A model generated the notes under the pieces. That model had not been told where the DNA came from, ran no database searches, and worked only from the letters and a program-made list of their open reading frames with translations. The position numbers and the translations under genes are program-made. From the NCBI GenBank assembly GCA_964016885.1, contig OZ024741.1, positions 240,746,001 to 240,810,000 on the forward strand: a stretch of DNA of 64,000 nucleotides, in the 5' to 3' direction. Of this stretch, positions 1 through 64,000 are shown one piece after another. Numbering within the stretch: position 1 is the first letter of the stretch; each line of letters opens with the position of its first letter. Origin of the DNA: Eledone cirrhosa. Its lineage: Eukaryota.

Positions 1-565
1 TATTAGGGTTTAGTTTGACAGATGTTGGTGTCCCCTAGGCATTTTCAAGCAATGGTATTGTTTAAAAATCGCAAACAAAATCTTCTTTGAATTGCTTTCT
101 TTTTCATGATTTATGAAGATGTAAACACCAAAGGAAACAATATTATCGTTACGAGAAATCTTTAGAAACATAACAGGTAGAGCTGGAGTTGCCTCCCTTA
201 AAAGTTAATGCAAAATATCATCGAGTGACTTTTTTTTAATACTACAGTTTGTGAACGAAGTGCTGTGCACCGGGATCGACATAGAACCACATGGTTACAA
301 ATAGAACTTCTTAACTACTCAATCATGCATATATTTGTGAATATAACTTCGTTGTTTAATGTTAGAATCAGCTACATAGTTGTCTATTTATTGTCTGGAC
401 AGTGTCATATCGAGATAAATTTAATTGGTAATCTGCCTCACATGAAACACACACATACAAACACACAAACACACACATGCACATAGATATACAGGGTCTT
501 TGTATTCATTAGGGCCTCATTATTTTCATTAGATTTCGGTCTCATGACTTTTAGTGTATAAATAA

Positions 566-603
<38 letters not shown>

Positions 604-669
604 TAAAACATGTCTATAGAATCACAAGATAAAATATATACTATTTCCTATATATATATATATATATAA

Positions 670-858
670 AGGATAGAACCACTTTAAAACTAGTTAGATA
701 ATTACTTAATAGAGAACTCTATACATGGGCTGTAAAGTATGGCTATATTAGAAAGAGTCGGCCTCGATTGTTGAGCTCTTGGCGTTTCAACAGCTGAGTC
801 CAGAACTAGCTATTGAAATGGCAAGAGGTCAGCTGTCATGTCCCGACTCTTTCTTATA
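670..858 (-). mobile_element. (TA)n-flanked hairpin element (family also at 870-960, 996-1185, 7662-7852, 49100-49240, 59362-59485); probable PLE-derived 3' end
   Basis: Imperfect ~50-bp inverted arms (agaaagagtcgg...ccgactctttct) plus a unique tail similar to the other copies; bounded by (TA)n on both sides. Confidence 0.6.
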
Positions 859-959
859 TATATATATATATGAACATGTTTAACCCCATTTTCCTATTAC
901 CCACTTTTGAGTACTCTGGAGCGTTATGGTCCATCTGGTTCCTTACCACACTTCCTTCG

Positions 960-995
<36 letters not shown>

Positions 996-998
<3 letters not shown>

Positions 999-1184
999 AA
1001 AAGAGTTAGGACCCTGATGGCTGAGCTCTGACCGTTTTAACAGCTAGATCCAAACCGTTCGGATTTAGCTGTCAAAACGGCAGGAGCTGAGCTATTGGGG
1101 TCCTGACTCTTTTCCTAATACCCACTCTACTACCCTAGGTATTGAGTCTTATGGTCCACCTGGTATCTTACCATACCCTCATGT

Positions 1185-1185
<1 letters not shown>
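996..1185 (+). mobile_element. (TA)n-flanked hairpin element, same family as 7662-7852
   Basis: Arms aggaaaagagttaggaccc / ggggtcctgactcttttcct, then tail cccactctactaccctaggtattgagtc...atggtccacctgg ending in (TA)n. Confidence 0.65.
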
Positions 1186-1237
<52 letters not shown>

Positions 1238-2918
1238 TGACATTGCTCAGTAAATAGATGGATCAATGGATAATTTCTTGGAAAATATCAATTGTAACTT
1301 TGCATAAATATGTTATTTGAAACACATATTCAGTGTGTGTTTGTTCTTGCTTTTGTTCCATCATGTAGTAGTTCAGCAAATAGAGAGCGACAATAAGTAA
1401 TATATTGGAATAAATACTAGCATCAATATGATCGCTGAAATTCTTTAACACTTTGACCCGGTATGACTGCAAACCAGTTGAATAACTGGAATCAAATCAT
1501 TGAAAGATCAGATTCATTTTTATTGTTATGGTTCATTTGCTTTGTTGTGTGTGTATACAACTAAAATATCACTGCATTTCACCTCCCTTAAACATGACCA
1601 GAACACAATTAAAGTCTCCATATTTGCTTCAAATGCTAGGCTTCATTCTTAGTAAGGGTCTCTCATGATAAACACACATCTAACCATAGATAGAACTGCA
1701 TCTAACAGACTAGTCCCAACTTCTGACCTTTTACAATGTACAGGTAAAACTCATAATAGAGAGGTAAAAGACCACTTGTCTGATTGGCATGAAGTCACTG
1801 ACAGAAACTCTGCAGCTTCTGGTTCATATTTCTACTACTACTGTGGCATCTGTTGCTTGGTACTGGCTCACCTTATTCTACCTTTTCTCAGGAACTGGTG
1901 CCTCACTTGTTACTCTCCTTCTTATCACCCATATTATGTCCAACTCCCCATGCCCTACAATAGCCACAATGCCTAAATCTTCTTACCAGAATGACATCTC
2001 TCTAGAATTCCTCCCCCGAACATGTCTTTCATGCTGGAGTCAACATGCAACAATTTAAACTTAACATCTACAGCTTCAACCTCTTCAGTCTCAGATGGCT
2101 TACAAAGGTCATGGGCCCAGGCTTTTGCTCCAGATTTAATAAAATTTTAAAAAACACCACCACCATGTACTATCACACCATCACATAATGAACCACACAA
2201 CCCCACAACCTCTATCACACTATAACATCAAAATGCACCAACACCAGCATGACAACACTCTGCCATAACCACCACCACGACAATGACATCAGTAGGTCAT
2301 ACATATTGTCTCTTTCTCTTTTTAATGAAATAACTTTTGATGTAGGATAAATTGTTTAAATGACAACTAAAGAAAATGTTCCAAAGTATTGAGAGACCCC
2401 CTATTTTGGGCAAAAAAATCTGAAATTTTCCATAGACCTCATATAAAAGTCAACCCTAGTATTTTATGGATAACAGGTCAACATCTGTGGGTCAAGGTAT
2501 CACCCCGTATGTAGAAATAATAGTTACAAAATCTTGAATTTAAGGCAAGTTTATAGTATTGCAAATTCATGTCTGAAACTAAACATTTACCCAAATGTGA
2601 GCTAAAAGTGTGATGGATATGAATAGAAGAGCAAGTGTAATTACTTATAAGAGCTATACATGGCCTTGTTTTTACTAGGACTTGATTTTAACACATAGAA
2701 TCAGTAATATTACTGTAATCCATTGTGTTTTTGTTTTTATTCATTTAGAGATTAGTTGGCATTCTATTACTGATATGGTTCTTTGGATTCTAGTTTGAAT
2801 TTCAAGTAGTAGTATCCATGTAATAGTCGACCCTATAAATTTAATCTTAAAAAATGGTAAAATAATTTGACTTTTACACGAGTATGTTTGTATATATGCT
2901 ATATATATATATATATAT

Positions 2919-3005
2919 ACCCTCTTCCTGCTATATCAAGCGTTAACCTAATATATCCCTTCCATATACTGTACCGATTGTGTTGTTATTTCGGTTTACT
3001 TTTTA
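2919..3005 (+). mobile_element. 3' fragment of the small HHR-bearing element family at 49.25 kb and 56.9 kb
   Basis: accctcttcctgctatatcaagcgttaacctaatatatcccttccatatactgtaccgattgtgttgttatttc is a close reverse complement of 49261-49334; (TA)n on both sides. Confidence 0.7.
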
Positions 3006-3062
3006 CATATATATATATATATATATATATATAGCAACACAAATACATATATTCACAAACAC

Positions 3063-3725
3063 ACAGCTAGCAAGACCTTTGTCAGCTGCTCTCCAGCTAT
3101 CTATTTAAAGCTGTATATAGCTATGGTGCAACCACACTTAGAATTTGCATCACCAGTCTGGAACCCCCATCTTGCTCAAGATTGACCATCTGGAAACTGG
3201 ACAGAGATGTGCACCAAGCGAATACCCTCCATCAGGCATCTACCAGACTCTGAACGCCTTGCTTCCCTGGGCATGGATACATTGAAACTCCGACGTCTGG
3301 CAACTCACTTGGTAAACACCCACAAAATTATTAACCATCTTGCCAACAACAACCCTGAACACCTTTTTGATTTCCATGTGTCTAACACACGTGGGCATGC
3401 TCACAAAGTCAGAAAACAGCAAAGCTCCCATGACTTTCGGAAACATTTTTTCATGCTCAGAGTTGCTGAAGCATGGAACAAACTACCTGCATCAGTTGTT
3501 AGCTGCCGAGACAATGCATCCTTTAAAACCTCCATGCTTCCTGAGATTCGCCAACACTACACCTGATATTCCCCCTCCATACACATGCACACATGTATAT
3601 CATGACTCGTACACTATTCACTTCCCTGATACTTGTATATTATTCTATGTACTATACATGCACCTTTGATGAGTTGTAGTGCACCTGAGCACTGTAGACA
3701 CTCATTTCATTATTATTATTATTAT
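3063..3725 (+). mobile_element. CR1-type LINE, 5'-truncated 3' end (RT C-terminus, 3' UTR, (ATT)n tail)
   Basis: Translations LEFASPVWNP, TKRIPSIRHLPDSERLASLGMDTLKLRRL, TRGHAHK, FFMLRVAEAWNKLP; close match to 31080-31730 on the minus strand. Confidence 0.9.
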
Positions 3726-3793
3726 TGGGTCGATAGAATAAAGTACCAGTAATGCATTGGGTAATTGCTGGCCTTGTGCCAAAAGTAGAAACA

Positions 3794-3838
<45 letters not shown>

Positions 3839-4460
3839 AAGGGCGGTGGATTGGCAGTATCGGTAGAGGGTCGGACGCCATGCTTTCCAGCATAGTTACG
3901 TCCCTTTACGATCTGAGTTCAAATCCCGCCGAGGTTAACTTTGCCTTTCATCCTTACGAGGTCGATAAAATAAAGTACCAGTAATGCACTGGGTAATTGC
4001 TGGCCTTGTGCCTAAAGTAGAAACAATTACTATTATTATTATATATGAGTTCAAATCCCGCCGAGGTTAACTTTGCCTTTTATCCTTACGGGGTCAATAA
4101 AATAAAGTACCAGTAATACACTGATATAATTGCTGGCCTTGTGCCAAAAGTAGAAACAATTTGCCTTTCATCCTTACGGGGTCGATAAAATAAAGTACCA
4201 GTAATGTACTGGGATAATTGCTGGCCTTGTGCCAAAAGTAGAAATAATTATTATATATATGTAGCAGTGGATTGGCAGTATCGGTAGAGGGTCGAACGCC
4301 ATGCTTTGACTCATAGAGTTATGACCCTTACTATTCTGAGTTCAAATCCCGCCGAGGTTAACTTTGCCTTTCATCCTTATGGGGTCGATAAAATAAAGTA
4401 CCAGTAATACCAGTAATGTACTGGGTAATTGCTGGCCTTGTGCCAAAAGTAGAAACAATT
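3726..4460 (+). mobile_element. Cluster of tandem full and partial copies of a tRNA-derived SINE (family B)
   Basis: A-box tggcagtatcgg, B-box gagttcaaatccc, central ctttcatccttacggggtcgataaaataaagtaccag, 3' end ggccttgtgccaaaagtagaaacaattatt; the 3' end recurs 5 times. Confidence 0.85.
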
Positions 4461-4938
4461 ATTATATATATGTAGCATTGCAAAACGTTATGATCAAAGA
4501 GCGTTACCCTCTCTCTTACTATCTATCACAAAGTTTTCCTTTATTTAATATAAATTGCAGTTGCATACATCAAAATAAATGTTATCATCACTTGTCCAAA
4601 GGAATAAGGAGCGTTATGTTTTGTGGGGGTTCATTTTCCTATTTCTGAGTACAAGCTGGACACTCAAACAGACAACTTCCATTTATATGTATAGATATGA
4701 ATATACGTGCTATCACCATCATCATATGTCCATCTTCCATGTTAGCATGGGTTGAACTAAGTCAGTACTTAATCGGAGCTACTGTCCTTTCAGACGAGGA
4801 GGGCTACATCTCACTTACATGTTTTCCTGTCTGGACACGCTTCCTACAGCTGGATGGCCTTCATATCACTTAAAATGTTTACAGAGTGTATTAGGTGCAT
4901 TTCATCGTGACACTAGCACTTGGGAAATCATCGGCTTG

Positions 4939-4975
<37 letters not shown>

Positions 4976-5156
4976 GCACGCACACAGACATCCTTAATGA
5001 TACAATAATAAAATATAGCGAGCGTGAGGTGTCATCAATCGTGCCGGCATAACAAGTAATTATTTTAATCATCAATATTGGCTGACATCTTCGCCAACTT
5101 TACAATGCTCGCACGCAGGCACCTTAGTCATCATTACTATTCTTGTTATCAGTAAT

Positions 5157-5265
5157 AATTGTTTCTACATTTTGGCACAAGGCCAGCAAATTTACCCAGT
5201 GCATTACTGGTACTTTATTTTATCGACCCCATAAGGATGAAAGGCAAAGTTAACCTCGGCGGGAT
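5157..5265 (-). mobile_element. SINE family B, partial
   Basis: Reverse complement of the 3' two-thirds of 3841-4030. Confidence 0.85.
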
Positions 5266-5583
5266 TATCAGTAATAATTGTTTCTACTTTAGGCACCAGT
5301 AATAATGATGTAAGGGAGGCAACTCAAGTGTCTCTGCCGATGCAAACGTAGAATTTCTTATAATTATGGTTTCTTTAACTATTTCATTTTTCTTAGACAT
5401 AGGACTAATATAACTGTTTTGTCTTCTATGGAGATTTCAATGTTGCACAATTCCAGCAAAACAACTTGGCACCCTAACCAGTTGGCTTCTACGTGCTTGC
5501 TCGATTAGCTAGCAAAATTTTCCTCAAATTATACCTTAACCTGTTTTTAACTATGGAAAGGACATATTATGTAATATAGACCA

Positions 5584-5750
5584 GAGGGTCGGGCGCCATG
5601 CTTTGAAGCATAGAGTTACCTCCCTTTATGATCTGAGTTCAAATCCCGCTGAAGTTAACTTTGCCTTTCATCCTTACGGGGTCGATAAAATAAAGTACCA
5701 GTAATGCACTGGGATAATTGCTGGCCTTGTGCCAAAAGTAGAAACAATTA
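5584..5750 (+). mobile_element. SINE family B with 18-bp target-site duplication
   Basis: attatgtaatatagacca at 5566-5583 and 5747-5764. Confidence 0.85.
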
Positions 5751-6016
5751 TGTAATATAGACCAAGCTAACGTAAAATAAATAAATAAATAAAAATAAAT
5801 AACCGTTAGCGATGTCTATGATAAAGATTGATTTATTAAAATCTATTTATCTATTGTCCCCTTTTCTTGTGCGCCTTTGTGGCTAATAAAGAAATATATC
5901 TATCTATCAATTCTTCTCCCCCCCCCCTCTCTCTCTCAACCCGAAACCACGTGGTTGTAAAGCAAACTTCTTAGCCACAGAACTATGACAGCTCAAATTT
6001 GTATAATATAACATGC

Positions 6017-6078
<62 letters not shown>

Positions 6079-6570
6079 AGTCCTTGCTAGTAGGGAAACC
6101 GGACGTTAAAATGATGAGGATAATGATATATATCAGTGTGTATATGTGTATGGTACAGAATTTATTATATTGAAACAAAGTTTCATCAAACCATAGACAA
6201 AATAAGACTATTTATTTTGATTACCTGTGTTAGTCTAAGGTCTGGGAATTATTTTAATGTGTTAGGTAAAGTCTTAAGCAAAGATATGAGGTGTAAATTG
6301 ATTCCACCAAGCCTGTTAGTTAAGATTTAAAGATTTATGTTTCATATAGAAAACCCAAGAGAGGGACTGAAAGAATAATATGATGTTTAAACTAGAATTA
6401 TATTTTTACATGTCTGTGTGTGTGTGTATATATATATGGGTGTGTTAAATAATATATTCATACTGATGAAACTTTAAAGTCACTGCCACTCTTCTACCTA
6501 ATATTTAGTGGTTATTCAGTTAATGTTTGAATGTTTGAAGTGCTATAGTATTTTAAACACATATTCTAAT

Positions 6571-6631
<61 letters not shown>

Positions 6632-6766
6632 AGTTAAACAAGATTCAATGAGTACATCAAAGAATGAGTTTTACAATAGATTGGAAGCACTCTACCGAAA
6701 ATATTTTCCAGAGTTATTAATATTAATTCCAAATATTAACAAAATAGATATTCTTGTGATCAATTA

Positions 6767-6833
6767 TATTTTATTATATATATTTCAGAGGTACTGAATT
6801 AAGTTCAACAGTACGTCCTCATCAGATAAAATA
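6767..6833 (-). ncRNA. Minimal type I hammerhead ribozyme
   Basis: Mirror image of 7521-7587. Confidence 0.75.
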
Positions 6834-7520
6834 AAATGATACATGACAAACCCTGACATGGTAGATAGTTAAGATTTAATCAAGGTAATGATTAACTTAT
6901 GAGAAAACTCAATATTTATACCCTAATATTGAGAACATGAGAAAACGTAATACACTCAATAGAGAGAGTGTGAGTAATATATTTTAAGAAATACATGGCA
7001 TCAATGTAACAGTTATAGAATTTTTAATATTTTTAATATTTAAAAAACTACTAGAGAAATATGCGGGAGGGAAAGCATAGAGGAAGACATAGCTGATGTT
7101 ATAACTTATTTAGTATTTAGCTTGAGAAGACAAATGAAAGATAAATAAAGAGAGAGAGAAAAAGGGGAGTAATTTATGCTCAAGTTTCTACATACACATA
7201 TTCTCTTTATTTATCTTTCATTTGTCTTTTCAAGCTAAATACTAAATAAGTTATAACATCAGCTACGTCTTCCTCTATGCTTTCCCTCCCACATATTTCT
7301 CTAGTAGTTTTTTAAATATTAAAAATATAAAAAATTCTATAACTGTTACATTGATGCCATGTATTTCTTAAAATATATTACTCACACTCTCTCTATTGAT
7401 TGTATTACGTTTTCTCATGTTCCCAATATTAGGGTATAAATATTGAATTTCTCATAAGTTAATCATTACCTTGATTAAATCTTAACTATCTACCATGTCA
7501 GGGTTTGTCATGTATCATTT

Positions 7521-7587
7521 TATTTTATCTGATGAGGACGTACTGTTGAACTTAATTCAGTACCTCTGAAATATATATAATAAAATA
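7521..7587 (+). ncRNA. Minimal type I hammerhead ribozyme
   Basis: Stem I UAUUUUAU/AUAAAAUA (8 bp); CUGAUGA; stem II GGACGUACUG/CAGUACCUCU (9 of 10 pairs); GAAA; 2-bp stem III with palindromic AUAU loop; predicted cleavage at AUA after 7579. Confidence 0.75.
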
Positions 7588-7627
7588 TAATTGATCACAA
7601 GAATATCTATTTTGTTAATATTTGGAA

Positions 7628-7661
<34 letters not shown>

Positions 7662-7664
<3 letters not shown>

Positions 7665-7852
7665 CGAAGGAAATATGGTAAGGAACCAGGTGGACCATAA
7701 CGCACCAAAGGACTCAATACTTAGGGTAGTAGAGTGGGTAATAGGAACGAGTAGGACCCCGACGGCTGAGCTCAAGCCGTTTCGACGGCTAATTCGCGAA
7801 TTAGCCGTCGAAACGGCTTGAGCTCAGCCGTCGGGGTCCTACTCGTTCCTAT
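7662..7852 (-). mobile_element. Hairpin element with a perfect 112-bp palindrome (7741-7852) and a unique tail ending in (TA)n
   Basis: 56-bp arms with no loop, centre aattcg|cgaatt at 7796/7797. Confidence 0.85.
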
Positions 7853-8017
7853 ATATATACATATATATAAAACAAAATTAGAATTTCGTTTTCCGCTTTA
7901 AAATATAGCGGATACATAGATGCATTTATGAATTTTACATTTGCAAGCAAACAGCCTCGTTACACTGTTTTATAGATGGCCATCACCATCCTTTTATTCT
8001 AGCTGTGATAGAGAGAA

Positions 8018-8067
8018 ACAATCGACAATAATATTGTTTCTGGGTTATTGCCCTTTGTCAAGATTGT
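8018..8067 (-). ncRNA. Degenerate type I hammerhead ribozyme
   Basis: Minus strand ACAAUC-UUGACAA-AGGG CAAUAA CCC-A-GAAA-CAAUAUUAUUG-UC^GAUUGU; stems intact, two changes in CUGANGA. Confidence 0.5.
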
Positions 8068-8204
8068 GTATCTCTCTCCTGTCAGACACTAGAACTCTTG
8101 AGAATATATAGTATTCTCTAAAGTATAGATCTGCTGATTAACCTAATTTGCATACTGAGCAATTTTATGGCTGGCTTTGTTAGAGCGAAAAACGAATTTT
8201 AATT

Positions 8205-8274
<70 letters not shown>

Positions 8275-8663
8275 TGATGTGAAAGGATAAGGTGGGAGAA
8301 ATTGTTGAAGACCCGAATAGAATTTTCTGGAAATGTGGAAGTGATATGTGGAGAATGAATGGAATGGCAACATACAGAGCAATCCATTTCTCAGGCCAGA
8401 GAAATGGATTGCTCTGCAGAGGAAATAACTCTGAGAGAGGGAGGAAGATAAACAATGAATTGCAGGGGATTATGGTAATAGTCAATGGTGAATGTTTTGA
8501 AGAGAAATAAAATGAGATAGCTGCGTCATATGATGATCTTTTGGTGTGTTTCACATAGGTGTTTTCATTGTGTGTGCTGGTTCAAGGATTGTGACTGTAT
8601 GTGCCAGACATATACATGAGCCAGGTGGAGCTATGGTGGTTTTTGTGGTATGTCAGGGGCCAG

Positions 8664-9015
8664 TAGTTTGAAGTTGGCTAACAGAGCACTTCTCTAGTGG
8701 CTGCAAAACATTAAGTCAGTTTTCCTGTTGATGGACATTGCAGGTTGCATAATCAGCATTTCTCTCAGAGACAAAATTGACAGTTGTGGTCTCCAGGATG
8801 GCATAGAGGTGCTCTGTCCAGAATGTGCCATTTAATGCTAGGGATATTTTACTCTTGGTCATAGTACCTCCATATAAAATGGGACAGCGAGGTGGAATCC
8901 TCCATGTTCCTGCACTTAAAGAAGTGTGTATGCCGAGTATATCTACCCTTAAAGTCATTGGCCATTAGGCCTGTATATTTCCTCTGTATTTTGTGGTATA
9001 GGTATATGTACCACA
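8664..9015 (-). pseudogene. Penelope-like element GIY-YIG endonuclease, C-terminal part, disrupted
   Basis: Joined across frames: KYTGLMANDFKGRYTRH..STSLSHFIW / IKWHILDRAP..NCQFCL*EK / LI..SINRKTDLMFCSH*RSALLANFK; same motif order as 62690-63057. Confidence 0.75.
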
Positions 9016-10269
9016 AGATCAAAATATTCAAATCACACTAAAATATATTTTATTTTCATCCTTTCAGGGTCAATAAATTAAATGTTAATATTGTAATGAG
9101 TGTGGATCAAAGAAACAAGAATTACAATTCCCTAAATCGTGTTGTTTTGAGCAATAGATAGTTTTAAATAAAAATCAATGTATTGGTAATACACAGTCAA
9201 ATCTCTGTATGTAGCTTTTGTTGTTGCTGTTGTTTGTGTCATCATTGTTTAGACCCATGATCAACTTTGTACAACAAATTTTTCATGAAAGAAATTCTAG
9301 TCAAGACAAGTGCATGTATTGTTTAGGCATAGTGTATCTAGAATGACATATGTCCTTTAATATTTAGGACAGAACTTAATTTAGCTGTTATTTCTAGCTG
9401 GTTTATTGACTATGTAGATGTTCACCTTGTTAGCTCAAAATACTTTACTGAATGGGTTAACTAAGATGTTTTAGTTGTCTTCTATAGAAAGCTGGCCAAT
9501 CTACTTAAAGGGAAAGACTGCTCTGCTTTTTCAAGATTGAACCTGCTCTTCATCACTCTTGCAGCAGACAACCACAACTACTTCAACTGTCGTTGTCTGT
9601 GATAAGTAATTAACATCAGCTTCAGTTTGCTCAAAGCTTGAATCAAACTAAGGAAATTGAATTAAAGTCACCTGAAAAGCAAACAATGATATGGTGGCAC
9701 TTACAGCTGTGTCTGATATAAATATCTCATTGATTTGATGTTCTCTTGCATGAAAGACTGTCAAAGACTTTAGACAATGGCAATACACAGCAAGTTTGGT
9801 TGGTTGGCATTTATATTTTCTCTATTTTGTTGTCATTTTATTTTACTTTTCAAGATTTATGCTGTAGAAGGGCTGTACCCATATATTAGAATAAATGAAT
9901 AAATAAAAACATAAATTTAAAAAAATTCTTAATTTTCATTATATATTTTGAAGATTGATATTTTTTTTAAAGTTTAAAATTTTAATGTTTAATCGACAAT
10001 AAATTGTGTATGAATTTCTAAGAGGAGGAATTATCATTATTATAAACTGACTTATTAATAGTGATTTGAATAAAAGGTTCAGCTTAAAATTCTGAGAACA
10101 TTGATGACAATAGAATCCTGAGGAAGATCAGAGGGTATAACAGCCAAAGTATGTTTATAGCAACGAAGGTGAGGACACCTGTTCGAATAAATCAGTTTAT
10201 AATAATTATCAATGAGTTTAAGATATTAAACATATAATATTGCCATGTGTATTTTGGTTTTTAGAATAG

Positions 10270-10412
10270 GTATACCATATCCCTGCCTGTTGTAATTGGT
10301 GACTAAAGGGGTTGGCATTAGGAAGGGCATCTGGCTGGAAAACATTGTCTCAAAACATCTTGTCCAACCCATGCTAGCATGGAAATGTGGATGTAAAAGT
10401 GATGATGATAAT
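10270..10412 (+). mobile_element. RTE-related 3' end or SINE tail
   Basis: ggttggcattaggaagggcatc...cccatgctagcatggaaatgtggatgtaaaagtgatgatgat, resembling the RTE terminus at 53120-53285. Confidence 0.7.
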
Positions 10413-11304
10413 GAATTTAGTCTGTGATGGAAGATTGTTGATGTCTATATCCTTTAAACAGTGAAGGACTGGGGTAGGAAGCAAATTAAAATTATTTTTA
10501 AAACTTATTTTTTACAGTTTAAGGTTTAATCAGAGAGAGAAGGGCAGAGCCCCGTTAATTTATTCTTTCAGGTACGTTATGACTGATGGAAGTAAGTTAT
10601 CCTCAAACCATAGACCTGCCTAAATGCTTGCAACAAGGTGAATTCTATGATAAAGGCACCCAAGGCCCAGAGTATAATGTTAACCCTTTTGATATCAACT
10701 ACCTGAAACCACCCATGGATCTATAATACAAAACTGTTTATATTAAAGTGTTTATATTTATGAGTAAAGTCACTATCATAATTTTATGTAAGAACCTTTA
10801 AATTATGGGCATTTAAAACCTGGTAGAGCCCATCACTTGTCCAGGTTTGAACACAATTTCTTCCATAGAAGGAGAGAGTGACAGAAGGGAAGTGAGAAAG
10901 AAATATAGTGGCAGAATCAACCCTAATACTGGACGAGTACTTTTTTTATCAAGCTCCAAAGGATGACAAGTAATGTTGGCTTTAGTAGGATTTGAACTCA
11001 GAGCACACACAGCCAGAATGAATACTGAAAAGCAATCGATCTGACATTCTAATGACTTTGCCAATACAGTGCTGATTTAAAATGTGATGATTTATCTAAT
11101 TAACTGTCTCTGGTCAGGAGAGTTAATATACAGATTTAGGTGGAAATTAGCAAAGTCATTAAAACGCCAGAGAGAATGCTTTGTGGTATTGGATCTCTGT
11201 ACTCTCTGCAGAAATCTACTTTGTCTTTCATCCTTTCGAGTGACAATAAAAAAAAATGTACCAGTCTAGTACTGGGGTCGATTCTTCCACTATATCTCTT
11301 ATAT

Positions 11305-11768
11305 ACATACATAATACATACATATTACATACATACTTACTACATACACAGATACATACATACATAATACATACATTCATAATACATACATAATACATAC
11401 ACACTACATACATACATAATACATACACACTACATACATACATAATACATACATACATAATACATAATACATACATACATAATACATACATACATATTAC
11501 ATACATACATACTACATACACACATACATACATACATACATACATACATAATACATACATTCATAATACATACATACTACATACATACATACTACATACA
11601 TAGATAATACATACATTCATAATACATACATACTACATACATACATACTACATACATAGATAATACATACATACATAATACATAATACATACATACATAA
11701 TACATACATACATTCATAATACATACATACATAGATAATACATACATATATAATACATACATACATAT
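11305..11768. repeat. (ATAC)n compound microsatellite (also 12096-12220, 12830-12950)
   Basis: Direct inspection. Confidence 0.95.
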
Positions 11769-12095
11769 GGCACATGGCTTAGTGGTTAGAGCATTGGGCT
11801 TGCAATCGAAAGGTTGTGAGTTAAATTCTCAGACAGGGTAATGTGTTGTTTCCTTGAGCAAGACACTTTATTTCACATTGCTCCAGTTTACTCAGCTGTA
11901 GAAATGTGATGATAGGACTAGGGTCCATATCATTCCACTGCAAAGTGGAGGTGTAGGCGCCACAGAAAAAAAGCACCGTAAATGAGGTTGGTGTTAGGAA
12001 GGGCATCCAGCTGTAGAAATCAAGCCAGAATCAGTTCCCGTCCCACCCTTGCAAGCAGGGAAAAGCGGACGTAAAATGATGAAAAATGATGATGA
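11769..12095 (+). mobile_element. tRNA-derived SINE (family A): CORE-like centre, RTE-like 3' tail, (GAT)n end
   Basis: Head ggcacatggcttagtggttagagc...gtgagttaaattctc; centre ccttgagcaagacacttt; tail ggttggtgttaggaagggcatccagctgtagaaa...cggacgtaaaatgatg. Confidence 0.85.
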
Positions 12096-12219
12096 TACAT
12101 ATATACATACATACATAATACATACATACATACATAATACATACATATTACATACATACATACATAATACATACATAATACATACATATTACATACATAC
12201 ATACATAATACATACATAC

Positions 12220-12827
12220 ATGGTGGCTGCCAACTCGTTTTCGAGTACGGCCACTACTTTATATCCATGTAGGAGAACCCCTACCGATGCGCTGAACGAG
12301 TGTGACTTTTTAGTCCAGCCAGCGACTTGAAAACTCTGGTACAAACACTACACTTGTGACAATTATTGACACATAGTGCTGGGCCCATGGTACCATGTGA
12401 TGACAAGTGCAGAGAGTCTCCAGATATGAAGCAATGCCTGTGCCGTGAAGCTTTTATAGTGAGCAAAGGCACTGCACAAAGCCAGTCCCACTCTCTTAAC
12501 CAAGATGATATTTACCAAAAAGAAGAACAAGTCAACATCATTGGATACCATCAGGGTTGCAGGTGTTATATCAGAGTTTTCCTTCTCCTAGAATTCTGCC
12601 TTGACAAAGGCTAAGGAGTCATCTCTCCCGGTGATTTTGGATGGCCATTGACTCTTAAGAGCTCCTTTGCCCTTTGACAGGTTTTGTTTTTAGTCCTGCA
12701 GGATGTCCAAAGTCACCCTCCTCAACAAGAAACCTTGGTGGGGTTGCCAGTTTAGTCGCCAACGACCCAACCATGGGACAGGTTGTACTGGGATACATGT
12801 TACCAGTAGCACCAACTGGTGACCTGA
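12220..12827 (-). mobile_element. Probable internally deleted RTE derivative (5' UTR-like part joined to C-terminal C2H2 finger and 3' UTR)
   Basis: Minus-strand peptide CSVCTRVFKSLAGLKSHTRSAH; terminal stem-loop ggccgtactcgaaaacgagttggcagcc followed by (TATG)n; no RT coding sequence. Confidence 0.55.
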
Positions 12828-12948
12828 CATATATAATACATACATACATACATACATACATACATAATACATACATAATACATACATGCATACATACATA
12901 CATACATAATACATACATAATACATACACACATACATAATACATACAT

Positions 12949-13063
12949 AATTGTTTCTACTTTTGGCACAAGCCCAGCAATTACCCAGTGCATTACTGGT
13001 ACTTTATTTTATCGACCCCGTAAGGATGAAAGGCAAAGTTAACCTCGGCGGGATTTGAACTCA
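12949..13063 (-). mobile_element. SINE family B, partial
   Basis: Reverse complement of family B 3' part. Confidence 0.85.
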
Positions 13064-13599
13064 CATACATAATACATACATACATGCTGATGATGAAACA
13101 TTGGGGTTTGAACACCCGTAACTTAGGTTATTTGCTCAATAGAGTATCAAGTGTATGTAGATGTAAAATATCAATGAGTCACTAAGTACTGAGAACATTT
13201 ATTATTGATAGGTGGCATGGCTCTGTGCCATGTAGTAATGTTGGCTTACACATCTCTCTCTCTCTCTCTGCCTCTCCTTATCCTCCTGTCCCTCTATTTC
13301 TTTATCTGTGTGTGAGTGTCCCTCTTCTCTCCCTCTCTCACTCTCCTCGCTCTCTCCCTCTCCTCTCTCTCACTTTGTCCACTCCCTCTCTCTTACCCCC
13401 TTTTTTCTCTTTCTCTCCCTCTCCCTCTTAATCTCCCCCCCTCCCTCTCTCTTTATGTATTTCTGTGTGTGTATGCGTGTGTGTCTGTGTGCCTCTGTCT
13501 CTTTCTCTCTCTTTTTCTCTTTGTGTATGTATCTCTCCCTCTGTTTCTCTCTTTCTGTCACTCCCTCTCTCTCTCTTTCAGAACATATACACATGCAAA

Positions 13600-13631
<32 letters not shown>

Positions 13632-13696
13632 TCACAAGAACGCAAACACATCTAGCCACACAGACATACATACACTCACAAACGCATGCCCACATG

Positions 13697-13787
<91 letters not shown>

Positions 13788-14119
13788 GTTAGAATATTAA
13801 AGAATGTGATGTGTGAGAAGTGTGAGGGCCAATCTGGTGGGGCCAGATCAGTTTTAGAGACAAAGGTTTGGGTTTCAATTCTAGGAAAATGATTTAACAT
13901 TCTCCAAACTATTGATGACTGTATGTCTGCAACAACAGCAGCAGCAGCAGCACCATCAGCAATGCCAGTAGCAACAGCTTCATTAACAACAGCTGCAACA
14001 ACATCAACAACAGAAATGCAGAAGTAGCAGCTACAACAACAGCAGCAGCAGCAGCAACAGAAACATTGAATCAATGGAGTTGATTCTTCTAAAAAGCATT
14101 TTAATTGATTATTGAGATG

Positions 14120-14154
<35 letters not shown>

Positions 14155-14362
14155 CATCATCATCATCATTATTATTTAATGTATACTTTCTTTGCTAGCA
14201 AAAGGTGGATGGGTCTTCACAGACAGAGTCAGTGCAGAAGCAGGGCTATTGACCCCCTCACAGACAGGCCAGCAGGTTGCATATCCCTCACATATGGTTC
14301 CATGCTCTACCGAGTGCATTTTATTGTGGCACCAGCAATAGAGAGGTTGTCATGTCTTGGAC

Positions 14363-14437
<75 letters not shown>

Positions 14438-14730
14438 TAACCAAAGATTAATATGGTTCGTTGATTACTCAACGAATACAATATTACAATAGATTAGAAG
14501 CACTCAACTGTTAATTTCCCTGGAGTTTTTTATATTATTCAAAATGTTAATAAATGAAAAATATTCTCATAATCAAAATATATATTTTATTATACATATA
14601 TCAAAGGTACAATTGTGTTTAAGTACGTTTTCATCAGACAAAATATATGATTTGATATGTGACATACCGCTACGGTTTTGATTATTCAATTCCAGTATTT
14701 TTCATTTATTAACATTTTGAATAATATATA
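14438..14730 (-). mobile_element. HHR-bearing PLE-derived element with short inverted end
   Basis: Similar to 6630-6840; 14696-14728 is the inverse of 14531-14564; abuts (TA)n. Confidence 0.65.
14581..14647 (-). ncRNA. Degenerate type I hammerhead ribozyme
   Basis: 10-bp stem I UAUAUUUUGU/AUAAAAUAUA, CUGAUGA, GUAC/GUAC stem II, but GAUA in place of GAAA. Confidence 0.55.
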
Positions 14731-14735
14731 TATAT

Positions 14736-15005
14736 CATCATCATCATCATCATCACCGTTTTACGTCCGTTCTTCCACGCTAGCATGGGTTAGACGGGTT
14801 GTCCTGTTGTGGGCAGTGTCTGGTCGACTGACCATGCCTTGCTCATACAGGAACTGATTTGGCTTGATTTCTACAGCTGGATGCCCTTCCTAACACCAAC
14901 CTCATTTACAGTGAGTGCTGGGTGCTTTTTCGTGGCGCCTACACGTCCACTTTACAGTGTGGGCTAGGTGCTTTTTTGCCGTGGTACCTCCACGACCACC
15001 TTGCG
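14736..15005 (-). mobile_element. RTE 3' UTR / SINE tail fragment (same as 45291-45568)
   Basis: (ATC)n then ttttacgtccgttcttccacgctagcatggg...ggatgcccttcctaacaccaacc. Confidence 0.8.
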
Positions 15006-15444
15006 GTGAGGGGTGTGGGGGCATATTGTCTATATGCTTCAGCTTGTACCCGTGGGAGGTCGGGTACTCTGTATTACTGCGTGACGCCATATATATATAC
15101 ATGCATATAAAGCAAGTAATAATTTGGAAGATGAAAATTGGTAAATATATGCCAGGAAAAATGACTGCTCAATGTGTTTCTACAATCCCCAAATAGAATG
15201 AACTGATGAACTGATTGATCCAAAATTTTATCCATAGGATAAATTAATCCAAAATATTGCACAAGTGTAATGATACACTGTATATATATTATGAATAATA
15301 AATCTAAGAGTTCAGAAAGAATTGATGGTATTTTTTATTTGTCTTACATGCATTTCTACAAATGAAATGTGAAGATATGTTTACTTAAAGATTCTCAGTT
15401 AAGTAGGATTCCAGTATATATATGTGTGTGTGTGTGTTGTACTT

Positions 15445-15735
15445 CTGCCGTGTTCTTTGACATGTGCTCAAGTTGATTCAATAGAACAGCTGGCCTATGA
15501 AATTAACCTGTAAGTGGATGAGCCTTCCACAAACATATGCACTCTTAATGTAGTTCTCAGGGAGATTCAGAGTGACAATGTGAGACAAGTCTGCTCTCTT
15601 GAAATATAGGTTTGCTGATTAAACTGGAACAATGGGAAATAAAGTGTCTTGCTCAAGGACACAGTGTACCACTCAGTCCAGGAATCAAACTAGCTGTCTT
15701 CTGATTGTGAGTTGAACATCTTAACCACAGAGCCA
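15445..15735 (-). mobile_element. Older tRNA-derived SINE
   Basis: aaataaagtgtcttgctcaaggacaca and ttaaccacagagcc, the reverse of a SINE head and CORE-like centre. Confidence 0.7.
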
Positions 15736-15823
15736 CACACACATACATTGACACACGCACACACATATATGCATGCGCACACATACATGAATATAAAACC
15801 ATGCTCACATATACGGACAGACA

Positions 15824-15875
<52 letters not shown>

Positions 15876-16579
15876 GTCACAAACATATATGTATGTGTGT
15901 GTTTGGATGTATGTTCACACTCAAACGCATGTGGACACATATTTGTGTGTGTGTGTGTGTTTGGATGTATGTTCACACACATACACACACAAATATGTGT
16001 CCACATAAATAAATAAATACATATATATATATATTCTTTATAAAATATTGTCTGATGGTGCTAGTGATTCCCATGGCTAGTAGAAAACCATGCTAGATGT
16101 TTCCTAATAATAAGTAATTACATATACATATGTTTTGTATAATATAGCTTGAGTTCTTCAACCCTGTTTGATGTTCCATCACCTAGACTGTGTCATGGTT
16201 CTAAACTATTCTATATACCATAAATTCTTTATTGGGCACTTTTGTGATAGCTTGCCACAGCTTTAAGCAAATTGGAAGGTGTTACACTGTACACATGCAT
16301 GTCTAATTTCATATATATATATATATTACATGGAAGCACATGGCTTATATATATATATATATAATTTGAAATTTAGTAAAATCGAATCTCTGGCGGTTTG
16401 CAAGCAAATTCGGCCTACTTATATGAAATGATGAGTTAGCAAAGCACTCGATAAGTTAGGTCCTTAGAGTAATAACATACGTTTAAATAGCTTGACAAAT
16501 CGAATATTGTGGTAGGCAAAATCTAATATATATATATATAATCTTATATATATATAATGTATAATAAACAATACAATAT

Positions 16580-16657
16580 AATTACCTCATTACCAGAGGT
16601 TTCCCGAATAAGACGAATACAAGAAACGTCCTCATTCGTTCGTCAGACAAGGCAATT
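16580..16657 (-). ncRNA. Type I hammerhead ribozyme
   Basis: 11-bp stem I AAUUGCCUUGU/AUGAGGUAAUU; CUGACGA; stem II CGAAUGAGGACG/CGUCUUAUUCG closed by an A-G mismatch; GAAA-CC-UCU-GG-UA^. Confidence 0.7.
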
Positions 16658-17423
16658 TAAAACATAGTGAAATATTTGAAAAATCTCCTCAAGAAAGGCA
16701 AAAGTTTAACGGGCAAAAAAAATATATATATAAGAGATATATAAAAATAAAATAAGGAAATATAGTAAGGGTATGTGTATAAATGTGTGTATGTACACCT
16801 ACAAATGTACATATGTGTGTATGTACAAATGCATGTGTATAGTGAAAAAATGTGTGCGTAAGTACATACATGAGGGCAAGCATATCAGTGTATGTGTGAC
16901 CACAAATACGTATATAATATATGTTGAAAAAAGAAATTGTAAGATAATAGAGTTAATGTAGATACAGACTCAGGGACAAAGGATTGAAATATATACACAT
17001 ACAAGTATGAAAGCACGCGTATAAACATACACACGCGCAACCACATACATGCAAGTGATATATACAGGGAAGGGGGTGTATCAGTCAAAGCAGTGTCAGA
17101 CTGAAGGTCGATATATATATAAAAAAATATAAAATATGAAAATGAAAAAATGAAATAATATATGAGAATAAAAAAATTAAATCAAAGAGAAAGTAAGAGG
17201 GAGGGGTTATCAATTATAAAGTAACACTAGAAAAAAAAGAAAACATACAGAAGTTCGTATACACACACATATATATATATATATAAATACGTACAGACAA
17301 AAGCACATACATGCGTACATACATACAAAACCGCGCATACATACACATGAAGCACATATATATACATACATGTACATCTAATCACACGCACGCACGTGAC
17401 CATATATATATATACACACACAT

Positions 17424-17480
<57 letters not shown>

Positions 17481-17511
17481 TATATAAGTATAAAAATACA
17501 TAGATATAAAA

Positions 17512-17564
<53 letters not shown>

Positions 17565-17682
17565 TAATTTAATATATCAACTAACATAAGCGCACAGATG
17601 CACGCCCATGCTAGCAAATACACAGGTTATGTCATAGTACCTAGGTGGTTCAATGCAGGAGGATGCAGAACAATAATATAAA

Positions 17683-17750
17683 GGACGTAAAATAAGAAAA
17701 TATCTTTTAAAAAAATTTTTTTTTTAAAAGATATTTTCTTATTTTACGTC

Positions 17751-17751
<1 letters not shown>
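17683..17751. repeat. Perfect 33-bp-arm hairpin next to (TA)n
   Basis: ggacgtaaaataagaaaatatcttttaaaaaaa-ttt-tttttttaaaagatattttcttattttacgtcc. Confidence 0.85.
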
Positions 17752-17786
<35 letters not shown>

Positions 17787-17793
17787 ACTACAT

Positions 17794-18425
17794 GGAAGCA
17801 CATGGCTTAGTAGTTAGAGCATTGGCCTTGCAATCGAAAGGTTGTGAGTTCAATTCTCAGACCGGCCGATGTGTTGTTTCCTTGAGCAAGACACTTTATT
17901 TCACATTGTTCCTGTTTACTCAGCTGTAGAAATGAGATGATAGGACTGGGGTCCCTATCATTCCACTGCAAAGTGGTCGTGGAGGAGCCACGGCAAAAGA
18001 GCACCCAGCCCTCACTGTAAAGTGGTCGTGTAGGCGCCACGGAAAAAAAGGACCCAGCCCTCACTGTAAAGTGGTCGTGTAGGCGCCACGGAAAAAAAGC
18101 ACCCAGCCCTCACTGTAAAGTGATCGTGTAGGCGCCAGGGAAAAAAAGCACCCAGCCCTCAATGTAAAGTGGTCGTGTAGGCACCACGGAAAAAAAGCAC
18201 CCAGCCCTCACTGTAAGGTGATCGTGTAGGCGCCAGGGAAAAAAAGCACCCAGCCCTCACTGTAAAGTGGTCGTGTAGGCGCCACGGAAAAAAAGCACCC
18301 AGCCCTCACTGTAAATGAGGTTGGTGTTAGGAAGGGCATCCAGCTGTAGAAATCAAGCCAGAAGCAGTTCCCGTCCCACCCTTGCAGGGAAAAGCGGACG
18401 TAAAATGATGAGGATGATGATGATA
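17794..18425 (+). mobile_element. SINE family A with 7 internal 49-bp tandem units (17964-18306)
   Basis: Unit cactgtaaagtggtcgtgtaggcgccacggaaaaaaagcacccagccct starts at 17964, 18013, 18062, 18111, 18160, 18209, 18258. Confidence 0.9.
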
Positions 18426-18465
18426 TATATATATATATTATATCATATTATATATATATATAGTG

Positions 18466-18583
18466 AAGGCGTGTGGCTGAGTGGTTAGAGAATTGGATTC
18501 GCAATCGTGAGGTTGTGAGTTCGATTCCTGGACCAGGCGATGCATTATGTCCTTGAGCAAGACACTTTATTTCACGTTGCTCC
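18466..18583 (+). mobile_element. tRNA-derived SINE head and centre
   Basis: ggcgtgtggctgagtggttagag...gagttcgattcctgg...ccttgagcaagacacttt. Confidence 0.75.
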
Positions 18584-18977
18584 TTCTACCTGGAGTTGCG
18601 ACCGATAGATAGTACTAGCAATTGGAAAGACCAACGGAAACATTGTTTCCTAGGTCCGATGTGACGAAAGTCGATCGTTCCTATATATATATAATATGAT
18701 ATAATACACACACACAGGGCTTCAGGTGTGTCAACATATATGTACTCACACAACTTCACAGTCTTTTGCACACACATACACATTATCTGACTTCCTATCA
18801 ATTCTCTATATATATACATACACAGATATGCACACGTGTGTGTGTGTGTGTGTATGTATGTACATATAGAGAATGGATAGGGAGTGAGAGAACATGTGTG
18901 TGCAAAAGACTGTTTATGTATGTGAAGGTGTGTGAGTACATATGTTGACACACCTGAAGCTCCATGTTTTGTGTGTA

Positions 18978-19026
<49 letters not shown>

Positions 19027-19140
19027 TTACACATAGATATACATACACAATTGGTGTATTAAAGCTCCACTATGAACATGTCATAGAAAAGAATTTTAAT
19101 TGCATACATTTCATTAGTGAAGTGCTGTCAATAACACACA

Positions 19141-21020
19141 GTTAAACAACAACAACAACACCAATAACAACACACAGTTAAACATTGACAACAACAACAA
19201 TATCACACAGCTAAACATCGACAACAATTATAACTATAACAAGAACAACAATATCACACAGCTAAACATTGACAACAACTATAACTATAACAAGAACAAC
19301 AATATCACATAGCTAAACATTGACAACAACTATAACTATAACAACAACAACAATATCACACAGCTAAACATTGACAACAATTATAACTATAACAAGAACA
19401 ACAATATCACATAGCTAAACATTGACAACAACTATAACTATAACAACAACAACAATATCACACAGCTAAACATTGACAACAACTATAACTATAACAACAA
19501 CAACAATATCACACAGCTAAACATTGACAACAACTATAACTATAACAACAACAACAATATCACACAGCTAAACATCGACAACAACTATAACTATAACAAG
19601 AACAACAATATCACATAGCTAAACATTGACAACAACTATAACTATAACAACAACAACAATATCACACAGCTAAACATTGACAACAACTATAACTATAACA
19701 ACAACAACAATATCACACAGCTAAACATTGACAACAACTATAACTATAACAACAACAACAATATCACACAGCTAAACATCGACAACAACTATAACTATAA
19801 CAAGAACAACAATATCACACAGCTAAACATTGACAACAACTATAACTATAACAAGAACAACAATATCACACAGCTAAACATTGACAACAATTATAACTAT
19901 AACAAGAACAACAATATCACACAGCTAAACATTCACAACAACTATAACTATAACAAGAACAACAATATCACACAGCTAAACATTGTCAACAATTATAACT
20001 ATAACAAGAACAACAATATCACATAGCTAAACATTGTCAACAATTATAACTATAACAAGAACAACAATATCACACAGCTAAACATTGACAACAACTATAA
20101 CTATAACAACAACAACAATATCACACAGCTAAACATCGACAACAACTATAACTATAACAAGAACAACAATATCACATAGCTAAACATTGACAACAATTAT
20201 AACTATAACAACAACAACAATATCACATAGCTAAACATTGACAACAACTATAACTATAACAAGAACAACAATATCACACAGCTAAATATTGTCAACAACA
20301 ACTATAACAACAACAACACTATCACACAGCTAAATATTGTCAGCAACAATAACTATAACAACAACAATATCACACAGCTAAATATTAACAACAACAACAA
20401 CAACAATATCACACAGCTAAATATTGTCAACAACAACAACTAAACAACAACAACAATATCACACAGCTAAATATTGTCAACAACAACTATAACAACAACA
20501 ACAATATCACACAGCTAAATATTGTCAACAACAACAACTATAACAACAACAACAATATCACACAGCTTAATATTGTCAACAACAACAATATCACACAGCT
20601 TAATATTGTCAACAACAACAATATCACACAGCTAAATATTGTCAACAACAACAACTATAACAACAACAATATCACACAGCTAAATATTGTCAACAACAAC
20701 TATAACAACAACAACAATATCACACAGCTAAATATTGTCAACAACAACAACTATAACAACAACAACAATATCACACAGCTTAATATTGTCAACAACAACA
20801 ATATCACACAGCTTAATACTGTCAACAACAACAATACCACACAGCTAAATATTGTCAACAACAACAATATCACACAGCTAAATATTGTCAACAACAACAA
20901 TATCACACAGCTAAATATTGTCAACAACTATAACAACAACAACAATATCACACAGCTAAATATTGTCAACAACAACAACAACAACAATATCACACAGCTA
21001 AATATTGTCAACAACAACAA
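19141..21020. repeat. Minisatellite, 51-bp unit, degrading to shorter variants at the 3' end
   Basis: atatcacacagctaaacattgacaacaactataactataacaacaacaaca. Confidence 0.95.
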
Positions 21021-21059
21021 TTTAAAATCTAATTTCAAATACAAACAATGTATCCAATA

Positions 21060-21935
21060 TCCTTATAATATATAACCTGCAATTTCTCTGTCTGTCCGAC
21101 AGTGGAAACACGTGCGCGCGTGTGAATGATTTTTGCGCACGCGTAGAGAGAGAGTGAGAGTGAAAGAAAGAGACAGACTACGAGAGGGGGATAGCGGGAG
21201 GGAGAGAGGGAGAGAGAGAGAGTGAATAGACGCTAAAACACGTGCGCGCGTGCGAATGTTTTTTGTGCACGCGTAGAGAGAGAGTGAGAGTGAAAGAAAG
21301 AGACAGACTACAAGAGGGGGATAGCGGGAGGGAGAGAGGGGAGAATTGAGGAGTGCTACAGAAACATATATACATTTCTGTGTGTGTGTAATATATATAT
21401 ATATATACACACACAGAAATATATATACATTTCTGTGTGTGTAATATATATACATACTAGCAGAAAACCGCTCACGGGTGGTTTTCTGCTAGTCTCTATA
21501 TATAAAACTGAGGTTGTCTGTCTGACTGTCTGTCTACTAAAACCTTCGGCACACATCTCCTCCTAAACCGTACGTTCAGATTTTGGTGAAATTGCTACAC
21601 TTATAGATGAAGGTCTTGCGGAGACATCAGTCAAAAGAATTTTCAAATCGACCCATGCCAAGTGCAATAATCGAATTTTCAATGTATTGATTTTTCATTC
21701 AAATGTATAAATAGAGATGAGAGACGAGTTATTTCCCTTTTATTGCGTCATTTGCTTATCTATTTATGTTACGTATAAACGACGCGGTGGACCGAGAAGA
21801 ACAATTTCATGCAAAGACAAGACTAAGTTTATGGTGTAAATGGAGTCGTTAGACTAATATTCTATTTAAAATAACCGAATGATTTCCAGCCTCGGAGTTT
21901 AAGAATGATGTAAATAAAAGTGTAAACGAAAATGA
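21060..21935 (+). mobile_element. Helitron-like non-autonomous sequences with an internal ~130-bp duplication
   Basis: Hairpin ending CTAGT at 21456-21493, then tctctatatataaaactg..(GTCT)n; 21106-21215 repeated at 21236-21345. Confidence 0.5.
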
Positions 21936-22059
21936 CAGGTACTTTATTTTATCGACCCCGCAAGGATGAAAGGCAAAGTTAACCTCGACGGGATTTTAAC
22001 TTTGCCTTAACATAGTAAAAGTAAATAGTGAAGATTTAGGCCAGAACATACGTATGCGC

Positions 22060-22547
22060 CGACGAACATACACATAAATATACATACGCACGCACAAATA
22101 CATACACACACGTGCACGCGCACATGTGTGTAAACCTTATGCATTTCTACAGTATTTTCACCAAACTTAAGACATATGTTACTTATGTACTCCAGATGGT
22201 CATGGGCACTTTCATTTTTCCAGATATTGATTATAGGGCCTCCCGGCAGATAACCCCCTTTAACCACTTCCTTAGAGTCGACTGAAGCACTGCAGTCATA
22301 ACTTTTGGAGTTCGCAGTCGATTTTCACAAAACTTGACACATGGGCTACGTTTGTGTTCTACAGATGAATGTGAACTCTCAGAATTGGCACATATTGAGT
22401 AGGGGACCCCTGGGGGCAGGAACCCCTTTTGGAAAAAGCCAAGGATTTTGTAAAAGTATAGTTTTTGAAGCAGCACTGAAGTATTGAGATAAATGGTATA
22501 CACAACTGCTATTTAATACCCGAGCAACGCCGGGTACCTCTGTTAGT
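22060..22547 (+). mobile_element. Helitron-like non-autonomous element, 3' end
   Basis: Subterminal GC hairpin acccgagcaacgccgggt then tgttagt (CTAG-like terminus); 5' boundary uncertain. Confidence 0.55.
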
Positions 22548-22699
22548 GAAATATAAAATAATTTAAGTTCTTGAACAAGTAACATATATCGCTACCATCT
22601 TTCCTGTTAACATCCTCTCCCTCATCTTCATCGTCATCATCATCATCACCATCATCTTTCCTGTTAACATCCCCCCTCTTCCTCCTCCTCATCATCATC

Positions 22700-24320
22700 T
22701 TTCCTGCAAATATCCCCCCCACTTCATTGTCATCCCCACCATCATCACCATCATCATCACTACCACCATCGTCACCACCACCACCATCATCATCACTACC
22801 ACCATCATCACCACCACCACCATCATCACTACCACCATCGTCACCACCACCACCACCATCATCACTACCACCATCGTCACCACCACCACCATCATCACTA
22901 CCACCATCGTCACCACCACCACCATCATCATCACTACCACCATCGTCACCACCACCACCATCATCATCACTACCACCATCGTCACCACCACCACCACCAT
23001 CATCATCACTACCACCATCGTCACCACCACCACCATCATCATCACTACCACCATCGTCACCACCACCACCATCGTCACCACCACCACCATCGTCACCACC
23101 ACCACCATCATCATCACTACCACCATCATCACCACCACCACCATCATCATCACCACCACCATCGTCACCACCACCACCACCATCATCACTACCACCATCG
23201 TCACCACCACCACCACCATCATCATCACTACCACCATCGTCACCACCACCACCATCATCATCACTACCACCATCGTCACCACCACCACCACCATCATCAC
23301 TACCACCATCGTCACCACCACCACCACCATCACTACCACCATCGTCACCACCACCACCATCATCATCACCACCACCATCGTCACCACCACCACCATCATC
23401 ATCACTACCACCATCGTCACCACCACCACCACCATCATCACTACCACCATCGTCACCACCACCACCATCATCATCACTACCACCATCATCATCACCACCA
23501 CCACCATCATCACTACCACCATCGTCACCACCACCACCACCATCATCACTACCACCATCGTCACCACCACCACCATCATCATCACTACCACCATCGTCAC
23601 CACCACCACCATCATCATCACTACCACCATCGTCACCACCACCACCATCATCATCACTACCACCATCGTCACCACCACCACCATCATCATCACTACCACC
23701 ATCGTCACCACCACCACCACCATCATCACTACCACCATCGTCACCACCACCACCATCGTCACCACCACCACCATCATCACTACCACCATCGTCACCACCA
23801 CCACCACCATTATCATCACTACCACCAACGTCACCACCACCACCACCATCATCACTACCACCATCGTCACCACCACCACCATCATCATCACTACCACCAT
23901 CGTCACCACCACCACCATCATCATCACTACCACCATCGTCACCACCACCACCATCATCATCACTACCACCATCGTCACCACCACCACCATCATCATCACT
24001 ACCACCATCGTCACCACCACCACCACCATCATCATCACTACGACCATCGTCACCACCACCACCATCATCACTACACCAATCGTCACCATCACCATCACCA
24101 TCAACATCACCACCATCATAATCCTTATTATCATCAAACCATCATCATTAATCAATAAAAAAAAAAATCACTATCATCACATCAGCACCATTATCACCAC
24201 CACCACACCACCACCACCACCACCACCACCACCACCACCACCACCACCACCACCACACCACCACCACCACCACCACCACCACCACCATCACCACCACCAC
24301 CACCACCACCACTACTATCA
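22700..24320. repeat. (CAC/CAT)n-derived minisatellite, ~36-bp unit
   Basis: accaccatcgtcaccaccaccaccatcatcatcact repeated. Confidence 0.95.
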
Positions 24321-24474
24321 CTGCTATTGGAGGAGGTGGGGGTGGAAGATTACGAGTTGAGAAGTAAGATAAAAGAAGAAGAATGCAAAGTAAGAAAGGA
24401 ACAAGACAAAAGGAATATGTAGAAGCCATAATTTGGTGTATGTTAATCAAATGTCTGTAATATTATCAAGGGGA

Positions 24475-24664
24475 GGGCGGTGGATTGGCAGTATCGTTGG
24501 AGAGTCGGACGCCATGGTTTCCAGCATAGTTACGTCCCTTTACGGACTGAGTTCAAATCCCGCCGAGGTTGACTTTGCCTTTCATCCTTACGGGGTCGAT
24601 AAAATAAAGTACCAGTAATACACTGGATTAATTGCTGGCCTTGTGCCTAAAGTAGAAACAATTA
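24475..24664 (+). mobile_element. SINE family B, full length
   Basis: Complete head to tail; attatcaaggg on both flanks. Confidence 0.9.
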
Positions 24665-24689
24665 TCAAGGGAGTATAGAATGTAATGTG

Positions 24690-26215
24690 TTATTGTTGTT
24701 GCTGTTGTGGTTGTTGTTGTTGTTGTTATTGAGTGTTGATGTTATTGTTGTTTATATTGTTGCTGTTGTGGTTGTGGTTGTGGTTGTGTCTGTTGCTGAT
24801 ATTGTTGTTGTGGTGGTTGTTGTTGTTGTGGTTGTTGTCGTTGTTGTTGTTGTTATTGCTGTAGTGGTGGTTGTTGTTGCTGTTGTGGTTGTTGTTGTGT
24901 TTGTTGTTGCTGTTATTGCTGTTGTGGTTGTTGTGGTTGTTGCTGTAGTGGTTGTTGTTGTGTTTGTTGCTGTTGTTGCTGTAGTGGTGGTTGTTGTTGT
25001 TGCTGTTGTGGTTGTTGTTGTGTTTGTTGCTGTAGTGGTTGTTGTTGTGTTTGTTGCTGTAGTGGTTGTTGTTGTTGTTGTTGCGGTTGTTGTTGTTGTT
25101 GTTGCGGTTGTGGTTGTTGTTGTGTTTGTTGCTGTTGTTGCTGTAGTGGTGGTTGTTGTTGTTGTTATGGTTGTTGTTGTTGTTGTGGTTGTTGTTGTGG
25201 TTGTGTTTGTTGTTGCTGTTGTGGTTGTTGTGGTTGTTGTGGTTGTTGCTGTTGTGGTTGTTGCTGTTGTGGTTGTTGTGTTTGTTGTTGCTGTTATTGC
25301 TGTTGTGGTTGTTGTTGTGTTTGTTGCTGTTATTGCTGTTGTGGTGGTTGTTGTTGTTGTGGTTGTTGTTGTGGTTGTGTTTGTTGTTGCTGTTATTGCT
25401 GTTGTGGTTGTTGTGGTTGTTGCTGTTGTGGCTGTTGTTGTGTTTGTTGTTGATGTTATTGCTGTAGTGGTTGTTGTGGTTGTTGCTGTTGTGGTTGTTG
25501 TTGTGTTTGTTGCTGTTATTGCTGTTGTGGTTGTTGTGGTTGTTGCTGTTGTGGTTGTTGTTGTGTTTGTTGTTACTGTTATTGCTGTAGTGGTGGTTGT
25601 TGTTGCTGTTGTGGTTGTTGTTGTGTTTGTTGTTGCTGTTATTGTTGTTGTGGTTGTTGCTGTTGTGGTTGTTGTTGTGTTTGTTGTTGCTGTTATTGCT
25701 GTTGTGGTTCTTGTGGTTGTTGCTGTTGTGGTTGTTGTTGTGTTTGTTGTTGCTGTTATTGCTGTTGTGGTTCTTGTGGTTGTTGCTGTTGTGGTTGTTG
25801 TTGTGTTTGTTGTTGCTGTTATTGATGTTGTGTTTGTTGTTGCTGTTATTGCTGTTGTGGTTGTTGTTGTGTTTGTTGTTGCTGTTATTGCTGTTGTGGT
25901 TCTTGTGGTTGTTGCTGTTGTGGTTGTTCTTGTGTTTGTTGTTGCTGTTATTGCTGTTGTGGTTGTTGCTGTTGTGGTTGTTGTTGTGTTTGTTGTTGCT
26001 GTTATTGCTGTTGTGGTTGTTGTGGTTGTTGTGGTTGTTGCTGTTGTGGTTGTTGTTGTGTTTGTTGTTGCTGTTATTGCTGTTGTGGTTGTTGTGGTTG
26101 TTGCTATTGTGGTTGTTGTTGTGTTTGTTGTTGCTGTTATTGCTGTTGTGGTTGTTGTGGTTGTTGTTGTGTTTTTTATTGCTGTTATTGCTGTTGTGGT
26201 TGTTGTGGTTGTTGC

Positions 26216-26253
<38 letters not shown>

Positions 26254-26255
26254 GA
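24690..26255. repeat. (GTT)n-derived compound minisatellite
   Basis: gttgtgtttgttgttgctgttattgctgttgtg units. Confidence 0.95.
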
Positions 26256-26414
26256 TCAAGCAATCTTGTTGCTGTTTGATCAAGGAATTATATGACAGAA
26301 TAAGGGAATCCCTACAGAATAGTTAAACTAACAAACCACAATTCTCTCATCTGTACAACTGGTGGAGGTGGTGGTTGTGATGATGATGATCTTATTTCAC
26401 AATGTCTTTGTGTG

Positions 26415-26700
26415 TGTGTGTATGCCAGCCTGTGTGTCTGTGTGTGTATGCCAGCCTGTGTGTGTCTGTGTGTGTATGCCAGCCTGTGTGTATCTGTTTG
26501 TGTATGCCAGCCTGTGTGTATCTGTGTGTGTATGCCAGCCTGTGTGTGTCTGTGTGTGTAAGCCAGCCTGTGTGTATCTGTGTGTGTATGCCAGCCTGTG
26601 TGTGTCTGTGTGTGTATGCCAGCCTGTGTGTATCTGTGTGTGTATGCCAGCCTGTGTGTGTCTGTGTGTGTATGCCAGCCTGTGTGTGTCTGTGTGTGTG
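26415..26700. repeat. ~28-bp tandem repeat
   Basis: gtatgccagcctgtgtgt(a/g)tctgtgtgt, about 10 units. Confidence 0.9.
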
Positions 26701-26789
26701 TGCTTAAACTATAATTAAATCTGTGTCTGTCTCTGTGTATGTATGCATATGTCTCTTTCTCTCTCTGTCTCTCTCTATATATATATATA

Positions 26790-29700
26790 CATGTATATGT
26801 GTTTCTGTGTATGTGTCTGTGTCTGTGTGTGTCTGTATATGTGTTTCTGTGTAAGTGATTCTGTGTATGTGTTTCTGTGTATGTGTTTCTGTGTATGTGT
26901 TTCTATGTATGTGTTTCTGTGTATGTGATTCTGTGTATGTGTTTCTGTGTATGTGTTTCTGTGTATGTGTTTCTATGTATGTGTTTCTGTGTATGTGTTT
27001 CTGTATATGTGTTTCTGTATATGTGTTTCTGTGTATATGTTTCTGTGTATGTGTTTCTGTGTATGTGTTTCTGTGTAAGTGTTTCTGTGTATGTGTTTCT
27101 GTGTATGTGTTTCTGTATATGTGTTTCCGTGTATGTGTTTCTGTGTATGTGTTTCTGTGTATGTGTTTCTGTATATGTGTTTCTGTGTATATGTTTCTGT
27201 ATATGTGTTTCTGTGTATGTGTTTCTGTGTATGTGTTTCTGTATATGTGTTTCTGTGTATGTGATTCTGTGTAAGTGATACTGTGTATGTGTTTCTGTGT
27301 ATGTGTTTCTGTGTATGTGTTTCTGTGTATGTGTTTCTGTGTATGTGTTTCTGTGTATGTGTTTCTGTATATGTGTTTCTGTGTGTGTGTTTCTATGTAT
27401 GTGTTTCTGTGTATGTGTTTCTGTATATGTGTTTCTGTGTATGTGTTTCTGTGTATGTGTTTCTGTGTATGTGTTTCTGTGTATGTGTTTCTGTGTATGT
27501 GTTTCTGTGTATGTGTTTCTGTGTATGTGTTTCTGTGTATGTGTTTCTGTATATGTGTTTCTGTGTATGTGATTCTGTGTAAGTGATACTGTATATGTGT
27601 TTCTGTGTATGTGTTTCTGTGTATGTGTTTCTGTGTATGTGTTTCTGTGTATGTGTTTCTGTGTATGTGTTTCTGTGTATGTGTTTCTGTATATGTGTTT
27701 CTGTGTGTGTGTTTCTATGTATGTGTTTCTGTGTATGTGTTTCTGTGTATGTGTTTCTGTGTATGTGTTTCTGTGTATGTGTTTCTGTGTATGTGTTTCT
27801 GTGTATGTGTTTCTGTGTATGTGTTTCTGTGTATGTGTTTCTGTGTATGTGTTTCTGTGTATGTGTTTCTGTGTATGTGTTTCTGTGTATGTGTTTCTGT
27901 GTATGTGTTTCTGTATATGTGTTTCTGTGTATGTGATTCTGTGTAAGTGATACTGTGTATGTGTTTCTGTGTATGTGTTTCTGTGAATGTGTTTCTGTGT
28001 ATGTGTTTCTGTGTATGTGTTTCTGTGTATGTGTTTCTGTGTAAGTGTTTCTGTGTATGTGTTTCTGTGTATGTGTTTCTGTGTATGTGTTTCTGTGTAT
28101 GTGTTTCTGTGTATGTGTTTCTGTGTATGTGTTTCTGTGTATGTGTTTCTGTATATGTGTTTCTGTGAATGTGTTTCTGTGTATGTGTTTCTGTGTATGT
28201 GTTTCTGTGTATGTGTTTCTGTGTATGTGTTTCTGTGTATGTGTTTCTGTGTATGTGATTCTGTGTATGTGTTTCTGTGTATGTGATTCTGTGTATGTGT
28301 TTCTGTGTACGTGTTTCTGTATATGTGTTTCTGTGTATGTGTTTCTGTATATGTGTTTCTGTGTATGTGTTTCTGTGTATGTGATTCTCTGTATGTGTTT
28401 CTGTGTATGTGATTCTGTGTATGTGTTTCTGTGTATGTGTTTCTGTATATGTGTTTCTGTATATGTGTTTCTGTATATGTTTCTGTATATGTGTTTCTGT
28501 GTATGTGTTTCTGTATATGTGTTTCTGTATATGTGTTTCTGTGTACGTGTTTCTGTATATGTGTTTCTGTGTATGTGTTTCTGTATATGTGTTTCTGTGT
28601 ATGTGTTTCTGTGTATGTGTTTCTGTGTATGTGTTTCTGTGTATGTGTTTCTGTATATGTGTTTCTGTGTATGTGTTTCTGTATATGTGTTTCTGTGTAT
28701 GTGTTTCTGTATATGTGTTTCTGTATATGTGTTTCTGTATATGTTTCTGTATATGTGTTTCTGTGTATGTGTTTCTGTATATGTGTTTCTGTGTATGTGT
28801 TTCTGTGTATGTGTTTCTGTATATGTGTTTCTGTGTATGTGTTTCTGTATGTGTTTCTGTGTATGTGTTTCTGTGTGTGTGTTTCTGTGTATGTGTTTCT
28901 GTGTATGTGTTTCTGTATATGTGTTTCTGTGTATGTGTTTCTGTGTATGTGTTTCTGTGTATGTGTTTCTGTGTAAGTGTTTCTGTGTATGTGTTTCTGT
29001 ATATGTGTTTCTGTGTATGTGTTTCTGTATATGTGTTTCTGTGTATGTGTTTCTGTGTATGTGTTTCTGTGTAAGTGTTTCTGTGTATGTGTTTCTGTGT
29101 ATGTGTTTCTGTGTATGTTTTTCTGTGTATGTGTTTCTGTGTATGTGTTTCTGTGTATGTGTTTCTGTGTATGTGTTTCTGTGTGTGTGTTTCTGTGTAT
29201 GTGTTTCTGTGTATGTGTTTCTGTGTATGTGTTTCTGTGTATGTGTTTCTGTGTATGTGTTTCTGTGTATGTGTTTCTGTGTATGTGTTTCTGTGTACGT
29301 GTTTCTGTATATGTGTTTCTGTGTATGTGTTTCTGTATATGTGTTTCTGTGTATGTGTTTCTGTGTATGTGTTTCTGTGTATGTGTTTCTGTGTATGTGA
29401 TTCTCTGTATGTGTTTCTGTGTATGTGATTCTGTGTATGTGTTTCTGTGTATGTGTTTCTGTATATGTGTTTCTGTATATGTGTTTCTGTATATGTTTCT
29501 GTATATGTGTTTCTGTGTATGTGTTTCTGTATATGTGTTTCTGTGTATGTGTTTCTGTGTATGTGTTTCTGTATATGTGTTTCTGTGTATGTGTTTCTGT
29601 ATGTGTTTCTGTGTATGTGTTTCTGTGTGTGTGTTTCTGTGTATGTGTTTCTGTGTATGTGTTTCTGTATATGTGTTTCTGTGTATGTGTTTCTGTGTAT

Positions 29701-30740
29701 GTGTTTCTATGTATGTGTTTCTGTGTATGTGTTTCTGTGTGTGTGTTTCTATGTATGTGTTTCTGTGTATGTGTTTCTGTGTGTGTGTTTCTATGTATGT
29801 GTTTCTGTGTATGTGTTTCTGTGTATGTGTTTCTGTGTATGTGTTTCTGTGTATGTGTTTCTGTGTGTGTGTTTCTGTGTAAATGTTTCTGTGTATGTGT
29901 TTCTGTGTATGTGTTTCTGTGTATGTGATTCTGTGTATGTGTTTCTGTGTATGTGTTTCTGTGTATGTGATTCTGTTTATGTGTTTCTGTGTATGTGATT
30001 CTGTGTATGTGTTTCTGTGTATGTGTTTCTGTATATGTGTTTCTGTGTATGTGTTTCTGTATATGTGTTTCTGTGTATGTGTTTCTGTGTATGTGTTTCT
30101 GTGTATGTGTTTCTGTGTGTGTGTTTCTATGTATGTGTTTCTGTGTATGTGTTTCTGTGTGTGTGTTTCTATGTATGTGTTTCTGTGTATGTGTTTCTGT
30201 GTATGTGTTTCTGTGTATGTGTTTCTGTATATGTGTTTCTGTGTATGTGTTTCTGTATGTGTTTCTGTGTATGTGTTTCTGTGTAAGTGTTTCTTTGTAT
30301 GTGTTTCTGTGTATGTGTTTCTGTGTATGTGTTTCTGTATATGTGTTTCTGTGTATGTGTTTCTGTGTATGTGTTTCTGTATATGTGTTTCTGTGTATGT
30401 GTTTCTGTATGTGTTTCTGTGTATGTGTTTCTGTGTATGTGATTCTCTGTATGTGTTTCTGTGTATGTGATACTGTGTATGTGTTTCTGTATGTGTTTCT
30501 GTGTATGTGTTTCTGTGTATGTGTTTCTGTGTAAGTGATACTGTGTATGTGTTTCTGTGTATGTGTTTCTGTGTATGTGAATCTGTGTATGTAATTCTGT
30601 GTATGTGATTCTATGTATGTGTTTCTGTGTATGTGCTTCTGTTAAGTCATACTGTGTATGTAATTCTGTGTAAGTGATTCTGTGTATGTGATTCTGTGTA
30701 TGTGATTCTGTGTATGTGATTCTGTGTATGCATTTCTGTG
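26790..30740. repeat. 14-bp satellite array, ~3.9 kb
   Basis: (gtatgtgtttctgt)n. Confidence 0.97.
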
Positions 30741-31071
30741 TATGTGTGTTTAACTATAATATATGCCTATATGTATATGTTTTTGAGTGTATGTGTTTAT
30801 ATATATATATTTTTTGTGTGTGTATATCTGTCTATATATCTGTGTGTAATCTACCATTGCCAAGTTAACATGTTTACTTCACAGTCAGGAGTTCCCAGGT
30901 TCAATCTCGTTGTATATCATCTCAAGAAAGTATATTTTACCATAATCTTGTGTGAACTAAAACCCTTGTGTGTGAAATTAGGTAGATGGAAACAGTCTAG
31001 AAGCCCATAAGATAGATGGTAACACTAATTCAAAAGGGTCAAATTTGTTTCAGAATCTCCCTAGAAATTAG

Positions 31072-32590
31072 ATTAATAATAATAATAATAATATTATTGT
31101 GTACAGTGCTCAGGTGCACTGGAACTCATCAAAGGTGCATGTATAGTACATAGAATAATGTTCAAATGTCAGGAAAATGAATAGTGTATGAGTCATGAAA
31201 TACATGTGTGCATGTGTATGGAAGGGGTACATCAGGTGTAGTTTTGGCAAATTTCAGGAAGCATGGAGGTTTTAAAGGATGCAGTGTCTCGGCAGCTAAC
31301 AACTGATGCAGGTAGTTTGTTCCATGCTTCAGCAACTCTGAGCATGAAAAAATGTTTCTGAAAGTCATGGGAGCTGTGCTGTTTTCTGACTTTGTAGGCA
31401 TGTCCACGTGTGTTAGACACATGGAAATCAAAAAGGTGCTCAGGGTTGTTGTTGGCAAGATGGTTAATAATTTTGTCGGTGTTTACCAAGTCAGTTGCTA
31501 GACGTCGGAGCTTCAATGTATCCATGCCCAGGGAAGCAAGGCGTTCAGAGTATGGTAGATGCCTGATGGATGGTAATCGTTTGGTTGCACATTTCTGAAC
31601 AGTTTCCAGGAGGTCAATGTTCTGAGCAAAATGGGGGTTCCAGACTGGTCATGCAAATTCTAAGTGTGGCCACGCCATAGCTATATACAACTTTAAATAG
31701 ATAGCTGAAGAGTGGCTGACAAAGGTCTTGCTGAGTGATGCCAAGACACCCTCGGCCGTCTTGACAATTTTAGAGATGTGCTTCGGCCAACGCAAATGGC
31801 TGCTGACAGTAATGCCCAGGTCACGTTCACAAGAAGACTTCTTGATATTAGTGTTATAGAGGGAGTATGTGGACGCTGGGTTTTTCCTCCCAAAATGCAT
31901 GGTGGTACACTTGTCCACAGCCAACTTGTGTTGCCAGTCCATGATCCATTGCAGCATTGTGTCCAGGTCTGATTACAGGAAAGATCTATAGTGTTCAGAA
32001 TCTGTCCTTTTTATCTCAAGGTACAGCTTGATGTCATCTGCATATTTCAGTACTGTGGCATTCTTTAATTTGGCATCTATGTCATTAATATATGCCACAT
32101 ACAAAAGGGGACCAAGAACAGATCCCTGTGGTACACCAGATGACATCCCATATGGTGAGGGATGCTGTCCTAGAACTGAGAATGAAGGACTTCAGCCAGT
32201 TAAAAAGATCATCCTTCACACCCATTGTAGAGAGTTTTGCCATAAGTCTTTTGTGTTGCACAGAATTGAAAGCTTTAGCAAAGTCAAGGTAAACAACATC
32301 CACCCATGAGCTGCCATCAATGATCCTGGTGATGTCTCGATAAGTTGATCACAGCAGCTGGAGTTAGGGATAAATCCAAATTGCGAGGACCGGATAAGAC
32401 TGTGAGAGTTCCAGAAGTTCCAAAGTGTTTCTCTGACACAGGATTCCATCAGTTTGGCAATGCAGCTAGTAAGACTGACTGGACGATAGTTGACAGGTGA
32501 TGTGCGGTCACCCTTTTTGAACAGAGGAATGACACTGGCAGTTTTCCACTGCTCCAGAGTAACCCTGTCTGTGGAATACTCAGCCACATC
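31072..32590 (-). mobile_element. CR1-type LINE, 5'-truncated, frameshifted RT
   Basis: WKTASVIPLFKKGDRTSPVNYRPVSLTSC, QFGF, DVVYLDFAKAF, GVPQGSVLGP, YADD, ERDLGI; (ATT)n tail. Confidence 0.93.
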
Positions 32591-32744
32591 AGATTGTTTG
32601 TACCTGTAAGTTAAAGGTCCAGCTTTATCAAAGAGTTTTATTTTCATTTTTTTTTAAATTTATTTAATCAGCAGTGTCCTAGATCCTTTTCTGGGTCTTC
32701 TATACTGGCTAGAAACAGTGAGAGTTAGTTCAGTTTTATTTTGG

Positions 32745-32930
32745 ATTCCCTCTGGAGCTTAGGTCACCAACAAGATTTCTCTAACCCTCACTGTCCTGGG
32801 CTAATTACTCCAACTGCCCCCAGGAATGTGCTAAGCTCTTTGGTCACCAGGTATTTGTAGGCCTTCTTTTTTTTTCTCCTTTGGGTTCCAGGTTAGGGCT
32901 TACCATATTGTACTAGATGTAGGCTTTGGA
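32745..32930 (-). mobile_element. Degraded RTE LINE 3' end
   Basis: Minus-strand WGQLE..AQD...RNLVGDLS resembles RTE C-termini. Confidence 0.5.
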
Positions 32931-33352
32931 AATTTCATTGTCATTGTCTCTTGATAATTTCATCATGGATACACTTGATATCTTCAAATTGCAAATCTGT
33001 TTTGAATTCTTGCAACAGAGAGAAATTTACTGAAGATATGCAAGGGCCAGGTGGTGTTATTTACAGGGTGTTGGAATAAGACTACCACTTGAGTAGGCCT
33101 CAATGGTGTTTGGACTTATAACACAAAGAACCAAACCAAATACTGTTAAGTATTTTGTGAGACACTAATAATTCTTCAAATATGTTAACCTCAACTAATA
33201 CTTTATTTTATCAGCCCTAAAAGGATGAATGACTAAAGTGGCCATGGTAGGATTTGAACTCAGTATACAGAGAGCCAAAACAAATATAACAAGGCATTTT
33301 GTCTTATGTTGTTATGTCTTTCTCGATTATTCCATGTTATGCTGATTTTTGG

Positions 33353-33690
33353 AAGGTGCATGACTTAGTGGTTAGAATGTTGGGCTTGCAATCATGAGTT
33401 TGTGACTTTGATTCCTGGACCGGGTGATGCAGTGTGACCTTGAGCAAGACACTTTATTTCCCATTGCTCCTCTTCATTCAGCTGTACAAATAAGCTGCGA
33501 CATCACTGGTGCCAAGCTGTATAAGCCTTTGCCTTTCTCTTGGACAACATTGGTAGTGAGATGAGGGGTGACTGGTAAGTATGTGTGACTGCTGGTTCTC
33601 CACACACAACCTTGCTCAGACATGTGCCTTGTGGGGGGCTTTCCTGGTGCAAATCCTATGGTTATTCATGATCAAAAGGGGTCTTTACCA
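33353..33690 (+). mobile_element. tRNA-derived SINE with CORE-like centre and a different tail
   Basis: ggtgcatgacttagtggttagaatg...gtgaccttgagcaagacacttt. Confidence 0.75.
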
Positions 33691-34014
33691 TATGTTGATT
33701 TAAGAATTTTTTTATTCATAGCATGTTAGTCTTGATTACAGAAAACAAAATTTTTGAGAATGAGCACGTGTGTATTCAGTTAGCCATTTTGAATATATGT
33801 ATATATACAGATACACATACTGTGCCACATAATCAAGTAGCTGGTTACCAAGATACATCAACATTGAAGTATGTACATTTAGATGTATATCTTTCTCTTT
33901 TAAAGGAGATGCTGTTGTTTATTTAGTGTGATAGCTCATGTAAGACACTACCACACTGATATGTCATATCCCATGCTCTCACATAGAAAATGATTTATTA
34001 CTGCCATGTTAATA

Positions 34015-34199
34015 ATTGTTTCTACTTTTGGCACAAGGCCAGCAATTATTCCAGTATATTACTGGTACTTTATTTTATCGACCCCGTAAGGATGAAAGGA
34101 AAAGTTAACCTCGGCGGGATTTGAACTCAGATCATAAAGGGACGTAACTATGCTGGAAAGCATGTCCGACACTCTACCGACACTGCCAATTCACCGCCC
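34015..34199 (-). mobile_element. SINE family B, full length
   Basis: Reverse complement of family B; ttaataat on both flanks. Confidence 0.9.
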
Positions 34200-35007
34200 T
34201 TAATAATGGTATCAATTAGTATAGCCCCCTCTATTTACTTCCCTCTCCTCTTCTCTATTTCTCTGTCTCATTCATATTTTTCTTTTACTGTCACTCTGTA
34301 AATACAGCATTCCCCAACTCTATCAGGAGTTATAAGCCTTACATTTACCTTTTTAAAGATGAAATATGATTAATTTCTTTTGTTGGCCAGAATTCTCACA
34401 GATATTTAACAAAAGTGGAGAGTTTATTAAATTGACCTTGCTATATGATTGGTATTTAAATAGAAATTAGTCATTATAAGACACAAGACAAAATGCCTTG
34501 TAGTATTTGCGTCTGTCTTTCAAGTTCAAATCACTCCAATGTTAATTTTGCCTTTAATCTCTCAATAAAATAAAGTACCAATCCAGAGTTCATATTAAAA
34601 AGTGTTACCATATGAAAATTGCTTCATATTCCATTCTTTCCGTCCTTCTTTTACTTTGAGTAGTTTCAGTTTAAAACTCTAGTAAGTGCAGATAGTCAAT
34701 TCAAATATCACATGACATTTTGTCCTATGCTTTAACAACTCTACCAATTCTCTGACTGAAAGACAGTTATACTTTTTACCATCGTCACAAGAAAAAAGGC
34801 AGCATATGCTTTTCAAATTATTTTGAAAATAATAAAAAACTTGGAGGGATTTAGTAATATAACTGTGCTCCTGCCCTGTCTCTTTAGAAGTAAAACCCAT
34901 GAAGTAAATAATACTCAGCCATGAAAAGATAAGATTATTAAAGTTATATTTGGAATTAATTTTCCACACTTTCTCTTTTTCTTTTTGATGTGTATATATA
35001 TATATGT

Positions 35008-35355
35008 GGAGGCACATGGCTTAGTGGTTAGAGCATTGGCCTTGCAATGGAAAGGTTGTGAGTTCAATTCTCATACCGGTTGATGTGTTGTTTCCTTGAG
35101 CAAGACACTTTATTTCATATTGCTCCAGTTTACTCAGCTGTAGAAATGAGATGATAAGGACTGGGGGTCCCTATCATTCCACTGCAAAGTGGTCGTGGAG
35201 GTGCCACGGAAAAAAAGCACCCAGCACTCACTGTAAATGAGGTTGGTGTTAGGAAGGGCATCCAGCTGTAGAAATCAAGCCAGAATCAGTTCCCGTCCCA
35301 CCCTTGCAAGCAGGGAAAAAGCGGACGCAAAATGATGATGATGATGATGATGATG
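35008..35355 (+). mobile_element. SINE family A, full length, one 49-bp unit
   Basis: Same structure as 17794-18425; (GAT)n tail. Confidence 0.9.
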
Positions 35356-35899
35356 TATGTATATATGTACAATATATATATAGGTTAGAACAGGTGTAAA
35401 TGTGTATTTACATATATAATGTGTGAGTGTGTAGACATTTTAGTGTGCTTTTTTGTGTGAACAAACCTTTTATATATTAATAAAGTAGTCAATATTTCAA
35501 GAAGTTCAGCTAAATAGATTTGTGTATTGAAAGCTGGCTTACAGAATTTTAATTCCACTTCAAAGCTCATCATTGTCTAAGATATGTCACAATTATATTA
35601 CACACCACACCACACCACACTATACTACGCTACACCACACCTAACCCCACCCCACCACACCCCATTACACCACATCCCACCACACCAACTATTAAGTATT
35701 CCCTATCAACGACTACAGTAGTCCCCCATCAACAACTGTGACAGACATAGTGTTGTTATGTGACCCCAGGGAAACTAACTCTGAAGCTAACACAGATTTA
35801 ACAGTCAATAACTTGGCTCCCTTTAAGCTGAACTTATTGTTAGATCTGATTTCATGAGGAGAGTTCTAGAAACTATTTGTTTTATTGCAGTTACACCAG

Positions 35900-38800
35900 A
35901 AATACTGCCACCATCACCATCACCACAGCCACCAGCACCACCACAACCACCACCACCATCACTGCCACCACCACCTCAATCACAGCCACCACCAGCACAG
36001 CCACCATCATAGCCACCACCTCCAATACACTCAATCATTACTCCTACCAACACTACCACGATCATTTCAGCATCACCACCACCACCAGACCACCACAACC
36101 ACCACCACCACCACCAGACCACCACCACCACCAACACTACCACTACAACCACTATCATAACCACCACCACCACAACCACCAACACTACCACTACAACCAC
36201 TATCATAACCACCACCACCACCACCACCACCAACACTACCACTACAACCACTATCATAACCACCACCACCACCAACACTACCACTACAACCACTATCATA
36301 ACCTCCACCACCACCAACACTACCACTACAACCACTATCATAACCACCACCACCACCAACACTACCACTACAACCACTATCATAACCTCCACCACCACCA
36401 ACACTACCACTACAACCACTATCATAACCTCCACCACCACCAACACTACCACTACAACCACTATCATAACCACCACCACCACCAACACTACCACTACAAC
36501 CACTATCATAACCTCCACCACCACCAACACTACCACTACAACCACTATCATAACCACCACCACCACCACCACCAACACTACCACTACAACCACTATCATA
36601 ACCTCCACCACCACCAACACTACCACTACCACCACTATCATAACCACCACCACCACCACCACCAACACTACCACTACAACCACTATCATAACCACCACCA
36701 CCACCAACACTACCACCACTATCATAACCACCACCAACACTACCACTACAACCACTATCATAACCACCACCACCACCACCAACACTACCACTACAACCAC
36801 TATCATAACCACCACAACCACCAACACTACCACTACAACCACTATCATAACCACCACCACCACCAACACTACCACTACAACCACTATCATAACCACCACC
36901 ACCACCAACACTACCACTACAACCACTATCATAACCACCACAACCACCAACACTACCACTACAACCACTATCATAACCACCACAACCACCAACACTACCA
37001 CTACAACCACTATCATAACCACCACCACCACCAACACTACCACTACAACCACTATCATAACCACCACCACCACCAACACTACCACTACAACCACTATCAT
37101 AACCACCACCACCACCAACACTACCACCACTATCATAACCACCACCAACACTACCACTACAACCACTATCATAACCACCACCACCACCACCAACACTACC
37201 ACTACAACCACTATCATAACCACCACAACCACCAACACTACCACTACAACCACTATCATAACCACCACCACCACCAACACTACCACTACAACCACTATCA
37301 TAACCACCACCACCACCAACACTACCACTACAACCACTATCATAACCACCACAACCACCAACACTACCACTACAACCACTATCATAACCACCACAACCAC
37401 CAACACTACCACTACAACCACTATCATAACCACCACCACCACCAACACTACCACTACAACCACTATCATAACCACCACCACCACCAACACTACCACTACA
37501 ACCACTATCATAACCACCACAACCACCAACACTACCACTACAACCACTATCATAACCACCACCACCACCAACACTACCACTACAACCACTATCATAACCA
37601 CCACCACCACCACCAACACTACCACTACAACCACTATCATAACCACCACCACCACCAACACTACCACTACAACCACTATCATAACCACCACCTCCACCAA
37701 CACTACCACTACAACCACTATCATAACCACCACCGCCACCAACACTACCACTACAACCACTATCATAACCACCACAACCACCAACACTACCACTACAACC
37801 ACTATCATAACCACCACCACCACCAACACTACCACTACAACCACTATCATAACCACCACAACCACCAACACTACCACTACAACCACTATCATAACCACCA
37901 CCACCACCAACACTACCACTACAACCACTATCATAACCACCACCTCCACCAACACTACCACTACAACCACTATCATAACCACCACCGCCACCAACACTAC
38001 CACTACAACCACTATCATAACCACCACAACCACCAACACTACCACTACAACCACTATCATAACCACCACCACCACCAACACTACCACTACAACCACTATC
38101 ATAACCACCACAACCACCAACACTACCACTACAACCACTATCATAACCACCACCACCACCAACACTACCACTACAACCACTATCATAACCACCACCACCA
38201 CCACCAACACTACCACTACAACCACTATCATAACCACCACCTCCACCAACACTACCACTACAACCACTATCATAACCACCACCGCCACCAACACTACCAC
38301 TACAACCACTATCATAACCACCACAACCACCAACACTACCACTACAACCACTATCATAACCACCACAACCACCAACACTACCACTACAACCACTATCATA
38401 ACCACCACCACCACCACCAACACTACAACCACTATCATAACCACCACAACCACCAACACTACCACTACAACCACTATCATAACCACCACAACCACCAACA
38501 CTACCACTACAACCACTATCATAACCACCACAACCACCAACACTACCACTACAACCACTATCATAACCACCACCACCACCAACACTACCACTACAACCAC
38601 TATCATAACCACCACAACCACCAACACTACCACTACAACCACTATCATAACCACCACCACCACCAACACTACCACTACAACCACTATCATAACCACCACA
38701 ACCACCAACACTACCACTACAACCACTATCATAACCACCACAACCACCAACACTACCACTACAACCACTATCATAACCACCACCACCACCACCACCAACA

Positions 38801-41510
38801 CTACAACCACTATCATAACCACCACAACCACCAACACTACCACTACAACCACTATCATAACCACCACAACCACCAACACTACCACTACAACCACTATCAT
38901 AACCACCACCACCAACACTACCACTACAACCACTATCATAACCACCACCACCACCAACACTACCACTACAACCACTATCATAATCACCACCACCACCACC
39001 AACACTACCACTACAACCACTATCATAACCACCACCACCACCAACACTACCACTACAACCACTATCATAACCACCACAACCACCAACACTACCACTACAA
39101 CCACTATCATAACCACCACCACCACCAACACTACCACTACAACCACTATCATAACAACCACCACCACCACCAACACTACCACTACAACCACTATCATAAC
39201 CACCACCACCAACACTACCACTACAACCACTATCATAACCACCACCACCACCAACACTACCACTACAACGACTATCATAATCACCACCACCACCACCAAC
39301 ACTACCACTACAACCACTATCATAACCACCACCACCACCAACACTACCACTACAACCACTATCATAACCACCACCACCACCAACACTACAACCACTATCA
39401 TAACCACCACAACCACCAACACTACCACTACAACCACTATCATAACCACCACCACCACCACCAACACTACCACTACAACCACTATCATAACCACCACCAC
39501 CACCAACACTACCACTACAACCACTATCATAACCACCACAACCACCAACACTACCACTACAACCACTATCATAACCACCACCACCACCACCAACACTACC
39601 ACTACAACCACTATCATAACCACCACCACCACCAACACTACCACTACAACCACTATCATAACCACCACCACCACCAACACTACCACTACAACCACTATCA
39701 TAACCACCACACCACCACCAACACTACCACTACAACCACTATCATAACCACCACCACCACCAACACTACCACTACAACCACTATCATAACCACCACCACC
39801 ACCACCACCAACACTACCACTACAACCACTATCATAACCACCACCACCACCAACACTACCACTACAACCACTATCATAACCACCACCACCACCACCACCA
39901 ACACTACAACCACTATCATAACCACCACCACCACCACCAACACTACCACTACAACCACTATCATAACCACCACAACCACCAACACTACCACTACAACCAC
40001 TATCATAACCACCACCACCACCAACACTACCACTACAACCACTATCATAACCACCACCACCACCAACACTACCACTACAACCACTATCATAACCACCACC
40101 ACCACCAACACTACCACTACAACCACTATCATAACCACCACCACCACCACCACCAACACTACAACCACTATCATAACCACCACCACCACCACCAACACTA
40201 CCACTACAACCACTATCATAACCACCACAACCACCAACACTACCACTACAACCACTATCATAACCACCACAACCACCAACACTACCACTACAACCACTAT
40301 CATAACCACCACCACCACCACCAACACTACAACCACTATCATAACCACCACAACCACCAACACTACCACTACAACCACTATCATAACCACCACCACCACC
40401 AACACTACCACTACAACCACTATCATAACCACCACCACCACCACCAACACTACCACTACAACCACTATCATAACCACCACCACCACCAACACTACCACTA
40501 CAACCACTATCATAACAACCACCACCACCACCAACACTACCACTACAACCACTATCATAACCACCACAACCACCAACACTACCACCACTATCATAACCAC
40601 CACCACCACCACCACCAACACTACCACTACAACCACTATCATAACCACCACCACCACCACCACCAACACTACCACTACAACCACTATCATAACCACCACC
40701 ACCACCAACACTACCACTACAACCACTATCATAACCACCACCACCACCACCAACACTACCACTACAACCACTATCATAACCACCACCACCAACACTACCA
40801 CTACAACCACTATCATAACCACCACCAACACTACCACTACAACCACTATCATAACCACCACCACCACCAACACTACCACTACAACCACTATCATAACCAC
40901 CACCGCCCACCAACACTACCACTACAACCACTATCATAACCACCAGACCACCACCAACACTACCACTACAACCACTATCATAACCACCACCACCACCACC
41001 AACACTACCACTACAACCACTATCATAACCACCACCACCAACAACACTACCACTACAACCACTATCATAACCACCACTACCACCAACACTACCACTACAA
41101 CCACTATCATAACCACCACCACCACCAACACTACCACTACAACCACTATCATAACCACCACCACCACCAACACTACCACTACAACCACTATCATAACCAC
41201 CACCAACACTACCACTACAACCACTATCATAACCACCACCACCACCAACACTACCACTACAACCACTATCATAACCACCAGACCACCACCAACACTACCA
41301 CTACAACCACTATCATAACCACCACCACCACCACCAACACTACCACTACAACCACTATCATAACCACCACCACCACCAACACTACCACTACAACCACTAT
41401 CATAACCACCACAACCACCAACACTACCACTACAACCACTATCATAACCACCAGACCACCACCAACACTACCACTACAACCACTATCATAACCACCAGAC
41501 CACCACTACA
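35900..41510. repeat. (CAC)n-derived minisatellite, modal 42-bp unit, ~5.5 kb
   Basis: caccaccaccaccaacactaccactacaaccactatcataac. Confidence 0.97.
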
Positions 41511-41689
41511 GTCATCATCATCATCATCACCATTACTCTGAATAATTTCATTTAAGAAGAAAAAGAACTGATGGACCTCCTCCAAGTTTTTCCTGTGGCA
41601 GTGAGAAATGGCAAATAAACTTACTGGAATATTCTACAGTTGTTGGCTATCCAAACAGCAATATCACTGTACCTACCACCACCACCACC

Positions 41690-42240
41690 ACCACCACCAT
41701 CTCACATACTATCACCACACCACACCAGATAACACCATTCAACACCACAGATATCACACTACACCACTCCATGCCACAGTACATCTGACTACACTACACC
41801 ACACCACACTACACTACACCACTCCACACAACACCATACCGCACTGCACCACACCACATTACACCATATTACCCCACACCACATTACACTACACCATATT
41901 ACACTACACCACATTACACCACATTACACCACACCACATCACACCACACTACACTACACTACACCACACCACACCATACCGCACCGCACCACACCACATT
42001 ACACCATATTACCCCACACCACATTACACTACACCATATTACACTACACCACATTACACCACACCACATTACACCACACCACATCACACCACACAACACT
42101 ACACTGCACCACACCACACTATATCTCACAACACTACACCTCACCACACCACACTACACCACACCACATTACACCACACCACATTACACAACACTACACT
42201 ACACCACACTACACCACACCACACTACACCACACCACCAT
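41690..42240. repeat. (CACAC/TACAC)n pentanucleotide repeat
   Basis: Direct inspection. Confidence 0.9.
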
Positions 42241-42319
42241 GTGTGTCTGATGGTAGTTGAGATGCTTCCATAGGCGGTATGCCAGTTGAGCACTCTATGT
42301 TCTTACAGAGCAGAGTGTG

Positions 42320-42695
42320 ATATAATATAAAACGAAAAATCAGTGATGCATCACAACTCAATTTATTGTGTTACAATTGTTTCCCCGGCAGACAGCTCGC
42401 AACGTGATCATTGTGTGAATCTGTCTGATTCTGGATCCACAGGTTCGACGGACACGTCTAATGATTTTGGAGCAAATTCCTTCACTGAATATAATTTAAC
42501 TGTGATTTGTGGTTTGGCATACATGTCACTGAAGGAATTTGCTCTGAAATCATTAGACGTGTCCATCGAACCTGCAGATCCAGAATCAGACAGATCCACA
42601 CAATGATCGTGCCTCAAGCTGTCCGCCGGTGAAACAATTGTAACACACAATAAATTGAGTTCAGATGCATCACTGATTTTTCGTTTTATATTATA

Positions 42696-42696
<1 letters not shown>
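42320..42696. mobile_element. Fold-back/MITE-like element, ~165-bp imperfect arms, ~45-bp spacer
   Basis: tataatataaaacgaaaaatcagtgatgcatc...gatgcatcactgatttttcgttttatattata; TA-rich ends. Confidence 0.8.
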
Positions 42697-42739
<43 letters not shown>

Positions 42740-42746
<7 letters not shown>

Positions 42747-43085
42747 ATGATATTAACAAATGGAAACTATATTTATAAAACCATATTTATTCTATTATAT
42801 AAGGAATGGGACCTTAACAGTTCAAGTTTTACTATCCAAGTAAAACTTGAACCGTTAAGGTCTCATTCCTGGATATGTCAAACTTTGTATTTTATCTGAT
42901 GAGTGCGTACCAAAGTTTTGGTACCCTTGAAATATATATAATAGAATAAATATTGTTTTATAAATATAGTTTCCATTCATTAATATCATTGATATTATAC
43001 TCCAGAAAATCTGTTGAGTGCTTCGAATCAGTTATAAATATATATATTTGTTGAATTACCAACAAATTAAATATCCCTTTGCTTA
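42740..43085 (+). mobile_element. HHR-bearing PLE-derived element with inverted 5' arm and internal hairpin
   Basis: 42741-42801 is the inverse of 42935-42995; hairpin at 42802-42870; (TA)n on both sides. Confidence 0.75.
42888..42948 (+). ncRNA. Minimal type I hammerhead ribozyme
   Basis: UAUUUUAU-CUGAUGA-GUGCGUACCAAA GU UUUGGUACCCUU-GAAA-UAUAUA-UA^AUAGAAUA. Confidence 0.72.
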
Positions 43086-43399
43086 TATATATATATATAT
43101 ATATATAAGAACAACAAGAAGAACAATATATATATATCAGAAGAAGAACAACAATAACAATAATAATAATGATATTAAGAATAGAACCCCAGAACAACTC
43201 ACAAGAGCCAGTAACATAATACACATAAGCACACCCCTGCCAGACTCTCCCACCAGGTTCTACACCCCAGCTATATAATACATTATACCCCACTAAATGG
43301 TATTGTTAGGGATAAGATTCAATATACATAACTCATATTTGTATAAAAACAATATACAACTGAACTTACTTTACATCCTAAATAGACTTCATGAACTCA

Positions 43400-44850
43400 T
43401 AAACATAACTACAACTCTTGTTTAGACATCAATTACTTAGCATAATAACTGTTTATACATCAATTTCTACTCGCTAGATACCATAACAACTGTTTATACA
43501 TCAATTTCTACTCTATATAGCTAGTTACCATAACAACAACTCTTGTTTAGACATATAGACATCACTATCTACTCTATATAGCTAGTTACCATAACTACAA
43601 CTCTTGTTTAGACATATAGACATCACTATCTACTCTATATAGCTAGTTACCATAACAACAACTCTTGTTTAGACATATATACATCACTATCTACTCTATA
43701 TAGCTAGTTACCATAACAGCAACTCTTGTTTAGACATATAGACATCACTATCTACTCTATATAGCTAGTTACCATAACAACAACTCTTGTTTAGACATAT
43801 AGACATCACTATCTACTCTATATAGCTAGTTACCATAACTACAACTCTTGTTTAGACATATAGACATCACTATCTACTCTATATAGCTAGTTACCATAAC
43901 AACAACTCTTGTTTAGATATATAGACATCACTATCTACTCTATATAGCTAGTTACCATAACAACAACTCTTGTATAGACATATAGACATCACTATCTACT
44001 CTATATAGCTAGTTACCATAACAACAACTCTTGTTTAGACATATAGACATCACTATCTACTCTATATAGCTAGTTACCATAACAACAACTCTTGTTTAGA
44101 CATATAGACATCACTATCTACTCTATATAGCTAGTTACCATAACAACAACTCTTGTTTAGACATATAGACATCACTATCTACTCTATATAGCTAGTTACC
44201 ATAACTACAACTCTTGTTTAGACATATAGACATCACTATCTACTCTATATAGCTAGTTACCATAACAACAACTCTTGTTTAGACATATAGACATCACTAT
44301 CTACTGTAGCTAGTTACCATAACAACAACTCTTGTTTAGACATATATACATCACTATCTACTCTATATAGCTAGTTACCATAACAACAACTCTTGTTTAG
44401 ACATATAGACATCACTATCTACTCTATATAGCTAGTTACCATAACAACAACTCTTGTTTAGACATATAGACATCACTATCTACTCTATATAGCTAGTTAC
44501 CATAACAACAACTCTTGTTTAGACATATAGACATCACTATCTACTGTAGCTAGTTACCATAACAACAACTCTTGTTTAGACATAGACATCACTTTCTACT
44601 CTATATAGCTAGTTACCATAACAACAACTCTTGTTTAGACATATAGACATCACTATCTACTCTATATAGCTAGTTACTATAACCACAGCAACTGTTTATA
44701 CATCACTTTCTATTCTATATAGCTAGCTACCATAGCAACAACTACTACTTATGCAGCACTTTCTACTCTATATAGCTAGTTACCATAGCAACAACAACAG
44801 CTGTTTAGACATCACTTTCTACTCTATATAGCTAGCTACCATAGCAACTT
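43400..44850. repeat. 61-bp minisatellite with degenerate outer units
   Basis: atagctagttaccataacaacaactcttgtttagacatatagacatcactatctactctat. Confidence 0.95.
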
Positions 44851-45290
44851 TATACATCACCTTATAATCTATACACCTAGTTACACAACTGAAATAGCTA
44901 CCCTGATAAAAGACAACACACCACACAATAGAAATATTATTCAGTGTGGCTACTAAATGACTTAATAACAAAGAAAGATAGAAAACTGACAACATTTGTT
45001 TCCGATGCAAACTTTACTTGGATAAGTGTTTTCTGTTATAGGCTTAGATTGACCAATATTTTGTGAGTCAAATTTGGTAGAGGAAAACTGTGTAGAAGCT
45101 CATCGGAAGGGAATGGACTTAGGCTATGAAAACATAATTTTTGTCTGTTTCCTTCTCTTTAAATTGGATTGCCTCAGAAATGTAACCTTATTACATTAGA
45201 TGCTGTCTGGTGATATTGTGTGACTGGTTGTATGATTGAACAATCACGTAACCATGATCACCATTGAAATATGCTCCCCCCCCCCCCCCC

Positions 45291-45568
45291 CACCGCAAGG
45301 TGGTTGTGGAGGTGCCACGGCAAAAAAGCACCCAGCCCACAATGTAAAGTGGACGTGTAGGTGCCACGAAAAAGCACCCAGCACTCACTGTAAATGAGGT
45401 TGGTGTTAGGAAGGGCATCCAGCTGTAGAAATCAAGCCAAATCAGTTCCTGTATGAGCAAGGCATGGTCAGCCGATCAGACACTGCCCACAACAGGACAA
45501 CCTGTCTAACCCATGTTAGCGTGGAAGAACGGACGTAAAACGGTGATGATGATGATGATGATGATGAT
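45291..45568 (+). mobile_element. RTE 3' UTR / SINE tail fragment
   Basis: Same as 14736-15005; (GAT)n end. Confidence 0.8.
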
Positions 45569-45662
45569 CACAGCTTTGTTAATAAAGGGTTTTTAAACAT
45601 CTACACAGATCTTCACATTTTCCTTATTCGCCGCCCCCCGTCTCTCTCTCTATATATATATG

Positions 45663-45701
<39 letters not shown>

Positions 45702-47169
45702 GTGGATTCATGTATATGTGTGAGTATCCATGTTTGTACTGTTTAACAGTTCAACAAATAGAGATAAATATGATAAGTACAAGTATTGGAGTTGATATGG
45801 TTGATTTATCTTTGATGGTGGTACCCCAGCATGTCAGTAATCTAATGACTGAATCCAGTAAAAGAATTAAAGAATATAAAACAAGCAATAAAACATCATA
45901 CAACAATTCTAAAAACAACATCATATCAAATGTTTCAATAACACTTGAATAACATAGCTACTCTCTAACAGCAAACATCAAAAATTCTTTAAAAATCAGT
46001 CATGAAATCATGAAAAAGGTGAAGAGGAAATAGGATTGTAAAGCATAAAGCATATACTTTCTACTTAGATGGGCTTCTTGATTTGTCCCTTTCGTTAAAT
46101 ATGAGAAAGATAATAGCAAAATCCTCAAAACATAAATTTCAGAGGGCTCAACCAAATTACAAACATAACCCCTAAAATACCTAAGGCCTGAAGTAATTAT
46201 TCCACTTACCAATAAAAAAAAGTTAAAGTTTGTCTCAAGCCCAATGGTTATCCAAGTTTCATCAGTGTTAAGTGACTGAGAGTACAAAACTACCACCTTG
46301 ATAGGACACTAGTTCAATGAAAAGTTAACTCCCAGTTACTGTTAATCCTCGTTTTTAACTGTGTGTACTGGAGCAACATGAAATGAAGTGTTTTTCTCAG
46401 GAACATGATGCACCACCCAGCTCAGGAATTGAGCCCAAAACATTATGACTGGAAGTCCAACACCCTAACCAGTAAGCCATGTGGCTTTACTCACCAATTC
46501 CATCGACTATTTCTTCCAAAATTAACAGACCACCAGAATTCATAAACAACCAAATAATCCCAATATGAAAAAAGCCTGGATGACCTCACAATTTATCTGT
46601 TCTGAAGTGATAAGTCCTAATTAAGGGTTGGACCTGCAGCAATGGTTTCTTCAGTGGCAACCTGGTTAAAACAGCATCAGCCCCCTCCCCTCCTGAATTT
46701 AACGTTTACTGCCAAAATACTGGCTGCTCTCTTATAGGTTTCTCTTTGAACCTTTAACTGTGGAAATATTTGGCATCCAGCAACTCACCTCACTCTTCCC
46801 CTTCCACACATGCTTTGATCTGGGTATAGATGGTTATCTGTAAAAATGAGCATGGCTCCCTTACTATTTGTCAGGGTAACACATTCACTATTTTGTCTGC
46901 CAAGTTCAGAATTGCTGGAGGTGGTGCAGTAATGTGCCAGCTTCAGTACTTGATCATCAGAAGAATTGAAGGTAGGTATAAAAGCCCAAATCGCTATCTC
47001 TGATTAGGTATTCGGGACTGCCCTTACCGGTCATGAATCTTGGGTAATGACTAAATGAATAAAATTGCCAATACCAGTGGCTGAAATGGAGCTCCACTAT
47101 GGGGTCTTTGATAGGTTTTATAGTTCACAGATCGGGGAGTCATTTCAAGTAGAACCACTACCTTGAGAG

Positions 47170-47420
47170 ATCACAGCTCTGGTACTATGGACATGGTTAG
47201 AATGTCAAAAAAAAAGAATTGTTGGTCAGATTTTACAGGCAAATCCAACCAACAGGAGACCAAAAGGGAGATCATGAACAAGATGGTTGGATAACATCCT
47301 TGAGCTTGATTGATCTTACTTGGGGTTCAGTTGGATCATTTGGAGACAGTTGCTTCTGATAGGACCCTCTGGAAGGCATATCTGAGGACTCAGCTTCGAC
47401 AACCCTTCAAGGAATAAGTT
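47170..47420 (+). mobile_element. Degraded RTE LINE C-terminus
   Basis: YYGHG.., RIVGQILQANPTNRRPKGR..RWLDNI, VASDRTLWKA. Confidence 0.6.
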
Positions 47421-47524
47421 ATTGTCAAAGAAGGGGGATGAGGAAGAAGGAGGATGAGGAGGAGGAGGAGGAAGAAGAAGAAGAAGAGAAGAAAGTTCTC
47501 GAAACATTTTTAGGACTGTTATAT

Positions 47525-47711
47525 AATTGTTTCTACTTTAGGCACAAGGCCAGCAATTACCCAGTGCATTACTGGTACTTTATTTTATCGACCCCGTAAG
47601 GATGAAAGGCAAAGTCAACCTCGGCGGGATTTGAACTCAGATCGTAAAGGGACATAACTATGCTGAAAAGCATGGCGTCCGACCCTCTACCGATACTGCC
47701 AATCCACCGCC
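47525..47711 (-). mobile_element. SINE family B with 16-bp target-site duplication
   Basis: aggactgttatataat at 47512-47527 and 47719-47734. Confidence 0.9.
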
Positions 47712-48400
47712 TTTTAACAGGACTGTTATATAATGGTTTCTAATTTAGGCTGGAAGCCAGGAAATCTAATGGTCTCAGTACTTGACTGGTACTTTATTTT
47801 ATTGATTCTGAAATGTTAAAAGGCAAAGTTGATCTCAGCAGGATTTAAACTCAGATTGTAAAGAGCTGAAACATATATGATAAGTATTTGTCTGATGCCC
47901 AAATATTTCTGTCAATCCACCACTGTGACAATAAAATCATTTTTATTATCTTAATAAGAAAGATAGTTAAGTATTCCTTGAAAATAAATTTCACAACACA
48001 TATTTCATTGGCAAAAGATAATTTTCCCTTCTTCTGGCATGATGTTGTACATGTACATGTACATGTACAATCTGTTGTCCATTCAATTTTAGTCATAAAT
48101 GTTCATGTATCTCTTTTACTTGAAAGACATTCATAAATTGTTCCTGTCTATTTTTTGTTTTGTCTATATGTGTTATGTAACTGTGCTGATATATTATATA
48201 TATATATATATATATAGTGAAAAAAAGTGTAGACGTTTATATAAAGAAAAAGATAATAAAAGAAAATGCACCTTATATATATAACATGAACAAAACGTTG
48301 GTGTTTAGCGAGCTTGCTTTCTCTTTACATTTTCATAAACATCTTTTTGAGTTGTACTTTTGTTGTTTTTCGACCACGTGGTTTCGCTCGCTATATATAT

Positions 48401-48692
48401 ATCATCATCATTTTACGTCCACTTTTCCCTGCTTGCAAGGGTGGGACAGGAACTGATTCTGGCTTGATTTCTACAGCTGGATGCCCTTCCTAACACCAAC
48501 CTCATTTACAGTGAGTGCTGGGTGCTTTTTTGCCGTGGCACCTCCACGTCCACTTTGCAGTGGAATGATAGGGATTCCAGTCTCTATCATCTCATTTCTA
48601 CAGCTGAGTAAACTAGAGCAATGTGAAATAAAGTGTCTTGCTCAAGGAAACAACACATCACCCGGTCTGAGAATTGAACTCACAACCTTTCG
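48401..48692 (-). mobile_element. SINE family A, 5'-truncated
   Basis: Reverse complement of 35050-35340. Confidence 0.88.
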
Positions 48693-48742
<50 letters not shown>

Positions 48743-48909
48743 AGAGGTATGCTAGGAGCCAAAGTGTATGATAAAGTAATATCTGTATAAATACACAGGG
48801 TGTAACCATGATTACACCAATGTTTATAAATATTTACACAGATCTAATATGTAGGTATGTAAACATGCCAGAAAATATGAATTTCTCTGTTAATTGAAAA
48901 AAATGAAAA

Positions 48910-48958
48910 AAATCTTTAATCGATTTTCGGATCTTATTGGACCCTCATCAGAAGACTT
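48910..48958 (-). ncRNA. Minimal type I hammerhead ribozyme, full core consensus
   Basis: AAGUCUU-CUGAUGA-GGGUC CAAUAA GAUCC-GAAA-AUCGAU-UA^AAGAUUU: 7-bp stem I, 5-bp stem II, palindromic UCGA loop on stem III. Confidence 0.8.
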
Positions 48959-49333
48959 GTATATCATCCAATCAACCACAATGAAACATGTATTTGATGG
49001 GTTTATATACCCATTTGCTCATGGTATTATTTTGAAATGGACATAATAATTTGCATATTAGTGCACATGTTGGTAATTAATTTATATAGTAAAAAGTGCA
49101 CGAAGTAGACCATTACTCACCAGAGTACTCAATACTTGGGGTAGTAGAGTATGAGTATAAGAAAGAGTTGGGATCATGACAGTTGAGCTTGCATGAAATA
49201 GCAAGAGCTCAGCTGTCGGGGTCCTCACTCTTTCTTATATATATATATAAAAGACAAACAGAAATAACAACACAATCAGTACAGTATATGGAAGGAATAT
49301 ATTGGGTTAATGCTTGAAATTGCAGGAAGAGGG

Positions 49334-49369
49334 TCTTAACATTTCGGACGCTAGTCCTTCATCAGAAGA
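49334..49369 (-). ncRNA. Ultra-minimal hammerhead-like motif
   Basis: UCUU-CUGAUGA-A-GGAC UAGC GUCC-GAAA-UGUU-AAGA. Confidence 0.65.
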
Positions 49370-49939
49370 AAGAATGAGAAATTAGATAGATTGAAAGGAT
49401 GGGCAGGCACATGGTTATTTATTTATAAGCTATATCTGCCTTCCCATCTAACTCCAGCACGATGTTCCTAGCTAAGCTTAACAACACATGAGTTCATTTT
49501 CAATTCAAGCTCCCCATGGATAGTATTATTTTATAGCACTAAAAGACCATTATCATAAATTTGCTAATTATCTGGTATATATATATTATATTTTTTTCTT
49601 ACTCTGAAACTATAGGTAGGAAATTAATTGTAATGTCAGTGAAAATTTCTGTCTTGTTTACTTTCCTGCCTGATGTATTACAAAATATAATTATTGTTGA
49701 TTCTGTAATATTGTATGAGTATGCTCGGAATTATGGTATTTTCACATCTGATTCTCATCGAGCTTTTATGGTACAACTAAATCAAGATGATCTTATTTCA
49801 ATTGATATCTGTGTGTGTGTGTGCATATGTATATATCTATCTATCTATCTCTCTATATATAGTTGAACAAAACACAGGAGACAATTGTACACAGTTATAT
49901 TAGGTTCATGCTTGGTATATATAATAATAATGATAATAA

Positions 49940-50057
49940 TAATAATAATGAAATTATTGTGTACAGTGCTCAGGTGCACTACAACTCATCAAAGGTGGAT
50001 GTATAGTACATAGAATAATGTACAAATGTCAGGAAAATGAACAGTGTATGAGTCATG

Positions 50058-50093
<36 letters not shown>

Positions 50094-50295
50094 AATATTG
50101 TGAACAGTGCCCAGGTGCACCACAACTCATCAAAAAGTGCATGTACAGTACATAGGGCAATGCACAAACATCAGTAAAATGAACAGTGCACGAGTCATGA
50201 TACACACATGTGTGCATGTGTATGGAAGGGGTACATCAGGTGTAGCCTTGGCGTATTTCGGGAAGCATGAGTGTCTTAAAGGATGCAGTGTCTAT
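49940..50295 (-). mobile_element. Two tandem 3'-end fragments of the CR1-type LINE
   Basis: gtacagtgctcaggtgcactacaactcatcaaagg with (AAT)n, twice; matches 31090-31290. Confidence 0.85.
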
Positions 50296-50324
50296 GCGTG
50301 AATGCATGCATGCATGTGTGTGTT

Positions 50325-50640
50325 ATGCATATGATAGATGACAGTTGTATAAAGAAGTGCAGAAAAAATCTCAGTGAATGGGATTCATGGAAGAGGTAGA
50401 CCTAGAAAGACATGGGATGAAGTAGTGAAGACTGTATTTATGAAGCTGAATCTCACCACAGACATGATAAAAGACTGTGAGGATTGGTGAAAACTCATCT
50501 GCCAGCATAAGTGTGTAACCTAACTCACCTGCATCCCTGCCACACCATTGCTCCTTACTAACTATTCTCACCAACAGTGTACATCCACTTTACACAGGAT
50601 CACCCCACCCTTTCCCTCAATCTCATCACCCTGTCAAACT
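50325..50640 (+). mobile_element. Older RTE LINE 3' fragment
   Basis: DDSCIKKCR..HGRGRPRKTWDEVVK. Confidence 0.7.
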
Positions 50641-50672
50641 CCGCCACACCGTTCCTTTATATATATATATAA

Positions 50673-50861
50673 TTATTTCTACTTTTGGCACAAGGCCAGC
50701 AATTATCCCAGTGTATTACTGGTACTTTATTTTATCGACCCCGTAAGGATGAAAGGCAAAGTTAACCCTGGGGGGATTTGAACTCAGACCATAAAGGGCC
50801 GTAACTCTATGCGTCAAAGCATGGCGTCCGACCCTCTACTGATACTGCCAGTCCACCGCCC
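50673..50861 (-). mobile_element. SINE family B, full length
   Basis: Reverse complement of family B. Confidence 0.9.
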
Positions 50862-50872
50862 TATATATATAT

Positions 50873-53285
50873 ACAGCAGGCTTGGAAAGTATGGCGGGAT
50901 GGGGGAAGTAGAGAGGACTATCAAGTGGCCAGGAGGGAAGCTAGGAGACAAGTGTACTTAGCAAGAAGGGAAGCTGAGGAAAGAAAGTTCAAGCATGTTC
51001 TACAACGCGATGACCAAAAACGTGAGGTGTTCAGGATTGCTAGGCAATGCGTCAAGGAAAACCGTGATATTGTCGGGGAGAAGTGTGTACTAAACGACGA
51101 TGGCACACTTGCCATCACCGACGCTGATAAGAAGGTAGCTTGGAAGTGTCACTATGAAAGGCTTCTAAATGAGGAGAATAATTGGGAGAAAGGCAGTCTC
51201 CCCCATATCGACCCAATAGAGGGACCAGCAGTGTTAGTCGAGGGGAGTATAATAAGTAAGGCAATCAAGGATATGAAGACTGGTAAGGCGGCTGGGCCTT
51301 CGGAAATAGTTGCTGAGATGCTGAAGGCATCTGGCACGGTGGGACACACCATGGTCACCCGCATAGTTAACCAAGTCGTACAAAACGGGGTTGTTCCGAA
51401 GGACTGGCATAGCAGCATCATCGTTAACTGTTATAAGGGTAAAGGAGACGCCCTAGATAGGAGTAACTATAGAGGCATTAAATTAATCGACCAGGTCATG
51501 AAGGTCACGGAAAGAGTAATAGCGCAGCTAATCAGAGAGAGAATTGACCTAGATGAAATGCAGTTCGGGTTTGTGTCAGGCAAAAGTACCACAGACGCTC
51601 TTTTCATAGTACGACAACTACAAGAGAAGTACCTAGCTAAAGGTAAACCCCTCTACTTAGCTTTTGTCGACTTGGAGAAAGCCTTCGACAGAGTCCCCCG
51701 CTCCATTATCTGGTGGGCTCTTAGAAAACTAGGCGTTGACGAATGGCTTGTGAGGGCTATACAAGCCATGTATAAAGAAACAGTCAGCAAGGTTAGAATT
51801 AACAACGAATATAGTGAAGAGTTTAGCGTAAAAGTCGGCGTCCATCAGGGCTCTGTTCTCAGTCCACTACTATTTATTATTGCCCTTCAGGCCATAACAG
51901 AGGAGTTCAAGACAGGCTGCCCATGGGAACTCCTATACGCAGACGACCTGACACTCATAGCGGAATCAATGGCCGAGCTAGAGAAGAAATTCCAAACATG
52001 GAAGCACGGCCTAGAGTCAAAAGGACTTAAAATTAACCTGGCTAAGACCAAAGTACTAGTTTGTAGGAAAGAAAACAAGGCGGCGGTCCCTTCTGGGAAA
52101 TGGTCGTGCTCGGTGTGTAGGAAAGGCGTAGGTAGAAACTCCATTTTATGTCCTAAATGCAAAGTATGGGTGCATAAAAGATGTAGTGGGATCACAGGTA
52201 GGCTAACTAAGAACATAGATTTTACATGTGGCCGGTGCTCTGGTGCAATAAGTAGCAGCAAGTGCCCACAAACTACTAGCTCTTTCAATTGCGCAGAGGG
52301 TTCTATAGAAATAGTGGACAGCTTCCGTTACCTGGGCGATAAAATCAGCAGTGGGGGAGGGTGCTCTGAAAGTACTGTAGCTAGAGTCAGAACTGGTTGG
52401 AAAAAGTTCAGAGAGCTTATACCACTATTAGCTGCTAAAGGGTTCTCACTAAAAATGAAAGGCAGGTTGTACGATGCCTGCATACGAACAGCAATGCTGC
52501 ATGGCAGTGAGACCTGGGCATTGTGTGCAGAGGATATACGCAGACTAGAGAGGAACGAAGCTTGCATGCTCCGCTGGATGTGTAACAGTAATATACGTGA
52601 ACGGCAAAGCATAAACGAACTAAGGAATAAATTAGAGATAAGAGGGATCAGATGTTGTTTACTCGAGAGAAGGCTACGTTGGTATGGACACGTGATGCGC
52701 ATGAAAGTCGATAGCTGTATAACAAAGTGCAGGGCAATAAAGATAGACGGTAGTCACGGAATAGGCAGACCTAGAAAAACCTGGGACGAGCTGATAAACT
52801 CCGACATCACACACTTACACCTCTCCAAGACAATGTCACTGGACCGAGACCTTTGGCGGTACTCAGTAACAGAGAAGACCCGCCTTACCTAAATATATAG
52901 TAAAACCTACTCCAGCCAGTAGGCATCTCTAACAAATACACCCCGTCCCACCACCCCCACCCGATCCACACCACCCCGTTCTATGTAAAGTTATGTTGGT
53001 GCCGCGCCATCGAGGCCGAAACAAATGAGATCGTGTAGGTGTCACGACAAAAAACACACAGTCCACGCTGTAATGTGGCCGTGTAGGCAACACGGTAAAA
53101 ACCTCCCAGACCCACACTGTAAATGTGGTTGGTGTTAGGAAGGGCATCCAACTGTAGAAAACCTGCCAGACAGTCCTATGCGAGCAAGACAATCACTCTT
53201 GCCTCAAGTGGGACTACCCCCGTCCAAACCCATGCAAGCGTGGAACACGGACGTTAAACGCTGATGATGATGATGATGATGATAA
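50873..53285 (+). mobile_element. RTE-clade LINE, 5'-truncated (no APE endonuclease), with 3' UTR and (GAT)n tail
   Basis: Open RT frame, 3' UTR shared with 60260-60648 and 61557-61935, tail gatgatgat. Confidence 0.92.
50925..52892 (+). CDS. RTE LINE reverse transcriptase (N-terminally truncated ORF) with embedded PHD-like finger
   Basis: NYRGIKL, QFGF, AFVDLEKAFDRVP, GVHQGSVLSPLLF, YADD, FRYLG, RLRWYGHVMR, GRPRKTW; 655 aa without stop; the listed start codon is probably not the real one. Confidence 0.9.
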   Translation: MARREARRQVYLARREAEERKFKHVLQRDDQKREVFRIARQCVKENRDIVGEKCVLNDDGTLAITDADKKVAWKCHYERLLNEENNWEKGSLPHIDPIEGPAVLVEGSIISKAIKDMKTGKAAGPSEIVAEMLKASGTVGHTMVTRIVNQVVQNGVVPKDWHSSIIVNCYKGKGDALDRSNYRGIKLIDQVMKVTERVIAQLIRERIDLDEMQFGFVSGKSTTDALFIVRQLQEKYLAKGKPLYLAFVDLEKAFDRVPRSIIWWALRKLGVDEWLVRAIQAMYKETVSKVRINNEYSEEFSVKVGVHQGSVLSPLLFIIALQAITEEFKTGCPWELLYADDLTLIAESMAELEKKFQTWKHGLESKGLKINLAKTKVLVCRKENKAAVPSGKWSCSVCRKGVGRNSILCPKCKVWVHKRCSGITGRLTKNIDFTCGRCSGAISSSKCPQTTSSFNCAEGSIEIVDSFRYLGDKISSGGGCSESTVARVRTGWKKFRELIPLLAAKGFSLKMKGRLYDACIRTAMLHGSETWALCAEDIRRLERNEACMLRWMCNSNIRERQSINELRNKLEIRGIRCCLLERRLRWYGHVMRMKVDSCITKCRAIKIDGSHGIGRPRKTWDELINSDITHLHLSKTMSLDRDLWRYSVTEKTRLT

Positions 53286-53487
53286 TGCTGAACAATAATA
53301 CAAATAAGACAAGGTTTAGTAATTAATTAATCCATTGTTTTATGATCATTTGAAAGGGTAAAATAGGCAAAATTATTTATTGGTATATTGACTAATTGAT
53401 AGCAGTTTTGTAACTTCTTAGTATTAGCCTAAAAAAAATACATCCATTCTGCCATTCATTCTCAGAAACTTTTATTTATATATGTAT

Positions 53488-54112
53488 ATATTCGAAGCAT
53501 GTCAGAAAGATTTAGTGTGGTGTGTGAGCTATGAGTGCGGTAGAAATTAGTGGTTTATGTCATGTAATATCTGGGAAGTATATAACTGCAATCTCAGCTC
53601 TCTGCAGCCATTGTATGTTTTTTTTCACGTGCTTTTGTTAACAGCTCTTCAATTTTAGGCCATCAAATGATGGACACAGAGTAACGAACCAGCCTGAAGT
53701 TTCTGGTCTGCATGGGGAAAACTCTGTCTGAAACACTCAGAATATTGCAGCAAGTATAAAGTGATTAGATGATGTAATGCTCACAGGATTTTGAGTGACA
53801 CAAAAGGTGGAAGATGACCCCAGGAATGGAAGACCTTCAACGAGCAAGACTTAGGCCAATGTTGAACATGTGAGGCATGGCGATCATCAGCTAACTGTTT
53901 GACTGATTGCAAGTGAGCTGGGCATGAATTGTGACAGCATTTGGAAAATTATCACTGATGATTTGGGTATACGGAATGGTGCCAAAGCTGCTGAAAAATG
54001 ACCTGAAGGATTGGTGCATGTGGATATGTAAGGACATCCTCAAGTGTCTTGAAACCAAACCAGACTTTTTGGAGTTATCACCAGTGATGAGTCATGGATC
54101 TTTGCGTATGAC
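53488..54112 (+). pseudogene. Mariner-family transposase remnant
   Basis: From 53670: MDTE*RTSLKFLVCMGKTLSETLRILQQVY, EDDPRNGRPSTS, IASELGM..IWKIITDDLG, VPKLL, VITSDESWIFAYD; stops and frameshifts. Confidence 0.85.
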
Positions 54113-54239
54113 ACATTTTCCGGATGGGTCATGACAATGGAGCTTTGGAGGTTTCTGGGAGAATCCTTCCAGGGCTGTAGGGATACATGGCAGAGAAGGA
54201 TGGGAAAGTGCATTACACTTGAATGGGATTATTATTAAG

Positions 54240-54423
54240 GGGCAGTGAATTGGCAGTATTGGTAGAGGGTCAGACATGCTTTCCAGCGTAGTTACATCCC
54301 TTTACGATCTGTTCAAATACCGCCGAGGTTAACTTTGCCTTTCATCCTTACGGGGTCGATAAAATAAAGTACCAGTAATGTACTGGGTAATTGTTGGCCT
54401 TGTGCCTAAAGTAGAAACAATTA
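54240..54423 (+). mobile_element. SINE family B, full length
   Basis: attattaagggg on both flanks. Confidence 0.88.
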
Positions 54424-54550
54424 TTAAGGGGGAAATTTGTAGTTTGGATTTGAAACTTTTTTTGGCAATCTCAATCCTGTTTCTTTTCTGATCTCTTACA
54501 TATGATGTATGGGACAAGTTTCAAGTCAAAATGTTTTTATTCCACATCGA

Positions 54551-54637
54551 ACATTACATACGTTTCATAGATGATTGGCTTGAGATCTTTATCAATGTGA
54601 TAGACCTGACTCCAATATCAATCTGCTCATCAGATGT
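54551..54637 (-). ncRNA. Type I hammerhead ribozyme with long stem II
   Basis: ACAU-CUGAUGA-GCAGAUUGAUAUUGG..AGGUCU AUCA CAU UGAU AA AGAUCU..CCAAUCAUCUAU-GAAA-C GUAU G-UA^AUGU; stem I only 4 bp. Confidence 0.6.
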
Positions 54638-54684
54638 GTAGATTCATATATATTACCAATTAAATATAACCAGCCAAGTTTTCA

Positions 54685-54743
54685 ATATATGCAAATGAGC
54701 ATTTCCAACCAATGTTTTCTTTTAGATATATGCAAATGAGCAT
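54685..54743 (+). promoter_or_regulatory. Duplicated 18-bp motif containing the octamer ATGCAAAT
   Basis: atatatgcaaatgagcat at 54685-54702 and 54726-54743; CCAAT nearby; function unproven. Confidence 0.4.
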
Positions 54744-54814
54744 CTCCAGAAAATGATCATTATGCCAAATTCTATATAGATTCTAATCTATTTCCTTGCC
54801 AGTACAGATTGTGT

Positions 54815-54867
54815 GAGTGACACTGATGAAAGATTCATAAATCTTGAAACAATGTTGTCTGACATTC
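54815..54867 (+). ncRNA. Type I hammerhead ribozyme
   Basis: GAGUGACA-CUGAUGA-AAGAUU CAUA AAUCUU-GAAA-CAA UG UUG-UC^UGACAUUC: 6-bp stem II, GUC site, stem I 7 of 8 pairs. Confidence 0.72.
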
Positions 54868-55881
54868 TCAAAACCTACTGGCAACTCTGTGATATATTCA
54901 CAGAGGAAAATAGAGAACAATAAAAGTTTTTTGTGACAAAAATATTTTGACATTTTTTTTTTCAATAGCAAGGATACCCATGTGTTTAAAGTATATAATA
55001 CATGTTTATATGTGTCTTCATATACACCTATATTATATTTAAATGCTGTCTTAGTGTTACTTCCAATCATATATATATATAAAGATATTTCCATGTGTAT
55101 AAATCATAATCTTGAAAATGATCCTAAATCTTGTTTATTTCTGTAATAACAAGTTTTTACTGACAAAAAAAAAAAAAGTGGCCAAATTATATACCCCCCC
55201 CCCTCCATTTAGCCAAGGAGGGAAAGGCATTACCCATGACCCCATATTTCTTCAGGGTCTCTGAGACTAGTAAGAGGAAAGGAGGAGGTTAGTCTCAAAC
55301 TGGAGGCTTACCTCCTGAATGCTTGCTACAGAATGAACTATTCTGAAGGCACATAAGGGCTCAGTGCTGGTAATAAACTGGGTGTGATTAAGTCTGCCAC
55401 ACAGGAACTCATAACATGTAGGGCCAAAATAGATAGCTCAAATTGTCTTGTGTGATGCTCTAACAATTCTACCATTTCACTACTTTGTGTGTTTTAGAGT
55501 TAAATATGTACGTCACTGCTGCAACAACACAGTGCTCCCCCTGTCTATAGCTGCGTACACCTAGTCACGCCTATTATTGTTTGTCTCTAATTAATCTACA
55601 CAATAAATAGAAAGGATTCTTGCTAATTACCTGCCATATTATGAATTTCCTCATAGTCTTCATGTTCACCCTGATTCCAGACACGTCCACCATCTTTGTG
55701 TGTGGACAATGTATCAGTGAGATAGTTGGGAACAATAGCAACACTCTGTGCCTCCACATCTCCTCCACATGTCACACTTACAGGGTAGTTATACATCTTT
55801 GATTTGGCCTGCTGCAAAAATTGGACAATATTTCTGCCAGTGAAAATGGCAAACATTGTGTTAAATGAGATAGAGAAGGTG

Positions 55882-55994
<113 letters not shown>

Positions 55995-56086
55995 TTATAA
56001 AATTATTTCCTTATTGTATTATTTTATTGTTATTATTTGGTTTGTTTCTGGTTTGAATTTAACAAGTAAAAATAAATAAATTAATG

Positions 56087-56117
<31 letters not shown>

Positions 56118-56514
56118 GATAAAGTACTTTGTTAAATTAAAGTTAATTTTTTAATTATAAAATGCTAATTGGTTGCAGATTTTGTTTCTGCTGGTTTTGA
56201 TAGCAATAAGGATTAATCTTGAATAATCAAAGTTTTCTCATAAATCTCACATTTTTCCACAGTAATTCAACTTTTCCATTCTCTCTCTCTCTCCCTCTCT
56301 CTCTCTCTCTCTAAATATATCTATATATCTTTTTGTCATTCTATTTCTACTCTCTTCTCTCTATTTGTATCACTCTCATTGTTTCTGCATTGACAAAAGC
56401 TAAAACTGAACATACACACATCCAAACATATATGCATACCCACATATGCATACCCACATATGTATACCCACATATGCATACATGCTTAAATATATAATGA
56501 AAGCTCAACCACGT

Positions 56515-56597
<83 letters not shown>

Positions 56598-56958
56598 TGC
56601 ATACATTCATGTACATTTATATATGCAACTGATAATCAATACACAAAAACTACTATGCATACACACATACCATCATTTAAACAAAAGATCTCACATATAT
56701 ATAAACATGGTTGTGTGCATGTATGTGTGCAAGTTTTTACATGTTTTTACATAAAGGTATATATTTTTACATAAAGGTATATATTGTTATATGTAGACAT
56801 GTATATGTGTGCATATATATACTTTATATATATGTATATATATAAAACAAAGCAAGGTTTCACACACACACACACACACATACACACACATGAAAAAGGA
56901 ATCAGAAATAACAAAGCAAACAGCACAATACAATGAATAAATATATTAGTTTAATGCT

Positions 56959-57110
56959 TGAAATAATAGGAAAAGAGTCTTAACATTTCGGACACTAGTC
57001 CTTCATCAGAAGATAAAATAAGAAATAAATGATGAAATAATAGGAAAAGAGTCTTAACATTTCGGACACTAGTCCTTCATCAGAAGATAAAATAAGAAAT
57101 AAATGATGAA
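56959..57110 (-). ncRNA. Tandem pair of ultra-minimal hammerhead motifs in a 74-bp direct repeat
   Basis: UCUU-CUGAUGA-A-GGAC UAGU GUCC-GAAA-UGUU-AAGA at 56978-57013 and 57052-57087. Confidence 0.65.
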
Positions 57111-57409
57111 TTAGAAAGTTAAAGAGTGAGAAGTTGGAATTTCTACAAGACAATCTGCTCAAGGCAACATTCCAGGCCTGTAGCTGGAGTAAGCTCCCAG
57201 CAAGATAGAAAGTAGCATGTTGGTGGAATAGTAGAGTAGATAGAGCTATAAAAGTGAAACAAGAGGCCTGGAAAAATGAAAACAGAGAGTAATACCAAAT
57301 AGCTAAGCTCCAGGTATATGTAGCAAGAGGAGACTAACTACTCCTATGATTCTGTGTATTGTAGAATATTGTTATTGCAGTGCTGTGTGTCATTAAAGTG
57401 AAATTCTGT

Positions 57410-57672
57410 TCCCAGCCATCAGGCCAGTGCTTATACCGAGCTTCAATTTTCATTGGTGTTAAGCAGCTGAAAGTGCAAGATTCCCCCCAGACAGGATGCC
57501 AGTCCATTGCAGGGTTAACCCCTAGCTATTGCCTGTACTCCCTTTTAGTTGAATATACTGGGGCAATGGGAAATAAAGTATTTTGTTCAATATCACAACA
57601 CAGCCACCTAATGCAGGATTCAAACCCATGACATTATTATTGTAAGTTCAACACCTTAACCACTCGGCCATG
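57410..57672 (-). mobile_element. Older tRNA-derived SINE
   Basis: ggattcaaaccc..accttaaccactcggccatgc, the reverse of B- and A-boxes. Confidence 0.65.
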
Positions 57673-57941
57673 CACAAACAGAATATAAAACACTTGGAAT
57701 GGTGACCATATGTTTTGCAATGTGGTTAGATAAGTAAAAATATTTGTTTTGAACATAGTATACATACAAATATTTAGGGTAGTACACTTAAGTAATTAGG
57801 GGAATAAATATCCTTTATTGAAATGATAGGAAAAATAATTTTTATGTATGCTTTATTTTTTTTTTCTATGTTTACTTTTATATAGTGTTTTTCCCTTTCA
57901 GTGATTGTAGATTCATGGAATTTTCTCCTCAATAGCATGCC

Positions 57942-58157
57942 TTAACCCTTTAGCATTTAAACCAGTCAAATCCAGCCAGAGTTCTCTCACCTCTTTCCGT
58001 TCAAACTGGCCATAACCAGCCCCTCATACTGATGTTAAAGTATTGTTCTCAAAATAAATAATATCAAAATCTCATAGATTCGATATTATATGAGATAAAG
58101 TGTTTACTGTGAAAATACAATAGTATATATAGAGTAATGTAAATGGTAAAGGGTTAA
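57942..58157 (+). mobile_element. piggyBac-like MITE
   Basis: TTAA-CCCTTTA(g)CATTTA ... TAAATG(g)TAAAGGG-TTAA. Confidence 0.8.
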
Positions 58158-58482
58158 ACATCTGAAATTATGTATTCTGAATCTTTAATATTGATGACCA
58201 AATTACATAAGTGGCCAGTCATTGAATGGGGAAAAAGTATATATAGTAAAAACAGATATTAACCCATTTGATACCTGCACACCTAAAACTGCCTGTGTCT
58301 CTTTGAAACAAAATCACTCATTTTAAAGGGTTCCTATTTAAATTTAAATGTTTCAGCACAATTTGATATAAAAACCTTTTGTTAATTTATGTGATGAATA
58401 CTATCTTAATAATGAAATAATAAATAATTTTAGTAAATCTCTCCAAATGATTTGCTAATTAATTCAAATACAGTGAATGCCA

Positions 58483-58696
58483 TTAACCCTTTACCATTTA
58501 CATTACTCTATATATACTATTATATTCTTTACCTCATAGTTATCTCACATAATATCGAATCTATGATATTTTGATATTATTTATTTTGAGAAAAATACCA
58601 CAACATCAGTATGAATGGCCAATTACAGCTGGTTTGAACAGAAAGAGGTGAGAGAATTCTGGTGGGATATGGCCAGTTTAAATGCTAAAGGGTTAA
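58483..58696 (-). mobile_element. piggyBac-like MITE, inverted copy of 57942-58157
   Basis: TTAA-CCCTTTA ... TAAAGGG-TTAA; internal sequence is a diverged reverse complement. Confidence 0.8.
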
Positions 58697-58872
58697 AAAC
58701 ACAATAATATTTGGGTTAAATAAAATATATGAAATACTAACATGCAACTTCTTTACTGAACCTAAAAATTATCCAATTCAAAATACCAATAAATATTGTA
58801 TGTAAAATAGAAGTGTGACTTGTTATAATTCCTATTATTTCTCTAAGCTATTTTATATATATGTTATCCCAC

Positions 58873-59107
58873 AACCCTTTTCATACCAAACTGCCTGAAA
58901 TGTCCCCTATTTATATAATACAAAACTGTGTTTTAAAGTGTTTATATTTATCTAAAAACCTTTCACCATAAGATTATGTTTCAAATACAAATTTGATATT
59001 GAGAAAGTCATATTACTAAATCTCTCCAAATTGTTCATTATTTTCAAAATAATTTGAAAATCATAGGTAGGTGTTTTTCTTTGGAAACATGGTGACGAAA
59101 GGATTAA
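58873..59107 (+). mobile_element. Second piggyBac-like MITE family (also 58259-58470, 10680-10800)
   Basis: aacccttttcatacc..cctgaaa.. start and gacgaaaggattaa end; shared ttttaaagtgtttatattta. Confidence 0.55.
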
Positions 59108-59308
59108 ATTCTCTAAGCTATTAGATTGGATTCACAAACTCTGTTTATATAACCATTGTCCCAACACATACATTTCTCAATTATTGTATCCTGACTTGGA
59201 ACTGCCCACAACAGGACAACACATCTAGTCCATGCTAGCATGGAAGAAGGGACCTAAAATGATGATGATGATATATATGCAGTTGCTATTCATACATCTC
59301 TCAGTTAT

Positions 59309-59362
<54 letters not shown>

Positions 59363-59481
59363 TAGAACTAGTTGTTGAAATGGCAAGAGCTTAGCTATCA
59401 GGTCCCAACTCTTTACTCTACTACCCAAGTATTAAGTACTCTGTTGAGTAATGGTCTAACTAGTTTTAAACTGGTTCTATC

Positions 59482-59535
<54 letters not shown>

Positions 59536-59596
59536 CAGCGATAATGATGATATATATATATATATAAATGGTTTTATATATATATATATATATTAT

Positions 59597-60648
59597 ATGT
59601 GGCCGGTGCTCAGGTGCAATAAGTAACAAGTGCCCACAGGATACTAGCTCATTCCATTGCACAATGGTTCTATAGAAATAGTGGACACCTTCCGTTACCT
59701 GGGTGACAAAATCGGCAGTGGGGGAGGGTGCTCCGAAAGTACAGTAGCCAGAGTCAGAACGGGATGGAAAAAGTTCAGAGAGCTGATACCACTATTGGCT
59801 GCTAAAGGGTTCTCTCTAAAAATGAAAGGCAGGCTGTATGATGCCTGCATACGAACAGCAATGTTGCATGACAGTGAGACATGGGCATTGTGTGCAGAGG
59901 ATATATGCAAACTGGAGAGGAACGAAGTTTGTATGCTCCGCTAGATGTGTAATAGTAATATACGTGAACGGCAAAGCATAAACGAACTAAGGGAGAAATT
60001 AGGAATAAGAGGGATCAGATGCTATTTACTCGAGAGAAGACTACGTTGGTACGGTCACGTGATGCGCATGAAAGACGACAGCTGTATAAAAAAGTGCAGT
60101 GCGATAAAAATAGACGGTAGCCACGGAGTAGGCAGACCCAGAAAAACCTGGGACGACTTGCTAAACTCCGACCTCACACACTCACACCTCTCCAAGACAA
60201 TGTCACTGGACCGAGATCTTTGGCGATACACAGTAATACAGAAGACCCGCCTTGCATAAGTGCAAAGCGAAACCTACAGTCAGTAGGCACCTCTAACAAA
60301 AATACACCCCGGCCCCACTACCCCCACCCCATCCACACCACCCCTTCCAATGTAAAGTTATGTTGGTACCACAACATCCAGTCCGAAACAAATGAGGTTG
60401 TGTAGGTGTCACAACAAAAAAACACACAGTCCACGCTGTAATGTGGCCGTGTAGGTAACACGGTAAAAACCTCCCAGTTCCACACTGTAAACGTGGTTGG
60501 TGTTAGGAAGGGCATCCAGCCGTAGAAAACCCGCCAGACAGTCCTATACGAGCAAGACAACCAATCTTGCCCCAAGTGGGAAAATTCCCGTCCAAACCCA
60601 TGCTAGTGTGGAAGATGGATGTTAAACGATGATGATGATGATGATGAT
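59597..60648 (+). mobile_element. Second, shorter copy of the RTE LINE with an in-frame stop
   Basis: ORFs 59657-59944 and 59945-60259 match the C-terminus of 50925-52892; TGG changed to TAG at 59942. Confidence 0.92.
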
Positions 60649-61556
60649 ATATATATATATATATAATTCATTTCACCTATTTATCCTGTCTCTACTACTT
60701 TGTCCATATATCTTTGTCATTTATTTTCTCTCCCTGTGGTGCAATTAACTCTCAATGTTAATGATTCTATTACAAAGTCAGATTGCAGCCAAAATAGCAC
60801 CAATCTTCATATTTCGCCACCAAACATAACAATCTACCTTTGAAGTCTTTGCCAAATATTAAAGAAACTTGCCCAAACACCTTCTCTTTCTAATTAGATA
60901 TTTATTTCTTAAGAACTTCTTTTAAGTATATTTCTGTATTTGTAGTTGAGTAGTTGCAGGTTCAATTCCCTTGCATACCACCTTGAGCAAGTGTCTTCTA
61001 TTATAACGTCAAGCTCCCCGAAGGCTTTTGGAATGAACATTTGCAGACAAATACCGCTGTGGAAGATCATCATATATATATGTATCTGTGTACATATATA
61101 TGTGTGTATATATATATATATGTGTATGTCTTTACTATGTATATAAATAACTTCTAGAGAACTAGAACTGTTTCATTCGTATGAAAATAACGAAGCCTAT
61201 ACCTTTTTTTATCCTTGATTACCTCCCAATACAAGTTGAGAATTTACATATTATATATAGGCATTTTTATTCTCCAGCGGATTTTTGTGTGCTAAACTAG
61301 GAGTATACTGGCTATTTCATTTGATTAAATTTGTGAGTATTTTAACATTTTCATATGTTAATTCGTTGATACAATAATTACACTGTTTTCATAGCTTAGG
61401 CTTCTAGCTGAGAATGTTGTACTACAATTAATTAAATGTGTGTGCTCCAAATGGATTTGTTGAGCAAATTGTAAACAATGAGATGGAAATCACTGGCTAT
61501 CAATCTGAACCCTTATGTGTATGTGTATATATATATGTATATATATATATATATAA

Positions 61557-61935
61557 TAAGTAAAACCTACTACAATCAGTAGGCATCTCTAACAAAATAC
61601 ACCTCCATCCCACCACCCCCACCGCCCCTTTCAATGTAAAGTTATGTTGGTGCCACAACATTCAGGCCGAAACAAATGAGATCGTGTAGGTGTCACGACA
61701 AAAAAACACACATTTCACGCTGTAATGTGGCCGTGTAGGCAACACAGTAAAAACCTCCCAGTCCCACACTGTAAATGTGGTTGGTGTTAGGAAGGGCATC
61801 CAACTGTAGAAAACCTGCCAGACAGTCCTATGCGAGCAAGACAATCACTCTTGCCTCAAGTGGGAAAACCCTCATCCAAACCCATGCAAGCGTGGAACAC
61901 GGACGTTAAAGGTTGATGATGATGATGATGATGAA
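61557..61935 (+). mobile_element. RTE LINE 3' UTR-only copy
   Basis: Close match to 52899-53285. Confidence 0.9.
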
Positions 61936-62251
61936 TAATATGTAATATTGCTTCTCTGAGTGATATCTTATCTATTCATTGAGATGTTTAAGTATTAGAG
62001 ACAAATTAACCTTTAATTTATATATATACATATAATACTACCTTCAACTATTGTTATACTTACTATTGTAGAGAGGCAGTACCATAGCCAAAAAGGGTTA
62101 TTTGAGGTGTGGTTATTGCTAGTTGAAAATTATTCTTACTATATATTGATATGTGCATATGTGTGTGTGCATATATATTTGTTTAAATGGTGTATATGAG
62201 TGTGTACGTTTGCCTCTATATATGTCTTCTTGGCAATGTTTCTGGCACCCA

Positions 62252-62314
<63 letters not shown>

Positions 62315-62492
62315 CCATATGAAGCAACTAAGCAGAAACTTTGAAGTCACTGCTGCTTCTCTAATTAGAAAATACATTTCTCCTCTCTCCCTACCAATAT
62401 CGAGTGCTCATTCAATTTATATCTGAATGTTTTAAATACTACATTATTTTAAACACATTTTCTTATATACATATATATACATACATGTATAA

Positions 62493-62615
62493 TAATTGTT
62501 TCTACTTTTGGCACAAGGCCAGCAATTACCCAGTACATTACTGGTTCTTTATTTTATCGACCCCGTAAGGATGAAAGGCACAGTTAACCTCGGCGGGATT
62601 TGAACTCAGACCGTA
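62493..62615 (-). mobile_element. SINE family B, partial
   Basis: Reverse complement of family B 3' part. Confidence 0.85.
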
Positions 62616-62689
62616 AATAATAATAATAAACAAGAAAGACTGTTTAATTTGTCCATCCCTATTTATTTTGTTATACATATTTCGTATAG

Positions 62690-63057
62690 AATAATATTGT
62701 TTATGAATGTGAAGTAAAAATGAGTAGTAAGTCTTATAGACATATTGGTGCAACTTCTACTAGATTTAAGGAAAGGTTGTACACTCATTTAAAAGAGCTG
62801 ATAAAAGATCTAACATAGCCCTGCCAGAACTAGTTTGGTCGCTAAAAAATAAACAAGTAGAATACTCCCTTTCTTGGTCAAAACTTTCACATGCTTTTCC
62901 ATACATAAATGGATCTATATCTAGGGGGTCTGACCTCTGTACTACAGAGACTCTGGGCATCATAAATAGTAGACATAACATTCTTAATAAATACTCTGAA
63001 ATTTTTAATTCTTGTTTACACAAGATTAATAAGACATTTCATAGAGTATATAGTTAA
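62690..63057 (+). pseudogene. PLE GIY-YIG endonuclease domain, one frameshift near 62795-62815
   Basis: NNIVYECEVKMSSKSYRHIGATSTRFKERLYTH / ALPELVWSLKNKQVEYSLSWSKLSHAFPYINGS..DLCTTETLGIINSRHNILNKYSEIFNSCLHK. Confidence 0.82.
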
Positions 63058-63425
63058 AACTTAAATAATGGTAAATAGACCATCAAATAAGTAATTCAAC
63101 ATTCATTAATATTTAGATACATTATAACTTCAACATCAAAGTACAAATATCTAAAATTAGAATTAGTATCTAAGTGAATAGTATCTAATACGAAAAACAA
63201 AAAAAAATAGACTACAGTTCATACATGCCTCACTAGGAATTAAGCACCCAGTCTGATAACTTGATACCCTAGCCAGTTCACAAGCAGCAACGCCAATTGG
63301 AATATCTATCTCCCACATATAAAAACTACTACTTAAACATTTTCGGACTTATGCTTGCTGATCGGTGAAGGGAATAACACATATGACTAATAACATATCA
63401 ATGGATATTTACATCTCATGTGAAC

Positions 63426-63497
63426 TTTTGTCTGAAGAGAACATGTAGGGCAACTGTTATACAACTACCATATGTCTTCGAAATACATAAATCAAAA
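63426..63497 (+). ncRNA. Type I hammerhead ribozyme with mutated cleavage site
   Basis: UUUUGU-CUGAAGA-GAACAUGUAGG..CCAUAUGUCUUC-GAAA-UACAUA-AA; the inverted copy at 62661-62684 keeps the intact GAAAUAUGUAUA^ACAAAA. Confidence 0.6.
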
Positions 63498-63605
63498 TAA
63501 ATAGGGATGGACAAATGGAACTGTCTTTCTTGTTTATTATTATAATAAAACTCCGGATGAACAAAAATCGTGGAGTGCTTGACATCTGTTAAGAAATTTG
63601 GCAGA

Positions 63606-63709
63606 TTTTCAATCAACTTTCTTCCATTTTCAATCAACTTTCTTCCACTTTCAATCAACTTTCAATCAACTTCCTTCATTTTCAATCAACTTTCTCCCAC
63701 TTTCTTCCA

Positions 63710-63710
<1 letters not shown>
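63606..63710. repeat. ~21-bp tandem repeat
   Basis: ttttcaatcaactttcttcca, 4-5 units. Confidence 0.85.
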
Positions 63711-63785
<75 letters not shown>

Positions 63786-64000
63786 TGGTAGAAATCCACA
63801 GTGCTCAATTTGTTGGAAGAGAGCTTATTTAGTATAAACAAAGTTTCATACACTTAACATGTATGTGCTACCATTGGATTTTGGGTCCAATCATGACTAC
63901 CACTGTATATGGGGGAGGCACATTTAAACTGACCCATCATTTGGGCACATGGACTAAAATCTGGACCTTCATTCAGGCACATGGACAAACATATTTTTGT

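Follow-up and report, generated by a model that had tools for sequence, protein, structure and literature searches.

Viroids and ambisense circular RNAs carry ribozymes in both polarities. Hammerhead pairs have also been described in connection with Penelope-like elements (PLEs). In Schistosoma, minimal hammerheads were reported on opposite strands 100-700 bp apart, probably as remains of truncated PLEs, and a single hammerhead motif gave no detectable cleavage, according to the parts of that study drawn on here (Cervera and de la Pena 2014, PMC4209133). PLEs are described as leaving inverted, 5'-truncated copies and as showing an insertion bias for microsatellites (Craig et al. 2021, PMC8557442, sections on copy structure), and an AT-rich cleavage preference is given in the relevant part of PMC11167929. 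A further system consists of the non-LTR retrozymes of animals (Cervera and de la Pena 2020, PMC7229834), for which a recent preprint defines a dimer as two or more units in a row that all contain a complete hammerhead (Li et al. 2026, bioRxiv 10.64898/2026.07.22.740005). The locus described here comes closest to the remains of truncated PLEs. Its arrangement is real but ordinary. Opposite-strand pairs from truncated PLEs are already published.

The locus lies in a stretch of 64,000 nucleotides (the window, meaning the whole stretch of DNA that was analysed) from the genome of Eledone cirrhosa, an AT-rich and microsatellite-rich animal genome of 3.0 Gb. At the locus, two hammerhead motifs lie on opposite strands and point apart, both where a preliminary description of this DNA had placed them, with 189 nt between their cores. 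As judged from their copies elsewhere in the genome, the two hammerheads are members of two unrelated repeat families, called A (minus strand) and B (plus strand). The features of the locus are as follows.

54498-54646, minus strand: main body of the family A copy, the probable hammerhead-bearing 3' end of a Penelope-like element, with 77-88% identity to other scored copies
54551-54637, minus strand: type I hammerhead motif of family A (core, stems and predicted cut)
54647-54650, no strand: TATA at the junction of A and B, the putative left copy of the insertion target, from the sequence
54651-54662, plus strand: 5' redundancy of B, the end of a preceding unit, which holds the first CCAAT, from copy comparison
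54663-55069, plus strand: family B unit of 407 nt, a non-coding, partial-tandem repeat, delimited from genome copies
54679-54755, plus strand: 41-nt tandem duplication inside B that holds both octamers (83% identity over 36 nt)
54809-54871, plus strand: type I hammerhead motif of family B (core, stems and predicted cut)
55070-55081, no strand: (TA)6 at the 3' end of B, from the sequence
55082-55094, minus strand: putative displaced 5' arm of the A copy, 13 nt, which extends stem I in uninterrupted copies

Both motifs conform to the conserved hammerhead plan, with the core elements CUGANGA, GAAA and UH and three stems, open at stem I. In the minus-strand motif, the core CUGAUGA occupies 54633-54627 and is followed by a 60-nt stem II insert and GAAA; stem II is long and bulged, stem III is short and near-palindromic, and the predicted cut falls after GUA at 54555. 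In the plus-strand motif, the core lies at 54823-54829 and stem II has 6 bp; cleavage is predicted after GUC at 54859. Each motif has a mismatch beside the core. On the minus strand this is a C-A mismatch at 54625/54568, with a second C-A mismatch at 54608/54581, and on the plus strand it is an A-A mismatch in stem I at 54820/54862. Sequence comparison agrees with the earlier statement that neither motif is an inverted version of the other. Within the families, 86-87% of the cells in the hammerhead stems are paired, compared to 28-44% in slid controls. Rfam recognised neither window motif, either at the gathering score or at E<=10, and neither folded in excess of shuffles (z +0.40 and -0.75). 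The core is intact in the two window motifs, and also in 13 of 35 A rows and 16 of 31 B rows, so the window motifs may be capable of cleavage. The window copies differ from their family majority to a usual degree (8.6% against a median of 12.5%, and 11.9% against 11.9%).

Do the two hammerheads travel together? Genome searches indicate that each occurs independently and that no other copy has both. A 481-nt query (54480-54960) returned 41 other matches when the best 40 of 1391 candidates were scored, and all of them covered the B part only, from ~54650 on. The A part likewise stands alone, because a query over 54390-54660 returned 46 other matches (best 40 of 941 candidates scored), all within 54496-54653. 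When the junction itself was used as the query (54585-54725), none of the 39 other matches spanned it (best 40 of 377 candidates scored); all 39 were one-sided and broke at 54649/54651-54658 or deeper in B. A pattern consisting of a 13-nt anchor for each motif matched the window locus alone, as far as exact anchors reach, which miss most diverged copies. Furthermore, family A was seen in none of 65 B loci, and three contig runs from one sample (kind unspecified) contained no piece across the junction. One of 30 A loci (L133) has the 3' tail of B without its hammerhead, joined behind an inverted A copy with no TA spacer between them, at a junction that differs from that in the window. A second B match among the A loci (L040) was weak and TA-rich and was discounted.

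The preliminary description had favored two readings, a dual-polarity retrozyme-like element and a bidirectional promoter with a self-cleaving gate on each side, and had named independent occurrence of the two hammerheads as grounds for giving them up. Independent occurrence, in two families, is what was found. Since the motifs do not travel together, both readings, the second as a purpose-built promoter with two gates, lack support. A dual-polarity, viroid-like or ambisense circular RNA element with a ribozyme for each strand is suggested by geometry only: like viroids and ambisense circular RNAs, the window locus has one ribozyme motif per strand. Unlike them, its motifs share no unit, show no co-travel and have no folding excess, on either strand. 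The motifs come from separate families and their junction is unique among the scored matches, which refutes such an element at the family level and leaves it a negligible probability.

The bidirectional-promoter reading had been prompted by sequence elements between the two motifs. These elements are present: an 18-mer that holds the octamer occurs at 54685-54702 and 54726-54743 (octamers at 54689-54696 and 54730-54737), and two CCAAT boxes lie at 54656 and 54709, where 0.29 would be expected per 177 nt. The octamers belong inside family B, however, and A is absent from the 65 B loci. Among 29 other B copies, the first octamer is intact in 15, the second in 17 and both in seven. The first CCAAT is part of the terminal redundancy of B and occurs in 13 of 29 copies; the second occurs in only two of 29 other copies and is nearly private to the window copy. 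Within each base class, octamer columns agree slightly better across B copies than the other columns do (0.97 vs 0.90 for A/T and 0.83 vs 0.80 for G/C), and because of this slightly better conservation the octamers may serve as a promoter in the B master. A co-option model would go further and propose that the octamers drive two-way transcription at this locus and that both hammerheads process the transcripts. The intact cores would fit such a role, as would the somewhat better kept octamer columns, which hint at a role in the master. Against this model, the pair has no second occurrence, a mismatch adjoins the core in each motif, the divergence of both copies from their family majority is ordinary and the second CCAAT is so rarely shared. 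We consider local co-option most improbable.

What kind of repeat is family B? Like animal non-LTR retrozymes, B is ~400 nt long and non-coding and has one type I hammerhead (PMC7229834, in the part considered), and like them it has a low GC content and partial tandem copies (PMC7229834; bioRxiv 10.64898/2026.07.22.740005, in the portions cited). Unlike them, it shows no dimer as defined by Li et al. (bioRxiv 10.64898/2026.07.22.740005, as given in the portion cited) in the 65 sampled loci. None of these loci has two complete hammerheads at unit spacing, and same-strand repeats occur only at 142 and 1118 nt. Many B copies are preceded by part of their own 3' end, variable from copy to copy and 12 nt long in the window copy, and tandem redundancy was seen in at least 13 of the 65 loci. 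Head-to-head (divergent) inverted copies are present at 11 of the 65 loci and a convergent arrangement at one. The 3' end of B is fixed, and (TA)>=3 follows it in nine of 14 locatable ends (window copy counted), compared to a background of 9%. An exact 30-nt core of B has 34 occurrences, and B was not found in 60 evenly spaced 10-kb stretches of the genome. No coding partner for B was found in 30 GIY-YIG loci, in 30 loci of an RT-type element (the L135-type element) or in the flanks of B copies.

The start of family A copies lies 30-50 nt before the core. Many of the copies, including the one in the window, stop at an internal TA tract. TA runs also flank A copies, as judged by eye only. Head-to-head inverted pairs occur at seven of 30 A loci, and neither convergent nor tandem pairs were seen at any of these 30. 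Covariation did not exceed shuffles within either family (387 of 500 for A and 108 of 500 for B), as expected of neutrally decaying copies. No coding partner for A itself was found in the 30 GIY-YIG loci, in the 30 L135-element loci or in the flanks of A copies. An A-like motif that lies 870 nt behind a GIY-YIG ORF (L089) was not counted as a link, because it follows a TA run and is the only one among 30 such loci.

A putative coding link for A is provided by a sister family, A2, which is ~70% identical to A over the motif and gave 3011 candidates in a genome search. At three base pairs, A and A2 differ in both partners; two of these pairs belong to stem II and the third to the palindromic stem III. 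This result comes from 17 of 35 aligned A rows and 17 of 30 aligned A2 rows, and two families amount to one comparison. In two loci (L283 and L284, 78% identical over 760 nt), A2 lies downstream of, and on the same strand as, the end of a GIY-YIG-like ORF, and this A2-associated ORF end is also present, in part, in three more loci (L285-L287). Upstream of A2 is an internal TA/TG tract and then the ORF end. The L283 fragment can be aligned to the GIY-YIG region at the C-terminus of the RT-type ORF of L135 (29% identity, E 1e-9), and the corresponding region of the RT-type ORF of L244 also aligns with it. Pfam reported GIY-YIG on L135 at E 0.007, below the cut-off, and recognised neither the L283 fragment nor the intact L244 frame. 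In the Atlas, the L135 protein falls with eukaryotic clusters, with HTH_animal in 28-84% of the members and RVT_1 in 16-20%; a search of solved structures returned none matching it. We take this type of element to be Neptune-like. Going by these ORF ends, A2 appears to form the end of a Penelope-like element whose ORF has a GIY-YIG-like C-terminus. The coding link of A passes through A2, and the GIY-YIG-like end is seen only for A2.

The copy structure of both families is that of PLEs. Loci of A and B show 5' truncation with inverted or partial-tandem copies, and microsatellite insertion bias is present as well (counted for B ends). As far as the sections cited describe them, the pseudo-LTR hammerheads of truncated PLEs resemble those of A and B in being type I, in having a short palindromic stem III and in being mostly solo (PMC4209133; PMC8557442). 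Likewise, A and B copies resemble truncated PLEs in being 5'-truncated, often inverted head-to-head and located beside TA microsatellites (same sections of PMC4209133; PMC8557442). There are two differences from the part of PMC4209133 used here: the stem II of A is long and bulged with a 60-nt insert, and the window pair joins two unrelated families, probably through nesting. No published description of family A or B turned up among the papers listed in literature searches; supplements may contain one.

The L135-type element, which encodes RT and GIY-YIG (L222-L251; L135:2934-5950), is abundant; many of its copies are nearly identical, and its open frames are long. Towards its 3' end the element passes a long TA/TG tract of its own and then reaches a third, unrelated hammerhead, D. 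A2 has the same internal-microsatellite layout. Many truncated copies of the element bear an inverted D arm at their 5' junction. These D arms, which lie head-to-head with truncated ORF copies, were considered as heterologous chimeras and rejected, because one copy (L224) carries the upstream part of D behind the ORF, on the same strand and past the TA/TG tract, so that the D-arm copies are ordinary inversions. In L105/L135, a B copy diverges from D across a TA run, at a distance of 139 nt. The ORF beside B in these loci was rejected as a partner of B, as it belongs to the different element whose hammerhead is D.

How did A and B come to lie side by side in the window? In uninterrupted A copies, a 5' arm sits 17-33 nt upstream of the core, and in three of these copies arm and body are contiguous. 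The window copy of A has no 5' arm at the junction, and a match to the arm lies directly past the (TA)6 of B. When 18 of the 25 arms were turned into a scoring matrix, it gave 9.8 bits at 55097-55082 (P=0.004 when the highest of 20 random positions is taken), a score at the low end of the family range (-0.7 to 19.4 bits) for a match of 13 nt noticed post hoc. The same score was reached at none of 1215 flanks of (TA)5+ runs in a random genome sample. Arm and body should be separated by four bases, whose place is taken by the TATA at 54647-54650. Because a match to the missing arm of A lies beyond B, the most likely event is an insertion of B into A, with the two in opposite orientations. A nested insertion, in which B lies between the body of A and its 5' arm, is the reading that we consider probable, and the locus would then consist of two unrelated decayed PLE repeats. 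Two adjacent PLE ends, which the preliminary description had offered as the mundane alternative, are supported in this refined form.

The arm match covers few bases and was picked out post hoc, so the main rival is independent insertion of A and B side by side in one short TA tract, with the likeness to the arm arising by chance. TA runs flank both families, B adjoins the unrelated hammerhead across (TA)n in L135, and unrelated neighbours are found in all orientations. However, the arm match lies exactly where nesting predicts it, and none of the 1215 TA runs reaches its score, so that side-by-side insertion appears unlikely. A single event is also conceivable, in which template switching linked an A RNA to a B RNA head-to-head, as happens in PLEs between two copies of one RNA. 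Head-to-head inversions are frequent inside each family (seven of 30 and 11 of 65 loci), A and B are only 4 nt apart, and the 3' tail of B is fused behind an A copy in L133. Such an event leaves the 5' arm of A beyond B unexplained, and the one apparent series of heterologous fusions that was traced further, the D arms with truncated ORF copies, turned out to involve the far 3' end of the element itself. Template switching is therefore highly improbable.

Under nested insertion, A would have arrived first. From what is known of PLE biology, the reverse transcriptase and GIY-YIG endonuclease of a PLE would then have acted in trans to copy B RNA into A, at an AT-rich or TA site 17-21 nt upstream of the A core. 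The insertion of B would have left two hammerheads facing away from the octamers internal to B. In active masters, by the same biology, each hammerhead would cut its own sense RNA, probably as a dimer formed via the palindromic stem III; the window pair would have no joint function. B contacts other hammerhead families in three settings: inside A (window), behind A (L133) and against D (L135). A more general model is that hammerhead-bearing PLE ends preferentially insert into each other and that B targets TA-rich ribozyme arms, breaking the extended stem I. We regard this model as speculative and rather unlikely.

The window contains several other features. An inverted repeat (95%) at 6720-7634 has the same hammerhead facing outward at 6825 (minus) and 7529 (plus), a typical same-family inverted PLE pair. 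Further hammerhead-like motifs lie at 16646-16591 (minus), 48951-48917 (minus) and 63432-63493 (plus), and a perfect 74-nt tandem duplication at 56959-57106 has half a hammerhead core on the minus strand. The stretch at 54245-54425 is a copy of an extremely abundant short repeat with a summed contig depth of ~1e7 and many more copies in the window, presumably SINE-like. The stretch at 53590-54240 is a decayed DNA-transposase-like sequence, 65% identical to a stretch in L054, which we take to be mariner-like. An open frame of 695 aa at 50805-52892 encodes a reverse transcriptase and a PHD finger, a LINE-type remnant; its 5' part overlaps the abundant short repeat, present there in inverted orientation. 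A U4 snRNA-like match of 50 bits at 62062-62199 is degraded in its 3' half and is probably a pseudogene, and a partial tRNA-like match lies at 11775-11832. Long strand-biased simple repeats occupy 22000-42000, with a GC skew near -1 at 36000-42000, and they create long spurious open frames.

How common are hammerheads in this genome? In a background sample of sixty evenly spaced 10-kb stretches (L136-L195; 599,800 bases), a strict descriptor found 41 motifs in 18 clusters, compared to 0-1 in each of five shuffles. This density of about one motif per 15 kb extrapolates to ~205,000 strict motifs genome-wide (95% range 147,000-278,000). Neighbours less than 1 kb apart formed 13 pairs, of which eight were divergent, three tandem and two convergent. 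Six of the divergent pairs were same-family inversions and two paired unrelated motifs, 288 and 607 nt apart. Unrelated divergent pairs closer than 300 nt thus occurred once per 0.6 Mb, which corresponds to ~5,000 genome-wide (range 126-27,800). All of these background figures are lower bounds, because the descriptor misses some variants. The sample also contains a clean tandem hammerhead array with a 311-nt unit plus one inverted copy (L158:8630-9683).

A single locus of this kind carries little weight in itself, and it serves as a caution for genome scans. Where hammerheads are so numerous and belong to so many families, thousands of opposite-strand pairs will form, and such pairs do not point to viroid-like elements. 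Families A, A2 and B provide material for the study of target choice by PLEs and of the fate of their hammerheads.
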